Source: Heptranchias perlo (Eukaryota). From it: 64,000 nucleotides of DNA. Within the stretch, counting starts at the first letter, position 1, and the number at the start of each line of letters is the position of its first letter. Location: NCBI RefSeq assembly GCF_035084215.1, contig NC_090354.1:24552001-24616000 (forward strand), given 5' to 3'. The notes under the pieces are model-generated. The model ran no database searches, was not told the DNA's origin, and worked only from the letters and a program-made list of their open reading frames with translations. Shown here in pieces: positions 1 to 64,000 of this stretch. The position numbers were made by a program, and so were the translations under genes.

Positions 1-1262
1 TGTGTTTAACTAACTTGATTGAATCTTTTGATGAGGTATCTCCGAGGGTTGATGAGGGAAATGCAGTTGATGTTGTGTATGTGGACTTTCAAAAGGTGTT
101 TGATAAAGTGCCACATAATAGGCTTGTCAGCAAAATTGAAGCCCTTGGAAAAAAAGGGGCAGTGGCAGCATGGCTACGAAATTGGCAAAGTGACAGGAAA
201 CAGAGCAGTGGTGAACAGTTGTTTTTCGTACTGCAGGAACGTATACGGTGGTGTTCCCCAGTGCTTGGTACTTGGACCACTGCTTTTTTGATATATATTA
301 ATGACTAGGACTTGGGTGTACAGGGCACAATTTCAAAATTTGCATATAACATAAAACTTGGAAGTGTAGTAAACAGTGAAGAGGATAGTAATAGACTTCA
401 AGAGGACATAAACAAGCTGGTGGAATGGGCGGACACGTGGCAGATAAAATTTAACTTGGAGAAGTGCAAATTGACACACTTTGGCAGGAAGAATGAGGAG
501 AGGCAATATAAACTAAATTGTACAATTCTAAAGAGGGTGCAGGAACTGAAAGACCTGGGGTCTATGTGCACAAATCTTTGAAGGTGGTAGGACAGGTTGA
601 GAAAGCGGTTAAAAAAGCATACGGGATCCTGGGCTTTATAAATAGAGGCACAGAGTACAAAAGCAAGGAAGTTATGTTGAACCTTTATAAAACACTGGTT
701 CAGCCACAGATGGAGTATTGTGTCCAATTCTGGGCACCGCACTTTAGGAAGGATGTGAAAGCCTTAGAGAGGGTGCAGAAAAGATTTACTAGAACGGTTC
801 CAGGGATGAGGGACTTCAGTTACATGGATAGTCCGGAGAAGCTGCGGTTGTTCTCTTTACAGCAGAGATTATTATGATGAGATTTGATAGAAGTGTTCAA
901 AATCATGAAGGGTTTAGATAAAGTAAATAAAGAGAAACTTAGCAGTGGCGGAGGGGTTGATAACCAGAGCACACAGATTTAACATGATTGGCATAAGAAC
1001 CAAAAGCAACATGAGGAAAAACTTCTTTATGCAGTGAGTAGTTATGATCTGGAATGCGCTGCCTGAAATGGTGGTGGAAGCAGATTCGATCATGGCTTTC
1101 AAAAAGGAATTGGATAAATACTTAAACGGAACAAATTTGCAGGGCTACAGGCAAAGAGCAGGGGAATGGGACTAACTGGATTACCCTTACAAAGAGCCGG
1201 CATGGGCTCGATGGGCCAAATGGCCTCCTTCTGGGGCGCTGTAACCATTCAAAGATTCTATG
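1..1262 (+). mobile_element. Degenerate CR1-type LINE, 3' part of ORF2 (RT) plus 3' tail, nested in intron 2 of IFN gene A
   Basis: Frameshifted RT peptides (VDVVYVDFQKVFDKVPHNRL, LEYCVQFWAPHFRKD-like); ends in a CR1-like ATTCTATG tail at about 1255-1262. Confidence 0.85.
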
Positions 1263-2365
1263 AAGCCCAGGAAATTAATAAAAATCAAAAAGAGCAGTGG
1301 TCCTAATACTGACCCCTGGGGGACACCACTGTATACTTCCATTCAATCTGAAAAACAACCATTCAACATTACTCTCTGCTTTCTGTACCTTAGCCAATTT
1401 CGCATCCACGCTGCCACTACTCCCTTAATCCCATGGGCTTCAGTGTTGCTAACAAGTCTATTATGTGATACTTTATCAAAAGCCTTTTAAAAGTCCATAT
1501 ACACAACATCAACTGCACTGCCTTCATCAACTCTCTCTCTTACTTCCTCAAAGAACTCAATCAAGTTAGTCAAACACGATTTGCCTTTGATAATACAATG
1601 CCGCCTGTCATTTATTAACCCATATTTTCCAAGTAACAATTAATTTAGTTTCAATTTATTGTCTCTAAAAGTTTCCCCATTACCATCGTTAGGCTGACTG
1701 GCCTGTTGTTGTCAGGTTTATCCCTCTCCCCTTTTTTTGAACAGGGGTGAAACATTTGCAATCCTCCAGTCCTCTGGCAATGCTTCCATATCTAAGGAGG
1801 ATTAGAAAATTGTGGCCAGAGCCTCCGCTATCTCCAATCTTACTTCCCTCAGCAACCTAGGCTGCATCCCATCCGGACCGGATGAACACCATTCCTTTGA
1901 CTACCTTTTTACTATTTGTAAGCATATATAAGACTTTTGGGTTCACTTTTATTTTATCCATTAATCTGTTCCCATATACTCTCTTTGCCCCCTCTTATTT
2001 CCTTTTTCAGTTCTCCCTTGTACTCCCTGTATTCAGCTTGGTTCTCCACTGTATTATGTGCCTGGCATTTATCATAAGCCTCCTTTTTCTGTTTAATTTT
2101 TATCTCTATATCTTTAGTCATTCAGAGAATTCTAGCTTTGGAAGCCCTTCCTTTCCCCCTCATGGGACTATGTCTACTCTCTACCCAAACTATCTCCTCT
2201 TTGAAGGCCCCTATTGATCATTTACTGTTTTACCTGCCAATCTTTGAATCCAATCCACCTGGTCCAGATCCCCTTTCAACTCACTGAAATTAGTCCTCCT
2301 GCAGTTGAGTATTTTCACATTTTATTGTTCCTTCTCCTTTTCCATAACTACTCTAATCCTAAATA
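1263..2365 (-). mobile_element. Degenerate CR1 ORF2 fragment, antisense in intron 2 of IFN gene A
   Basis: Reverse-strand RT/tether remnants; an equivalent CR1 fragment abuts exon 3 in all five genes. Confidence 0.8.
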
Positions 2366-2408
2366 GGAACAGACCCCCATCTAATGTCGTTGTGTATATT
2401 TTGCTCAG

Positions 2409-2855
2409 ACCCAGGACAGGATCCAGATTGTCCATCAAACACTGCGTCACTTCATCAAAATCTACAGCATGAACCTGGGCTCGGTCACATGGCCCCAGGA
2501 CAAGATGGAAAACTTCCGACTTCTCCTGGATCGGCAGCTCGAAGAGCTAGAGGAATGTATCAAGAAACCGGGCTCAGAGTCCAGACCGAGGAGAAATGCC
2601 GCCATTCACAAATACTTCAGGAAACTGAGAATATTTCTCAAACAGAAGGTGGGACAATTGCTATTTGACTGTGCGATTACTGACAGATAATTAATTTCAC
2701 CCAATTTAAATCTGTTCATTCTCTAATGTATTTTCCTGAATATTTCTCTTTTTCAGAGATTCAGTGTTTGCGCCTGGGAAATAATCCGCGCCGAGACCAG
2801 GGCCCGTTTACAACAGATTCTTTTCATAACGGCACAAATCAGAAGAAAAAATTGA
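2409..2855 (+). CDS. IFN: Type I interferon gene A, partial: exon 3 2409-2648 and exon 4 2757-2855; exons 1-2 lie upstream of the window
   Basis: ttgctcag|ACC...AAG|gtggga and tttcag|AGA...TGA; TQDRIQIVHQTLRHFIKIYSMNL...LEEC...KYFRKLRIFLKQK + RFSVCAWEIIRAETRARLQQILFITAQIRRKN*; CAWE and YF motifs of type I IFN. Confidence 0.92.
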
Positions 2856-3980
2856 AGATTTTCAAAAGACATGTTTAATAGAGACTGGGAACAATTAATA
2901 TTTAATTAAAAGACCATCTATTTATAAAAAATATTTATATTTTAACAGCCATTATATTGTATTACTGTAAACACACAATTTGCAGCTAAGTGACTGATGG
3001 AGAAACAATGAATGTCTTGATATTGTTCTAAATTTGACTATTTATTTCAATTTATTGATATTTATTTATGTGATATTTACCTGTGATGAAGTGTTAAAGG
3101 TTTCACTGGGGGAATCCTGATTCTGCCCCTTCCTTTATAGACTGGCAACTGCTACAATGAAAAGTTTCATTTCAGATTCGCTCTGTAGAGCATCTTATTC
3201 CACTGGCTGGTTTTCCAGTGTCAGCTCTCTGTACTGATCCACCCAGCGGACACTACTTTTGCTCCTCATCGCATCTGAATTTAATTTATTGTCATGATGT
3301 CTTCATACAGTAAAATGATACAGCTTTTACACAGTGTGTATAGGGAAAAATGAGAAGAGTAAACTTAAAGATTTTCCAATGACTTGTTTAATCCAGACTG
3401 AGAACGATAATAAGTTATGTTAAAGGCTCTGAATTTCTAAAATATTGTATTTTTTGTAATGAAAAGTACTATTCATTTTACAATGTTATCAGCTTAGCTC
3501 AGCGGTAACACTCTGAGTCAGAAGGTTGTTAGTTCCAGCCCCATTCCATAGGGAAACTGTTCCATTGCCATTCAGCTTTGTGAGGCTCCTTATTCCAGTT
3601 GCTGATCTTCCAGTGACAACTCTCTGCACTGGATTGCCCTGCCAATACCCAGCTCGGTCACTGGATTACAGAGTGAAGTCAGGATTTCAAAGGTTGGGCT
3701 CCAGATCGATGCCCCCTGACCTTAACCCTGACCCGCTCTGACCTTTTAGTTTCTGCTCTCCCAGCGGCCAGCACTTCAATTCGTCTCAGGGTCATCTTAA
3801 TTTATTGATATTTATCATCGTGATCTCTACATCCAATGAAATGTTAAAGTTTTATACAATGTGTAATGTGAGTTCAAAAAGAAATATTAATTTATTGATA
3901 TTTATTAAGAGTTGGGGAATAGACGATGTTTTTCTAAACTGGAAACTTTTTGTACTGAATGAAGACTGTGTGTAAATAAA
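2856..3980 (+). promoter_or_regulatory. AU-rich 3' UTR of IFN gene A with candidate poly(A) signal
   Basis: Many ATTTA pentamers; AATAAA at 3975-3980, conserved in B (9958-9963), C (24083-24088) and D (34359-34364). Confidence 0.6.
3491..3545 (+). mobile_element. tRNA-derived SINE head remnant inside the IFN 3' UTR (copies near 10395-10450, 24522-24575, 34870-34921)
   Basis: A-box-like TAGCTCAGCGG followed by CTCTGAGTCAGAAGGTTG and a degenerate GTTC B box. Confidence 0.45.
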
Positions 3981-4307
3981 TGATTTTAATGATAACACTT
4001 TTACTGGAGTGATATTCATTTCCCATTTGTGTCTGTCAGTTTCTCATACTCACTATAAATGCTCTGGATTCTTTTACCTGTTGCCTGTTACTGTGACTCT
4101 CTCTGCTATATTTTCCTCTCTCCATCGTCTGATTGTTTCTCTCCAGTCAAAGCCTATCACCCCCATTTGAACCCATTGGATCCGATTTTTACATCTCCTA
4201 GACAGTACCACAGTTTTGCTCATCTGCTACTCAACTCCGTATTCTGTATTCTCCCTCTAAATGAGAGACGATAGAGCCTGAGGTGTTGAGCAGGAAAGGG
4301 GCAATTG

Positions 4308-5135
4308 AATCATAGAATCATACAGCACAAAAGAAACAATTCGGACCATTGTACCTGTGCCTGCTCTTTGAAAGAGCCATCCAATTAGTCCCACTCTGCA
4401 GCCCTCTATCCATAGCCCTGCAATTTTTTTCCCTTCAAGTATTTATCCAATTCCTTTTGAAAGTTATTATTGAATCTGCTTCCACCATTTTTTCAGACAG
4501 TGCATTCCAGATCATAACAACTCGCTGTGGAAAAAAAAATTCTCCTCATTTTGTCTCTGATTCTTTTGCCAATCACTTTAAATCTGTGGCCTATGGTTAC
4601 TGACCCTTCTGCTACTGGAAACATTTTCTCCATATTTATGCAATCAAAAACCTTCTTGATTTTGACCATCTATATTAAATCTCGCCTTAACCTTCACCAA
4701 TCTAAGGAGAACAACCCCATCTTCACTAGTCACTCCATGAAGTCCCACATCCCTGATACCATTTTAGTCAATTACCTCTGCACCCTCTCTAAGGCCTTGA
4801 CATTGTTCCTAAAGTATGGCACTCAGATTGAACACAATACTCTAACTGGGGTCTAACCAGTGATTTATAAAGGTTCAGCATAACTTCCTTGCTTTTGTAC
4901 TCTACGCCTCTGTTTATAAAACCAAGGAGACCGTGTGATTTTAACGACCTTCTCAACCTGTCCTGCTACCTTCAAATATTTGTGTACCTGAACTCCAGGT
5001 CTCTCTGTTCCTGCACCCCCTTTAAAACTGTACCATTTCGCTTATATTGCCTCTCTTCATTCTTCTTACCAAAACGCATTACTTCACACCTCTCTATGTT
5101 AAATTTCATCTGCAATATGTCTGTCAATTTCATTT
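4308..5135 (-). mobile_element. 5'-truncated CR1 fragment with 3' tail
   Basis: MKFNIERCEVMRFGKKNEERQY peptide; GAATCATAGAATCATA tail at 4308. Confidence 0.8.
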
Positions 5136-5624
5136 GTCGCTCACCCACTCTCCCATCAACATCCCTACCTCTTTTCATTTGAACTATCTGAGCCAGTTGC
5201 CAGTTTATGCAATCAGACGGTCAAGTTCACATCGGCCAGAGACATTATAAATGTCGGCATAGCAATTTATAATGGAACAAAGTTAATACAAAAAGTGTGA
5301 CACAAATGTGACATCAGGAAGTCAAGTGATGCAGAAGGAAGTGTATTAATATATTAAAGATAGATGTGCACATAAGATTCCTTGCTAATTCCCAGCATGT
5401 TGCCCCCCAGTGCTTTTCAGACGCCCTTTTAAACTTCCTGATCCACTTTTCGCCTCCCTTCTGAACCCCCTTTTAATAATTATTAAAGCATTAGCCTGTT
5501 TTATAGGATTTTTACATTTCAGTTTTACTCTAAGCTCTCCCTATAACCATTGATCCCCAGCCTTAGAAGGTCAATCAAAAATGCCAAAACTAAACGATTT
5601 GATGAAAAGGTTTTCACCAACACG

Positions 5625-8430
5625 GTCACAGTAAAAGAGGAGGTAGCTTTTTTTTATTCATTCAGGGGATGTGGGCATCGCTGGCGAGGCCAGCATTTAT
5701 TGCCCATCCCTAATTGCCCTTGAGAAGGTGGTGATGAGCCGCCTTCTTGAACTGCTGCAGTCCATGTGGTGAAGGTTCTCCCACAGTGCTGTTAGGAAGG
5801 GAGTTCCAGAATTTTGACCCAGTGACGATGAAGGAAGGCGATATATTTCCAAGTCGGGATGGTGTGTGACTTGGTGGGGAACGTGCAGGTGGTGTTGTTC
5901 CCATGTGCCTGCTGCCCTTGTCCTTCTAGGTAGTAGAGGTCACGGGTTTGGGAGGTGCTGTCAAAGAAGCCTTGGCGAGTTGCTGCAGTGCATCCTGTAG
6001 ATGGTACACACTGCAGCCACAGTGCGCCATTGGTGAAGGGAGTGAATGTTTCGGGTGGTGGATGGGGTGCCAATCAAGCGGGTTGCTTTGTCCTGGATGG
6101 TGTTGAGCTTCTTGAGTGTTGTTGGAGTATTCCATCACATTCCTGAGTTGTGCCTTGTAGATGGTGGAAAGCGTTTGGGGAGTCAGGAGGTGAGTCACTC
6201 ACTGCACAATACCCAGCCTCTGACCTGCTCTTGTAGCCACAGTGTTTATGCGGCTGGTCCAGTTAAGTTTCTGGTCAATGGTGACCCCCAGGATGTTGAT
6301 GGTGGGGGATTCGGCGATGGTAATGCCGTTGAATGTCAAGGGGAGGTGGTTAGACTCTCTCTTGTTGGAGATGGTCATTGCCTGGCACTTGTCTGGCGCG
6401 AATGTTACTTGCCACTTATGAGCCCAAGCCTGGATGTTGTCCAGGTCTTGCTGCATGCGGGCTCGGACTGCTTCATTATTTGAGGGGCTGCGAATGGAAC
6501 TGAACACTGTGCAGTCATCAGCGAACATCCCCATTTCTGACCTTATGATGGAGGGAAGGTCATTGATGAAGCCGCTGAAGATGGTTGGGCCTAGGACACT
6601 ACCCTGAGGAACTCCTGCAGCTGAGATGATTGGCCTCCAACAACCACCACCATATTCCTTTGTGCTAGGTAGACTCCAGTTGAGATAATAGTTGGGCTAA
6701 AAATTGATAAAGAGGAGGTACTAGAAAGGCTGGCTGTACATAAAGTAGATAAGTCACCCGGCCCGGTGAGATGCATCCTAGGTTGCTGAGGGAAGCGCAG
6801 ATGGTAATTACAGAGCTACTGGCCATAATCTTCCAATCCTCCTTAGCTTTGGGGGTGGTGCCAGAGGACTGGAGAATTCCAAATGTTACATCCTTGTTCA
6901 AAAAAGGGTGTAAGGATAAACTCAGCAGCTACAGGACAGTCAGTTCAACCTCAATGATGGGGAAACTTTTAGAAACAATAATCCGGAACAAAGTTAATAG
7001 TCACTTGGACAAATGTGGATGAATAAAGGAAAGCCAGCGCCTTTAATTAACTTGATTGAGTTTTTTGATGAGGTAACAGAGAAGGTTGATGAGGGCAATG
7101 GGGTTGACGTTGTTTACATGGACTTTCAAAAGGCGTTTGATAAAGTGCCACATAATAGGCTTACCAGCAAAATTGAAGACTATGGAATAAAAGGGTCTGT
7201 GACAGCATAGGTATGAAACCGGCTAAGTGACAGGAAACAGAGAGTATTGGTGAACAATTGTTTTTCGGACTGGAGGAAATTTCCCAGGTGTCGTTATTAG
7301 GACCACTGATTTTTTTGATATATATTAATGACTTGGACTTGGTTGTACAGGGCACATTTTCAAAATTTGCAGATGACACAAAACTTGGAAGTGTGGGAAA
7401 CAGTGAGAAGGATAGTAATAGACTTCAAGAGGACATGGGCAGGCTGATGGAATGGGTGGACACATAGCAGATGAAATTTAATGCAGAAAAGTGCAAAATG
7501 ATATATTTTGGCAAGAAGGATGAGGAGAGTCAATATAAACTAAACGGTACAATTTTAAAGCGGGTGCAGGAACAGAGAGATCTGGAGATCTATGTGCACA
7601 AATCTTAAAAAGCGTGCAGGATCCTGGACCTTCTAAATAGAGGCGTAGAGTACAAAAGCAAGGAAGTTACGTTGAACCTTTATAAAACCTGGTTAAGACA
7701 CAACTGGAGTATTGTGACGAATTCTGTGCAGCGCACTTTAGGAAGGAGGTGAAGGCTTCAGAGAGAGTCCAGAAAGATTTAATGGAATGGTTCCAGGGAT
7801 GAGGGACTTTAGTTACTTGGATAGACTGGAAACGATGGAATTGTTTTCCTTAGAGCAGAGAAGGTTGAGAGGAGATTTGATAGAAGTGTTCAAAATCATG
7901 AAACGTTTAGATAAAGTAAATAAAGAGAAACTGTTCTCATTGGCGGAAGGGTCGAGAACCGAAGGACACAGATTTAAGGTGTTTGGCAAAAGAAACAACG
8001 GTGACATGAGGAAAAACTTTCTTATGCAGCGAGTTGTTACAATCTGGAATGTGTTGCCTGAAAGGGTGGTGGAAGCAGATTCAATCATGGCTTTCAAAAA
8101 GGAATTGGATAAATATTTGAAGGGAAAAATTTGCAGGGCAACGAGAAAAAGTGGGGGAATGGGGCTAACTGGATTGCTCTTACAAAGAACTGGCACGGGC
8201 TCGATGGGCCAAATGGACTCCTTCTGTGCTGCAACCATTCTATGATTCTATGGTTCTAAGAGTCGGTAACCAGAGGACACAGATTTAAGGTAAAAACATT
8301 TGCAGGGCTATGGGAAAAGGGCAGGAGCATGGGACTAATTGGATAGAACGATCAAAGGGCTGGCACAGGCAAGGTGGGCTGAATGGTTTCTATTGTGCTG
8401 TATGATTCTATGATTGTATGATTCTATGAA
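5625..8430 (+). mobile_element. CR1 ORF2 3' part (interrupted at 5648-6679) with two successive 3' tails
   Basis: HPRLLRE...VPEDWR, YMDFQKAFDKVPH, SKFADDTKLG; ATTCTATG tails at about 8237-8257 and 8401-8430. Confidence 0.85.
5648..6679 (-). mobile_element. 5'-truncated non-LTR retrotransposon (same family as 48661-51972) inserted into a CR1
   Basis: MGMFADDCTVFSSIR... RT peptide; poly(A) tail (T run 5648-5655); host CR1 sequence resumes on both sides. Confidence 0.85.
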
Positions 8431-8547
8431 TCAATTCCCCCTTTCCTTCTCAACACCTCAGGCTCGATCCTCTCTAATTTAGAGGGAGAATATGGAATAT
8501 GGAGTTTAGTAGCAGAAGAATAAAACTGTGGTAGCATCTAGGAGATA

Positions 8548-9750
8548 GAGGGGAACCAGTGGATGTGGCATATTTGGATTTTCAAAAGGCAATCGATAAG
8601 GTTCCACATAAAAGGTTATTACGCATGATAAGGGCTCATGGGGTTGGGGGTTATATATCAGCATGGATAGGTGATTGATTAACAGACAGAAAACAAAGAG
8701 CAGGGATAAACAGGTAATTTTCAGGTTGGCTGGCTGTAACTAGTGGGGATCAGTGCTTGAGCCTCAGCTGTTTACAATGTATATTAATGACTTAGATGAA
8801 GGGACCGAGTATAATGTATCCAAGCTTCCTGACGATACAAAGCCAGGTGGAAAAGTAAGCAGTGAGCAGGACACAAAGAGTCTGCAAAGAGATACGGACA
8901 GGTTAAGTGAGTGGACAAAAAGGAAGCAGATGGAGTATAATGTGGAGAAATGTGAGGTTATTCACTTTGGTAGGAAGAATAGCAAAACAGAATAATTTTA
9001 AATGATGAGAAACCATTAAAGGTTGGTAATCAGAGAGCTTTGGGTGTCCTCGTACAAGAAACACATAAAGTTAACATGCAGGAACAGCAAGCAATTAGAA
9101 AGGTAAATGGCATGTTGGCCTTTATTGCAAGGAGTTGGAGTACAAGAGTGAGGAAGTCTTGCTACAATTGTACAAGGCTTTGGCGAGACCACACCTGGAG
9201 TACTGTGTACAGTTTTGGTCTCTTTATCTAAGGAAGAATATACTTGCCTTAAAGGAGGTGCAACGAGGTTTCACTAGATTGATTCCTGGGATGAGAGGGT
9301 TGTCCTAAGAGGAGAGATTGAGTAGAATGGGCCTATACTCTCTGGAGTTTAGAAAAATGAGAATTGATCTTATTGAAACATATAAGATTCTGTGGGGGGT
9401 TGACAGGGTAGATGCTGAGTTAGTTTCCCGTGGCTGGAGAGTCTAGAACTAGGGGGTATAGTTTCAGGATAAGGGGTCGGGCATTTAGGACTTAGATGAG
9501 GAGTAATTTTTTCACTCAGAAGGTTGTGAATCTTTGGAATTCTCTACTCCAGAGAGCTGTGGATGCTGAGATGTTGAGTATATTCAAGGCTGAGATAGAT
9601 AGATTTTTGGAATCTTAGGGAATCAAGTGATATGGGGATTGGGCGGGAAAATGGAGTTGAGGTCAAAGATCTGCCATGATCTGATTGAATGGCGGAGCAG
9701 GATCGAGGGGCCGTAAGGTCTACTCCTGCTCCTATTTCTTATGTTCTTGT
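8548..9750 (+). mobile_element. 5'-truncated CR1 of a second subfamily in the 3' flank of gene B (shorter shared copy at 23277-23880 behind gene C)
   Basis: PQLFTMYINDLDEGT... RT peptide, TTCTTATG tail; absent from the equivalent flank of genes A and D. Confidence 0.8.
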
Positions 9751-10859
9751 GGATAATTGAGTCCAATGGGTTCAAGTGGGGTTAACATGCTTTGATTGGA
9801 GAGGAACAATCAGACAGTGCAGAGAGGATAATATAGTGGAGAGGGAGACATGGTAACAGGCAGCAGGGAGGAGAATCCAGAGCATTTATAGTGAGAAACT
9901 GACAGATACAAATGGGAAATGAATATCACTCCAGTAAAAGTGTTATCATTAAAATAATTTATTTACACAAAAGTTCTAATTCAGTATAAAAAGTTTTCAG
10001 TTTAGAAAAACATTAGCTATTCCCCAACTTTTAATAAATATCAATAAATTAATATTTCTTTTTGAACTCACATTACGCATTGTATAAAACTTTAACATTT
10101 CATTGGATGAAGAAATCACAATAATAAATATCAATAAATTAAGATGACCCTGAGACGAGTTGAAGTGCTGGCCGCTGGGAGAGCAGAAACTAAAAGGTCA
10201 GAGCAGGTCAGGGATAAGGTCAGGGGGCATCGGTCCGGAGCTCAACCTTTGAAATCCTGACTTCACTCTGTAATCCAGTGACTGAGCTGGGTATTGGCAG
10301 GGCAATCCAGTGCAGAGAGTTGTCACTGGAAGATCAGCAACTGGAATAAGGAGCCTCACAAAGCTGAATGGCAATGGAACAGTTTCCCTATGGAATGGGG
10401 CTGGAACCAACAACCTTCTGACTCAGAGTGTTACCGCTGAGCTAAGCTGACAACATTGTAAAATTAACAATACTTTTCATGTACATAAAATATAATATTT
10501 TAGAAATTCAGAGCCTTTAACATAACTTATCATCATTCTCAGTCTGAATTAAACAAGTCATTGGAAAATCTTCATGTTTACTCTTCTCATTTTTCTATTA
10601 CACATTGTGTAAAAACTGTACCATTTGATTGCAGTGAAACTTTAACATTTCATCACAGGTAAATATTATACCAATAAATTAAAATAAATAATCAATCAAG
10701 AGATTTCTTGTTCTCTGTCAGTCACCTAGCTGCAAATTGTGTGTTTACAGCAATACAAGAAAACATCTTTTAAAATATAAATATTATTTATAAATAGATG
10801 GTCTTTTAAATAAATATTAATTGTTCCCAGTCTCTATTAAACATGTCTTTGGAAAGTCT

Positions 10860-13800
10860 TCAGTTTCTTCTTCTGATTTGTGCCGTTATGAAAAGGATCT
10901 GTTGTAAACGGGCCCTGGTCTCGGCGCGGATTATTTCCCAGGCGCAGTCACTGAATCTCTGAAAAAGAGAAATATTCAGGAAAATACATTAGAGAATGAA
11001 CAGATTTAAATTGGGTGAAATGAACTATCTGTCAGTAATCAAACAGTCAAATATCAATTGTCCCACCTTCTGTTTGAGAAACTTTCTCAGTTTCCTGAAG
11101 TATTTGTGAATGGTGGCGTTTCTCCTCGGCCTGGACTCTGAGCCCGGTTTCTTGACACATTCCTCCAGCTCTTCGAGCTGCCGATCCAGGAGAAGCCGGA
11201 AGTTTTCCACCTTGTCCTGGGGCCATGTGACTGAGCCCAGGTTCATGCTGTAGATCTTGATGAAGTGGCGCAGTGTCTGATGGACAATCTGGATCCTGTC
11301 CTGGGTCTGAGCAAAATATACACAACGACATTAGAGGGGACCTGTTCCTGTTTAGATTTAGAGTAGTTATGGAAGATGACAAGGAACAATGAAACGTGAA
11401 AATACTCAACTGCAGGAGGGCTAATTTCAGTGAGTTGAAAGGGGATCTGGCCCAAGTGGATTGGATTCAAAGACTGGCAGGTAAAACAGTAAATGATTGA
11501 TGGGGGCCTTCAAAGAGGAGATAGTTTGGGTACAGACTAGACACATACCCATGAGGGGGAAAGGAAAGGCATCCAAAGCCAGAGGTCCCTGGATGACTAA
11601 AGATATAGAGATAACAATTAAACAGAAAAAGGAGGCTTATTATAAATGCCAGGCTCATAATAAAGTGGAGAACCAAGCTAAATACAGAGTGCAGGGGAGG
11701 ACTGAAAACGGAAAAATAAAGGGGGCAAAGAGAACAAATGGGAACAGATTAACCGGTAAGATAAAAGTGAACCCAAAAGTCTTTCATAAGCATATAAATA
11801 GTAAAAGGGTAGTTAAAAGGAATGGTGGGACTGATTAGGGACCAAAAAGGAGATCTTGTGGAGGTAGAGGGCATGGCTGATGTACTAAATGAGTTCTTTG
11901 CATCTTTCTTCACAAAAGAAGAGGATGCTGCCAATATCAAAGTTAAGGAGGAAGAAGTAGCAAAATTGGATAGGATAAAAATAGATTAGAGGAGGTACTT
12001 AAAAGGTTAACAGCTTTTAAAGTAGAAAAGTCACCCGGTCTAGATGGGATGCATCCTAGTTTGCTGAGGGAAGTAAGGGTGGAGATAATGGAGGCTCAGA
12101 CCACAATCTTCCAATCCTCCTTTGACATGGGAGCAATGCCAGAGGACTGGAGGATTGAAAATGTTACACCCCTGTTCAAAAAAGGGGACAGGGATAAAGA
12201 TAGTGTTGGGGAAACTTTTGGAGACAATAAGCTGAGACAAAATTAATTGTCACTTGGAAAAAAATGGGTTAATAAATGACAGGCAGCATGGATTTATTAA
12301 AGGCAAACCTTGATGAATTCTTTGATGAAGTAAGAGAGAGTTGATAAAGGTCGAGCGGTTGATGTTGTGTATATGGACTTTAAAAAGGCATTTGATAAAG
12401 TAGCACATAGTCCACTTGTTAACAAAACTGAAGCTCATGGGATTAAGGGGGTAGTTGCAACGTGGATGCAGAATTCACTAAGGTACAGAAAGAAGAGAGC
12501 AGTGATGAATGATTGTTCTTCAGACTGAATGGAAGATTATAGCATTAGGACCACTGCTCTCTTTGAAATATCATGGACTTGCGTATATAGTGCATAATTT
12601 CAAAGTGTACAGATGACACGAAATTTAGAATTGTAGTAAACAGTGAGGAGGATAGGAACAGACTTCAGGAGGTAGTAGACAGACTGGTGAAATGGGCAGA
12701 CACATAGCAGATGAAATTTTACACAGAAAAATGTGAAATGATGCAGTTTGGTAGGAAGAATGTGGAGGGCCGATATAAACTAAATGGTACAATTTTGAAG
12801 TGCAGTGGGAACAGAGAGGCATGGGGGTGTATGTACTCAAATCTTTGAAGGAGGTAGGACAAGTTAAGAAGGCTGTTAAAAAAGCTTACAGGATCCTTGG
12901 CTTTAAAAACAGATGCATAGAGTACAAAAGCAAGGACAATGAGCTATACCTTTATGAATCATTGTTTCAGCCCCAGCTGTAATATTGTGTCCAATTCTGG
13001 GCAGCACATTTCAGGAAGGATGCCAAGACTTTAGAGATGGTACAATAGAGATTTACTAGAATGGTACCAGGGATGCGGGACTTCAGGTATGTGGAACGAC
13101 TAGGAAACGGGAATTGTTCTCTTTGAGCAGAGACGGTTAAGGGGAGATTTAATAGAGGCGTTGAAAGGATTTTGATAGAGTAAATAAGGAGAAACTGTTT
13201 CAAGTGGCAGATGGGTCGGTAACTAAAGGACACAGATTAAAGGCAATTGGCAAATGAACCAGAGGCGAGAGGGTAAGAACTTTTTTAAACAGCGAGTTGT
13301 TATGATCTGGAATGCACTGCCTGAAAGGATGGTGGAAGCTGATTCAATAACTTTCAAAAGGGAATTGGATCAATTGAGGCGGTGCATTTTTCAGGGCTAT
13401 GGGGAAAGGGCAGGAGAGTGGGACTAATTGGATTGCTCTTCAAAAACCTGACACAGGCACGATGGGCAAAATGGCCTCCTTCTGTGCTGGATCATTCTAT
13501 AATTCTATGATTTAACCTGCTGGAGATGATGCATACCATAGAGCCAATCATCACAGCTCAGGAGTGAGATGGTTACAGGGAGTGAGATGAATACAGGGAG
13601 TCAGATAGTTAAAGGACATGGAGTGAGATGTCTAGAGGGTGTGAGATAGTTAGAGGAAGTGAGATAGGGGGAGTGAGATAGAGTGTGTGAGTAAGATAGT
13701 TAGAGGGAATGAGATAGGTAGATAGAGTAAGATAGTTAGAGAGAGTGAGCAAGAGAGAGTGAAATATCGCAAGTGAATATTTCTGCCATTTTCACATCAA

Positions 13801-14305
13801 TGGGCGGCCAACACTGGATTTAAATTTCCTGATTAAAGTTCTGATAAGTTTGGTGATCTTACTCATAGTTTCCATAAACCGCCTTTTTGAATAAAATAAT
13901 ATCCAGTGTTCACTCACCTGTAACCCCTTCGAAAGTTTCATCAGGTTCAAAGACTTGGTTTTCAGCGAGAGCCTCTCTTCAACACACACTCGGGGAAAGG
14001 GACCGCCCTGAAACAGAAAATCATCACCGTTACAGACAGCCTAGAGAGAAATACAGGAGAATCAGTGGCTTTTAATTGAATCAAGTTACAAAACCCCAAA
14101 CTATTTCTCCTGATATAACTTTTCACAACAGACCCTGTGTGGTTCGGATCCGGCTCTGGGTGATGGTTAAACTCACCATTTCATTCAGTTTGCTGAGAGT
14201 CTCTGTGTTGAGAACTTGCTGTAACTGCAGCCTCTCACAGCCCAGACTCAGGGTCCCGGACAAGACCCACACAATCCAAAATCTCCAAACACTCGCCAAA
14301 TCCAT
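10860..14305 (-). CDS. IFN: Type I interferon gene B, 185 aa: exon 1b 14305-14177, exon 2 14007-13918, exon 3 11306-11067, exon 4 10958-10860
   Basis: All GT-AG phase-0 junctions, open frame. Signal peptide MDLASVWRFWIVWVLSGTLSLG|CERL (cf. IFN-alpha SLG|CDLP); Cys at mature positions 1, 29, 101, 136; CAWEIIRAE motif. Confidence 0.93.
11345..13511 (+). mobile_element. Degenerate CR1 ORF2 plus 3' tail filling intron 2 of gene B (antisense to the gene)
   Basis: WGAFKEE/HPSLLREV/PEDWRI-type peptides; ATTCTATG tail near 13495-13511. Confidence 0.85.
13560..13765. repeat. GA-rich degenerate tandem repeat (GAGTGAGATAG-like) in intron 2; counterparts at about 28020-28180, 38200-38570 and 60670-60990
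   Basis: Repeated gagtgagat/agatagttagag units. Confidence 0.65.
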
Positions 14306-14507
14306 GTTCAATTGAGCCTGGGGAAAGCGCCGATCTGAAGGGTCAGAAACCGGATCGGGTTCAGCTCCGAAAACGGTTCTTGTCACTGAATGAAACTCTG
14401 GAAGGCGAAATGCAGCCGCTTGAGATTCCAGAGCGACCGCCGGAGCTGCCGAGTCCTGTGGGTGTGCGGCTGAATGATGCTGGGAGCTTTCACTGCCATG
14501 CTGTCGG

Positions 14508-14630
14508 CTTTAAGAGGAGACACTGGCAATGTGTGGCATTAGATTCGAAAAGTGAAATCGGGCTGCAGGAGTTTCTGAGGTGAGGAATCTAAAAGTTGGA
14601 GATTCCTCAACCAGCGACTGGAAAATCCCC
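14508..14630 (-). promoter_or_regulatory. Proximal (1b) promoter of gene B: TATA-like CTTAAAG, IRF element, NF-kB site
   Basis: CTTAAAG on the - strand 14508-14514; GAAAAGTGAAA 14547-14557; GGGGATTTTCC on the - strand 14620-14630. Confidence 0.7.
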
Positions 14631-14799
14631 GATGGAAGATCACAACCAGCGCCTCGTTCCAGCTCAATGTTCCATCGATTTGTACCAATATTTCACCATG
14701 GATTTTGGAAAACCCTATTGTTTCCTCAGAATTGTAAGGATTCGCATCACGGGGGCACTAAAGGGGCAGTTGTTTAGATTGATGGACTGTCTCCATTTC

Positions 14800-15430
14800 C
14801 CCTTTACCCCATCACATTCCCCCTCTACCGTCAGTATCCGATTTCCAGCTCCCTCAGTTTCTGATCCCCTCCTCAATATCAGGGTGTCCCTCTCCTCAGG
14901 CCCTGAATCCCATCCCTTCTGTATCTGATTCTTCCTCCCTCCACGAGTTCTTATCTCCCCCTTCCCTCCGATTCTGATTTCCCCTCAGGTCCTCATTTCC
15001 CTCTTCCCATAGTGTCTGATTCCGCATCCCCTCAATATCTGATTCCCGCACTTTCCTGAGTTTATGATTTCCCCAATCCTCAGTGTCCTGTTTCCATTCC
15101 CTCAAATCTTTTTCCCCTCCACTCAGGTCCCAAGGTCCCATTTTCACTCCGTCTCAGTATATAATCTATTCCCCTAGAGCGCGATTCTCTTCCCCTCAAT
15201 ATAAGTTTAACCCTCTCGTCAGTGTTTCAGTTCCCTTCTCCACTCAGTGTCTGATTATAATTCCCCCTCAAATCTGATTCCCCCCTTGGCTCAGAGTTTG
15301 ATCCCAATTCGCGCCAGGGTCCGATTCCCTCTCTCCCCTCAGATTCTGATCACTTTCTCAGTCAGCGTCTGATGTCCCCCCTCCTCTATCTGTTTCTCCT
15401 TGTCCCCTCAGTGTCCAATTCCCCACTTTC
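14800..15430. repeat. Pyrimidine-rich TCTGATTCCC/CCTCAG degenerate minisatellite between exons 1a and 1b (also about 28800-29660, 39570-39830, 45067-45458, 46161-46560, 57900-58298, 59009-59660)
   Basis: Many ctgattcccc-like units; G-rich on the IFN sense strand in every copy. Confidence 0.75.
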
Positions 15431-15671
15431 ACCATGGGTCCAATTAGACCTCTTGGTTTCAGGAGGCTTTTGCTGTTGGACACGATCAGGGAGTGAGAGC
15501 AAGTGTAACAGAAGAGAGTGACTCTAACAATTAAAACGACCAAATGAATACTGCCCAACCAGTGAGTATTAATTGGATAAGAAACATACAACTCCATGCT
15601 ATGTCTCCTGATTTGACTTTTCACAACAAACAGACGGTTCGGATCCGGCTCTGGATGCTGTTTAAACTCAC

Positions 15672-15803
15672 CATTTCATTCAGTTTCCTCAGAGTCTCTC
15701 TGTTGAGAACTTGCTGTAACTGCAGCCTCTCACAGCCCAGACTCAGGGTCCCGGAAAACAAAACCCACACAATCCAAAATCTCCAAACACTCGCCAAATC
15801 CAT
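15672..15803 (-). CDS. IFN: Distal alternative first exon (1a) of IFN gene B, 44 codons; in-frame upstream ATG at 15818
   Basis: MDLASVWRFWIVWVLFSGTLSLGCERLQLQQVLNRETLRKLNEM|gtgagt; no private exon 2 before exon 1b. Confidence 0.75.
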
Positions 15804-15819
15804 ATTCAACCGACCCATG

Positions 15820-17240
15820 GGTAAAACGCCGATTTGAAGGATGAGAAACTGAGCGGATCGCGGTTCAGCTCCGAAAACGGTTCTGAATGAAACTCTGGAA
15901 GTCGAAATGTCGCCGCTTGTGATCCCGGAGCGGTTGCCTGAGCTGCCGAGTCCTGTGGGTGTGCGGCTGGATACTGCTGGGAGCTCTCACTGCCATGCTG
16001 TCGGCTTTAAGAGGAGAGACTGGGAATGTTTGGATTACATTCGAAAAGTGAAATCTGGCCGCAGGAGAGCAATAATTTGTGCGGTTCCTTTCTGAGGTAA
16101 GGAATCTAAAAGCTGGAGATTCGTGAACCAGCGACTGGAAAATCCCCCATCGAAGATCACAACCAGCGCTCGGTCCCAGCTCAATGTTGTCTGGATTCGA
16201 ATCAAGGCAGCACTGAAGTGGTGTCGGGGGCAGAGTCTGTATTGGGGGAGTGCGGACATGTATTGGGGGCTGTATTTTATAATCCGGGTTATAGTGACAC
16301 CGACAGCGGTGATCCCGGTGCCGCGGCTTTTAGTGCTGACATTCGGCTCCATGGAGAGCGATTCCCTTTTAAATCCACTCTCTCCCCGGTGTGCTCACAT
16401 CGTGCTTTTACTGTTCACACTTCGCGGGCTGGACATTGCAGAGAGCCCGGCTCACAGTGCAGGGTCACGGTCTGATGCTGTCTGTCCGATTCCCCTGTCG
16501 GAGATTCTGCTCTTTCAGTAGAAAAAGTTCCTCATTTCTCGGTTGTTTTTTGGAGGTTTCTTGAGATTTTCTTCTCCAAGAATATTTAATCTGCTCGGAC
16601 TCTGAATCCGAAGGAAGAACCGACTCCTTTTCTTTCATCGTTTCTTTCTTTTCTCTCTCCCGGGAAAGTGTCCGTGTCAGTTTGTCTGTGAAAATGAGCC
16701 TTGTGTCAATTTCACCGAAAGCGAAAGTGCCTCAGGGAAAGTGACGAGTCTCGTCATTTCCGAAATTGAGGAGTGTTTGTAAACAGAACGGATCACCCTG
16801 AGAGGGAGTGAGGGGGATCTGGGAAAAGGTTTGGGATATCCGGGATACCCCGGTTACTGGGGGAACATCACAAAATCACTCTCAGCTGTAACTACAAACA
16901 AAAACTTCTCCATGAGTGAATCTGGGACCGAATCTCACCAGCACCACCTGTGGACAGCGGCAGTGAGTGATTTGGGCTTGAATTAAACAATCACATTACA
17001 GCAACTTAAAGAGATACTGTTTTGGTGAAAGCCTTTCCATCAAGTCGTTTAGTTTTTGATTGACCTCCCAAGGCTGGGGATCAGTGGTTATAGGGAGAGC
17101 TAAGATTAAAACTGAAATTTTAAAATTGCGAATAATATTAGGCTAATGTTGTAATAATTATTAAAAGTTCCGAAGGGAGGCGAAAAGGGGATCAGGAAGT
17201 TTAAAAGGGAGTCTGAAAAGCACTGGTGGGCAATACACAC
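15820..17240 (-). promoter_or_regulatory. Distal (1a) promoter block of gene B
   Basis: CTTAAAG 16005-16011; IRF-E GAAAAGTGAAA 16043-16053; kB 16137-16147; ISRE-like GAAAGCGAAAGT 16717-16728; CpG-rich; near-identical in C, D and E. Confidence 0.7.
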
Positions 17241-17689
17241 GGAGGATGAAACGTTAATGTGGCTGAAAGATGAAAGGATTGGAGGGTGGCATGAAATAGT
17301 AAGCCCCTTTCGTCTTAACTCAGCTATAGGCCAATTTATGGAGTCCATAATCTGGGAAGAAATTTATGAATACTTGAAAAGACATGGGGTCATTAGGGGC
17401 AGTCATCATGAACAGGTTGTGTTTGGATAACTATTTAACTTTTTCAAGGAAGTCACATATATAAATAAAGGAATGTAGTCAGAGTTTTAGTTATAGATTT
17501 TCAAAATTTGTAGGATAAAATGTCACACAAGTGATTTTCATTCCCACTTTCCACTGATTCCCCTCCCCACTCATTGCCTGATGTCCCTTCCACTCATTGT
17601 CTCATTTTCCCTTGTATCGTCCCTGACTGATCCTCCAAATCCCCTCCCCACTAGGTATCTCGGAATTTCTCTTTCTACTTAATGCCTTC

Positions 17690-18410
17690 AATTTTAGAAT
17701 GGATATGAAAGTAAGAAAGTTATGCTGAACCTTTATAAATCACTGGTTAGGCCTCAGTTGGAGAATTATGTCCAATTCTGGGCACCATACTTAAGAAGAA
17801 CGTTAAGGTCTTAGAGAGGGTGCAGTGGTGATTGACTAGAATGGTATCAGGGATGAGGGACATCAGTTACATGGAGAGACTAGAGAAGCTGGGGTATTAT
17901 TCTTAGAGCAGAGAAGGTTAAGAGAAGAATAATATAGATGTTCAGAATCATGAACGGTTTTTATGGAATAAATGTGGAGAAACTGTTTCCAATGGCAGAC
18001 GTGCTGAAGCCTGGAGGACCCCCCTCGATTGCTATTTAAAGGGACTATGCAGGATTTACAGGTTAGTGGCTGGATTATTGCTTCTTGCTGCCGAGACATT
18101 TGTAACTGTTTTTGGAGGTCTCCTAGCCTTGAATACTAGGACCCGGGGACATAGCCTAACATTTAGAGCCTGAGTGTGCAGGAGTGACGTTAGGAAATGC
18201 TTCTACACGCAAAGGGTGGGAGATGTTTGGATCGCTCTTCTGCAGATGGCAGTTGATGCTAGCTCACTTGTGAATGTTAAAGCTGATATTGATAGATTTC
18301 TGTGAACCAAGGGTATTAAGGCATATGGGGCTAAGGCAGGTATATGGAGTTAGGTCTCAGGTCCACGATGATCTCATTGAATGGTGGAACAGGCTTGAGG
18401 GGCTAAATGC
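17690..18410 (+). mobile_element. CR1 3' fragments
   Basis: RT C-terminal remnants (LNLYKSLVRPQLE..VQFWAP) and a CR1-like 3' UTR. Confidence 0.7.
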
Positions 18411-19404
18411 CACTCCCACTTGCTGCCTCCTGGTATGTGCCACATTCTCCTACAAGAAAGTGGGATGTCTGGGTGATGTGCCTGTCATGGTTGAATAGCT
18501 ACCAGTGTGTGTGGCCTGTGAGTTGTGGGTGGGTGGCTTGCGACAGTGGTAATGTTTAAGGGTGAGAGGAAGCATCTGATTGGAAGTATTGAGTACAGAT
18601 GGAAAGAGTTTGTAGATATGTGGGTGATGAGGGGTGTCGTGCGTGGTGTAGTTGGTAGGAGACGACACTTGACAGTTGGCCTCACTCACCTTGACCACTC
18701 ATGTCAAAGCATTGAACTTCTTCCTGCATTGCATCCATGTTCATGATGTTTGGTGCCTGGTATTGACTTCATCCCCCACTGCCTCCCACAGCCTTTTGGA
18801 TATATGTCTGGAGTGCTTCTTGCACCCCGCACCCCCCCCCCCCCGCCCCCCCCGCTTATATAGGATGTCCCTCCTTCTGTCCACCCCTTGCACCAAGGTC
18901 TCTAGTGCATCAGCAGAGAACCTTGGTGCTTGCACTCTCGCAGGCCTGGTACCAACTCAGATCGACAGATTGGTGAGGTCCGGCGTGCAGATTGGAGGAT
19001 GTGGGATTTAGTAGTGCGCAACTTTTATTCAATGTTTTAACATAACTTAAATGTGTAAACATAGGGATGGGACCTGCACCTGTATTTCACGTGTGCGATC
19101 TCTGATCTCTTTTCAAACTCCATGCAGACAGCAGACTGTTATTTTCAGCAAATAACAGATACCAACTACTTTCAGAGATTTCTAAGAAACATCCTCCCTT
19201 TAAGAGATTGAGCTCGCCCCAGTGGTGGAAAATGCAAATTGCATTGATTGCAGGTCCAAGGCCCGGAATGGAACATTGATTGCAGGTGAGTCCTCTGGCC
19301 GGCGGAAACTTACGTCCTGCCTGCTCAGGGGTCATTGACCGTGGGGTAATAACGCATTGCGCTACCTGCACCCAAAAACGGCCCTTATCCAATTTTTTTT
19401 CCCC
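18410..19404 (-). mobile_element. PIF/Harbinger-like DNA transposon remnant with a Myb/SANT-like DNA-binding pseudo-exon (about 18690-18945)
   Basis: APRFSADALETLVQGVDRRRDILY...LWEAVGDEVNTRHQTS*TWMQCRKKFNALT*VVK|gtgagt, two TGA stops; GGGG-AAATT type terminus at about 19404. Confidence 0.65.
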
Positions 19405-19439
19405 CATTATCTCTAAATAGATGAATAACTCAGTCAAAA

Positions 19440-22400
19440 GAAGAAGTGCTGAGCACCATGGGAGGAGCCCCAGGTATCAGTGCAAAAGCAGGAGCGGAGC
19501 AGAGTTGTGATAAGCGGTGCTGAGCACCAGGGGAGGAACCCTTTCCCATTCATGAAGAACAGAGGGAGTGACATCACAGTGACGTCACAGTGAACAGAGA
19601 GGAGGAGCTCTGAGTGACCCCGGATTAAGGGTAGGTTAATTGGAATAAGTTAACAATAAGTAAATTAATAATAAGCAAGTATCCAAAGGGAGTTTGCAAA
19701 AAGAAGCTTTCTAAATATAATGGAATGACAGTTGAGACTCATTGCCTGCAATCCCTGTGCCGTGTTGGAGTTTCAGGATGCTTCATGTATCCTTGAGGGC
19801 CACACGTGCAGGAAATGCCTCTAGTTTCTCGAGCTTAAGCTGAGGGTTTCTGAGATTGAGAGGCAGCTGGAGTCACTGCAGAGCATAAGGAAGGCTGAAG
19901 GTTTCATGGATCGTACATTGCAGCAGGTGGTCACTCTGCAGGTACAGAGAGTTCAGGATAGCAAGTGGGTGGCCGACCGAACTGACAGGAAGAGGCAGGC
20001 AGTGCAAGAATCTTCTGGGTGTGTGGCACTCTCACTGGTATTCAATTCAGCATTGAATACCAGTGAGGGTGACAACACCTGAAAGGAGTGCAGTCCTGAG
20101 CGTGGCACCATGGGGCAAAGGATTGCACAGTGGGGCAGAGTGAAGTGTAGAACTGCAGTAGTCATCGGGGATTCGATAGTCAAAGGGACAGACGGTCGTT
20201 TCTGTGATCGCCGACTTGAGTCCCACATGTTGTGTTGCCTCCCTGGTGCCAGGGTGAAGGACATCATGGAGAGGGTGCAGAATATTCTGTGGGGGGAATA
20301 GAAACAGCCAGAAGTCGTGGTCTGTGTGTGGGTTCCAACGACAAAGGAAAGAAAGGGGATGAGGTCCTGCGGTCAGAGTTTCAGGATCTAGGGAGGAAGT
20401 TAAAAAGCAGGACGTCAAAGGTAGTAATCTCTGGATTACTCCCAGTGCCATGCGCCAGTGAATACAGAAAGAGGAAGATAAGGAAAGTTTATGCATGACT
20501 AGAGATATGGTGCAAGAGGGAGGGCTTCAGATTCTTGGGGCATCAGGACCAGTTCTGGGGCAGGAGGGAACTGTTCAAGACGAATAGATTGCACCTCAGT
20601 AGACCTGGGACCAATGTCCACATGGGGTGGGTCACCAGTGCTGTGGGGGAGGGTTTAAACTAATTTTGCAAGGTGATGGTCACCAGCAAGAAGCATTAGA
20701 AAGGAGAAACAAAGTGCACAAAGCATTGTGAGAGACTGATAGCACTAGAGTAAGAAATAGTACAGTGTTAGGTGGGATCGGTCTAAGAGATAATATGAGA
20801 AGGTCTAAGATAGGTTTAGAGTGTGTGTGTGTGTGTGTGTGTGAAGGCACAAAGCCTGGTAAATAAGGTTGGTGAGCTGCAGGTGCAAATAGTCACATGG
20901 GAATATGATGTAGTGGCGATAATGGAGACCTGGCTCAAAAAAGGGCAGGATTGGGAATTAAATATTCCTGGATACATGGTGTTCAGGAAAGATTTGAAGT
21001 AAGAAAAGGAGGTGGGGTGGGGGATTGGTGGCAGTATGATTAAGGAGAATATTTGGTTAGAGATATAAACAATAGAGGTGCTATTACACTACTGGGTGTA
21101 TTCTATATGCCGCCAACTAGTGGGAAGGATGAAGGATATAGAGGAGGAAATTTGCAGGGAAATTACAGAGAGGTGCAAGAACTATCGAGTAGTGATAATG
21201 GGGGACTTCAAACATCCTAATATAGTGTGGGATAGTAATAGTGTAAATGGCAACGAGGGGGAGGAATTTCTGAAGTGTGTTCTGAAGAACTTTCTTGATC
21301 AGTATATTTCCGGCCAACGAGAGAGGAGGCATTGCTGGATCTAGGGAAACCAAAGCTAGAGCTCCCTGCGTGACGGAAGAGATAGAATAAGATGAAACAG
21401 AAATAGACAGTATGACAGATGCCAGGTTGATAATACAAGAGAGAACCAGGCGGAATATAGAAAGTACAGAGGAGAAGTGAAAAAGGAAATAAGAGGGGCA
21501 AAGAGAGAGTATGAGAATAGACTAGCAGCTAACATAAAAGGGAATTCAAAATATTCTACAGGCATATAAATAGTAAACGGGTAATAAGATGAGGGATGGA
21601 GTCAATTAGGGACCAAAAATGAGATCTACACATGGAGGCAGAGGGCATGGCCACGTTGCAAATGAGATCCTTGCATTTGTCTTTACCAAGGAAGCAGATG
21701 CTGCCAAAGTCACAGTAGAAGAGGAGGTAGTTGCGATACTGGATGGGCTAAAAATTGATAAAGATGAGCTACTAGAAAGGCTGGTGAGGGTTGACGAGGG
21801 CAATGCGATTGATGTTGTGTATATGGACTTTCAAAAGGCACTTGATAAAGTGCCACATAATAGGCTTATCAGCAAAATTGAAGCCCATGGAATAAAAGGA
21901 GCAGCAGCAGCATGTATACGAAATTGTCTAAGTGACAGGACACAGAGAGCAGTGGTGAACTGTTGTTTTTTGGACTGGCGGAAGGTATACAGTGGTGTTC
22001 CCCTGGGGTCGGTATTATGTCCACTGCTTTTTTGATATATATTAATGACTTGGACTTAGGTGTACAGGGCCCAATTTCAAAATTTGCAGTTGGCACAAAA
22101 CTTGGAAGTGTGGGAAACAGGAAGGAGGATAATAATAGAATTCAAAAGGACATAGACAGACTGGTGGAATGGGCGAACACATGGCAGAAGAAATTTAGTG
22201 CAGAGAAGTGCAAAGTGATACATTTTGGCAAGAAAGATGAGGAGAGGCAATATAAACTAAACGGTACAATTCTAAAAGGGGAGCAAGAATAGAGAGACCT
22301 GGAGGTATATGTGCAGAAATCTTTGAAAGTGGCAGGACAGCTTGAGAAACCGGTTTAAAAGGCAAGTGGGATCCTGAACTTTATAAATAGAGTTATTGAG

Positions 22401-22990
22401 TACAAAAGCAAGAAAGTTATGTTGAACATTTATAAAACACTGTTTCAGCCACAACTGGAGTATTGTGTCCAATTCTGGCCACCGCACTTTAGGAAGGATG
22501 TGAAGGCCTTAGAGAGGGTGCAGAAAGATTTACTAGAATGGTTCCAGAGAGGAGTGACTTCAGTTACCTGGATAGACTGGAGAAGCTGGAGTTGTTCCCC
22601 TTAGAGCAGATATTTGATTGAAACATTCAAAGTCATGAAGGGTTCAGATAAAGTAAATACAGAGAAACAGTTCCGATTGGCAGAAGGGTCGAGAACCAAA
22701 GGATACAGATTCAGGTGATTGGCAAAAGAACCAAAGGTGACATGAGGAAAACCATTTTTATGCAGCGAGTTTCTATGATCTGGAATGCGCTGCTGAAAAG
22801 GGTGGTGGAAGCAGATTCAATCATAGCTTTCAAAAAGGAATTGTATAAATACTTGAAGGGAAAAATTTGCAGGGCTATGGGGAAAGGATGGGGGAATGCG
22901 ACTAACCGGATTGCTCTTACAAAGAGACAGCACTGGTTCGATGGGCCGAATGGCATCCTTCTGTGCTGTAACCATTCTATATGATTCTAA
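19440..22990 (+). mobile_element. Old, degenerate, near full-length CR1 (5' UTR, esterase ORF1 about 19720-20663, internally deleted ORF2)
   Basis: VIGDSIVKGTDGRFC...CCLPGARVKDI (SGNH), IMGDF (APE), YMDFQKALDKVPH (RT), tail at about 22975-22990. Confidence 0.85.
20821..20843. repeat. (GT)n microsatellite
   Basis: gtgtgtgtgtgtgtgtgtgtgtg. Confidence 0.9.
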
Positions 22991-24998
22991 GAGACGGTAA
23001 TCAGAGGTCCCAGATTTAAGGTAATAACATTTTCAGGGCTATGGGGAAAGGGCTGGAGCATGGGACTAATTGGATATCTCTACCAAAGGGCTGGCACAGG
23101 TATGGTGGGCTGAATGGCCTCTATTGTACTGTATGATTCTATGATTGTATGCATTATGAATCAATTCCCCCTTTCCTGCTCAACACCTCAGGCTCGATCA
23201 TCTCTCATTCAGAGGGACAATCGGGAATATTGGGTTGAATAGCTGAAAAGAAAAACTGTGGTAGTATCTAGGAGATAGAGTGGAACCAGTGGATGTAATA
23301 TATTTGTATTTTCAAAAGGCATTCGATAAGGTGCCACCTAAAAGGTTGTTACGCAAGATAAGGGTTCATGGGGTTGGGGGTAATATATTAGTAAGCATGG
23401 ATGATTGATGAAGAGACAGAAAACAGAAAGTAGGTATAAATGGGTCATTTTCAGGTTGGCTGGCTGTACTCTCTGGATTTTAGAAGAATGAGAGGTGCTC
23501 TCATTGAAGCACATAAGATTCTGAGGGGGCTTGACAGGGTAGATGCTGAGAGGTTGTTTCCCCTGGCTGGAGAGTCTAGAAGGACGGGGCATAGTTGCAG
23601 GTGAAGGGGTCGGGCATTTTGGACTGAGATGAGGAGGAATTTCTTCACTTAGAAGGTTGTGAATCTTTGGAATTCTCTAACCCAGAGGGCAGAGGATGTG
23701 TATATTCACGGCTGAGATAGATAGATTTTTGGACTCAAGGGAGTAAAGTGATATGTGGATCGGGCGGGAAAATGGAGTTGATGTCAAAGATCAGCCATAC
23801 TGAATGGCGGAGCATGCTCGAGGGGCTGTATGGTCTACTCCTGCTTCTATTTCTTATGTTCTAATTTCTTATGTCCTTATGGTAAATTGGGTTCAAATGG
23901 GGTTGACATGCTTTGATTGGGGATGAACAATCAGACAGTGGAGAGAGGATAATAGAGGAGAGGGAGTCACGGTAACAGGCAGCAGGGAGGAGAATCCAGA
24001 GCATTTATAATGAGTATGAGAAACTGACAGATACAAATGGGAAATGAATATCACTCCAGTAAAAGTGTTATCATTAAAACAATTTATTTTCACACACGTT
24101 TTCATTCAGTATAAAAAGTTTTCAGTTTAGCAAAACATTGTCTATTCCCCAACTCTTAATAAATATCAATAAATTAATATTTCTTTTTGAACTCACATTA
24201 CGCATTGTATAAAACTTTAACATTTCATTAGTTGAAGAGATCACGATGATAAATATCAATAAATTAAGATGACCCTGAGACGAGTTGAAGTGCTGGCCGC
24301 TGGGAGAGCAGAAACTAAAAGGTCAGAGCGGGTCAGGGATAAGGTCAGGGGGCATCAGTCTGGAGCCCAACCTTTGAAATCCTGACTTCACTCTGTAATC
24401 CAGTGACCGAGCTGGGTATTGGCAGGGCAATCCAGTGCAGAGAGTTGTCACTGGAAGATCAGCAACTGGAATAAGGAGCCTCACAAAGCTGAATGGCAAT
24501 GGAACAGTTTCCCTATGGAATGGGGCTGGAACCAACAACCTTCTGACTCAGAGTGTTACCGCTGAGCTAAGTTGACAACATTGTAAAATTAATAATACTT
24601 TTCATTACATAAAATACAATATTTTAGAAATTCAGTGCCTTTAACATAAAGTATCATCATTCTTAGTCTGAATTAAACAAGTCATTGGAAAATCTTCATG
24701 TTTACTCTTCTCATTTTTGTCTTTACACATTGTGTAAAAAGTGTATAATTTTATTGCAGTGAAACCTTTAACATTTCATCAAGGTAAATATTACACCAAT
24801 AAATATCAATAAATTAAAATAAATAAACAAATATAGAACAATATTAAGACATTCGTTCTTCTTCATCAGTCACCTCGCTTGTTTACAGCATCACAAGGTA
24901 ACATCTGTCAAAATATAAATATTTTTTTATAAATAGATGGTCTTTTAAATAAATATTAATTGTTCCCAATCTCTATTAAACATGTCTTTGGAAAGTCT

Positions 24999-27900
24999 TC
25001 AGTTTCTTCTTCTGATTTGTGCCGTTATGAAAAGGATCTGTTGTAAACGGGCCCTGGTCTCGGCGCGGATTATTTCCCAGGCGCAGTCACTGAATCTCTG
25101 AAAAAGAGAAATATTCAGGAAAATACATTAGAGAATGAACAGATTTAAATTGGGTGAAATGAACTATCTGTCAGTAATCAAACAGTCAAATATCAATTGT
25201 CCCACCTTCTGTTTGAGAAACTTTTCCAGTTTCCTGAAGTATTTGTGAATGGCGGCGTTTCTCCTGGGCCTGGACTCTGAGCCCGGTTTCTTGACACATT
25301 CCTCCAGCTCTTCGAGCTGCCGATCCAGGAGAAGCCGGAAGTTTTCCACCTTGTCCTGGGGCCATGTGACTGAGTCCAGGTTCATGCTGTAGATCTTGAT
25401 GAAGTGGCGCAGTGTCTGATGGACAATCTGGATCCTGTCCTGGGTCTGAGCAAAATACACACAAGGACATTAGAGGGGGTCTGTTCCTATTTAACCGGCC
25501 TGATATTGGGCAAACCTAACAGCCCATCACCGCAGCTCAGCTATTTCCCATTTTAATGATGGTGTAAATGTGTAAAGTGTCTGAATTTAAAACCACAGCC
25601 GAGAGATGTTTTTTCTTTTTTTTAAATTTAAGCTACGGCACATGGATTGATGTTGGCAATATTACTGGGTTAATACATAACTGGTTCCTACCACATTCCG
25701 CTGTGGGCTAATTTAACCCCTTTATTTTAGCAGACTAATTCCTTCTGTCAAATAGACAGAAGAATGTCAAACCATTTAGACCGGTTATGGACAAGGACAA
25801 GGAACAATGAAACGTGAAAACACACAACTGCAGGAGAACTAATTTCAGTGAGTTGAAAGGGGATCTGGCCCAGGTGGATTGGATTCAAAGATTGGCAGGT
25901 GAAACAGTAAATGATCAATCGGGGCCTTCAAAGAGGAGATAGTTTGGATACAGACTCGACACATTCCCATTTGGGGGAAAGGAAGGGCATCCAAAGCTAG
26001 AGGTCCCTGGATGGCTAAAGATATAGAGATAAAACTTAAACAAAAAAAGGAGGCTTATTATAACTACCAGTATGATAATAAAGTGGAGAACCAAGCTGAA
26101 TACAGAGTACAGGGGAGGACTGAAAAAGGAAAAAAAGGGGGCAAAGAGAGTATATTGGAACAGATTAATGGGTAACATAAAAGTCTTTCATAAGCAAATA
26201 AATAGTAAAAGGGTAGTTAATAGAATGGTGGAACTGATCAGGGACCAAAAAAGGAGATCTTGTGGTGGCAGAGGGAATGGCTGATGGACTGAACGAGTAC
26301 TTTGCATCTTTCTTCAAAAAAGAAGGGGATGCTGCCAATATCAAAGTAAAGGAGGAAGGAGTAGAGAAATTGGATAGGATAAAAATAGATTAAAAGGAGG
26401 TACTTAAAAGATAAGCAGCTTTTAAAATAGAGAAGTCACCCGGTCCAGATGGGATGCATTCTAGGTTGCTGAGGGAAGTAATGGTGGAGATAACGGAGGC
26501 TCCAGCCACAATCTTCCAATCCTCCTTAGATATGGGAGCAATGCCAGAGGACTGGAGGATTGCAAATGTTACAAAAAAGGGGGAGAGGGATAAACCCGGC
26601 AACAACAGGCCAGTCAGCCTAACGATGGTGATGGGGCAACTTTTAGAGACAATAAAATTAGACAAAATTAATTGTCACTTGGAAAAAAATGGGTTAATAA
26701 ATGACAGGCAGCATGGATTTATTAAAGGCAAATCGTGTTTAAGTAACCTGATTGAGTTCTTTGATGAAGTAAGAGAGAGTTGATGAAGGTCGTGTCGTTG
26801 ATGTTGTGTATATGGACTTTAAAAAGGCATTTGATAAAGTATCACATAGTCAACTTGTTAACAAAACTGAAGCTCATGGGATTAAGGGGGTAGTTGCAGC
26901 ATGAATGTAAAATTGGCTAAGGTACAGAAAGAAGAGAGCAGTGGTGAACGGTTGTTTTTCCGACTGGATGGAAGTGTAAAGTGGTGTTCCCCAGGAGTCA
27001 GTGTTAGGACCGCTGCTCTTATTGATATATTTTAATGTCCTGGACTTGCGTATATAGTGCACAATTTCAAAGTGTACAGATGACATGAAACTCAAAACTG
27101 TAGGAAACAGTGAGGAGGATAGTAACAGACTTCAGGACAACATAGACAAACTGGTGAAATGGGCAGACACATGGCAGATGAAATTTAACACAGAGAAGTG
27201 TGAAGTGATGCAGTTTGGTAGGATGATTGAGGAGAGGCAATATAAATTAAATGGTACAATTTTGAAGGGGGACGGGAACAGAGAGGCCTGGGGGTGTACA
27301 TACTCAAATCTTTGAGATGGCAGGACAAGTTGAGAAGACTGTTAAAAAAGTTTAAAGGATCCTTAGCTTTAAAAACAGATGCTTAGAGTACAAAAGCAAG
27401 GACAATGTGCTTTACCTTTATAAATCAATGTTTCAGCCCCAGCTGTAATATTGTGTCCAATTCTGGGCACCACTCTTTAGGAAGGATGCCAAAACCTTAG
27501 AGATGGTGCAGCAGAGATTGACTAGAATGGTACCAGGGATGAAGGACTTCAGGTATGTAGAGGATCGGGAGTTGTTCTCTTGAGCAGAGATGGTTAAGGG
27601 AAGTTTTAATAGAGGTGTTGAAAGGGTTTTGATAGAGTAAATAAGGAGAAACTGTTTCCAGTGGCAGATGGGTCAGTAACTAAAGGGCACAGATTAAAGG
27701 CAATTGGCAAATGAACCAGATGCGAGATGATAAGAAATGTTTTTATGCAGCGAGTTGTTATGATCTGGAATGCACTGCCTGAAAGGGTGGTGGAAGCAGA
27801 TTCAATGATAGCTTTCAAAAGGGAACTGTATCAATTGAAGGGGCATTTTTTTCAGGGCTGTGGGGAATGGGCAGGAGAGTGGGACTAATTGGATTGCTCT

Positions 27901-30017
27901 TTCAAAGACCTGACACAGGCACGATGGGCAAAATGGCCTCCTTCTGTGCTGGATCATTCTATGAATCTATGATTTAACCTGCCCGTGATGATGCATACCA
28001 CATAGCCAATCATCGCAGTTCAGGAGTGAGATGATAAGACGGAGTGAGATGAATACAGGGAGTCAGATAGTTAAAGGAAATTGAATTATTAGGAGTGAGA
28101 TGGTTGGATGGATTGAGGAGGTTTGAGGGTGTGAGAAAATTAGAGGGAGTGAGATAGAGAGAGTGAGCTGGAGCGAGTGAATATTTCTGCCATTTTCACA
28201 TCAATGGGCGGCCAACACGGGGTTTGAATTTCCTGATTAAAGTTCTGATGAGATTGTTGATCTTACTCATAGTTTCCATCAAACTCTTGCTTGAATAATA
28301 TAAAATAATATCCAGTGTTCGCTCACCTGTAACCCCCCTGAAAGTTTCACCAGGTTCAAGGACTTGGTTTTCAGCGAGAGCCTCTCTTTAACACACTGAC
28401 GGGGAAAGGCACCGCCCTGAAACAGAAGATCATCACCGTCACAGACAGCCCAGAGAGAGAAATACAGGAGAAACAGTGACTTTTAATTGAATAAAGTTAT
28501 AAAACGCCAAACTATTTCTCCTGATATGAGTTTTTACAACAAACCGGCCTTATGTGTTTCGAATCCGGCTCTGGGTGTTGTTTAAACACATCATTTCATT
28601 CAGTTTCTTGAGATTCTGTGTGTTTCGAACTTGCGGTAACTGCAGCCTCTCGCAGACCAGACTCAAGGTCCAGGACAAGACCCACACAATGCAACATCTC
28701 CAAATACTCGCCAAAACCATGCTCAAACGACCCAGGGTAAAGAGCCGATCTGAAGGATCAGAAACTGAGCGACCGCCGGAGCTGCCGAGTCCTGTGGGTG
28801 TCCCCCTCTCCCCTCAGTGTCTCTTCTGTTCTCCGCCGCCCCCCCCCCCCCCCCGCCGAGTCTGATTCACCCTCCCGCAATATAATTACCCCTCTCAGTG
28901 TTTCATTTCCTTTCTACCCTCGGGGTCTGATTGCTCCCTTCCCTCAACATCAGATTCTCCCTTTCCAGACAATATTGGATTCCCTCTACCCTCAGTCTCT
29001 GATTCCCCCCTGTATATCAGGATGTCCCCCCCCCCCACCACCAGGGCCTGATTTCCCCTCTCCTCTGTATCTGATTCTCCCACTCTCCACTTGGTCTCAT
29101 CTCCACCATCCCTCCGTTTCTGTTTCCCACTCAAACCATCATTCCCCTCTTCCCTTAATATCTGATTCCCCTCAATCTCGATTTCTCCCACCCCTCAATA
29201 TCTGATTCCCTCTCTTTCCTCAATTCATGACTCCCCCTCTCCTTAGATCTGATTCCCTCCTTAATATCAGGGTACCCCACTCCTCACTGTTCGGTTTTCG
29301 TTCTCTCCTCAGATCTGATTCCCTCCTTCACTTAGAATCTGATTCAACTCCCCCAGGGTCTGATTCAATCTCCCCCCTCAATATAAGATTACCCCCCCCC
29401 CCCTTCAGTCTTTCATTTCCTTTCTCCACTCCATATCTTATCTGTTCTACCTGTAGAATCTGACTCAACCTCCCCTCAATATAAGATTACCCACCTCATC
29501 AGTTTTTCAGTTCCCTTCTCCCCTCATGGTCTGATTCCACGTCTTCCATCAGGATCACGTTCCCTCTCCACTCAGCCCCTGATTCCCATCTCTTCTTTAC
29601 CCGATTCTCCCTGTCGCCTCAAGGTCTAATTCCTCTGTTCCAACCAGGGGTCTAATTACCCCTCCAGGTTTCAGGGACCTTTTGCTGTAGGACACTATCA
29701 ATGAGTGTACCGAGTGTAACAGTAGAGTCACTCTAACCATAAAGACGTCAAATTCATACTGAAGACTCGGTTGATATTAATTGGACAAAGTTACAAAACC
29801 CCAAACTATTTCACGTGATATGATTTTTCATAACAAACAGATCCTGTGTAGTTCGGTTCCGACTTTTGATGCTGTTTAAACTCACCATTTCATTCAGTTT
29901 CCTCAGAGTCTCTCTGTTGAGAACTTGCTGTAACTGCAGCCTCTCACAGCCCAGACTCAGGGTCCCGGAAAACAAAACCCACACAATCCAAAATCTCCAA
30001 ACACTCGCCAAATCCAT
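24999..30017 (-). CDS. IFN: Type I interferon gene C, 186 aa if exon 1a is used: exon 1a 30017-29886, exon 2 28416-28327, exon 3 25445-25206, exon 4 25097-24999
   Basis: Exons 2-4 are open with canonical splice sites (exon 2 GGAFPRQCVKERLSLKTKSLNLVKLSGGLQ); only the distal exon 1a retains a GT donor at the normal position. Confidence 0.85.
25775..27973 (+). mobile_element. Degenerate CR1 in intron 2 of gene C
   Basis: Homologous to 11345-13511; HSRLLREV, QHGFIKGKSCLSNLIEFFDEV. Confidence 0.85.
28592..28720 (-). pseudogene. Disabled proximal exon 1b of gene C
   Basis: MVLASIWRCCIVWVLSWTLSLVCERLQLPQVRNTQNLKKLNEM followed by ATGTGT instead of GTGAGT; 5' UTR deletion at about 28770; promoter missing beyond 28801. 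Confidence 0.8.
29886..30017 (-). CDS. IFN: Distal first exon (1a) of IFN gene C
   Basis: MDLASVWRFWIVWVLFSGTLSLGCERLQLQQVLNRETLRKLNEM|gtgagt. Confidence 0.8.
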
Positions 30018-30032
30018 ATTCAACTGACCCAT

Positions 30033-31450
30033 GGGTAAAACGCCGATTTGAAAGATGAGAAACTGAGCGGATCGCGGTTCAGCTCCGAAAACGGTTCTGA
30101 ATGAAACTCTGGAAGTCGAAATGTCGCCGCTTGTGATCCCGGAGCGGTTGCCTGAGCTGCCGAGTCCTGTGGGTGTGCGGCTGGATACTGCTGGGAGCTC
30201 TCACTGCCATGCTGTCGGCTTTAAGAGGGGAGACTGGGAATGTTTGGATTACATTCGAAAAGTGAAATCTGGCCGCAGGAGAGCAATAATTTGTGCGGTT
30301 CCTTTCTGAGGTAAGGAATCTAAAAGCTGGAGATTCGTGAACCAGCGACTGGAAATTCCCCCATCGAAGATCACAACCAGCGCTCGGTCCCAGCTCAATG
30401 TTGTCTGGATTCGAATCAAGGGGGCACTGAAGTGGTGTCGGGGGCAGAGTCTGTATTGGGGGAGTGCGGACATGTATTGGGGGCTGTATTTTATAATCCG
30501 GGTTATAGTGACACCGACAGCGGTGATCCCGGTGCCGCGGCTTTTAGTGCTGACATTCGGCTCCATGGAGAGCGATTCCCTTTTAAATCCACTCTCTCCC
30601 CGGTGTGCTCACATCGTGCTTTTACTGTTCACACTTCGCGGGCTGGACATTGCAGAGAGCCCGGCTCACAGTGCAGGGTCACGGTCTGATGCTGTCTGTC
30701 CGATTCCCCTGTCGGAGATTCTGCTCTTTAAGTAGAAAAAGTTCCTCATTTCTCGGTTGTTTTTTGGAGGTTTCTTGAGATTTTCTTCTCCAAGAATATT
30801 TAATCTGCTCGGACTCTGAATCAGAAGGAAGAACCGACTCCTTTTCTTTCATCGTTTCTTTCTTTTCTCTCTCCCGGGAAAGTGTCCGTGTCAGTTTGTC
30901 TGTGAAAATGAGCCTTGTGTCAATTTCACCGAAAGCGAAAGTGCCTCAGGGAAAGTGACGAGTCTCGTCATTTCCGAAATTGAGGAGTGTTTGTAAACAG
31001 AACGGATCACCCTGAGAGCGAGTGAGGGGGATCTGGGAAAAGGTTTGGGATATCCGGGATACCCCGGTTACTGGGGGAACATCACAAAATCACTCTCAGC
31101 TGTAACTACAAACAAAAACTTCTCCATGAGTGAATCTGGGACCGAATCTCACCAGCACCACCTGTGGACAGCGGCAGTGAGTGATTTGGGCTTGAATTAA
31201 ACAATCACATGACAGCAACTTAAAGAGATACTGTTTTGGTGAAAGCCTTTCCATCAAGTCGTTTAGTTTTTGATTGACCTCCCAAGGCTGGGGATCAGTG
31301 GTTATAGGGAGAGCTAAGATTAAAACTGAAATTTTAAAATTGCGAATAATATTAGGCTAATGTTGTAATAATTATTAAAAGTTCCGAAGGGAGGCGAAAA
31401 GGGGATCAGGAAGTTTAAAAGGGAGTCTGAAAAGCACTGGTGGGCAATAT
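30033..31450 (-). promoter_or_regulatory. Distal promoter block of gene C
   Basis: IRF-E 30257-30267; perfect consensus kB GGGAATTTCC (- strand) 30351-30360; ISRE-like 30931-30942. Confidence 0.7.
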
Positions 31451-31567
31451 ACTGGGAAATAGCAAGGAATCTTATGTGCATATCTATCCATAATATAATG
31501 ATACACTTACATTCGTGCACACTTCCTTTTGCATCACTTGGCTTCCCGATGTCACGTTTGTGTCACA

Positions 31568-31745
31568 TAAGAACATAAGAAGATAAGAAATAGGAGCAGG
31601 AGTAGGCCATACGGCCCCTCGACTCTATTCTACCATTCAATTAGATGATGACTGATCTTCAACCTCATCTCCACTTTCCTGCCCGATCCCCATATCCCTT
31701 GATTCCCCTGGAGTCCAAAAATCTATCGATCTCAGGCTTGAGAAA
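31568..31745 (-). mobile_element. Short CR1 3'-end insertion with GTCACA target-site duplication
   Basis: (CATAAGAA)n tail; gtcaca on both sides; empty site in the homologous flank near 55240. Confidence 0.75.
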
Positions 31746-33319
31746 GTCACACTTTTTGTGTTAACTTTGTTCCATTGTAAATTGCTATGCCGACATTTAT
31801 TATGGCTCTTGCCGAGGTGAACTTGACAGTCTGATTGCATAAACTGAGCACTGGCTCAGATAGTTCAAATGAATTGAGGTAGGGATATTGATGGGAGTGA
31901 GTGGGTGGTAGGTGTGGAACGAGTAGTGGGAAGATGAAATGGTAAGGGATGCAAAGGAGGCGAATGTGGGGACAAACCTGGCCTTTGAACTCGCCATGTG
32001 AATCACTACGGGAAATCGCCTAATATTTTGGCCACAAACCTCACTTCCTGTTGTCACAAATTTTGGTGAAGTTTATTGTCAGCATTTCCCATTGTAAATT
32101 GCGATGTCCACATTTGCAATTCAAGTTTGATATTTCAACTGTCATGATGTAGTTGCAGCCTCTGACCATGAGGGTGATATTTTCGTATCTTCACATTCTC
32201 CCATTGGAGGGAATAGTGTGCAGTTGTGGAAGGATTCACAGGTTGACGAACAGTCTGACAGGCCGCACTGGTACATTCTTTCCATGTCCGTAACCACCTT
32301 TATACCAGATGATAATGTCATTGATCCTATACAACGGGAAGGCTTTTTGGGCTCCCACAACCCATACAAAGGGGGAGTACCCACAACCACCGGACACCAG
32401 TAGCTGGCTGGATGACAGCGTAGAATTCACAGCCGGAACTCCGGTCTCCACTCACTGGGACTATCTGGAGCTGAGTTTGAGCTCTTCACCTTCTGACTCA
32501 GAGGTGGGAATACTAAAACTAAGGTAAAGGTTCACTCCAGGTAATGAGGTGATTCTGTGGAATGAGTTTCTGAAGTCTCCCCAGTTTGCATATCAAAAAT
32601 GTATATTGATCAACTGACTGTGGGTAAAGCCTGATGAAATGTGTTAATAAAAAGTGTAATGATAGTCTGTGCAGGGCCGGGAGCACATATAGATAAATGA
32701 GGACATGTTTACTTGAGTGTGAATAAATGGCAAAGATCCCTCATCAGTATTATTAATTTGAAAATGGAACCTGAGGAGGATGTAGAATGGAAGTATTGAG
32801 ATAAATATACAAAAGAAAGTGTAAAGAGAGTAAAAATGGGGCACGGGGAAGGGAGTTTGAAACTTTAATGTGGCTGAAAGATGAAAGGATTGGAGGGTGG
32901 CAAGAAATAATAGGCCTTTTAATCTTAACTCAGCGACAGGCAAATTCATAGAGTCCATAATCTGGGATGAAATTAGTGAACACTTGAAAAGATGTGGGCC
33001 CATTAAGGGCAGTAAAGGACAGGTTGTGTTTGGATAATTTAATTAACTTTTTCAACAAAGCCACATATATAAAGAAAGGAATGTATTCAGTGTTATGGTT
33101 ATGGATTTTCAAAAGCTGCAGGATAAGATGCCACATAAGAGACTTTCATTCTCACTCTCCAATCATTCCCCTCCCCACTCATTGCCTGATGTCCTTTCCA
33201 CTCATTATCTGATTTCCCCTTCTATACTCTGCGTATGATCCACCAAGCCTCCTCCCTTCTCAGTATCTCAGAATGTCTCTTTCCATTTAATGTCTCCAAT
33301 TATAAGAATGGATATGTAA

Positions 33320-34040
33320 TGGGCTATGGATAGGAAGCAGAGAGTTGTGGTGAATGGTTGTTTTTCAGAATGGAGTGAAATATACAATAGTTCCAAGAGG
33401 TCAGTATTAGGACCACTGCTCTTTATCATTTTATTAATGACCTGGATTGGGTATATAGAGCACAATTTCAAAGTTTGCAGATGACACAAAACTGAAAAAT
33501 GTATATACAGTGAGGAGGATAATAACAGACATCAGGAGGACATTCTGGCACCATAACGCAGGAAGGATGTCAATGCCTTGGAGAGGGTGCAGAAGAGAGT
33601 TACTAGAATGGTATCAGAGATGTGGGACTTCAGTTACATGGAGAAGCTGGAGAAGCTGGGATTGTTCTCCTTAGAGCAGAGAAGATTAAGGGAAGATTTA
33701 ATAGGGATGTTCAAAATCATGAACGGCTTTGATAGAGTAAATAAGGAGAAACTGTTTCCAGTGGCACGAAGGTTGGTAACCAGAGGACACAGATTTAAAG
33801 TAATGGGCAAAAGAACCAGAGGCAAGATGAGGAGAATTTTTTTTATGCAGTAAATTGTTATGATCTGGAATGCACTGCCTGAAAGGGTGATGGATACAGA
33901 TTCAATAATAACTTTCAAAAGGGAATTGGATAAATACTTGAAGAAAGTAGGCCTCATTGGATCGCTCATTCAAAATGCCAGCACAGGCACGATGGGCCGA
34001 ATGGCCACCTTCTGTGCTCTATCATTCTATGATTCTATCT
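33320..34040 (+). mobile_element. CR1 3' fragment
   Basis: ERVQKRVTRMV...LGLFSLEQRRLREDLI; ATTCTATGATTCTA tail. Confidence 0.8.
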
Positions 34041-34473
34041 TTCAATTACCCCTTTCCTGCTCCACACCTCAGCCCTGATCCCCTCTCATTCAGGTGAAGA
34101 ATAAGGAGTTGAGTAGCAGAAGAGTAAAACTGTGGTACTGTCTAGGAGTTCAAAAATCTGGTCCATTGGGTTCAAAAAAGGATCACAGGCTTAGACTGGA
34201 GAGGAACAATCAGACAGTGAAGGGAGAGTAATATAGCAGAGAGAAAGTTACAGTAATAGGCAGCAGGTAGGAGAATCCAGAGCATTTATAGTATGAGAAT
34301 CTGACAAACACAAATAGGAAATGAATATCAGTCCATTAAAGTGTAATATTGAAAACAATTTATTTACACCCTCATTTTCATTCAGTATAAAAAGTTTCCA
34401 GTTCAGAAAAATATTGTCTATTCCCCAACTCTTAATATCAATAAATTAACATTTATTTTTGAACACACTTTAC

Positions 34474-34693
34474 ACAGGGGTGATGGGAAACAAGATTTGG
34501 TGCGAGTTAGGATACGGGCAGCAGAGCTTTGATTGAGCTCAAGTTTATGGAGGGTGGAAGATGGGAGGCTGACCAGGAGAGCATTGGAATAGTCAAGTCT
34601 AGAGGTAACAAAGATATGGATGAGGGTTTCAGCAGCAGATGAGCTGAGGCGGGACGGAGTCGGGTGATGTTACGGAGGTGGAAGGAGGCAGTC
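34474..34693 (-). mobile_element. L2-type LINE ORF2 C-terminal fragment replacing part of the gene D 3' UTR
   Basis: Reverse strand reads FHLRNITRLRP/SSSAAETLIHIFVTSRLDYSNALLVSLPSSTLHKLELNQSSAARILTRTK, typical of L2. Confidence 0.75.
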
Positions 34694-35571
34694 AGGGACC
34701 ATCAGTCTGGAGCCCAAACCTTGAAATCTCAACTACACTGTGGAATCTAGTGACCGAGCTGGGTATTGGCAGGGCAACCCAGTGCAGAGAGTTGTCACTG
34801 GAAGATCAGCAACTGGAATAAGGAGCCTCACAAAGCTGAATGGCAATGAAATAGTTTTGCTTTGGAGTAGGGTTTGAAACAACAACTTTCTGACTCAGAG
34901 CGTTACTGCTGAGCGAAGCTAACAACATCTTAAAATTAATTATACCTTTCATATACATAAAATATAATATTTTATATATTCAGGGCCTTTAAAATGACTT
35001 AGCATTGTTCTAAGTCAGTATTAATTGTGTCATTGGAAAATCTTCAAGTTTACTCTTCTCATTTTTGACTTTACACATTGTGTACAAACTGTATCATTTT
35101 ATTGTATGACGACATCATGACAATTAATATGACTGAAGTCAGATGAGATGAAGAGCAAAAGTGATGTCAGCCGGGAGGGCAAGTACAGAGAGCTGACACT
35201 GGAAAACCAGCCAGTGAATAAGGTGCCCTACAGTGCTACAGTGCAAACCTAAAATGAAACATTTCATTGTAGCAGCTGCCAGTTCAAAAACGAAGGAACA
35301 GAAACAGGATTTTCTCAGTCTCCCCCCAGTGAAACATTTACATTTCATCACAGGAACATATCACAACAATAAATATCAATAAATTAAAATAAATAATTGA
35401 AAATAGAAAAATATCAAGACATTCCTTGTTCTCCATAAGAAACCTGGCTGCAAATCGCCTCATTACAGCACTACAATATAATGTCTGTTAAAATATAATT
35501 ATTTTTTACAAATAGAAAGACTTTGAAATAAATATTAATTGTTCCCAGTCTCTATTGTCTTTCCAAAGTCT

Positions 35572-38500
35572 TCACTTCCTTCTTCTGATTTGTGCCGTTA
35601 TGAAAAGGATCTGTTGTAAACTGGCCCTCGTCTCGGCGCGGATTATTTCCCAGGCGCAGACACTGAATCTCTGAAAAAGAGAAATATTCAGGGAAATACA
35701 TTAGAGAATGAACAGATTTAAATTGGGTGAAATGAACTAACTGTCAGTAATCAAGGAGTCAAATATCAATTGTCCCACCTTCTGTTTGAGAAATGTTTCC
35801 AGATTCCTGAAGTATCTGTGAATGGCGGCGTTTCTCCTCGGCCTGGACTCTGAGCCTGGTTTCTTGACACATTCTTCCAGCTCTTCGAGCTGCCGATCCA
35901 GGAGAAGCCAGAAGTTTTCCACCTTGTCCTGGGGCCATGTGACTGAGTCCAGGTTCATGCTGTAGATCTGGCTGATGTGATGCAGTGTTTGATGGACAAT
36001 CTGGATCCTGTCCTGGGTCTGAGCAAAATACACACAATGACATTAGAGGAGGCCTGAATCCATTTAGGGTTAGAGTAGATATGGAAAAGGACAAGGAACA
36101 GTCAAATGTGAAAATACTCAACTGGAGGAGGACTAATTTCACTGAGTTGAAAGGGGATCAGACCCAGGTGGATTGGATTCACAGATAGGCAGGTAAAACA
36201 GTAAATGAACAATGGGGGCCTTCAAAGAGGAGAAGATTTAGGTACAGACCAGACACATTCCCATGAGGGGGAAAGGAAGGGCATCAGTCAAGAACCAAGC
36301 TGAATACAAAAAATACAGAGGAGAACTGAAAAAGGAAATAAGAGGGGCAAAGATATTGTATGAGAATAGATTAGCAGTTCACATAAAAGGGAACACAAAT
36401 GTCTTTTATAAGCATATAAATAGTAAAAGGTTAGTCAAAGGATAGGTGTGACTGATTAGGGGCCTTCTTGTGGAGGCAGAGGGCATGGCTGATGGACTAA
36501 ATGACCACTTTGCATCTGTCTTCACTAAAGAAGAGGATGCTGCCAATGTTACAGTAAAGGAGGATGTAGTAGAAAAATTGGATAGGATAAAAATAGATAA
36601 AGAGGAGGCACTTAAAATGTTGGCATTGCTCAAAGTAGAAAATTCACCCATGCCGGATTGAATGCATCCCAGGTTGCTGAGGGATGTAATGGATGGAGAT
36701 AATGGAAGCTCCAGCCAGAATCTTCCAATCTTCCTTACATGTGGGAGGGGTGCCAGAGGACTGGAGGATTGCAAATGTTACACCCTCGTCAAAAAAAGGG
36801 GCGAGGCATAAACCAGGGAACTACAGGCCAGTCAGTCTAATGTTGGAGGTGGGGAAATGCTTCAAGACAATGATCAGAGACAAAATGAATTGTTACTTGG
36901 AAAAATATTGGTTAATAAATGACAGCCAACATGGATTTCAATGGAGAGAGTTAATGAAGGTGGTATGGTTAATGTCGTGTCTATGGGCTTTTAAAAGGCA
37001 TTTAATAAAATACCACATAATAGACTTGTTAGCAAAATTGAAGCCCATGGAATTAAAGGGGCAGTGGTGGCATTAATACAAAATTGGCTATGTGACAGAA
37101 AGCAGAGAGCAGCGTTGAGCGGTTGTTTTTCAGACTGGATGGAAGTGTGCAATAGTGTCCCTCAGGGGTCAGTATTAAGACCACTGCTCTATTTGATATC
37201 TATTAATGACCTGGATTTGGGTATACAGGGCATAATTTCAAAGTTTGCAGATGACGTGAAAATAGGAAATGTGGTAAAGAGTGAGGTGGATAGTAACAGA
37301 CTTAGGACATAGACAGACTGGTGAAATGAGCAAACACATGGCAGACAAAATTTAACACAAAGAAGTGTGAAGTGATGCATTTTGGTAGGAAGAATGAGGA
37401 TAGACAATATAAACTAAATGGTACCATTTTAGAGTGGGTGCAGGAACAGAGAATCCCAGGGTTGTGCATTCACAAATCTTTGAAGGTGGCAGGACAAGTT
37501 GAAATGGCTGTTTCAAAAGTATACAGGCTCCTTGGCTTTATGAACAGAGGCAAAGAGTACAAAAGCAAGGATAATGTGCTATATCTTTATTAATCACTGG
37601 TTAGGCCCCAGCTGTAATATTGTATCCAATTCTGTGCACCAATCTTTAGGAAAGATGCAAAGATCTTAAGAGAGGATGCAGAAAAGAGTTACCAGAATGG
37701 TACAAGGAATGAGGGACTCCAGTTACATGGAGAGATTAGAAAAGCTGGGATTGTTCTTACAGCGGAGAAGGTTAAGGGGAGATTTAATAGGGGTGTTCAA
37801 AATCATGAAGGGTTTTGATAAATTGTTTCCAGTGGCAGGAGGGTCAGTAATCAGGGACACAGATTTAAGGTAATTGGCAAAAGAACCAGAGGCGAGATGA
37901 GGAGAATTTTTTTTACACAGCGAGTTGTAATGATCTGGTATACACTGCCTGAAAGGGTGATGGAAGCAGATTCAATAATAACTTTCAAAAGGGAATTGGA
38001 TAAATACTTGAAGGGGAAAAATTTACCTGGCTATGGGGAAAGGGCAGAGGGGTGGGACTAATTGGATAGCTCTTTCAAAGAGCCAGCACTGCACGATGGG
38101 CTAAATGGCCTCCTTCTGTGCTGGACCATTCTCGGATTCCATGAATTGACCTCTCCAGGATGGGGCAAGCCTCACAGCCAATCACCGCAGCTCAAGAGTG
38201 AGCTGGTTAGAGGGAGTGAGATGATTTCAGGGAGTCAGATAAAGGGCGTGAAACGATTCGAAGGAGTGAGATGTGTAAGAGGAAGTGAAATTGAGGGAAA
38301 CAGATGGTGACAGGCTGCATGATGATTAGAGGGGTTTAGATAGTTAGAAGGATTGAGATGGTTAGAGGGTGTGCGATAGTTAGAGTGTTATAGATAGAGT
38401 GAGTAAGTTAGAAGGAGTGTGATAGAGAGAGTGAGAGAGAGAGAGATAGTGCCTGAGATAGTGTGAGTGAGATAGAGAAAATTAGATTGGATGGTTATGA

Positions 38501-39099
38501 TAGAGTGAGTGAGATAGTGAGCGTGAGATAGAGGGACTGAGAAAGTGAGAGTGCGATAGAGCGAGTGAATAGTTCTGCCATTTTCACATCAATGGGCGGC
38601 CAATACTGGATTTAAATTTCCTGATTAAAGTTCTGATCAGATTGTTCATATTTCTTATACTTTCTATAAAACTCCTGTTTGAATAAAATAAAATCCAGTG
38701 TTCACTCACCTGTAACCCCTTCGAAAGTTTCATCAGGTTCAAGGGCTTGGTTTTCAGCGAGAGCCTCTCTTCAACACACACTCGGGGAAAGGGACCGCCC
38801 TGAAACAGAAGATCATCACCGTTACAGACAGCCCAGAGAGAGAAATACAGGAGAATCAGTGTCTATTAATTGAATAAAGTTACAAAATCCCAAACTATTT
38901 CTCCTGATACAACTTTTCACAACAGACCTTGTGGGGTTCGGATCCGGCTCTGGATGATGGTTAAACTCACCATTTCATTCAGTTTGCTCAGAGTCTCTAT
39001 GTTGAGAACTTGCTGTAACTGCAGCCTCTCACAGCCCAGACTCAGGGTCCCGGACAAGACCCACACAATCCAAAATCTCCAAACACTCGCCAAATCCAT
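35572..39099 (-). CDS. IFN: Type I interferon gene D, 185 aa: exon 1b 39099-38971, exon 2 38799-38710, exon 3 36018-35779, exon 4 35670-35572
   Basis: Open frame, GT-AG phase-0 introns, 4 Cys, ends RFSVCAWEIIRAETRASLQQILFITAQIRRRK*. Confidence 0.92.
36063..38145 (+). mobile_element. Degenerate CR1 in intron 2 of gene D
   Basis: NDHFASVFTKEE, PGNYRPVSL, SKFADDVK peptides; very similar to 61083-63183. Confidence 0.85.
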
Positions 39100-39289
39100 G
39101 TTCAACCGACCCATGGGTAAAACGCCGATTTGAAGGATGAGAAACTGAGCGGATCGCGGTTCAGCTCCGAAAACGGTTCTTGTCACTGAATGAAACTCTG
39201 GAAGGCGAAAGGCAGCCGCTTGTGATTCCAGAGAGACCGCCGGAGCTGCCGAGTCCTGTGGGTGTGTGGCTGGATGCTGGGAGCTCTCA

Positions 39290-39405
39290 CTGCCATTCTG
39301 GCAATGTGTGGCATTAGATTCGAAAAGTGAAATCGGGCTGCAGGAGTTTCTGAGGTGAGGAACCCAAAAGCTGGAGATTCCTCAACCAGCGACTGGAAAA
39401 TCCCC
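39290..39405 (-). promoter_or_regulatory. Proximal promoter of gene D: IRF-E and kB retained, TATA-like box deleted
   Basis: GAAAAGTGAAA 39322-39332; kB 39395-39405; the 23 nt containing CTTAAAG in gene B are replaced by one T at about 39297. Confidence 0.65.
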
Positions 39406-40067
39406 GATGGAAGATCACAACCAGCGCCTCGTTCCAGCTCAATGTTCCATCGATTTGTACCAATATTTTCAACATGGATTTTGGAAAACGCTATTGTTTC
39501 CTCAGAATTGTAAGAATTCGCATCACGGGGGCACTAAAGGGGCAGTTGTTTCGATTGATGGACTGTCTCCATTTCCCCTTTCCCCCAGACATCACATTCC
39601 CCCTCCACCGTCAGTATCCGATTTCCAGCTCCCTCAGTTTCTGATTCCACTTCTTCACTTCAGTTTATCATTCCCCCTCTTCTCAGTACCTGGTTCCCAT
39701 TCTCCCCTCAGATCTGATTTGTCCCTCCACTCAGAGTCTGATTCCATCTCCTCCTAGGGTCTGATTCCCTCTCTCCCCTCAGTATCTCCTCTGGTCTCCC
39801 CTCAGAGTCACCCTCCCCTCAAGATAATTATCATAAGAACATAAGAACATAAGAAATTGGAGCAGGAGTAGGCCAATCGGCCCCTCGAGCCTGCTCCGCC
39901 ATTCAATAAGATCATGGCTGATCTGATCCCAACCACAAATCTAAAGAACACAAGAAGTCGGAGCAGGACCCGGCCACATAGCCCCTGGGCCCTCTCCGCC
40001 ACCCACAGGGCATTGACCGATCCGAACTCAGCTTCATGTCCAATTTCCTGCCCGCTCCCCATAACCC

Positions 40068-42887
40068 CTAATTCCCTTTACTTCTAGGAAACTCTATTTC
40101 TGTTTTAAATTTATCGAATGATGTAGCTTCCACAGCTTCCTGGGGCAGCAAATTCCACAGACCTACCACCCTCTGAGTGAAGAAGTTTCTCCTCATCTCA
40201 GTTTTGAAAGAGCAGCCCCTTATTCTAAGATTATGCCCCCTAGTTCTAGTTTCACCCATCTTTGGGAACATCCTTACTGCATCCACCCGATCAAGACCCT
40301 TCACAATCTTATATGTTTCAATAAGATCGCCTCTCATTCTTCTGAACTCCAATGAGTAGAGTCCCAATCTACTCAACCTCTCCTCATATGTCCGCCCCCT
40401 CATCCCCGGGATTAACCGAGTGAACCTTCTTTGTACTGCCTCGAGAGCAAGTATGTCTTTTCTTAAGTATGGAGACCAAAACTGTATGCAGTATTCCAGG
40501 TGCGGTCTCACCAATACCTTATATAACTGCAGCAATACCTCCTTGTTTTTATATTCTATCCCCCTAGCAATAAAAGCCAACATTCCGTTGGCTTTCTTGA
40601 TCACCTGCTGCACCTGCATACCAACTTTTTGATTTTCTTGCACTAGGACCCCCAGATCCCTTTGTACTGCAGTACTTTCCAGTCTCTCGCCATTAAGAAA
40701 ATAACTTGCTCTCTGATTTTTCCTGCCAAAGTGCATAACCTCACATTTTCCAATATTATATTGCATCTGCCAAATCTCCGCCCACTCACCCAGCCTGTCT
40801 ATATCCCCTTGCAGGTTTTTTATGTCCTCCTCACTCTCTACTTTCCCTCCCATCTTTGTATCATCTGCAAATTTTGATATGTTGCACTCGGTCCCCTCCT
40901 CCAAATCGTTAATATAGATTGTAAAGAGTTGGGGACCCAGCACCGACCCCTGTGGAACACCACTGGTTACTGGTTGCCAGTCCGAAAATGAACCATTTAT
41001 CCCAACTCTCTGCTTCCTGTTCGATAACCAATCCTCCACCCATGCCAGAATATTACCCCCAATCCCGTGATTTTTTATCTTAAGTAATAATCTTTTATGT
41101 GGCACCTTGTCGAATGCCTTCTGGAAGTCTAAATACACTATGTCCACTGGTTCCCCTTTATCCACCCTATACGTTATATCCTCGAAGAACTCAAGCAAAT
41201 TTGTCAGACATGACTTCCCCTTCATAAAGCCATGCTGACTTTGTCCTATTAAATTATGCTTATCTAAATGTTCCGTTACTGTCTCCTTAATAATAGACTC
41301 CAAAATTTTACCCACCACAGATGTCAGGCTAACTGGCCTATAATTTCCAGCCTTCTGCCTACTACCCTTTTTAAATAACGGTGTTACATTAGCAGTTTTC
41401 CAATCTGCCGGGACCTCTCCTGAGTCCAGGGAATTTTGGAAAACTATCACCAAAGCATCCACAATCCCTACTGCCACTTCCCTCAAGACCCTAGGATGGA
41501 AGCCATCAGGTCCAGGGGATTTATCCGCCTTGAGTCCCATTATTTTACTGAGTACCATCTCCTGAGTGATTTTAATCGTATTTAGCTCCTCCCCCCCGAG
41601 AGTCCCCTGTTTGTCCAGTGTTGGGATATTCTTAGTGTCCTCTACTGTAAAGACTGAAACAAAATATTTGTTCAGCATTTTTGCCATCTCCATGTTTCCC
41701 ACCATTAATTTCCCGGTCTCATCCTCTAAGGGACCTATGTTTGCCTTAGCCACCCTTTTTCTTTTTATATAACTATAGAAACTCTTGCTATCTGTTTTTA
41801 TATTTTTTGCTAATTTCTTTTCATAATCTAACTTCCCTTTCTTAATCAATCCTTTAGTTACTTTTTGCTGTCTTTTGAAGAATTCCCAATCTTCTATCCT
41901 CCCACTAAGTTTGGCTACCTTATATGTCCTTGTTTTTAGTCGGATACTATCCTTGATTTCTTTACTTAGCCACGGATGGCTGTCATTTCTTTTACACCCT
42001 TTTTTCCTCAGTGGAATATATTTATTTTGAAAGTTGTAAAATAACTCCCTAAATGAACACCACTGCTCATGTACCGTCTTACCCTTTAATCTATTTTCCC
42101 AGTCCACTTTAATCAATTCCGCTCTCATACCATCATAGTCTCCTTTATTCAAGCTCAGTACGCTTGTTTGAGAATCAACCTTCTCACCCTCTAATTGGAT
42201 ATGGAATTCAACCATGTTGTGGTCGCTCGTTCCAAGGGGATCCTTAACTAGGACATTATTAATTAATCCTGACTCATTACACAGGACCAGGTCCAAGGTT
42301 GCCTGCCCCCTTGTAGGATCAGTTACATACTGCTCAAGAAATCCATCCCTGATGCACTCAATGAACTCGTCCTCAAGGCTGCTCTGCCCAATTTGATTTG
42401 TCCAGTTAATATGATAATTAAAATCCCCCATAATTATGGCTGTTCCCTTATTACATGCCCCGACTATCTCCTGATTAATACTTCTTCCAGCAGAGTTGCA
42501 ACTATTAGGAGGCCTATATACTACGCCCACTAATGTTTTTTTTCCCTTATTATTCCTTATCTCCACCCAAACTGTTTCATTATCTTGATGCTTTGTCCCA
42601 ATATCATTTCTCTGTATTACAGTGATTCCTTCCTTTATTAACATAGCCACCCCACCTCCCCTTCCTTCCTGCCTGTCCTTCCTGATTGTTAAATACCCTG
42701 GCATATTTAATTCCCAGTCGTTGTCACCCTGCAGCCATGTTTCTGTAATGGCCACAAGATCATACCCATACGTAGTTATTTGTGCCGTTAACTCGTCCAT
42801 TTTATTACGAATGCTACGTGCATTCAGATAAAGAACTTTCAAATCTGTTTTGTGACGCTTAGTTCCTGCTTTTTCCTTTTTTAACAC
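40068..42887 (-). CDS. CR1 ORF2: APE endonuclease plus reverse transcriptase (939 aa; apparent small frameshift in the last ~10 codons)
   Basis: YLNARSI, ITETWL, GDFN, SDHN (APE); YRPVSLTS, DFQKAFDKV, GVPQGSVLGP, FADD (RT). Confidence 0.93.
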   Translation of the reverse strand: MLKKEKAGTKRHKTDLKVLYLNARSIRNKMDELTAQITTYGYDLVAITETWLQGDNDWELNMPGYLTIRKDRQEGRGGGVAMLIKEGITVIQRNDIGTKHQDNETVWVEIRNNKGKKTLVGVVYRPPNSCNSAGRSINQEIVGACNKGTAIIMGDFNYHINWTNQIGQSSLEDEFIECIRDGFLEQYVTDPTRGQATLDLVLCNESGLINNVLVKDPLGTSDHNMVEFHIQLEGEKVDSQTSVLSLNKGDYDGMRAELIKVDWENRLKGKTVHEQWCSFRELFYNFQNKYIPLRKKGCKRNDSHPWLSKEIKDSIRLKTRTYKVAKLSGRIEDWEFFKRQQKVTKGLIKKGKLDYEKKLAKNIKTDSKSFYSYIKRKRVAKANIGPLEDETGKLMVGNMEMAKMLNKYFVSVFTVEDTKNIPTLDKQGTLGGEELNTIKITQEMVLSKIMGLKADKSPGPDGFHPRVLREVAVGIVDALVIVFQNSLDSGEVPADWKTANVTPLFKKGSRQKAGNYRPVSLTSVVGKILESIIKETVTEHLDKHNLIGQSQHGFMKGKSCLTNLLEFFEDITYRVDKGEPVDIVYLDFQKAFDKVPHKRLLLKIKNHGIGGNILAWVEDWLSNRKQRVGINGSFSDWQPVTSGVPQGSVLGPQLFTIYINDLEEGTECNISKFADDTKMGGKVESEEDIKNLQGDIDRLGEWAEIWQMQYNIGKCEVMHFGRKNQRASYFLNGERLESTAVQRDLGVLVQENQKVGMQVQQVIKKANGMLAFIARGIEYKNKEVLLQLYKVLVRPHLEYCIQFWSPYLRKDILALEAVQRRFTRLIPGMRGRTYEERLSRLGLYSLEFRRMRGDLIETYKIVKGLDRVDAVRMFPKMGETRTRGHNLRIRGCSFKTEMRRNFFTQRVVGLWNLLPQEAVEATSFDKFKTEIEFPRSKGN

Positions 42888-42970
42888 TTTACCTATTACT
42901 CCATACCTTCTGTCCCTTCCTGTTACGCTTTCCTCTCTCTCCCTGCTCAGGTTCCCAACCCCCTGCCACT

Positions 42971-43921
42971 TTAGTTTAAACCCTCCCCAACAGCACTAGC
43001 AAACACTCCTCCTAGGACAGCGGTCCCGGCCCTGCCCAGGTGCAGACCATCCGGTTTGTACTGGTCCCACCTCCCCCAGAACCGTTTCCAGTGTCCCAGG
43101 AATTTGAATCCCTCCCCCTTGCACCATTCCTCTAGCCACGTATTCATTTGAAATATCCTCCTATTTCTACTCTGACTAGCACGTGGCACTGGCAGCAATC
43201 CTGAGATTACTACCTTTGAGGTCCTATTTTTTAATTTACCTCCTAACTCCCTATATTCTGCTTTTAGGACCTCATCCCCTTTTTTACCTATATCGTTGGT
43301 GCCTATGTGCACCACGACAGCTGGCTGTTCGCCCTCCCCCTCCAAAATGTTCTGTAGCCGCTCCGAGACATCCTTGATCCTTGCACCAGGGAGGCAACAC
43401 ACCATCCTGGAGTCTCGGTTGCGGCCGCAGAAACGCCTGTCTATTCCCCTTACAATTGAGTCCCCTATCACTATAGCTCTGCCACTCTTTTTCCTCCCAG
43501 CCTGTGCAGCAGAGCTACCCGTGGTGCCAGGAAGTTGGCTGCTGCTGCCTTCCCCTGATAAGTCATCCCCCCCAACAGCATCCAAAGTGGCATATCTGTT
43601 TGAGAGGGGGATGGCCACAGGGGACCCCTGCACTACCTGCCTGCATCTCTTACTCTTCCTGGTGGTCACCCATTCACTTCCTGCCTGTATACCCTTTACC
43701 TGCGGTGTGACCAACTCGCTAAACGTGCTATCCACGAGTTTCTCTGCATCGCGGATGCTCCACAGTGAGTCCACCCGCAGCTCCAGCTCCGAGATACGAT
43801 CGGTCAGTAGCTGCAGGTGGACACACTTCCCGCACACATGGTCGGCAGGGACACTGGTAGTGTCCATGACTTCCCACATCTTGCAGGAGGAGCATATCAC
43901 GGGTGCGAGGTCTGCTGCCAT
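42971..43921 (-). CDS. CR1 ORF1: zinc finger/leucine zipper plus SGNH esterase domain (316 aa)
   Basis: CSSC...CGKC, heptad Leu, IVIGDS, HIGTND, DGLHL motifs. Confidence 0.9.
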   Translation of the reverse strand: MAADLAPVICSSCKMWEVMDTTSVPADHVCGKCVHLQLLTDRISELELRVDSLWSIRDAEKLVDSTFSELVTPQVKGIQAGSEWVTTRKSKRCRQVVQGSPVAIPLSNRYATLDAVGGDDLSGEGSSSQLPGTTGSSAAQAGRKKSGRAIVIGDSIVRGIDRRFCGRNRDSRMVCCLPGARIKDVSERLQNILEGEGEQPAVVVHIGTNDIGKKGDEVLKAEYRELGGKLKNRTSKVVISGLLPVPRASQSRNRRIFQMNTWLEEWCKGEGFKFLGHWKRFWGRWDQYKPDGLHLGRAGTAVLGGVFASAVGEGLN

Positions 43922-44212
43922 GACTTGCCTTAGCTTAGTTACCCCTTTTAAATTACGTTGAAATTAGAAAATGTTAACTATACTAGGGACCTAGGTTCAC
44001 TAAAAAAAAACAAAAAAAAAAACACTATCTGCTATAAAACCTGCAGATCTTCCCTTTCTTATTACTTTACTTACAGTAAAATGGTAGAAATACTCACCTG
44101 AACCTACTCACCAATCAGCTGCCTCCCCTGTGCCGCGTCACTTTCTGACTGGTGACGGCACCCCGAACTCTGCCGCTGGTCTCAGAGTCTCGGTCTCAGA
44201 GTAAGCTCTGGT

Positions 44213-44411
44213 CTCGCTCTCTCCGCGCTGTTTATATCCCCGCTCTGGTCTCGCTCTCTCCCGCCGCTCACCGACTGGACTCTCGCTCTCTCCGCGCTGT
44301 TTATATCTCCGCTCTGGTCTCGCTCTTTACCGCCGCTCACCGACTGGACTCTCGCTCTCTCCGCGCTGTTTTTATCCCCGCTCTGGTCTCGCTCTCTCCC
44401 GCCGCTCACCG
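44213..44411. repeat. 69-bp tandem repeat, about 3 copies, in the CR1 5' UTR
   Basis: Units start at 44213, 44282 and 44351 (ctcgctctctccgcgctgttt...). Confidence 0.9.
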
Positions 44412-44480
44412 CTCTCAGGTCCACTACCGCTCTGCAGGAAAAGCAAGGCAAAGCAGCACCTCCTTCCCCCACTTTACCAA

Positions 44481-45069
44481 ACTCCCACACGTACCGAACT
44501 CTCAGCACACTGTGTTGTCCTCACACCGTGCTGTCCGCACTGACAGGCCCCTGTATTTCTACAGTTGAGACTCAGATGAGTCAGGCCTGCCCCACCTTCA
44601 GGTACCAATTGAATCTAGCTAACCAATTAACTTGCTACAGCAGCTCTCTGCTGAAGCCAGACAGAAACTTAGAAATTTAAACTTTTAAATTGACCTTAAA
44701 CAGTTGAAGCAATATGCACTAGATTTAAAGAGATTAACCCTTAAAGAGATTAACCCTTCAACTCCCACACGTACCGAACTCTCAGCACACTATGTTGTCC
44801 TCACACCGTGCTGTCCGCACTGACAGGCCCCTGTATTTCTACAGTTGAGACTCAGATGAGTCAGGCCTGCCCCACCTTCAGGTACCAATTGAATCGAGCT
44901 AACCAATTAACTTGCTACAGCAGCTCTCTGCTGAAGCCAGACAGAAACTTAGAAATTGACCTTAAACAGTTGAAGCAATATGCACTAGATTTAAAGAGAT
45001 TAACCCTTAAAGAGATTAACCCTTCAACTCCCACACGTACCGAACTCTCAGCACACTATGTTGTCCTCA
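44481..45069. repeat. 266-280 bp tandem monomers (2 full + 1 partial) at the CR1 5' end
   Basis: actcccacacgtaccgaact starts at 44481, 44761 and 45027; the units differ mainly by a 14-bp indel. Confidence 0.9.
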
Positions 45070-45458
45070 CTCTCAGTGTTTTGTTTTTTTTTCTCCCCTC
45101 GGGTTCTGATTCGCCCACTTCCTCACTGTCAGATTCTCCCTATCGCCACAATATTGCTCTCCCTCTCCCCTCAGACTCTAAACCATTCCTCAATATCAGG
45201 GTGCCCCTCTCCTCAGGCCCTGATTCCCCCTCCCTTCCATATCTGATTCTCTCTCTTTCCGCAGGGTCTCATTTCCCCTTCCTTCCAATTATGATTCCCC
45301 CTCAGGACCTCATTTCCCCTCTTTCCATAGTGTCTGATTCCCCCTCCCCTCAATGCCTGATTCCCAAACTTTCCTCAGTTTATTATTCCTTATCTCCTCT
45401 GTGCCTTGTTTACATTCTCTCCTCAGATCTGATTCCACCTTCACTCAGAGTCTGATCC

Positions 45459-46160
45459 TGTCGGCGGATTTCTCCGTTACTGTTGCAACGATGGGTTGTT
45501 AATCCATCAACAATAACTTCCACTTGATTTGAGCCCAAGTGGTTATAAAAAGCAAGTTTAATAGATTGACTAACAACAGAGATGCACTACAGCTGTCTTC
45601 AACATTACATTCAACAGTTATAATACAACAGTCTACAGATAACATTAAATGAATAGCAAGCAATACAACCTGATGGAGTACCAACCGTACACTCTTGAGA
45701 GCTCTAACTTTTGGGAGGGAGCTTGCCTTATCTTTATACTGTTCAGCTGGATTGTTCTATATGTAAGCACCACTGGTCTTATCTCCTGTTTGTAAACCAT
45801 CCTACTGTGTTGACTCTCCAAAAACTACCAAGGATTGTTTAATGTCTTAGTGTTTATGTAGCCTTTCACCATTATCAGGTCTTAGTATGGTGAAAAGTCT
45901 TCGAACTTAAACGTTAACTCTGTCTGTTTCTTTCTCCACAGATGCTGCTTGACTTGCTGAGCTTCTCCACAATTTTCTGCTTTTATCTTATTATGTTTAT
46001 ACTAAGTTAGGACACCCTGTCTCGTGAATCTTACTGTTTTTCACTATTCAGTACCTCAGCACACTTTCAATGACCTCTTGGGTTTCTGTAAGTTATTTTC
46101 CTCAGAGATTGGACCTTTTCTGTCCTATTTTCTATGCTTGTTTTAAACCATATTCTGACA
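45459..46160. mobile_element. Probable solo LTR between exons 1a and 1b of gene D
   Basis: TGTC...GACA termini, GATCC/CATCC flanks (5-bp TSD with 1 mismatch), about 700 bp; absent in B and C. Confidence 0.6.
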
Positions 46161-46807
46161 CATCCCAACTCACTACCACCAGCCCAGGGTCTCATTCTCT
46201 CTCTCCCCTCAGTATATGATCTGTTATCCCCTGAGGGATTGGTTCACTCTCCCCTCAATACAAGATTAACCCTCTCATCAGTGTTTAAATTCCCTTCTCC
46301 CCACAGTACCTGATTAACCCTCTTCCCTCAGTTTTATGATGCCTCTTAACCTCAGTTTCTTCTTCCCCTCTCCACTCAGTGTCTGATTACAATTCCCCCA
46401 CAAATCTGATTCTCCCTTGACTCAGAGTTTGATCCCACATCGTGCTAGGGTCCGATTCCGTCTCTCCCCTCAGACTCTGTTTCCTTTCTCCCGTCTGATG
46501 CCCCCCTCTCCTCTGTATCTGATTCCCCTTGTCCCCTTAGTGTCTAATTCCCCCGTTTCATCCGGGGGCTAATTAACCTTCTTGGTTTCAGGAGACTTGT
46601 GCTGTTGGACACGATTAGGGAGAGAAACCAAGCCCAACAGAAGAGAGTCACTCTAACAATTTATACGGTCAAATGAACACTGACCAACCAGTGACCATTA
46701 ATTGGATAAGAAACATACACCTCCATGGTATTTCTTCTGATATAACTTTTCATAACAAACACACCCTGTGTGGTTCGGATCCGGCTCTGGATGCTGTTTA
46801 AACTCAC

Positions 46808-46939
46808 CATTTCATTCAGTTTCCTCAGAGTCTCTCTGTTGAGAACTTGCTGTAACTGCAGCCTCTCACAGCCCAGACTCAGGGTCCAGGGAAACAAGAC
46901 CAAAACAATCCAAAATCTCCAAACACTCGCCAAATCCAT
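46808..46939 (-). CDS. IFN: Distal alternative first exon (1a) of IFN gene D
   Basis: MDLASVWRFWIVLVLFPWTLSLGCERLQLQQVLNRETLRKLNEM|gtgagt. Confidence 0.72.
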
Positions 46940-46954
46940 GTTCAACCGACCCAT

Positions 46955-48153
46955 GGGTAAAACGCCGATTTGAAGGATGAGAAACTGAGCGGATCGCGGT
47001 TCAGCTCCGAAAACGGTTCTGAATGAAACTCTGGAAGTCGAAATGTCGCCGCTTGTGATCCCGGAGCGGTTGCCTGAGCTGCCGAGTCCTGTGGGTGTGC
47101 GGCTGGATACTGCTGGGAGCTCTCACTGCCATGCTGTCGGCTTTAAGAGGGGAGACTGGGAATGTTTGGATTACATTCGAAAAGTGAAATCTGGCCGCAG
47201 GAGAGCAATAATTTGTGCGGTTCCTTTCTGAGGTGAGGAATCTAAAAGCTGGAGATTCGTGAACCAGCGACTGGAAAATCCCCCATCGAAGATCACAACC
47301 AGCGCTCGGTCCCAGCTCAATGTTGTCTGGATTCGAATCAAGGGGGCACTGAAGTGGTGTCGGGGGCAGAGTCTGTATTGGGGGAGTGCGGACATGTATT
47401 GGGGGCTGTATTTTATAATCCGGGTTATAGTGACACCGACAGCGGTGATCCCGGTGCCGCGGCTTTTAGTGCTGACATTCGGCTCCATGGAGAGCGATTC
47501 CCTTTTAAATCCACTCTCTCCCCGGTGTGCTCACATCGTGCTTTTACTGTTCACACTTCGCGGGCTGGACATTGCAGAGAGCCCGGCTCACAGTGCAGGG
47601 TCACGGTCTGATGCTGTCTGTCCGATTCCCCTGTCGGAGATTCTGATCTTTAAGTCGAAAAAGTTCCTCATTTCTCGGTTGTTTTTTGGAGGTTTCTTGA
47701 GATTTTGTTCTCCAAGAATATTTAATCTGCTCGGACTCTGAATCCGAAGGAAGAACCGACTCCTTTTCTTTCATCGTTTCTTTCTTTTCTCTCTCCCGGG
47801 AAAGTGTCCGTGTCAGTTTGTCTGTGAAAATGAGCCTTGTGTCAATTTCACCGAAAGCGAAAGTGCCTCAGGGAAAGTGACGAGTCTCGTCATTTCCGAA
47901 ATTGAGGAGTGTTTGTAAACAGAACGGATCACCCTGAGAGGGAGTGAGGGGGAGCTGGGAAAAGGTTTGGGATATCCGGGATACCCCGGTTACTCGGGAA
48001 CATCACAAAATCACTCTCAGCTGTAACTACAAACAAAAACTTCTCCATGAGTGAATCTGGGACCGAATCTCACCAGCACCACCTGTGGACAGCGGCAGTG
48101 AGTGATTTGGGCTTGAATTGAACAATCATATTACAGCAATTTAAAGAGATACT
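46955..48153 (-). promoter_or_regulatory. Distal promoter block of gene D
   Basis: IRF-E 47179-47189, kB 47273-47283, ISRE-like 47853-47864. Confidence 0.7.
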
Positions 48154-48200
48154 GTAGCAGCATCTTCTTCTTTGGTAAAGACAGATGCAAATTATTCATT

Positions 48201-48657
48201 TCAAATTCAAGGGTTAAGTTACGAGGAGAGATTACACAAATTGGGGTTGTTTTCTCTAGAGTTTCGAAAGTTAAGGGGTGATCTGATCGAAGTTTATAAG
48301 ATATTAAGGGGAACGGATCGGGTGGATCGAGAGAAACTATTTCCGCTGGTTGGGGATTCTAGGAGTAGAGGGCACAGTCTAAAAATTAGAGCCAGGCCTT
48401 TCAGGAGCGAGATTAGAAAACATTTTTACACACAAAGTGTGGTAGAAGTTTGGAACTCTCTTCTGCAAACGGCAAATGATACTAGCTCAATTGCTAAATT
48501 TAAATGTGAGATAAATAGCTTTTTGGCAACCAAAGGTATTAAGGGATATGGGCCAAAGGCAGGTATATGGAGTTAGATCACAGATCAGCCATGATCTTAT
48601 CAAATGGCGGAGCAGGCACGAGGGGCTGAATGGCCTACTCCTGTTCCGATGTTCCTA
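48201..48657 (+). mobile_element. CR1 3' fragment nested in an older CR1
   Basis: GLSYEERLHKLGLFSLEFRKLRGDLIEVYKI peptide and CR1 3' UTR. Confidence 0.8.
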
Positions 48658-48660
48658 CAA

Positions 48661-51600
48661 GGGTACGGTAGCATCGTGGTTATGTTACCGGACTAGTAAT
48701 CCAGAGTCCTGGACTAGTAATCCAGAGTCCTGGACTAATAATCCAGAGTCATGAATTCAAATCCTGCCACATCAGCTGGGGAATTTAAATTCAATTAATT
48801 AAATTCAATTAATGAAATAAAATCTGGAATTCAATCCTAGTATCAGTAATTGGTGGCCATGAAAACTACCAGATTGTCGTAAAAACCCATCTGGTTCACT
48901 AATGTCCTTTAGGGAAGGAAGCCTGCCGCCCTTACCTGGTCTGGCCTTTATGTGACTCCAGACCCACAGCAATGTGGTTGATTCTTAATTGCCCTCTGAA
49001 ATGGCCGAGCCCAAGCCACTCAGTTATAAAACCTCGCTTTAAAAAAAGTCACAATAAGAATAAAACCGGATGGACCACTGGACATGACAAAGGCAAACCA
49101 AGCCTAGATCGACCCTGCAAATTCCTCCTCACTAACATGTGGGGACTTGTGCCAAAATTGGGAGAACTGTCCCACAGATGAGTCAGGCAACATTCTGACA
49201 AAGCCATACTCACAGAATCATACCTTTCAGCCAATGTCCCAGACTCTTCCATCACCATCCCTGGGTACGTCCTGTCCCACCAGCAGGACAGACTGATCAG
49301 AAGGTGGTGGTGCAGTGAGAAACAGTCAGGAGGGAGTGGCCCTGGGAGTCCTCAACATTGACTCAGGACCTCATGGCATCAGGTCAAATATGGGCAAGGA
49401 AACCTCCTGCTCATTACCACCTACCGCCCTCCCTCAGCTGATGAATCAGTCCTCCTCCATGTTGAGAAGCACTGAGGGCAGCGAGGGCACAGACTCTACT
49501 CTGGGTGGGGGACTTCAATGTCCATCGCCAAGAGTGGCTCGGTAGCACCACTACTGACTTGAGCTGGCCGAGTCCTGAAGGACATAGCTGCCAGACTGGG
49601 CCTTCTGCAGGTGGTGAATGAACTAACACGAGGGAAAAACTTACTTGACCTCATCCTCACCAATCTACCTGTCGTAAATGCATCTGTCCATGACAGTATT
49701 GGTAGGAGTGACCACCGCACAGTCCTCGTGGAGACGAAGTCCCGACTTCGCACTGAGGACACCATCCAACGTGTTGTGTGGTACTACCACCATGCTAAAT
49801 GGGATAGATTCAGAACAGATCCAGCAGCTCAAAACTAGGCATCCATGAAGCGCTGTGGGCCAGCAGCAGAATTGTATTCCAGCACAATCTGTAACCTCAT
49901 GGCCCGGCATATTCCTCACTCTACCATTACCAACAAGCCAGGGGAACAACCCTGGTTCAATGAGAAGTGTAGAAGAGCAGGCCAGGAGTAGGAGCAGCAC
50001 CAGGCGTACCTAAAAATGAGGTGCCAACCTGGTGAAGCTACAACTCAGGACTACATGCATGCTAAACAGTGGAAGCAACATGCTATAGACAGAGCTAAGC
50101 AATTCCACAACCAACGGATCAGATCAAAGCTCTGCAGTCCTGCCACATCCAGTCGTGAATGGTGGTGGACAATTAAACAACTAACGGGAGGAGGAGGCTC
50201 TGCAAACATCCCCATCTGCAATGATGGTGGAGTCCAGCACGTGAGTGCAAAGGACAAGTCTGAAGCATTTGCAACCATCTTCAGCCAAAAGTTCCGCGTG
50301 GATGATCCACCTCGGCCTCCTCCTGATATTCCCACCATCATAGAAGCCAGTCTTCAGCCAATTCGATTCACTCCACGTGATATCAAGAAACGGCTGAGTG
50401 CACTGGATACAGCAAAGGCTATGGGCCCCGACAACATCCCAGCTGTCGTGCTGAAGACTTGTGCTCCAGAACTAGTCGTGCCTCCAGCCAAGCTGTTCCA
50501 GTACAGCTACAACACTGGCATCTCCCCGACAATGTGGAAAATTGCCCAGGTATGTCCTGTCCACAAAAAGCAGGACAAATCCAATCCAGCCAATTACCGC
50601 CCCATCAGTCTACTCTCAATCATCAGCATAGTGATGGAAGGTGTCGTCGACAGTGCTATCAAGCAGCACTTACTCACCAATAACCTGCTCACCGATGCTC
50701 AGTTTGGGTTCCGCCAGGACCACTCGGCTCCAGACCTCATTACAGCCTTGGTCCAAACATGGACAAAAGAGCTGAATTCCAGAGGTGAGGTGAGAGTGAC
50801 TGCCCTTGACATCAAGGCAGCATTTGACCAAGTGTGGCACCAAGGAGCCCTAGTAAAATTGAAGTCAATGGGAATCAGGGGGAAAACTCTCCAGTGGCTG
50901 GAGTCATACCTAGCACAAAGGAAGATGGTAGTGGTTGTTGGAGGCCAATCATCTCAGCCCCAAGGCATTGCTGCAGGAGTTCCTCAGGGCAGTGTAATGG
51001 GCCCAACCATCTTCAGCTGCTTCATCAATGACCTTCCCTCCATCATAAGGTCAGAAATGGGGATCTTCGCTGATGATTGCACAATGTTCAGTTCCATTCG
51101 CAACCCCTCAGATAATGAAGCAGTCCGAGCCCGCATGCAGCAAGACCTGGACAACATCCAGGCTTGGGCTCATAAGTGGCAAGTAACATTCGCGCCAGTC
51201 AAGTGCCAGGCAATGACCATCTCTAATAAGAGAGAATCTAACCACCTCCCCTTGACATTCAACGGCATTACCATCGCTGAATCCCCCACCAGCAACATCC
51301 TGGGGGTCACCATTGACCAGAAACTTAACTGGACCAGCCATATAAATACTGTGGCTACAAGAGCAGGTAAGAGGCTGGGTATTCTGCGGCGAATGACTCA
51401 CCTCCTGACTCCCCAAAGCCTTTCCACCATCTACAAGGCACAAGTCAGGAGTGTGATGGAATACTCTCCACTTGCCTGGATGAGTGCAGCTCCAACAATA
51501 CTCAAGAAGCTCGACACCATCCAGGACAAAGCAGCCCGCTTGATTGGCACCCCATCCACCAACCTAAACATTCACTCCCTTCACCACCGGTGCACTGTGG

Positions 51601-51972
51601 CTGCAGTGTGTACCATCCACAGGATGCACTGCAGCAACTCACCAAGGCTTCTTCGGCAGCACCTCCCAAACCCGCGACCTCTACCACCTAGAAAGACAAG
51701 AGCAGCAGGCACATGGGAACAACACCACCTACACGTTCCCCTCCAAGTCACACACCATCCCGACTTGGAAATATATCACCGTTCCTTCATCGTCGCTGGG
51801 TCAAAATCCTGGAACTCCCTTCCTAACAGCACTGTGGGAGAACCTTCACCACACGGACTGCAGCAGTTCAAGAAGGCGGCTCACCACCACCTTCTCAAGG
51901 GCAATTAGGGATGGGCAATAAATGCCAGCTTCGCCAGCGATGCCCACATCCCATGAACGAATAAAAAAAAAA
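48661..51972 (+). mobile_element. Non-LTR retrotransposon (CR1/L2-like group) with tRNA-like 5' head, disrupted APE region, long RT ORF and poly(A) tail
   Basis: A box TAGCATCGTGG, B box GAATTCAAATCC; LLTNMWGL/LTESYL/GDFN/SDH endonuclease motifs; A tail 51963-51972. Confidence 0.85.
50016..51908 (+). pseudogene. Reverse transcriptase ORF remnant (630 aa) of the 48661-51972 element
   Basis: YRPISLLS, QFGFR, LDIKAAFD, GVPQGSVMGP, FADD; the upstream endonuclease part has stops and frameshifts. Confidence 0.85.
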
Positions 51973-53240
51973 CAAGCCATGCCCTCTGCCTCCATGCATA
52001 GATCTCATTTTTGGTCCCTAATTGGCCCCACCCCTCCTCTTACTACCCATTCACTATTTATATGCCTATAGAAGACTTTTGGATTCCCTTTTATGTTTGC
52101 CGCCACTCTATTTTCATGCACTCTCTTTGCCCCTCTTATTTCCTTTTTCACTTCTCCTCTGTACTTTCTATATTCAGCCTGGTTCTCACCTGTATTATCA
52201 ACCTGACATCTGTCGTTTTCTGCTTCATCTTACTTTCTATCTCTTTTGTCATCCAGGGAGCTCTGACTTTGGTTGCCCTACCTTTCCCCCTCATGGGAAT
52301 GTATGTAGACTGTACTGGAACCATTTCCTCTTTAAATTCCGCCCATTGTTCGATTACAGTTTTGCTTGCCAAACATTGATTCCAATTTACCTGGGCCCGA
52401 TCCATTCTCAACCCACTGAAATTGGCCCTCCTCTGGTTAAGTATTTTCACTCTAGATTGCTCCTTCTCCTTTTCCATAACTAATCTAAACCTTATGATAC
52501 TATGATCACGGTTCCCTAAAAGTTCCCCCACTGACACTTGCTCCACTTGACCCACTTCATTCCCCAGAACTAGATCCAGCAATGCTTCCTTCCTCATTGG
52601 GCCGGAAACGTACTGATCAAGAAAGTTCTCCTGAACACACTTCAGAAATTCCTCCTCCTCTTTGCCATTTATACTATTACTATCCCAGTCTATATTAGTT
52701 GAAGTCCCCCATCATCACTACTCTGCAGTTCTTGCACCTCTCTATAATTTGCAGGCAAATTTCCTCCTCTATATTCTTCCCACTAGTTGGCGACCTATAG
52801 AATGCACCCAGTAATGTAATGGCGCCTCTATGGTTTCTTATCTCTAACCAAATAGATTCTATCCTTGACCCCTCAAGGACTTCCTTTCTCTCCAGCACTA
52901 CAATATTCTCCTTCATCAATATTACCACCAACAACCCCCACCCCCATTTTCTTTTTTTCCTTCACTATCATTCCTGAACACCTTGTCTCCAGGAATATTT
53001 GGCACCCAATCCTGCCCTTTTTTGAGCCAGGCCTCCGTTATCGCCGCTACGTCATATTCCCATATGGCTATTTGCACCTGCAGCTCACAGACCTTATTTA
53101 CCACACATTGTGCGTTTATACACATGCACTCTAAACCTCTCTTAGACCTCTCGTTTTGTCTTTTAGTCCGATCCCACCTAATACTCTACTATTTCTTACT
53201 CTAGTGCTGTCTGTTGCTCCCAATCCTTTGTGCACCTTGT
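51973..53240 (-). mobile_element. Degenerate CR1 ORF2 5' part (endonuclease); continues at 48154-48200
   Basis: CINAQCVVNK, ITEAWL, GDFN, LDLVLGNE motifs; homologous to 20690-21700. Confidence 0.8.
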
Positions 53241-53369
53241 TTCTCCTTTCTAATGCTTCATCCAAATTTATCACCTCCTCTAAACCTAATTCCCACTCTT
53301 ATTATATTCTCAAGTTCCCACTCGGTTCATGATTCACTCTGTTTGTAATGCCTGCTCTGTGCTTCAGCA

Positions 53370-53690
53370 CGTCCGCCACCAGAGACAGTTTCTCCATATT
53401 TATTTTATCAAAACCCTTCATGATTCTGAACATCTATATTAAATCTCCCCGTAACCTTCTCTGCTCTAAGGAGAACAACCTCAGCTTCTCTAGTCTCTCC
53501 ATGAAACTGAAGTCCTGCATCCCTGATAAAATTCTAATCAATCACCACTGCACCCTCTCTAAGGCCTTGACATTCTTCTTAAAGTATGGTGCCCAGAAAT
53601 GGATACAATTCACCAACTGAGGCCTAACCAGTGATTTATAAAGGTTCAGCATAACTTCCTTGCTTTCATGTCATTCATAAAATTGGAGGC
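53370..53690 (-). mobile_element. CR1 fragment, counterpart of 17690-18000
   Basis: RT C-terminal remnant. Confidence 0.7.
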
Positions 53691-55332
53691 ATTAAGCGGA
53701 AAGGGACATTCCGACATACCTAGAGGGGAGGGGATTTGGAGGATCTGTCAACGACTATAGAAGGGGAAATCAGACAATGAGTGGAAGGGACATCAGGCAA
53801 TGAGTGGGGAGGGGAATCAGTGGAGAGTGGGAATGAAAGTCTCTTGTGTGGCATTTTATCTTACACATTTTGAAAATCTATAACTATAACCCTGACTACA
53901 TTCCTTTATTTATATATGTGACTTCCTTGAAAAAGTTAATTGAATTATCGAAACACAACCTGTCAATTACAGATTCATGATGACTGCCCCTAATGGGCCC
54001 ATGTCTCTTCAAGTGTTCATAAATTTCCTCCCAGATTATGGACTCCATAAATTGCCCTGTAGCTGGGTTAACACTAAAGGGGCCCATTATTTATTGCCAC
54101 CCTCCAATCATTTCATATTTCAGATGCATTAAAGTTTTATCCTTCCTTTCCCTGTGCCCCCATTTTACTCTCTTTACACTTTCTTTTGTATATTTATCTC
54201 AATACTTCCATTCTACATCCTCCTCAGGTTCCATTTTCAAATTAATAAACTGATGAGGGATCTTTGCCATTTATTTACACTCAAGTGCAACATTTCCTCA
54301 TTTATCTATATGTGCTCCCAGCCCTTCACAGACAATCCTTACACTTTTTATTAGCAAATTTCACCAGGCTTTCCCCACAGTCAGTTGATCGATATACACA
54401 TTTGATATGCAAGATGGGGAGACTTCAGAAACTCATTCCACAGAATTATCTCATTACCTGGAGTGAACCTTTGCCTTAGTTTTAGTATTCCCACCTCTGA
54501 GTCAGAAGGTGGAGAGCTCAAACCCAGCTCCAGATAGTCCCAGTGAGTGGAGACCGGAGCTTGGGCTCTGAATTCTACGCTGTCATCCAGCCAGCTACTG
54601 TTGTCCGGTGGATGTGGGGGCTCCCTATTTGTATGGGTTATGGGAGCCCATAAAGGCTTCCCATTGTACAGGACCAATCACCTTATCAGCTGGTATAGAG
54701 ATGGTTACGGACATGGAAAGAATGTACCAGTGCAGCCTGTCAGACTGTTCGTCAACCTGTGAATCCTTCCACTACTGCACACTATTCCCTCCAAGGGAAG
54801 AACGTGAAGATACGAAAATATCACCCTCATGGCCAGAGGCTGCAACTACATCTTGACAGTTGAAATATCAAACTTGAATTGCAAATGTGGACATCGCAAT
54901 TTACAATGGGAAATGTTGACAAAATTTTACCAAAATTTTTGTCAACGGGAAGTGAGGTTTGTGGCCAAAATAGTATTCGATCTCCAGTAGTGATTCACAT
55001 GGGGAGTTCAATGGTCGGTTTTGCCCCCACATTCACCTCCTTTGCATTGCTTACCATTTCATCTTCCCACTACTCGCTCTACACCTACCACCCACTCACT
55101 CCCATCAATATCCCTACTTCTTTTCATTTGAACTATCTGAGCCAGTCGCCAGTTTATGCAATCAGACTGTCAAGTTCACACCAGCCAGAGACATTATAAA
55201 TGTCGGCATAGCAATTTATAATGGAACAAAGTTAACACAAAAATTGTGACACAGACGTGACATCAGGAAATCAAGTGATGCAGAAGGAAATGTGCACCAA
55301 TGTAAGTGTATTAATATATTATATATAGATGT

Positions 55333-56050
55333 TGTTGACTGGATGTCACCAGTTACGGTTATTGGCTTAGTACAAAGAGGAGAGGAGTCAATTCTCTCTT
55401 AATTCTCAATTCGCTTTATTAACGTTGTTAGATCATGTACATATAGCTTATACGTCTGGTTAGATATAGGCATGCAGTTTACAGCAGGTTATACAGTTTT
55501 ATACCCAAACTAGGATTTAAACGCACACCCACTATGTTTCTCTGACACTCCCTGGGTGGTCACAGAATAGAAAGGATATTATATTACCCGGAAAGGAGAG
55601 CTGACGCTGGCCAGGCGTTCCGTTCTCTCTCTCTTGACGTCATCTCCATGTCCCTGACATAAGGTCTTCCACTTCCGCGATGGTTAGTCTCCGGAGTCTC
55701 GCACACTGGCACCAAGCCTGCAATGCTTCATTCTTATTCCCAAGTCTTATCTCTTCGAGTGGTGTTGTCTTTCTCCCGTTGGCTTAGATTTGCTCGAGTG
55801 GTCGGTGTCATCCCCTGATTGGCTCTGTTCCAAGGGGTTAGGTAGCATCACCTCATTACTCCTTTTCTAAATAAGGACTGGTGTCTCATCACAGCCCCTT
55901 TGTCCCTTAGAAGCGTAGCTAATTCAAACTGGTTCCAGCCAGCTCAGACCAGTGACTGAACTCCAGGTCACTGCAGTTCAAAAGTTACTTTTGCCTGAGT
56001 GTTAGCAATTCGGAATAAACTCAGTAGTTTTTTGCAGCCCCTGGCCAACA
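55333..56050 (-). mobile_element. Solo LTR (718 bp) upstream of gene E
   Basis: TGTTG...CAACA termini, perfect ATGT 4-bp TSD (55329-55332, 56051-56054), AATAAA on the - strand near 55415; empty site near 5364. Confidence 0.8.
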
Positions 56051-56306
56051 ATGTGCAGATAAGATTCCTTGCTATTTCTCAGTATATTGCCCACCGGTGC
56101 GTTTCAGACTCCCTTTTAAACTTCCTGATCCCCTTTTCGCCTCCCTTCTGAACTATTAATAATTATTAAAGCATTAGCCTATTTTATAGGTATTTTTAAA
56201 ATTTCAGTTTTACTCTTAGCTCTCCCGATAACCATTGATCCCCAGCCTTGGAAGGGCAATTAAAAATGTCAAAACTAAACGATGTGATGAAAAGGTTTTC
56301 ACCAAA

Positions 56307-57504
56307 ACAGTATCTCTTTAAGTTGCTGGAATATGATTGTTTAATTCAAGCCCAAATCACTCACTGCCGCTGTCCACAGGTGCTGCTGGTGAGATTCGGT
56401 CCCAGATTCACTCATGGAGAAGTTTTTGTTTGTAGTTACAGCTGAGAGTGATTTTGTGATGTTTCCCCAGTAACCGGGGTATCCCGGATATCCCAAACCT
56501 TTTCCCAGATCCCCCTCACTCGCTCTCAGGGTGATCCGTTCTGTTTACAAACACTCCTCAATTTCGGAAATGACGAGACTCGTCACTTTCGCTTTCGGTG
56601 AAATTGACACAAGGCTCATTTTCACAGACAAACTGACACGGACACTTTCCCGGGAGAGAGAAAAGAAAGAAACGATGAAAGAAAAGGAGTCGGTTCTTCC
56701 TTCGGATTCAGAGTCCGAGCAGATTAAATATTCTTGGAGAAGAAAATCTCAAGAAACCTCCAAAAAACAACCGAGAAATGAGGAACTTTTTCTACTTAAA
56801 GAGCAGAATATCCGACAGGGGAATCGGACAGACAGCATCAAACCGTGACCCTGCACTGTGAGCCGGGCTCTCTGCAATGTCCAGCCCGCGAAGTGTGAAC
56901 AGTAAAAGCACGATGTGAGCACACCGGGGAGAGAGTGGATTTAAAAGGGAATCGCTCTCCATGGAGCCGAATGTCAGCACTAAAAGCCGCGGCACCGGGA
57001 TCACCGCTGTCGGTGTCACTATAACCCGGATTATAAAATACAGCCCCCAATACATGTCCGCACTCCCCCAATACAGACTCTGCCCCCGACACCACTTCAG
57101 TGCCCCCTTGATTCGAATCCAGACAACATTGAGCTGGGACCGAGCGCTGGTTGTGATCTTCGATGGGGGATCTTCCAGTCGCTGGTTCACGAATCTCCAG
57201 CTTTTGGATTCCTCACCTCAGAAAGGAACCGCACAAATTATTGCTCTCCTGCAGCTCCTCCCAAAACGCCTGCGGCCAGATTTCACATTTCGAATGTAAT
57301 GCCAAACATTGCCAGTCTCTCCTCTTAAAGCCGACAGCATGGCAGTGAGAGCTCACAGCAGTATCCAGCCGCACACCCACAGGACTCGGCAGCTCCGGGA
57401 TCACAAGCGGCGACATTTCGACTTCCAGAGTTTCATTCAGAACCGTTTTCGGAGCTGAACCGCGATCCGCTCAGTTTCTCATCCTTCAAATCGGCGTTTT
57501 ACCA
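56307..57504 (+). promoter_or_regulatory. Distal promoter block of gene E with altered IRF and kB sites
   Basis: ISRE-like ACTTTCGCTTTC 56585-56596; kB variant GGGATCTTCC 57167-57176; IRF-E variant TTTCACATTTC 57281-57291. Confidence 0.65.
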
Positions 57505-57519
57505 ATGGGTCGGTTGAAT

Positions 57520-57651
57520 ATGGATTTGGCGAGTGTTTGGAGATTTTGGATTGTGTGGGTCTTGTTTTCCGGGACCCTGAGTCTGGGCTGTGAGAGGCTG
57601 CAGTTACAGCAAGTTCTCAACAGAGAGACTCTGAGGAAACTGAATGAAATG
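57520..57651 (+). CDS. IFN: Distal alternative first exon (1a) of IFN gene E
   Basis: MDLASVWRFWIVWVLFSGTLSLGCERLQLQQVLNRETLRKLNEM|gtgagt; upstream in-frame ATG at 57505. Confidence 0.72.
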
Positions 57652-58298
57652 GTGAGTTTAAACAGCAACGAAAGCCGGATCCGAACCACACAGGATCTGT
57701 TTGTTATGAAAAATCATATCAGGAGAAATACCATGGAGATGTATGTTTCTTATCAAATTAACGGTCACTGGTTGGTCAGTGTTCATTTGACCGTATAAAT
57801 TGTTAGAGTGACTCTCTTCTTTTAGGCGTGGTTTCTCTCCCTAATCGTGTCCAACAGCACAAGTCTCCTGAAACCAAGAAGGTTAATTAGCCCCCGGATG
57901 AAATGGGGGAATTAGACACTAAGGAGACAAGGGGAATCAGATACAGAGGAGAGGGGTGTATCAGACGGGAGAAAGGAAACAGAGTCTGAGGGGAGAGACG
58001 TAATCGGATCCTAGCGCGATGTGGGATCAAACTCTGAGTCAAGGGAGAATCAGATTTGAGGGGGAATTGTAATCAGACACTGAGTGGAGAGGGGAAGAAG
58101 AAACTGAGGTTAAGAGGCATCATAAAACTGAGGGAAGAGGGTTAATCAGGTACTGCGGGGAGAAGAGAACTTAAACACTGATGAGAGGGTTAATCTTGTA
58201 TTGAGGGGAGAGTGAACCAGTCCCTCAGGGGATAACAGATCATATACTGAGGGGAGAGAGAGAATGAGACCCTGGGCTGGTGGTAGTGAGTTGGGATG

Positions 58299-59008
58299 TG
58301 TAAGAATATGGTTTAAAACAAGCATAGAAAATAGGACAGAAAAGGTCCAATCTCTGAGGAAAGTAACTTACAGAAACCCAAGAGGTCGTTGAAAGTGTGC
58401 TGAGGTACTGAATAGTGAAAAACAGTAAGATTCACGAGACAGGGTGTCCTAACTTAGTATAAATATAATAAGATAAAAGCAGAAAATGCTGGAGAAGCTC
58501 AGCAAGTCAGGCAGCATCTGTGGAGAAAGAAACAGACAGAGTTAACGTTTAAGTTCGAAGACTTTTCACCATACTAAGACCTGATAATGGTGAAAGGCTA
58601 CATAAACACTAAGACATTAAACAATCCTTGGTAGTTTTTGGAGAGTCAACACAGTAGGATGGTTTACAAACAGGAGATAAGACCAGTGGTGCTTACATAT
58701 AGAACAATGCAGCTGAACAGTAGAAAGATAGGGCAAGCTCCCTCCCAAAAGTTCGAGCTCTCACGAGGGTACAGTTGATAGTCCATCAGGTTGCATTGAC
58801 TGCTTGTCATTTAATGTAATCTGTAGACTGTTGTATTATAACTATAATACTGTTGAATGTAATGTTGAAGACAGCTGTAGTGCATCTCTGTTGTTAGTCA
58901 ATCTATTAAACTTGCTTTTTATAACCACTTGGGCTCAAATCATGTGGAAGTTATTGTTGATGGATTAACAACCCATCGTTGCAACAGTAACGGAGAAATC
59001 CGCCGACA
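58299..59008. mobile_element. Probable solo LTR, paralogous to 45459-46160
   Basis: TG...CA termini, GGATG/GGATC flanks. Confidence 0.6.
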
Positions 59009-59816
59009 GGATCAGACTCTGAGTGAAGGTGGAATCAGATCTGAGGGGAGAATGTAAACAAGGCACAGAGGAGATAAGGAATAATAACTGAGGAAAGTTT
59101 GGGAATCAGACATTGAGGGGAGGGGGAATCAGACACTATGGAAAGAGGGGAAATGAGGTCCTGAGGGGGAATCATAATTGGAAGGAAGGGGAAATGAGAC
59201 CCTGCGGAAAGAGGAAGAATCAAATATGGAAGGGAGGGGGAATCAGGGCCTGAGGTGAGGGGTATTCAGGAGTGATTTAGAGTCTGAGGGGAGAGGGAAA
59301 GCAATATTGTGGGGAAAGGGAGAATCTGACAGTGAGGGAAGAGAGTGAATCAGAACCCGAGGGGAGAAAGGAAACGAAACACTGAGAGTGGTAATTATAT
59401 TGAGGGGAGGGTGACTCTGAGGGGAGAACAAAGGAGATACTGAGGGGAAAGAGGGAATCAGACCCTGGGGGGAGATGGACTCAGACTCTGAGTGAAGGGG
59501 CAAATCAGACCTGAGCGGAGAATTGGAACTAGGTACTGAGAAGAGGGGGAATGATAAACTGAAGTGAAGAAGTGGAATCAGAAACTGAGGGAGCTGGAAA
59601 TCGGATACTGACGGTGGAGGGGGAATGTGATGTATGGGGTAAAGGGGAAATGGAGACAGTCCATCAATCTGAACAACTGCCCCTTTAGTGCCCCCGTGAT
59701 GCGAATTCTTACAATTCTGAGGAAACAATAGGGTTTTTCAAAATCCATGTTGAAAATATTGGTACAAATCGATGGAACATTGAGCTGGAACGAGGCGCTG
59801 GTTGTGATCTTCCATC

Positions 59817-59936
59817 GGGGATTTTCCAGTCGCTGGTTGAGGAATCTCCAACTTTTAGATTCCTCACCTCAGAAACTCCTGCAGCCCGATTTCACTTTTC
59901 CAATCTAATGCCACATTGCCAGTGTCTCCTCTTAAA
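59817..59936 (+). promoter_or_regulatory. Proximal promoter of gene E
   Basis: GGGGATTTTCC 59817-59827, TTTCACTTTTC 59890-59900, CTTAAA 59931-59936. Confidence 0.7.
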
Positions 59937-60137
59937 TTTCACAGCATAGCAGTGAAAGCTCCCAGCAGCATCCAGCCGCACACCCACAGCACTGGGCAGC
60001 TCCGGCGGTCTCTCTGGAATCACAAGCGGCCACATTCGCCTTCTAGAGTTTCATTCAGTGACAAGAACTGTTTCGGAGCTGAACCCGATCCGGTTTCTGA
60101 CCCTTCAGATCGGCGCTTTCCCCTGGCTCGATTGAAC

Positions 60138-63100
60138 ATGGCTTTGGCGAGTGTTTGGAGATTTTGGATTGTGTGGGTCTTGTCCGGGACCCTGAGTCTG
60201 GGCTGTGAGAGGCTGCAGTTACAGCAAGTTCTCAACACGGAGACTCTGAGCAAACTGAATGAAATGGTGAGTTTAACCATCATCCAGAGCCGGATCCGAA
60301 CCACACAGGGTTTGTTATGAAAAGTTATATCAGGAGAAATAGTGTCGGGTTTGGTAACTTTATTCAATTAAGAGACACTGATTCTCCTGTATTTCTCTCT
60401 GGGCTGTCTGTAACGGTGATGATCTTCTGTTTCAGGGCGGTCCCTTTCCCCGAGTGTGTGTTGAAGAGAGGCTCTTGCTGAAAACCAAGCCCCTGAACCT
60501 GATGAAACTTTCGAAGGGGTTACAGGTGAGTGAACACTGGATTTTATTTTATTCAAACTGGAGTTTTATAGAAAGTATAAGAAAGATCAACAACCTGATC
60601 AGAACTTTAATCAGGAAATTTAAATCCAGAATTGGCCGCCCATTGATGTGAAAATGGCAGAACTATTCACTCGCTCTATCGCACTCTCTCGAACTATCTC
60701 AGTCCCTCTATCTCACGCTCACTATCTCACTCACTCAATCGCAACCTCCCAATCTCATTCTCTCTATCTCACTCACACTATCTCAAGCACTATCTCTCTC
60801 TCTCTCTATCACACCCCCTGTAACTTACTCACTATATATATCACTCTCACTATCGCACAACCTCTAAATATCTCACTTCCTCTCACTATCTAAACCCCTC
60901 TAATCATCATGCAGTCTGTCACCACCTGCCTACCTCTATTTCACTCCCTCTTAACCATTTCACTCCTTCGAATCGTTTCACGCCTTTTATCTGACTCCTG
61001 AATTCATCTCAACCCTCGAACCAGCTCACTCTTGAGCTGTGGTGATTGGCTGTGAGTTTTGCCCCATCCCGGATAGGTCAATTCATAGAATCCTAGAATG
61101 GTCCAGCACAGAAGGAGGCCATTGGGCCCATCGTGCATTGCTGGCTCTTTGAAAGAGCTATCCAATTAGTCCTACCCTTTTCCCCGTCAAGTATTTATCC
61201 AATTCCCTTTTGAAAGTTATTATTGAAGCTGCTTCCATCACCCTTTCAGGCAGCGCATTCCAGATCATTACAACTCGCTGTGTAAAAAAAATTCTCCTCA
61301 TCTCGCCTTTGGTTCTTTTGCCAATCAGCTTAAATCTGTGTTCCTGAGAGTGAACCTCTTGCCACTGGAAACAATTTATCAAATCCCTTCATGATTTTGA
61401 ACAACCCTATTAAATCTCCCCTTAACCTTCTCTGCTGTAAGGAGAACAATCCCAGCTTCTCTAATCTCTCCATGTAACTGGAGTCCCTCATTCCTTGTAC
61501 CATTCTGGTAACTTTCCTCTGCACCCTCTCTAAGGTCTTTGCATCTTTCCGAAAGAGTGGTGCACATAATTGGATACAATATTACAGCTGGGGCCTAACC
61601 AGTGATTAATAAAGATATAGCACATTATCCTTGCTTTTGTACTCTTTGCCTCTGTTCATAAAGCCAAGGAGCCTGTAACAGCCTTCTCAACTTGTCCCGC
61701 CACCTTCAAAGATTTGTGGATGCACAACCCTGGGATTCTCTGTTCCAGCATCCACTTTAAAATGGTACCATTTAGTTTATATTGTCTATCCTCATTCTTC
61801 CTACCAAAATGCATCACTTCACACTTCTTTGTGTTAAATATTGTCTGCCATGTGTCTGCTCATTTCATCAGTCTGTCTATGTTCTAGGTCTGTTAATACC
61901 CACCTCACTCTTGACTACATTTCCTAGTTTCATATCATCTGCAAACTTTGAAATTATGCCCTGTATACCCAAATTCAGGTCATTAATAGATATCAAATAG
62001 AGCAGTGGTCTTAATACTGACCCCTAAGTGATACCACTGCACACTTCCATCCAGTCTGAAAAACAACCACTCAACGCTACTCTCTGCTTTCTGTCACATA
62101 GCCAATTTCGTATCCATGCCACCACTGCCCCTTTAATTCCATGGGCTTCAATTTTGCTAACAAATCTATTATGTGGTATTTTATTGAAGGCCTTTTTAAA
62201 GCCCATGGACACGACATTAACCGTACCACCTTCATTAACTCTCTCCGTTACTTTGTTAAACAACTCAATCAATTTAGTCAAACATGGTTTGCCTTTAACA
62301 AATCCATGTTGGCTGTCATTTATTAACCAATATTTTTCCAAGTAACAATTCATTTTGTCTCTGATCGTTGTCTTGAAACGTTTCCCCACCTCCAACATTA
62401 GACTGACTGGCCTGTAGTTCCCTGGTTTATGCCTCGCCCCTTTTTTTGACGAGGGTGTAACATTTGCAATCCTCCAGTCCTCTGGCACCCCTCCCACATG
62501 TAAGGAAGATTGGAAGATTCTGGCTAGAGCTTCCATTATCTCCATCCTTTACATCCCTCAGCAACCTGGGATGCATTCAATCCGGCATGGGTGACTTTTC
62601 TACTTTGAGCACTGCCAACATTTTAAGTGCCTCCTCTTTATCTATTTTTATCCTATTCAATTTCTCTACTACATCCTCGTTTACTGTGACATTGACAGCG
62701 TCCTCTTCTTTAGTGAGGACAGATGCAAAGTGGTCATTTAGTCCATCACCCATGCACTCTGCCTCCACAAGAAGGCCCCTAATCAGTCACACCTATCCTT
62801 TGACTAACCTTTTACTATTTATATGCTTATAAAAAACATTTGTGTTCCCTTTTATGTTACCTGCTAATCTATTCTCCTACAATGTCTTTGCCCCTCTTAT
62901 TTCCTTTTTCATTTCTCCTCCGTACTTTTTGTATTCAGCTTGGTTCTTGACTGATGGTTTGGATGCCCTTCCTTCACCCTCATGGGAATGTGTCTAGTCT
63001 GTACCCAAATGATCTCCTCTTTGAAGGCCCCCGTTGTTTATTTACTTTTTTACCTGCTAATCTGTGAATCGAATCCACCTGGGACTGATCCCCTTTCAAC

Positions 63101-63663
63101 TCAGTGAAATTAGTCCTCCTCCAGTTGAGTATTTTCACGTTTGATTGTTCCTTGTCCTTTTCCATATCTACTCTAATCCTAAATGGATTCAGGCCTCCTC
63201 TAATGTCATTGTGTGTATTTTGCTCAGACCCAGGACAGGATCCAGATTGTCCATCAAACACTGCATCACATCAACCAGATCTACAGTATGAACCTGGACT
63301 CAGTCACATGGCCCCAGGACAAGGTGGAAAACTTTCAGCTTCTCTTGGATCGGCAGCTCGAAGAGCTAGAGGAATGTGTCAAGAAACCGGTCTCAGAGTC
63401 CAGGCCGAGGAGAAACGATTCTATTCACAACTACTTCAGGAATCTGGAAACATTTCTCAAACAGAAGGTGGGACAATTGACTGTGTGATTATTGACAGTT
63501 CATTTCACCCAATTTAAATCTGTTCATTCTCTAATGTATTTCCCTGAATATTTCTCTTTTTTAGAGATTCAGTGTCTGCGCCTGGGAAATAATCCGCGCC
63601 GAGACCAGGGCCCGTTTACAACAGATCCTTTTCATAATGGCACAAATCAGAAGAAGGAAGTGA
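60138..63663 (+). CDS. IFN: Type I interferon gene E, 185 aa: exon 1b 60138-60266, exon 2 60436-60525, exon 3 63228-63467, exon 4 63565-63663
   Basis: Open frame, GT-AG phase-0 introns, MALASVW... signal peptide, 4 Cys, RFSVCAWEIIRAETRARLQQILFIMAQIRRRK*. Confidence 0.93.
61083..63183 (-). mobile_element. Degenerate CR1 in intron 2 of gene E
   Basis: 173-aa RT remnant at 62024-62545; tail at about 61083. Confidence 0.85.
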
Positions 63664-64000
63664 AGACTTTGCAAAGACAATAGAGAATGGGAACAATTAA
63701 TATTTATTTAAAAGTCTTTCTATTTATAAAAAATATTTATATTTCAACAGACATTATATTGTAGTGCTGTAATGAGGCGATTTGCAGCCAAGTTTCTGAT
63801 GGAGAACAAGGAATGTCTTGATATTTTTCTATTTTCAATTATTTATTTTAATTTATTGATATTTATTGTTGTGATATGTTCCTGTGATGAATGTTAAATG
63901 TTTCACTGGGGGGAGATTGAGAAAATCCCGTTTCTGTTCCTTCGTTTATGGACTGGCAGCTGCTACAATGAAAATTTTCATTTTAGGTTCGCACTATAGG

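Follow-up and report, generated by a model that had tools for sequence, protein, structure and literature searches.

A second promoter and first exon are present in 10 of the 16 type I interferon genes of a cluster in the shark Heptranchias perlo, and first-exon and promoter replacement is probably in progress there: the distal copy (1a) likely took over as the start, and the proximal copy (1b) is broken in most genes. The distal copy is the likely successor, since six genes that are otherwise intact have a broken 1b. Four doubled genes (B, C, D, and E) lie inside the window, the whole stretch of 64,000 nt analyzed here (GCF_035084215.1, contig NC_090354.1, positions 24,552,001-24,616,000 of the forward strand), and six lie alongside it.

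Layout of the doubled first exon

Exon 1a of B, C, D, and E is in each case an open frame of 132 nt (MDLASVWRFW...KLNEM) followed by a GTGAGT donor, and a proximal exon 1b of 129 nt accompanies each. The original prediction, which had reported a doubled exon 1 with an intact 1a in these four genes, is confirmed down to its exact 1a coordinates (Table 1). It had also stated that no exon 2 lies between 1a and 1b; tblastn found none in this interval in any of the ten doubled genes, and the claim that 1a must be spliced past 1b to make interferon is supported. In gene B, the duplicated block comprises 632 nt at 83% identity (15557-16188 versus 14060-14671), which is far beyond chance and too diverged for a false assembly duplication, and about 890 nt without relation to the block lie between the two copies.

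Both first exons of gene B stand behind NF-kB-like, TTAAA, and IRF-E-like motifs, named by their resemblance to consensus patterns. An upstream in-frame ATG at 15818 would add MGRLN to exon 1a of this gene. We found no teleost-like non-coding upstream exon, because the 1 kb before 1a holds no canonical sense donor. The coding parts of B1a and B1b differ by two nonsynonymous and two synonymous changes and one codon indel, and the NCBI model of gene B, itself a prediction, starts from 1b.

Read from sequence, 1a and intact 1b alike encode a hydrophobic core and S(-3)/G(-1) before Cys. Their putative signal peptides differ by one residue, and the mature proteins of the two forms of B and E are predicted to differ at R35/T35 and R39/S39; the interferon diversification by promoter choice that had been proposed is slight at the protein level. 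Two secreted isoforms per gene had been proposed as well. The 1a exon indeed does not look like a relic and has a signal-peptide-like N-terminus, but the arrangement is not general and would be possible only in B, E, and perhaps D.

The genes have the structure of cartilaginous-fish type I interferons: four exons and three introns with mapped GT/AG sites and four cysteines, one in each of gene B exons 1-4. The Interferon alpha/beta domain (PF00143) is matched by exon 3 above the cut-off (Table 1) and by exon 4 below it (E 8.5e-05); exons 1a, 1b, and 2, searched singly, gave no match to it. Exon 3 is 60-84% identical to annotated shark and ray proteins. Linkage to growth hormone and CD79 is also listed among the marks of these interferons; the contig that bears gene A also bears, ~160 kb away from it, a Hormone_1 match not identified as GH.

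Table 1. Positions in the window of the interferon gene parts and promoter motifs.
Feature	Position	Strand	Remarks
Gene A exons 3-4	2409..2852	+	
Gene B exon 4, coding part including stop	10860..10958	-	
Gene B exon 3	11067..11306	-	Pfam Interferon, E 1.6e-12
Gene B exon 2	13918..14007	-	
Gene B exon 1b, coding part	14177..14305	-	43 codons; donor intact
Gene B 1b promoter	14508..14629	-	NF-kB-like 14620-14629, IRF-E-like 14547-14557, TTAAAG 14508-14513
Gene B spacer between 1a and 1b	14810..15410	.	Degenerate, purine-rich; matches in this cluster only
Gene B exon 1a, coding part	15672..15803	-	44 codons: signal-peptide-like stretch and start of mature protein; phase-0 GTGAGT donor
Gene B 1a cassette (promoter, leader, exon)	15672..17000	-	CpG-rich; near-identical across ten doubled genes
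TATA-like box TTAAAG, B 1a	16005..16010	-	
IRF-E-like GAAAAGTGAAA, B 1a promoter	16043..16053	+	Read from sequence
NF-kB-like GGGATTTTCC, B 1a promoter	16137..16146	-	
Distal ISRE-like GAAAGCGAAAG	16717..16727	+	Behind 10/10 exons 1a; at such spacing behind 0 exons 1b
Second, distal NF-kB-like site	16842..16851	-	Behind 10/10 exons 1a
Gene C exons 2-4	25002..28416	-	Open; 28327-28416, 25206-25445, 25002-25097
Gene C exon 1b, pseudo-exon	28592..28720	-	Donor GT lost (ATG|ATGTGT); promoter block deleted
Gene C exon 1a	29886..30017	-	Sole usable first exon of C
Gene D exons 2-4	35578..38799	-	Open; 38710-38799, 35779-36018, 35578-35670
Gene D exon 1b	38971..39099	-	Lacks the TTAAA box; coding part and donor intact; 1a-type leader
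LINE between D1a and D1b	39832..45067	-	5.2 kb; esterase-type ORF1; endonuclease and RT ORF2
Gene D exon 1a	46808..46939	-	Intact
Gene E exon 1a	57520..57651	+	Intact
Gene E exon 1b	60138..60266	+	Intact
Gene E exons 2-4	60436..63657	+	Open; 60436-60525, 63228-63467, 63565-63657

Conservation of exon 1a and decay of exon 1b

The cassette that holds exon 1a, ~1.3 kb in length, is strikingly uniform, with a pairwise difference of about 0.2-3% among its ten copies (0.2-2.8% in 100-nt bins, 15700-16999); just beyond the 1a donor, the difference among doubled genes rises to 8-20%. Its upstream 811 nt have ten matches in the genome, all in this cluster and 97-100% identical. The NF-kB site of gene E 1a carries one change. 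Exon 1a is intact in all nine doubled genes with open exons 2-4, and the only broken 1a belongs to gene K, whose exon 3 carries a stop and a frameshift. The original prediction had envisaged decay of 1a as the outcome that would speak against it; the reverse is observed, the decaying copy being 1b.

Among the nine genes whose exons 2-4 are open, six have a disabled 1b, which leaves 1a as their only usable first exon, and one more has a damaged 1b. Three separate lesions account for this. In C, F, G, H, and I, which represent one event in five copies, 1b carries ATG|ATGTGT at the donor position and lacks the NF-kB/IRF-E/TTAAA block, with exons 2-4 and their splice sites intact despite the loss; in gene J, 1b is frameshifted by a 2-nt deletion; and in gene D, a 22-nt deletion removes TTAAA. 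Both units are whole in B and E only (2 of the 10 doubled genes). The earlier claim that both exons have a GTGAGT donor and a promoter of their own stands for gene B but not for C, whose 1b donor and promoter are gone, nor for D, with its deleted TTAAA. An exception that the claim had allowed for decayed copies covers most of the story, 1b decay being widespread among the doubled genes.

Judged from its sequence, the C-type 1b is evolving like dead DNA: it differs from B1b with pN 0.128 and pS 0.073 (13 nonsynonymous and 2 synonymous differences in gene C), and its changes G18W, G23V, Q30P, and L33R are absent from all 27 of the other shark proteins compared. Between 1a and an intact 1b of one gene the difference is 3-5%, while the adjacent intron shows 15-18% (Fisher p 0.0003-0.02), a contrast that could reflect selection on 1b. 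However, the dead J1b (4.7%) and the 1b of dead gene K (5.4%) are nearly as close to 1a as B1b and E1b (3.1%), so this similarity is as compatible with conversion or recent loss as with selection. The 1b exon also retains residues frequent in other sharks (T35 in 19/27, S39 in 17/27), where 1a has R at both positions.

The expression data come from three runs of one sample whose RNA status is a guess (word shares 0.12, 0.11, and 0.03). At least X1 holds RNA, because its contig X1-1 carries exact exon 2-3-4 splicing. Contigs cover exon 1a in all three runs, and X2 has a further 133 depth x nt on this exon beyond the depth assigned to contigs. The two bins over 1b and its leader (14089-14522) have zero cover in all three runs, contigs being a sign of presence and not of absence. 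The junction of 1a to exon 2 that had been predicted is implied by depth arithmetic on one low-depth spliced contig, X3-22, whose first 61 nt fully account for the depth of 0.74 in the exon 1a bin and whose exon 2, like that of gene G, has 11 differences from B; it is not seen directly among the 15 of 45 joints listed, which are filled by repeat-derived contigs and include no interferon joint (contig pieces listed, 24 of 24 + 9413).

Origin of the doubling and competing explanations

In a promoter tree, built without the C-type 1b rows (their promoter block is deleted), the 1a and 1b copies form separate groups; in a tree of exon 1 and its flank, 1a is paraphyletic with weak support. The trees point to one ancestral event for the doubled layout. 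Possibly, though we doubt it, that event was a capture, in which an upstream paralogue lost exons 2-4 and its remaining 5' half, 1a, was taken over by the downstream gene; such an origin is compatible with promoter replacement. It would account for the unrelated stretch of about 890 nt between the B copies, for gene A, which has a 1b-type flank and the ancestral 44 codons without 1a, and for the IWRCC of the dead C-type 1b, which recurs in 4 of 27 proteins from other sharks, each of them from a sawshark, a hint of an older paralogue lineage. Yet the first exon of A nests within the 1b copies, with weak support, and the gene A spacer ends abruptly at a repeated element, consistent with 1a having been lost there. 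The genome contains no unfused gene carrying the 1a upstream region, and in the single-start genes L-P the leader shared with 1a or 1b, or with the 1a upstream region, spans no more than about 75 nt.

As we reconstruct the replacement, one ancestral event would have produced a doubled gene that then multiplied, with gene conversion and selection presumably keeping the 1a cassette uniform. Exon 1a is expected to join exon 2 directly, skipping 1b, and to yield a secreted interferon, and it may win because of distal enhancer motifs missing from 1b; B and E would be remnants of an earlier stage, not genes in which a switch between two isoforms is maintained. Several observations count against this reading: B and E retain whole 1b promoters, gene A is open without 1a (it has one first exon, of 1b type, 4.8 kb ahead of the window), NCBI models gene B with 1b, 1b keeps residues common in other sharks, the five C-type genes are one evolutionary event, and the conservation of 1b exons relative to the adjacent intron could mean selection. 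Some of these would be expected if both promoters of B, E, and perhaps D fired in response to different signals, each giving its own secreted form (1b through the proximal NF-kB/IRF module, 1a with feedback via the distal ISRE), and the C-type genes had specialized on 1a. We regard such a dual system as rather unlikely. The two whole units of B and E, the 1b exons that are more conserved than their own introns, and the ISRE-like and second NF-kB-like motifs found behind 1a only argue for it, as does the use of two promoter regions by teleost IFNa genes in the accessible part of PMC5127012; but just 2 of the 10 genes have both units whole, dead 1b copies are comparably close to 1a, the 1a-type leader of D1b is a sign of conversion, and the proteins differ by just two mature residues. 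Less likely again, and speculative, is an extended version in which the two live promoters of B and E, both driving secreted interferon (early NF-kB/IRF from 1b, ISRE-boosted feedback from 1a), would form an IFN-beta-then-IFN-alpha relay in one gene, to which D would add a signal-peptide-free transcript with a LINE leader, convergent on the teleost intracellular interferon. The leader of the gene D LINE does contain a CAG|GTGAGT donor at 44098, and this LINE is not present at the equivalent site in E.

A reading of 1a as an unused remnant of partial duplication, whose copies stay alike through conversion and nothing else, and of the genes with dead 1b as pseudogenes is very improbable. Conversion can homogenize non-functional DNA, and the C-type genes are young, near-identical copies; against this, the six genes with dead 1b keep exons 2-4 open, the homogenized tract stops at the 1a donor, and contigs cover 1a, one of them implying splicing to a G-type exon 2. 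The chance of an assembly artefact through false duplication is negligible, given the 83% block identity, the recurrence of the layout in ten genes spread over both strands, and 0 N in 264 kb; no point was found in its support.

Relation to known interferons and first-exon clusters

Should 1a be the working start, one nearly invariant regulatory cassette would drive nine interferons with diverged bodies, and dose and ligand variety could thereby expand under uniform induction. Mammalian IFN-alpha genes, in contrast with the uniform shark cassette, have subtype-specific promoters. The stages of a promoter swap stand side by side in the cluster, with both units whole (B and E), 1b weakened (D), frameshifted (J), or erased (C and F-I), making the replacement of old by new first exons in an immune gene family testable. 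For annotation, the proximal exon would be the wrong start in six genes. The doubled exon adds no new kind of interferon protein.

Cartilaginous-fish type I interferons have been described with four exons and three introns (PMC5332411), and those analyzed here resemble them in the Pfam Interferon domain, four phase-0 exons, four cysteines, and a tandem cluster. A second promoter and coding first exon, present here in ten genes, are not mentioned in the accessible part of that paper. That the layout is undescribed, as had been suggested, holds in part: no doubled interferon first exon was found among the matches listed in the literature searched (titles and abstract openings, subscription papers being mostly outside its scope), whereas duplicated first exons are a known kind of arrangement. 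No doubled N-terminus occurs in 34 homologous proteins, which are protein models and would not reveal an unused exon.

Teleost IFNa/IFN-phi1, as portrayed in the accessible parts of PMC5127012 and PMC3828176, produces a long transcript without signal peptide that gives rise to intracellular interferon. It is likewise an intron-containing type I interferon in which two 5' regions feed common downstream exons. The shark distal exon differs in being a full copy of the signal-peptide exon, 1a encoding the same signal-peptide-like stretch as 1b, and in the proximal exon being lost.

Multiple-variable-first-exon clusters such as UGT1, GCNT2, UGT2A, and the protocadherins, with first-exon birth and death (PMC1885805, accessible part), also place tandem coding first exons before shared constant exons. 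The shark genes share with them tandem coding first exons with promoter and donor, whole in B and E (2/10), but these exons do not encode diversified protein domains: there are two, which encode nearly the same protein sequence, and in most genes one of them is dead. Unlike in UGT1/Pcdh-type clusters, as far as that source describes them, the multiplying unit in the shark cluster is the whole doubled gene and not the exon.

Layout and origin of the doubled first exon

The original prediction placed a distal promoter and first exon (1a) ahead of the proximal first exon (1b) in genes B, C, D, and E. All four distal exons lie at the positions it gave, each a 44-codon frame with GTGAGT at its end, and the doubled first exon is real. 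Exon mapping spanned 264 kb, formed from the window (G000:C33:24552001-24616000, genome 3.25 Gb) and 200 kb of neighbouring DNA, and located 16 interferon loci (A-P). A genome-wide PF00143 search, with 32 candidates scored, gave 16 matches, all within this stretch. The genes have four phase-0 exons, a likeness to cartilaginous-fish interferons, for which the same structure is described in the available text of PMC5332411. Exon 3 matches the Pfam Interferon profile (E 1.6e-12).

Two exon-1 matches without an intervening exon 2 are present in 10 of the 16 genes (B-K), and a single match in A and L-P. The duplicated block of gene B (632 nt, 83% identity) reaches from ~385 nt upstream of the ATG to ~115 nt inside the intron, and the purine-rich spacer between the copies has matches confined to the interferon cluster. 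In a promoter tree, which leaves out the C-type 1b exons (those of C, F, G, H, and I), the ten 1a copies are separate from the 1b copies and the first exon of A, with D1b between; this separation points to one doubling event that would predate the gene expansion. Gene A has no 1a, and its 1b-type flank stops abruptly at a repeated element also found near O and P; a TTAAA deletion is common to A and D1b.

Pairwise differences between the ten 1a copies amount to 0.2-2.8% per 100-nt bin across the cassette, 8% in the donor bin, 17-20% past the donor, and at least 15% upstream of 17000. This uniformity, ending at the donor, may reflect gene conversion and selection. All ten copies carry, at ~-924 and ~-1048, what we take from motif patterns to be ISRE-like and second NF-kB-like motifs, which at this spacing were found upstream of no 1b. 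The upstream 811 nt of 1a has ten genome matches, and because all lie in the interferon cluster, a mobile element is ruled out.

Elsewhere in the cluster, genes L and M are apparent chimeras, with exons 1-2 diverged (~60% identity to B) and exons 3-4 96-97% identical to B. The leaders of N and O contain a GG/GTAAGA donor ~85 nt upstream of the ATG and, downstream of this donor, a TTTCAG acceptor, which suggests a putative short 5' UTR intron.

Positions of features, in window-based coordinates
Feature	Position	Strand
Exon 1a, gene B	15672-15803	
Exon 1a, gene C	29886-30017	
Exon 1a, gene D	46808-46939	
Exon 1a, gene E	57520-57651	
Low-difference 100-nt bins, 1a cassette (gene B)	15700-16999	
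Upstream ATG, 1a leader of B (MGRLN)	15818	
TTCAG, 1b leader of B	14334	
Second AG, 1b leader of B	14317	
C-type 1b, gene C	28592-28720	
Contig-covered DNA upstream of 1a	15932-16721	
LINE between D1a and D1b	39832-45067	-
Donor TTCAG/GT in LINE leader	44098	
Acceptor in LINE leader	near 44432	
Reverse transcriptase frame of second LINE, between D and E	49992-51908	+
Gene A (L017)	-6141	
Genes L and M (L011, L012)	170503-182019	
Gene N (L013)	188556	
Gene O (L015)	207608	

State of the two first exons

Exon 1a is intact in nine of the ten doubled genes, the exception being K, whose 1a carries a 1-nt insertion and whose exon 3 contains a stop and a frameshift. B, E, and the dead gene K retain a whole exon 1b; C-type 1b exons lack the donor GT and the NF-kB/IRF-E/TTAAA block, J1b has a 2-nt deletion, and D1b has lost its TTAAA box through a 22-nt deletion. 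Since 1b is disabled and exons 2-4 are open (as throughout A-J), six genes, C and F-J, are predicted to be able to produce interferon only from 1a. The eight NCBI models examined, all predictions, use 1a in these six and 1b in B; the eighth is A.

C-type 1b differs from B1b by 13 nonsynonymous and 2 synonymous changes (pN 0.128, pS 0.073), and its changes at G18, G23, Q30, and L33 are not seen in any of 27 other shark proteins. These dead exons (in C and the equivalents in F-I) have IWRCC or VWRCC in common with four sawshark interferons; C-type 1b may be an older exon left untouched by conversion.

All ten 1a leaders and that of D1b contain an in-frame upstream ATG, and NCBI model P0040 starts at such an ATG. 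Except in D1b, 1b leaders carry a pyrimidine-rich TTCAG ~29 nt upstream of the ATG, which reads TTCAA in 1a. Transcripts from 1a could use this TTCAG as a cryptic acceptor, with a premature stop as the outcome. B1b alone has a second AG, in frame, 12 nt upstream of the ATG.

RNA contigs across the cluster

Contigs of three runs of one sample (X1, X2, and X3) were compared with 10400-16900. In contig X1-1, exons 2, 3, and 4 are fused precisely at their boundaries, hence run X1 contains RNA. All three runs have contigs over exon 1a. In contig X3-22 (159 nt, depth 2.62), exon 2 occupies letters 62-150 and shows 11 differences relative to B, as many as gene G, in which 1b is dead. The X3 depth in the exon-1a bin, 0.74, equals 2.62 x 61 / 217, a value that 60 or 62 letters do not fit, and the next bin upstream is empty. 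From this match to the first 61 letters, we infer a 1a-exon 2 joint in X3-22, although it does not appear among the contig joints listed. Alternatively, the depth could come from another contig of equal depth x length, and X3-22 may derive from gene A or from another paralogue's allele. In all three runs, contigs also cover parts of the unique sequence preceding the TTAAA box of 1a, as far as the distal ISRE-like motif; this could represent antisense or enhancer RNA, or an extended leader containing many upstream ATGs.

X1-1 agrees with gene D at both exon-2 differences, and its printed exon-3 differences are those of D plus one common to E. The 29 letters preceding exon 2 end in TTCAG and match neither exon 1 nor intron. 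A full-length-looking LINE lies between D1a and D1b in the orientation of gene D, and its leader contains a consensus donor that is the sole TTCAG/GT within the 12 kb preceding D exon 2. Judging by its TTCAG end, X1-1 is likely spliced from this donor to D exon 2. The LINE leader has no ATG, so that translation of such a transcript would start at a Met inside exon 2, giving a product devoid of signal peptide. With the acceptor also present in the leader, a 334-nt segment could form an internal exon, out of frame. Another LINE, between genes D and E, has a 638-codon reverse transcriptase frame.

Proposed replacement or diversification, and known systems

We consider it fairly probable that a replacement of first exon and promoter is in progress. 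Either a tandem duplication or the capture of a truncated neighbouring gene would have placed a second promoter and first exon ahead of an interferon gene; the distal unit, richer in regulatory motifs, likely drives transcription, with 1a presumably spliced to exon 2 across 1b. Multiplication of the doubled gene would have followed, and 1b would have been lost or damaged three separate times.

A two-promoter switch maintained in B and E, where 1b is whole, appears rather unlikely. Both 1a and intact 1b encode a hydrophobic core with S/G at -3/-1 ahead of the first Cys; B1a and B1b differ by two nonsynonymous and two synonymous changes and one codon, and the predicted mature proteins of B would be two residues apart. 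Intact 1b differs from 1a by 3-5%, against 15-18% in adjacent introns, but dead J1b and K are likewise closer to 1a than the introns are, hence this closeness is no proof of selection on 1b. The proposal that both isoforms are secreted, diversifying type I interferon by promoter choice, could hold in at most two or three of the ten doubled genes.

A search by titles and abstract starts, incomplete in coverage, found no published description of doubled interferon first exons, and in the available main text of a cartilaginous-fish interferon paper (PMC6640115) 'exon' and 'splic' are absent. As far as searched, the arrangement is apparently new for interferons, but a variant on known tandem first exons. 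According to the portions available, teleost IFNa combines two promoter regions with 5' splicing, yielding forms that lack a signal peptide (PMC5127012, PMC3828176, and PMC5332411 section 10); the shark distal exon retains its predicted signal peptide and hence does not represent that system. Tandem coding first exons with shared downstream exons also occur in the UGT1, GCNT2, and protocadherin clusters, as described in the available text of PMC1885805, but in those clusters they diversify the protein.

Follow-up and report, generated by a model that had tools for sequence, protein, structure and literature searches.

The question raised by this locus is whether tandem interferon genes with two alternative promoter/first exon modules divide these modules among themselves or lose one of them. 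The window, a 64-kb stretch of DNA of the shark Heptranchias perlo, is part of a tandem type I interferon array in which an upstream first exon (1a) and a second one (1b) precede exons 2 to 4. An earlier note on this DNA described reciprocal decay of the two modules and suggested that the paralogs may be partitioning the two promoters. The reading that we consider probable is that exon 1a, joined to exon 2, has likely been homogenised by gene conversion, that exon 1b is being lost, and that a donor site of a CR1 LINE captures exon 2 of gene D, likely starting a transcript with a 120-aa frame.

The interferon array

The window was compared together with 200 kb of flanking sequence (264 kb examined). 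A genome search with exon 3 identified 13 close copies, every one inside the array. The design of promoter plus first exon modules is common to 11 genes (A to K); genes L and M consist of divergent exons 1 and 2 joined with C-like exons 3 and 4, and genes N, O and P are distant members of the array. The coordinates of the features are collected in Table 1.

These genes belong to the type I interferon family as indicated by Pfam matches, cysteines, fold and the four-exon layout. In particular, PF00143 (Interferon) matches exon 3 of gene C with 49.8 bits and the gene A protein with 98 bits (cut-off 26.8), and proteins that are 94-100% identical over exon 3 carry the annotation interferon alpha-21-like, Heptranchias perlo. 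Exon 3 is 59-84% identical to interferons of other sharks and rays. The cysteines C24, C52, C124 and C159, which form the two-pair ancestral 4C pattern, are kept in at least 90% of the 29 alignment rows. The model of the gene C protein shows the type I helical fold (pLDDT 82.6) and is closest to the structures of carp IFNa and zebrafish IFN1 (TM 0.73-0.76); the hydrophobic residues 3-22, a putative signal peptide, lie before the start of the alignment with mature interferon chains. The coding sequence comprises four exons separated by phase-0 introns (132/129 + 90 + 240 + 99 nt), and the 1a-2 and 2-3 junctions are present in RNA contigs. Among type I interferons, the form with introns is ancestral.

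Table 1. Coordinates of genes B, C, D and E, the 1a promoter/exon cassette and the CR1 element, counted from the first letter of the window
Feature	Position	Strand	Remarks
Gene B exon 1a, coding part	15672..15803	-	246-nt RNA contig matches with 0 differences
Gene B exon 1b, coding part	14177..14305	-	intact; used by RefSeq model P0036
Gene B exons 2-4	10860..14007	-	exon 2, 13918-14007; exon 3, 11067-11306; exon 4, 10860-10958
Gene C exon 1a, coding part	29886..30017	-	44 codons: putative signal peptide, Cys24, helix A; RefSeq model P0035
Gene C exon 1b, dead	28586..28800	-	frame 28720-28592
Gene C exon 2	28327..28416	-
Gene C exon 3	25206..25445	-	Pfam Interferon
Gene C exon 4	24999..25097	-
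1a promoter/exon cassette	29886..31285	-	present in ten genes; about 1.4 kb
Distal ISRE-like motif GAAAGCGAAAGT	30931-30942	-	consensus match
Distal cluster motif GGGAAAGTGAC	30949-30959	-	consensus match
TATAAAA	within 30489-30498	-	putative
IRF-E	30260-30267	-	putative
TTAAA box	30220-30227	-	putative
Decayed exon 2 copy behind gene C 1a	29640..29730	-	no acceptor; limits approximate, homology by eye
Gene D exon 1a, coding part	46808..46939	-	intact; 8 kb from exon 2
Gene D exon 1b	38971..39099	-	frame and donor open; TTAAA box deleted
Gene D exons 2-4	35572..38799	-	exon 2, 38710-38799; exon 3, 35779-36018; exon 4, 35572-35670
CR1 LINE, full length	39832..45066	-	5.2 kb; gene D spacer between 1a and 1b, oriented as the gene
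CR1 ORF1 (esterase)	43963-42971	-	repeated 5' UTR upstream
CR1 ORF2 (endonuclease/RT)	42995-40068	-
CR1 5'-UTR exon	44092..44431	-	no ATG; spans 44431-44098 with the acceptor at 44432
Gene E exon 1a, coding part	57520..57651	+	intact
Gene E exon 1b, coding part	60138..60266	+	intact; begins RefSeq model P0057
Gene E exons 2-4	60436..63663	+	exon 2, 60436-60525; exon 3, 63228-63467; exon 4, 63565-63663

Exons 1a and 1b among the paralogs

Contigs of four runs from one sample, the RNA nature of which is deduced from their spliced joins, were aligned to gene B at 80% likeness and yielded 14 records. The one joint listed connects the 1a donor with the exon 2 acceptor (14006-15671, GT..AG ends), skipping 1664 bases that include exon 1b, and was seen in two of the four runs (X1 and X2). 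Exon 1a, whose donor thus joins exon 2 with 1b skipped, works. A retrocopy as the origin of the joins can be ruled out: the genome contains no joined form, and all 13 exon 3 matches lie in the cluster. Judged from difference counts, the exon 2 sides of the joined contigs belong to the C lineage, namely an F-like contig with one extra change (X1 record 1), a G-like contig (X2 record 3), and one that, with 0 and 6 differences from gene B, fits gene C exactly (X2 record 4). The earlier note had allowed that gene C might be silent; the last contig speaks for its expression, with an origin from gene I plus one allelic change being possible as well. Additionally, one contig matches exon 1a of gene B over 246 nt with no differences (X3 record 11), and another bears the gene K base (X2 record 6).

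The contigs reveal neither transcription starts nor strand nor level, and their depths (2-11) were not used to rank genes. No contig covers an exon 1b, and the coding variant of gene D 1a is matched by none of the four X3 contigs; parts that are not covered count as evidence neither way. Unspliced contigs, which may include DNA traces, span gene B from the proximal 'promoter' to the ISRE (15932-16417 and 16493-16721). Because the proximal 'promoter' itself is covered, transcription may start farther upstream than the earlier note took it to.

The names of the motifs in the 1a cassette (ISRE, kB, IRF-E, TATA-like) denote what we take to be matches to the respective consensus sequences and are putative. 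The distal ISRE/kB-like cluster (30931-30959) and the TATAAAA motif have no counterpart before exon 1b; the distal cluster had been overlooked previously. Over the roughly 1.4 kb up to the donor (GTGAGT at 29885-29880 in gene C), the gene C cassette is mostly 94-100% identical to those of B, D, E, F, J and K, falling to 86-88% at the indels of gene E. In the 300 bases past the donor, identity of C to B, D, E, J and K drops to 67-82%, and the adjoining spacers are only 66-68% alike across lineages. Trees of spacers and introns yield the lineages C-F-G-H-I, D-E-J and A-B-K, which the similarity of the cassettes disregards. The contrast between the cassette and its flanking spacers points to gene conversion, by which the cassette appears to have been homogenised; strong purifying selection could contribute to the identity. 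That conversion does occur in this array is indicated by a clear 18-site tract of 1a type in the 5' UTR of gene D exon 1b. A decayed exon 2-like stretch behind each 1a suggests that the module dates back to an old duplication of part of the gene.

The two exons differ in their state of preservation. The coding part of 1a is intact in nine of the ten genes that possess it, whereas frame, donor and TTAAA box are all kept in only 3 of the 11 copies of 1b, those of B, E and the pseudogene K. As the earlier note had it, gene B retains both modules. Genes C, F, G, H and I combine an intact 1a with a dead 1b, and gene J has an intact 1a and a 1b with a 2-nt deletion that shifts the frame. In gene D, 1a is intact and a 22-bp deletion at 39300/39301 removes the TTAAA box of 1b, in agreement with the loss of a TATA-like box reported for this gene; the same 22 bp are missing from gene A, which lacks 1a and retains the 1a-1b spacer. 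Gene K has a frameshifted 1a, and its exons 3 and 4 are broken too. In gene E, 1b is intact and 1a is open with five promoter/UTR lesions: the kB and IRF-E alterations that had been described (GGGATCTTCC at 57167-57176 and ATGTGAAA at 57281-57288), a 21-bp insertion, a 14-bp deletion in the distal IRF/kB cluster and a 12-bp UTR deletion. The 14-bp deletion had previously gone unnoticed.

Gene C had been proposed as a natural knock-out of 1b suggesting that 1a is functional, and this proposal is supported by the contigs that join 1a to exon 2 and skip 1b, by the RefSeq model of gene C, which uses 1a, and by amplification of the 1b-dead design to five copies, all with open exons 2-4. The lesions described for its 1b were all recovered: the donor reads ATGTGT (28591-28586), 83 bp of the 5' UTR are deleted near 28772, and about 0.5 kb of promoter is missing at about 28800. 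Disregarding the non-homologous alignment columns upstream of the C-type deletion, this exon is 87-88% identical to the intact first exons, which are 96-98% identical to one another. Against 1b of gene B, its nonsynonymous divergence equals the synonymous one (pN 12/102, pS 3/27), and B and K differ at 1/102 nonsynonymous sites compared with 12/102 for C (Fisher p=0.003). The proposed test of selection on exons 2-4 gave pN/pS of 0.28-0.42 between C and F-I and of 0.21-0.77 between C and other genes. The exon 2 peptide GGAFPRQCVKE is, as claimed, unique to gene C among the 11 copies. A cryptic donor that would restore the frame in 1b of gene C, the escape route envisaged in the earlier note, is judged unlikely: by a simple count, 10 GT sites match at least five of the nine donor consensus letters, the in-frame sites before the stop reach just five, and none of any strength was found in frame.

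The dead 1b exons of C, F, G, H and I, four of which (F-I) lie outside the window, are 99.7% alike, and 17 of 17 derived changes are common to all five, which argues that the death of 1b in this lineage is one old event. We infer that 1b died once and drifted, and that the gene was then amplified fivefold. The kB motif of the gene C 1a promoter, which had been called perfect, is present (GGGAATTTCC at 30351-30360) and proves to be a one-base variant peculiar to C, the four sisters carrying GGGATTTTCC. Compensation for the lost 1b by this motif is ruled out because F-I lack the variant.

How far, then, do the paralogs partition the two promoters? Partition would have C, F-I and J driven by 1a and A, E and perhaps B driven by 1b, with differing inducibility. 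Losses of both kinds do occur: 1b is broken in the C lineage (one event), J, A and D, and 1a is lost in A, frameshifted in K and altered in its promoter in E. Gene A, if expressed, must use 1b given that it lacks 1a while keeping the spacer, and yet its 1b has no TTAAA box. The lesions of 1a next to an intact 1b in gene E, and the RefSeq models of A, B and E, which use 1b, point in the same direction, but 1a sequence of gene B is found in RNA contigs. Exon 1b differs little in its coding part among B, D, E and K; however, K is a pseudogene, and conversion from 1a can likewise keep 1b coding sequences alike, as the tract in gene D illustrates. Gene D falls outside this division, since the spliced form seen for it has neither 1a nor 1b beside exon 2. 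With five of the losses of 1b reduced to a single event and with 1a preserved far more often than 1b, reciprocal partition as suggested in the earlier note is unlikely, and only in genes A and E is partition toward 1b possible. Loss of 1b thus appears mostly one-way, a reading tempered by the origin of the contigs from one sample (four runs) and by the better preservation of 1b coding sequence than of its intron (in the six 1b copies that do not belong to the C lineage, 97.9% against 93.5%).

The history that we favor, one-way loss of 1b, could have begun with an old partial duplication that left an intact gene preceded by a promoter, an exon 1 and a decayed exon 2. The upstream module, located beside the sole ISRE cluster, would then have become the main first exon. 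Exon 1b would have died once in the C lineage, before five copies arose, with separate damage through a frameshift in J and through deletion of the TTAAA box in A and D.

The CR1 LINE in the first intron of gene D

The first intron of gene D contains a full-length CR1 LINE, which is absent from the earlier note. Its ORF1 esterase is matched by PF13472 (51.2 bits, cut-off 32.9) and its ORF2 by PF03372 (endonuclease) and PF00078 (RT). The element ends in a (TTCTTATG)n tail with three copies of the 8-mer (39832-39855); an 8-bp microsatellite 3' tail is a feature of CR1 LINEs. The insertion site is empty in genes E and J.

The 5' UTR of this element contains an exon whose donor (CAG/GTGAGT, the intron side at 44097-44092) is joined to exon 2 of gene D in an RNA contig. 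This contig of 496 nt (X3 record 9) has exactly the two exon 2 differences of gene D and a D-type start of exon 3, and its 5' end consists of 29 nt that match 44126-44098, ending at the GTGAGT donor. The junction is represented by one contig from one run in which the last 29 nt of the LINE exon are covered, a length that would agree with the overlap that a splice branch should leave in a k=31 assembly. The genome contains 985 exact copies of the 27-mer that leads up to the donor. Among 16 sampled CR1 copies, to which the copy in gene D is 90-99% identical, the donor continues as GTGAGTA in all 16, and 15 have an acceptor-like site 84-100 nt past the donor, before ORF1; the CR1 family thus seems to own a predicted 5'-UTR intron.

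We lean slightly toward the view that the LINE supplies the start of the gene D transcript. X3 record 10, a contig from the part of the gene D intron that directly precedes 1b, fits read-through transcription from farther upstream. The 0.7-kb repeat at 45481-46152 was considered as a D-specific promoter and ruled out, as E and J share it at 96%. Somewhat unlikely, in our estimate, is the possibility that the LINE exon is an internal poison exon, spliced from gene D 1a to the acceptor at 44432 and onward to exon 2, with a stop and decay of the message. This acceptor is strong (a pyrimidine tract and CAG), the LINE exon, translated in phase 0, stops after 19 codons, exon 1a of gene D and its promoter are intact, and the contig starts at a splice branch, so that it cannot reveal the transcript start. 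Against this stand the full length of the element, which has a 5' end of its own and TATA-like repeats immediately before the donor, the RefSeq model of gene D, which lacks exon 1a, and the status of such a message, on established knowledge, as a target of decay. A rare mis-splice or a library chimera of abundant LINE RNA, uninformative about gene D, for which the 985 genomic copies of the donor region and the single contig with its short LINE side might be invoked, is improbable, given that the partner exon is uniquely that of gene D, the sole gene in the 264 kb with the donor upstream in cis, that the join occurs at exact GT and AG sites, and that RefSeq contains the predicted 120-aa product.

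Under a start within the LINE, the first AUG of the message is at 38733 in exon 2 (base 67); it is in frame, has a weak context and opens a frame of 120 aa to the native stop, the signal peptide exon being skipped. The RefSeq protein XP_067825354.1 of gene D has 120 aa and the same starting methionine; this model, the 5' exons of which were not seen, may derive from the same reads. The frame begins at residue 67 of 186 and lacks the leader, the helix of residues 27-44 (helix A), Cys24 and Cys52. The latter are presumably one partner of each disulfide, given the pairing in mammalian IFN-alpha. The 120-aa model is poorer (pLDDT 72.8, pTM 0.59). As the frame is devoid of helix A and both N-terminal cysteines, the product is probably inactive, and the isoform most likely represents a by-product to the detriment of the gene, as opposed to a functioning cytokine. 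In the proposed sequence of events, this would be the last step: a young CR1 entered the gene D spacer, and its own 5'-UTR donor captured exon 2. That the young CR1 gives gene D a standing promoter and, with the secretion signal gone, an intracellular or antagonist interferon independent of the teleost iIFN, and that the approximately 985 donor-bearing copies likewise rewire first exons in numerous shark genes, is a speculation to which we assign little credence.

Meaning and relation to known systems

The array combines three changes of control regions with a cytokine that is kept, namely duplication of a first exon, apparent copying of a promoter cassette between diverged lineages, and LINE capture. 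The paralogs amount to natural controls, with C-type genes lacking 1b, A lacking 1a, E carrying promoter lesions, D containing the LINE and E and J free of it, so that direct tests are possible of what the LINE and the IRF/kB sites, proximal and distal, contribute. The CR1 donor family predicts many further chimeric shark transcripts and mis-annotated N-termini. Variable first-exon cassettes are found in the protocadherin and UGT1A loci, and Dscam reportedly contains 5' cassettes (PMC4835542). The array resembles such loci in the tandem promoter plus first exon units that are spliced onto shared 3' exons, and differs in that each gene has two near-identical units, one of which is being lost, and the whole gene is arrayed.

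Type I interferons of cartilaginous fish have four exons and three introns (PMC5332411) and show lineage-specific birth and death (PMC6640115). The array shares with them the four exons, four cysteines, Pfam Interferon domain, type I fold and tandem arrangement, whereas the two promoter/exon-1 modules, the homogenised 1a cassette and the LINE-derived exon are absent from the passages of these papers that were examined (PMC5332411, PMC6640115). A literature search, with supplements and most subscription journals outside its range, yielded no report on duplicated interferon first exons or interferon promoters in sharks or on CR1-interferon chimeras.

In teleosts, IFNa/IFNphi1 genes with two promoters have an upstream start that skips the signal peptide and yields a leaderless message (PMC5127012, PMC3828176). 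Gene D is similar in that an intron-containing gene skips its signal peptide exon and the frame starts in exon 2. Unlike in the teleost genes as described there, 1a and 1b both encode a putative signal peptide, and the skip in gene D is due to a young LINE in one paralog. The trout iIFN1a and iIFN1b, longer by 7 and 31 aa, retain the entire mature peptide and are active (PMC3828176), whereas the gene D frame, devoid of helix A, Cys24 and Cys52, does not.

The canonical CR1 has an esterase ORF1, an endonuclease/RT ORF2 and repeated units near the 5' end, and CR1-group elements account for 22-34% of elasmobranch genomes (PMC13343379). The element in gene D agrees with this description and goes beyond it in the conserved 5'-UTR donor and acceptor of the predicted intron; 'splic' and 'promoter' matched nothing in that paper. 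Finally, first exons derived from transposable elements produce N-truncated isoforms such as dACE2 (MIRb-ACE2), which is non-functional, and LTR-IL33 (PMC13709765), and IFNAR2-S is an isoform created by exonisation of a transposable element (PMC10515820). The gene D isoform is akin to dACE2 in that an intronic retroelement gives a start or a splice site, the N-terminus is lost and non-function is expected, and stands apart from these cases in its target, an interferon ligand, in the CR1 source with a sense-oriented 5'-UTR donor, and in the shark host.

Altered modules in genes A, J and K

Among the interferon copies that share the module design (genes A-K), gene A retains the spacer between the upstream and downstream promoter/first-exon modules (1a and 1b, respectively), with unrelated sequence in place of 1a and its promoter; judged by eye, the replacing sequence looks like a DNA-transposon remnant. 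Gene K carries a frameshift in 1a, a stop and a deletion in exon 3 and a deletion in exon 4, and part of its promoter at 1b resembles that of 1a. Despite these lesions, the 1a base of this pseudogene is present in one RNA contig. The exon-2 donor of gene J is GTGACT as opposed to GTGAGT, and compensating indels in exon 3 of this gene alter a few residues.

Features of the interferon array, with window coordinates unless marked as window-extended (window plus 200 kb flank)
Feature	Position	Handle	Remark
Genes N and O	~188000-189100 and 207100-208200 (window-extended)	L013 and L015	
CR1 5' UTR repeat units	44205-45070		
Genes L and M	~169900-172150 (+) and 180350-182600 (-) (window-extended)	L011-L013	
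0.7-kb dispersed repeat	45481-46152 and 58307-58986, also gene J		1a-1b spacer of D, E, J
Old CR1-like fragment	26087-28069, 36291-38241, 60988-62947, plus B intron 2		intron 2 of module genes
Gene K		L008-L009	pseudogene
Gene J exon 2		L007-L008	donor variant
Gene A replaced region	~1.0-2.4 kb upstream of A 1b	L018	

Repeats in spacers and introns

The 5' UTR of the CR1 element in gene D contains two kinds of repeat unit, one of 69 bp, in tandem, that includes TATA-like words and one of 310 bp in which donor-like GTACGT sites occur; CR1 copies differ in the number of these 5'-UTR units. The spacer copies of the 0.7-kb repeat in genes D, E and J are 96% alike, compared to 81-90% with copies elsewhere; the repeat is bounded by TG...CA ends and is possibly a solo LTR. 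The intron-2 CR1-like fragment, which is 77-84% alike from lineage to lineage, provides a neutral yardstick for the age of the module genes.

Divergent copies and models from other species

Genes L and M display a chimeric build, in which divergent exons 1-2, with a compact promoter of their own, are joined, at a point inside intron 2, to exons 3-4 sharing 98% identity with their gene C counterparts. In the distant copies N and O, the first exon appears to be non-coding and to be followed by a 5'-UTR intron. This putative intron ends with TTTCAG, ~30 nt ahead of the ATG; at the position of this end, AG is kept in 1b modules, and AA is found in 1a modules and in the converted 1b of gene D. Leaderless alternative first exons also start the skate and catshark interferon models P0027, P0040, P0024 and P0056, all of which are automated predictions.
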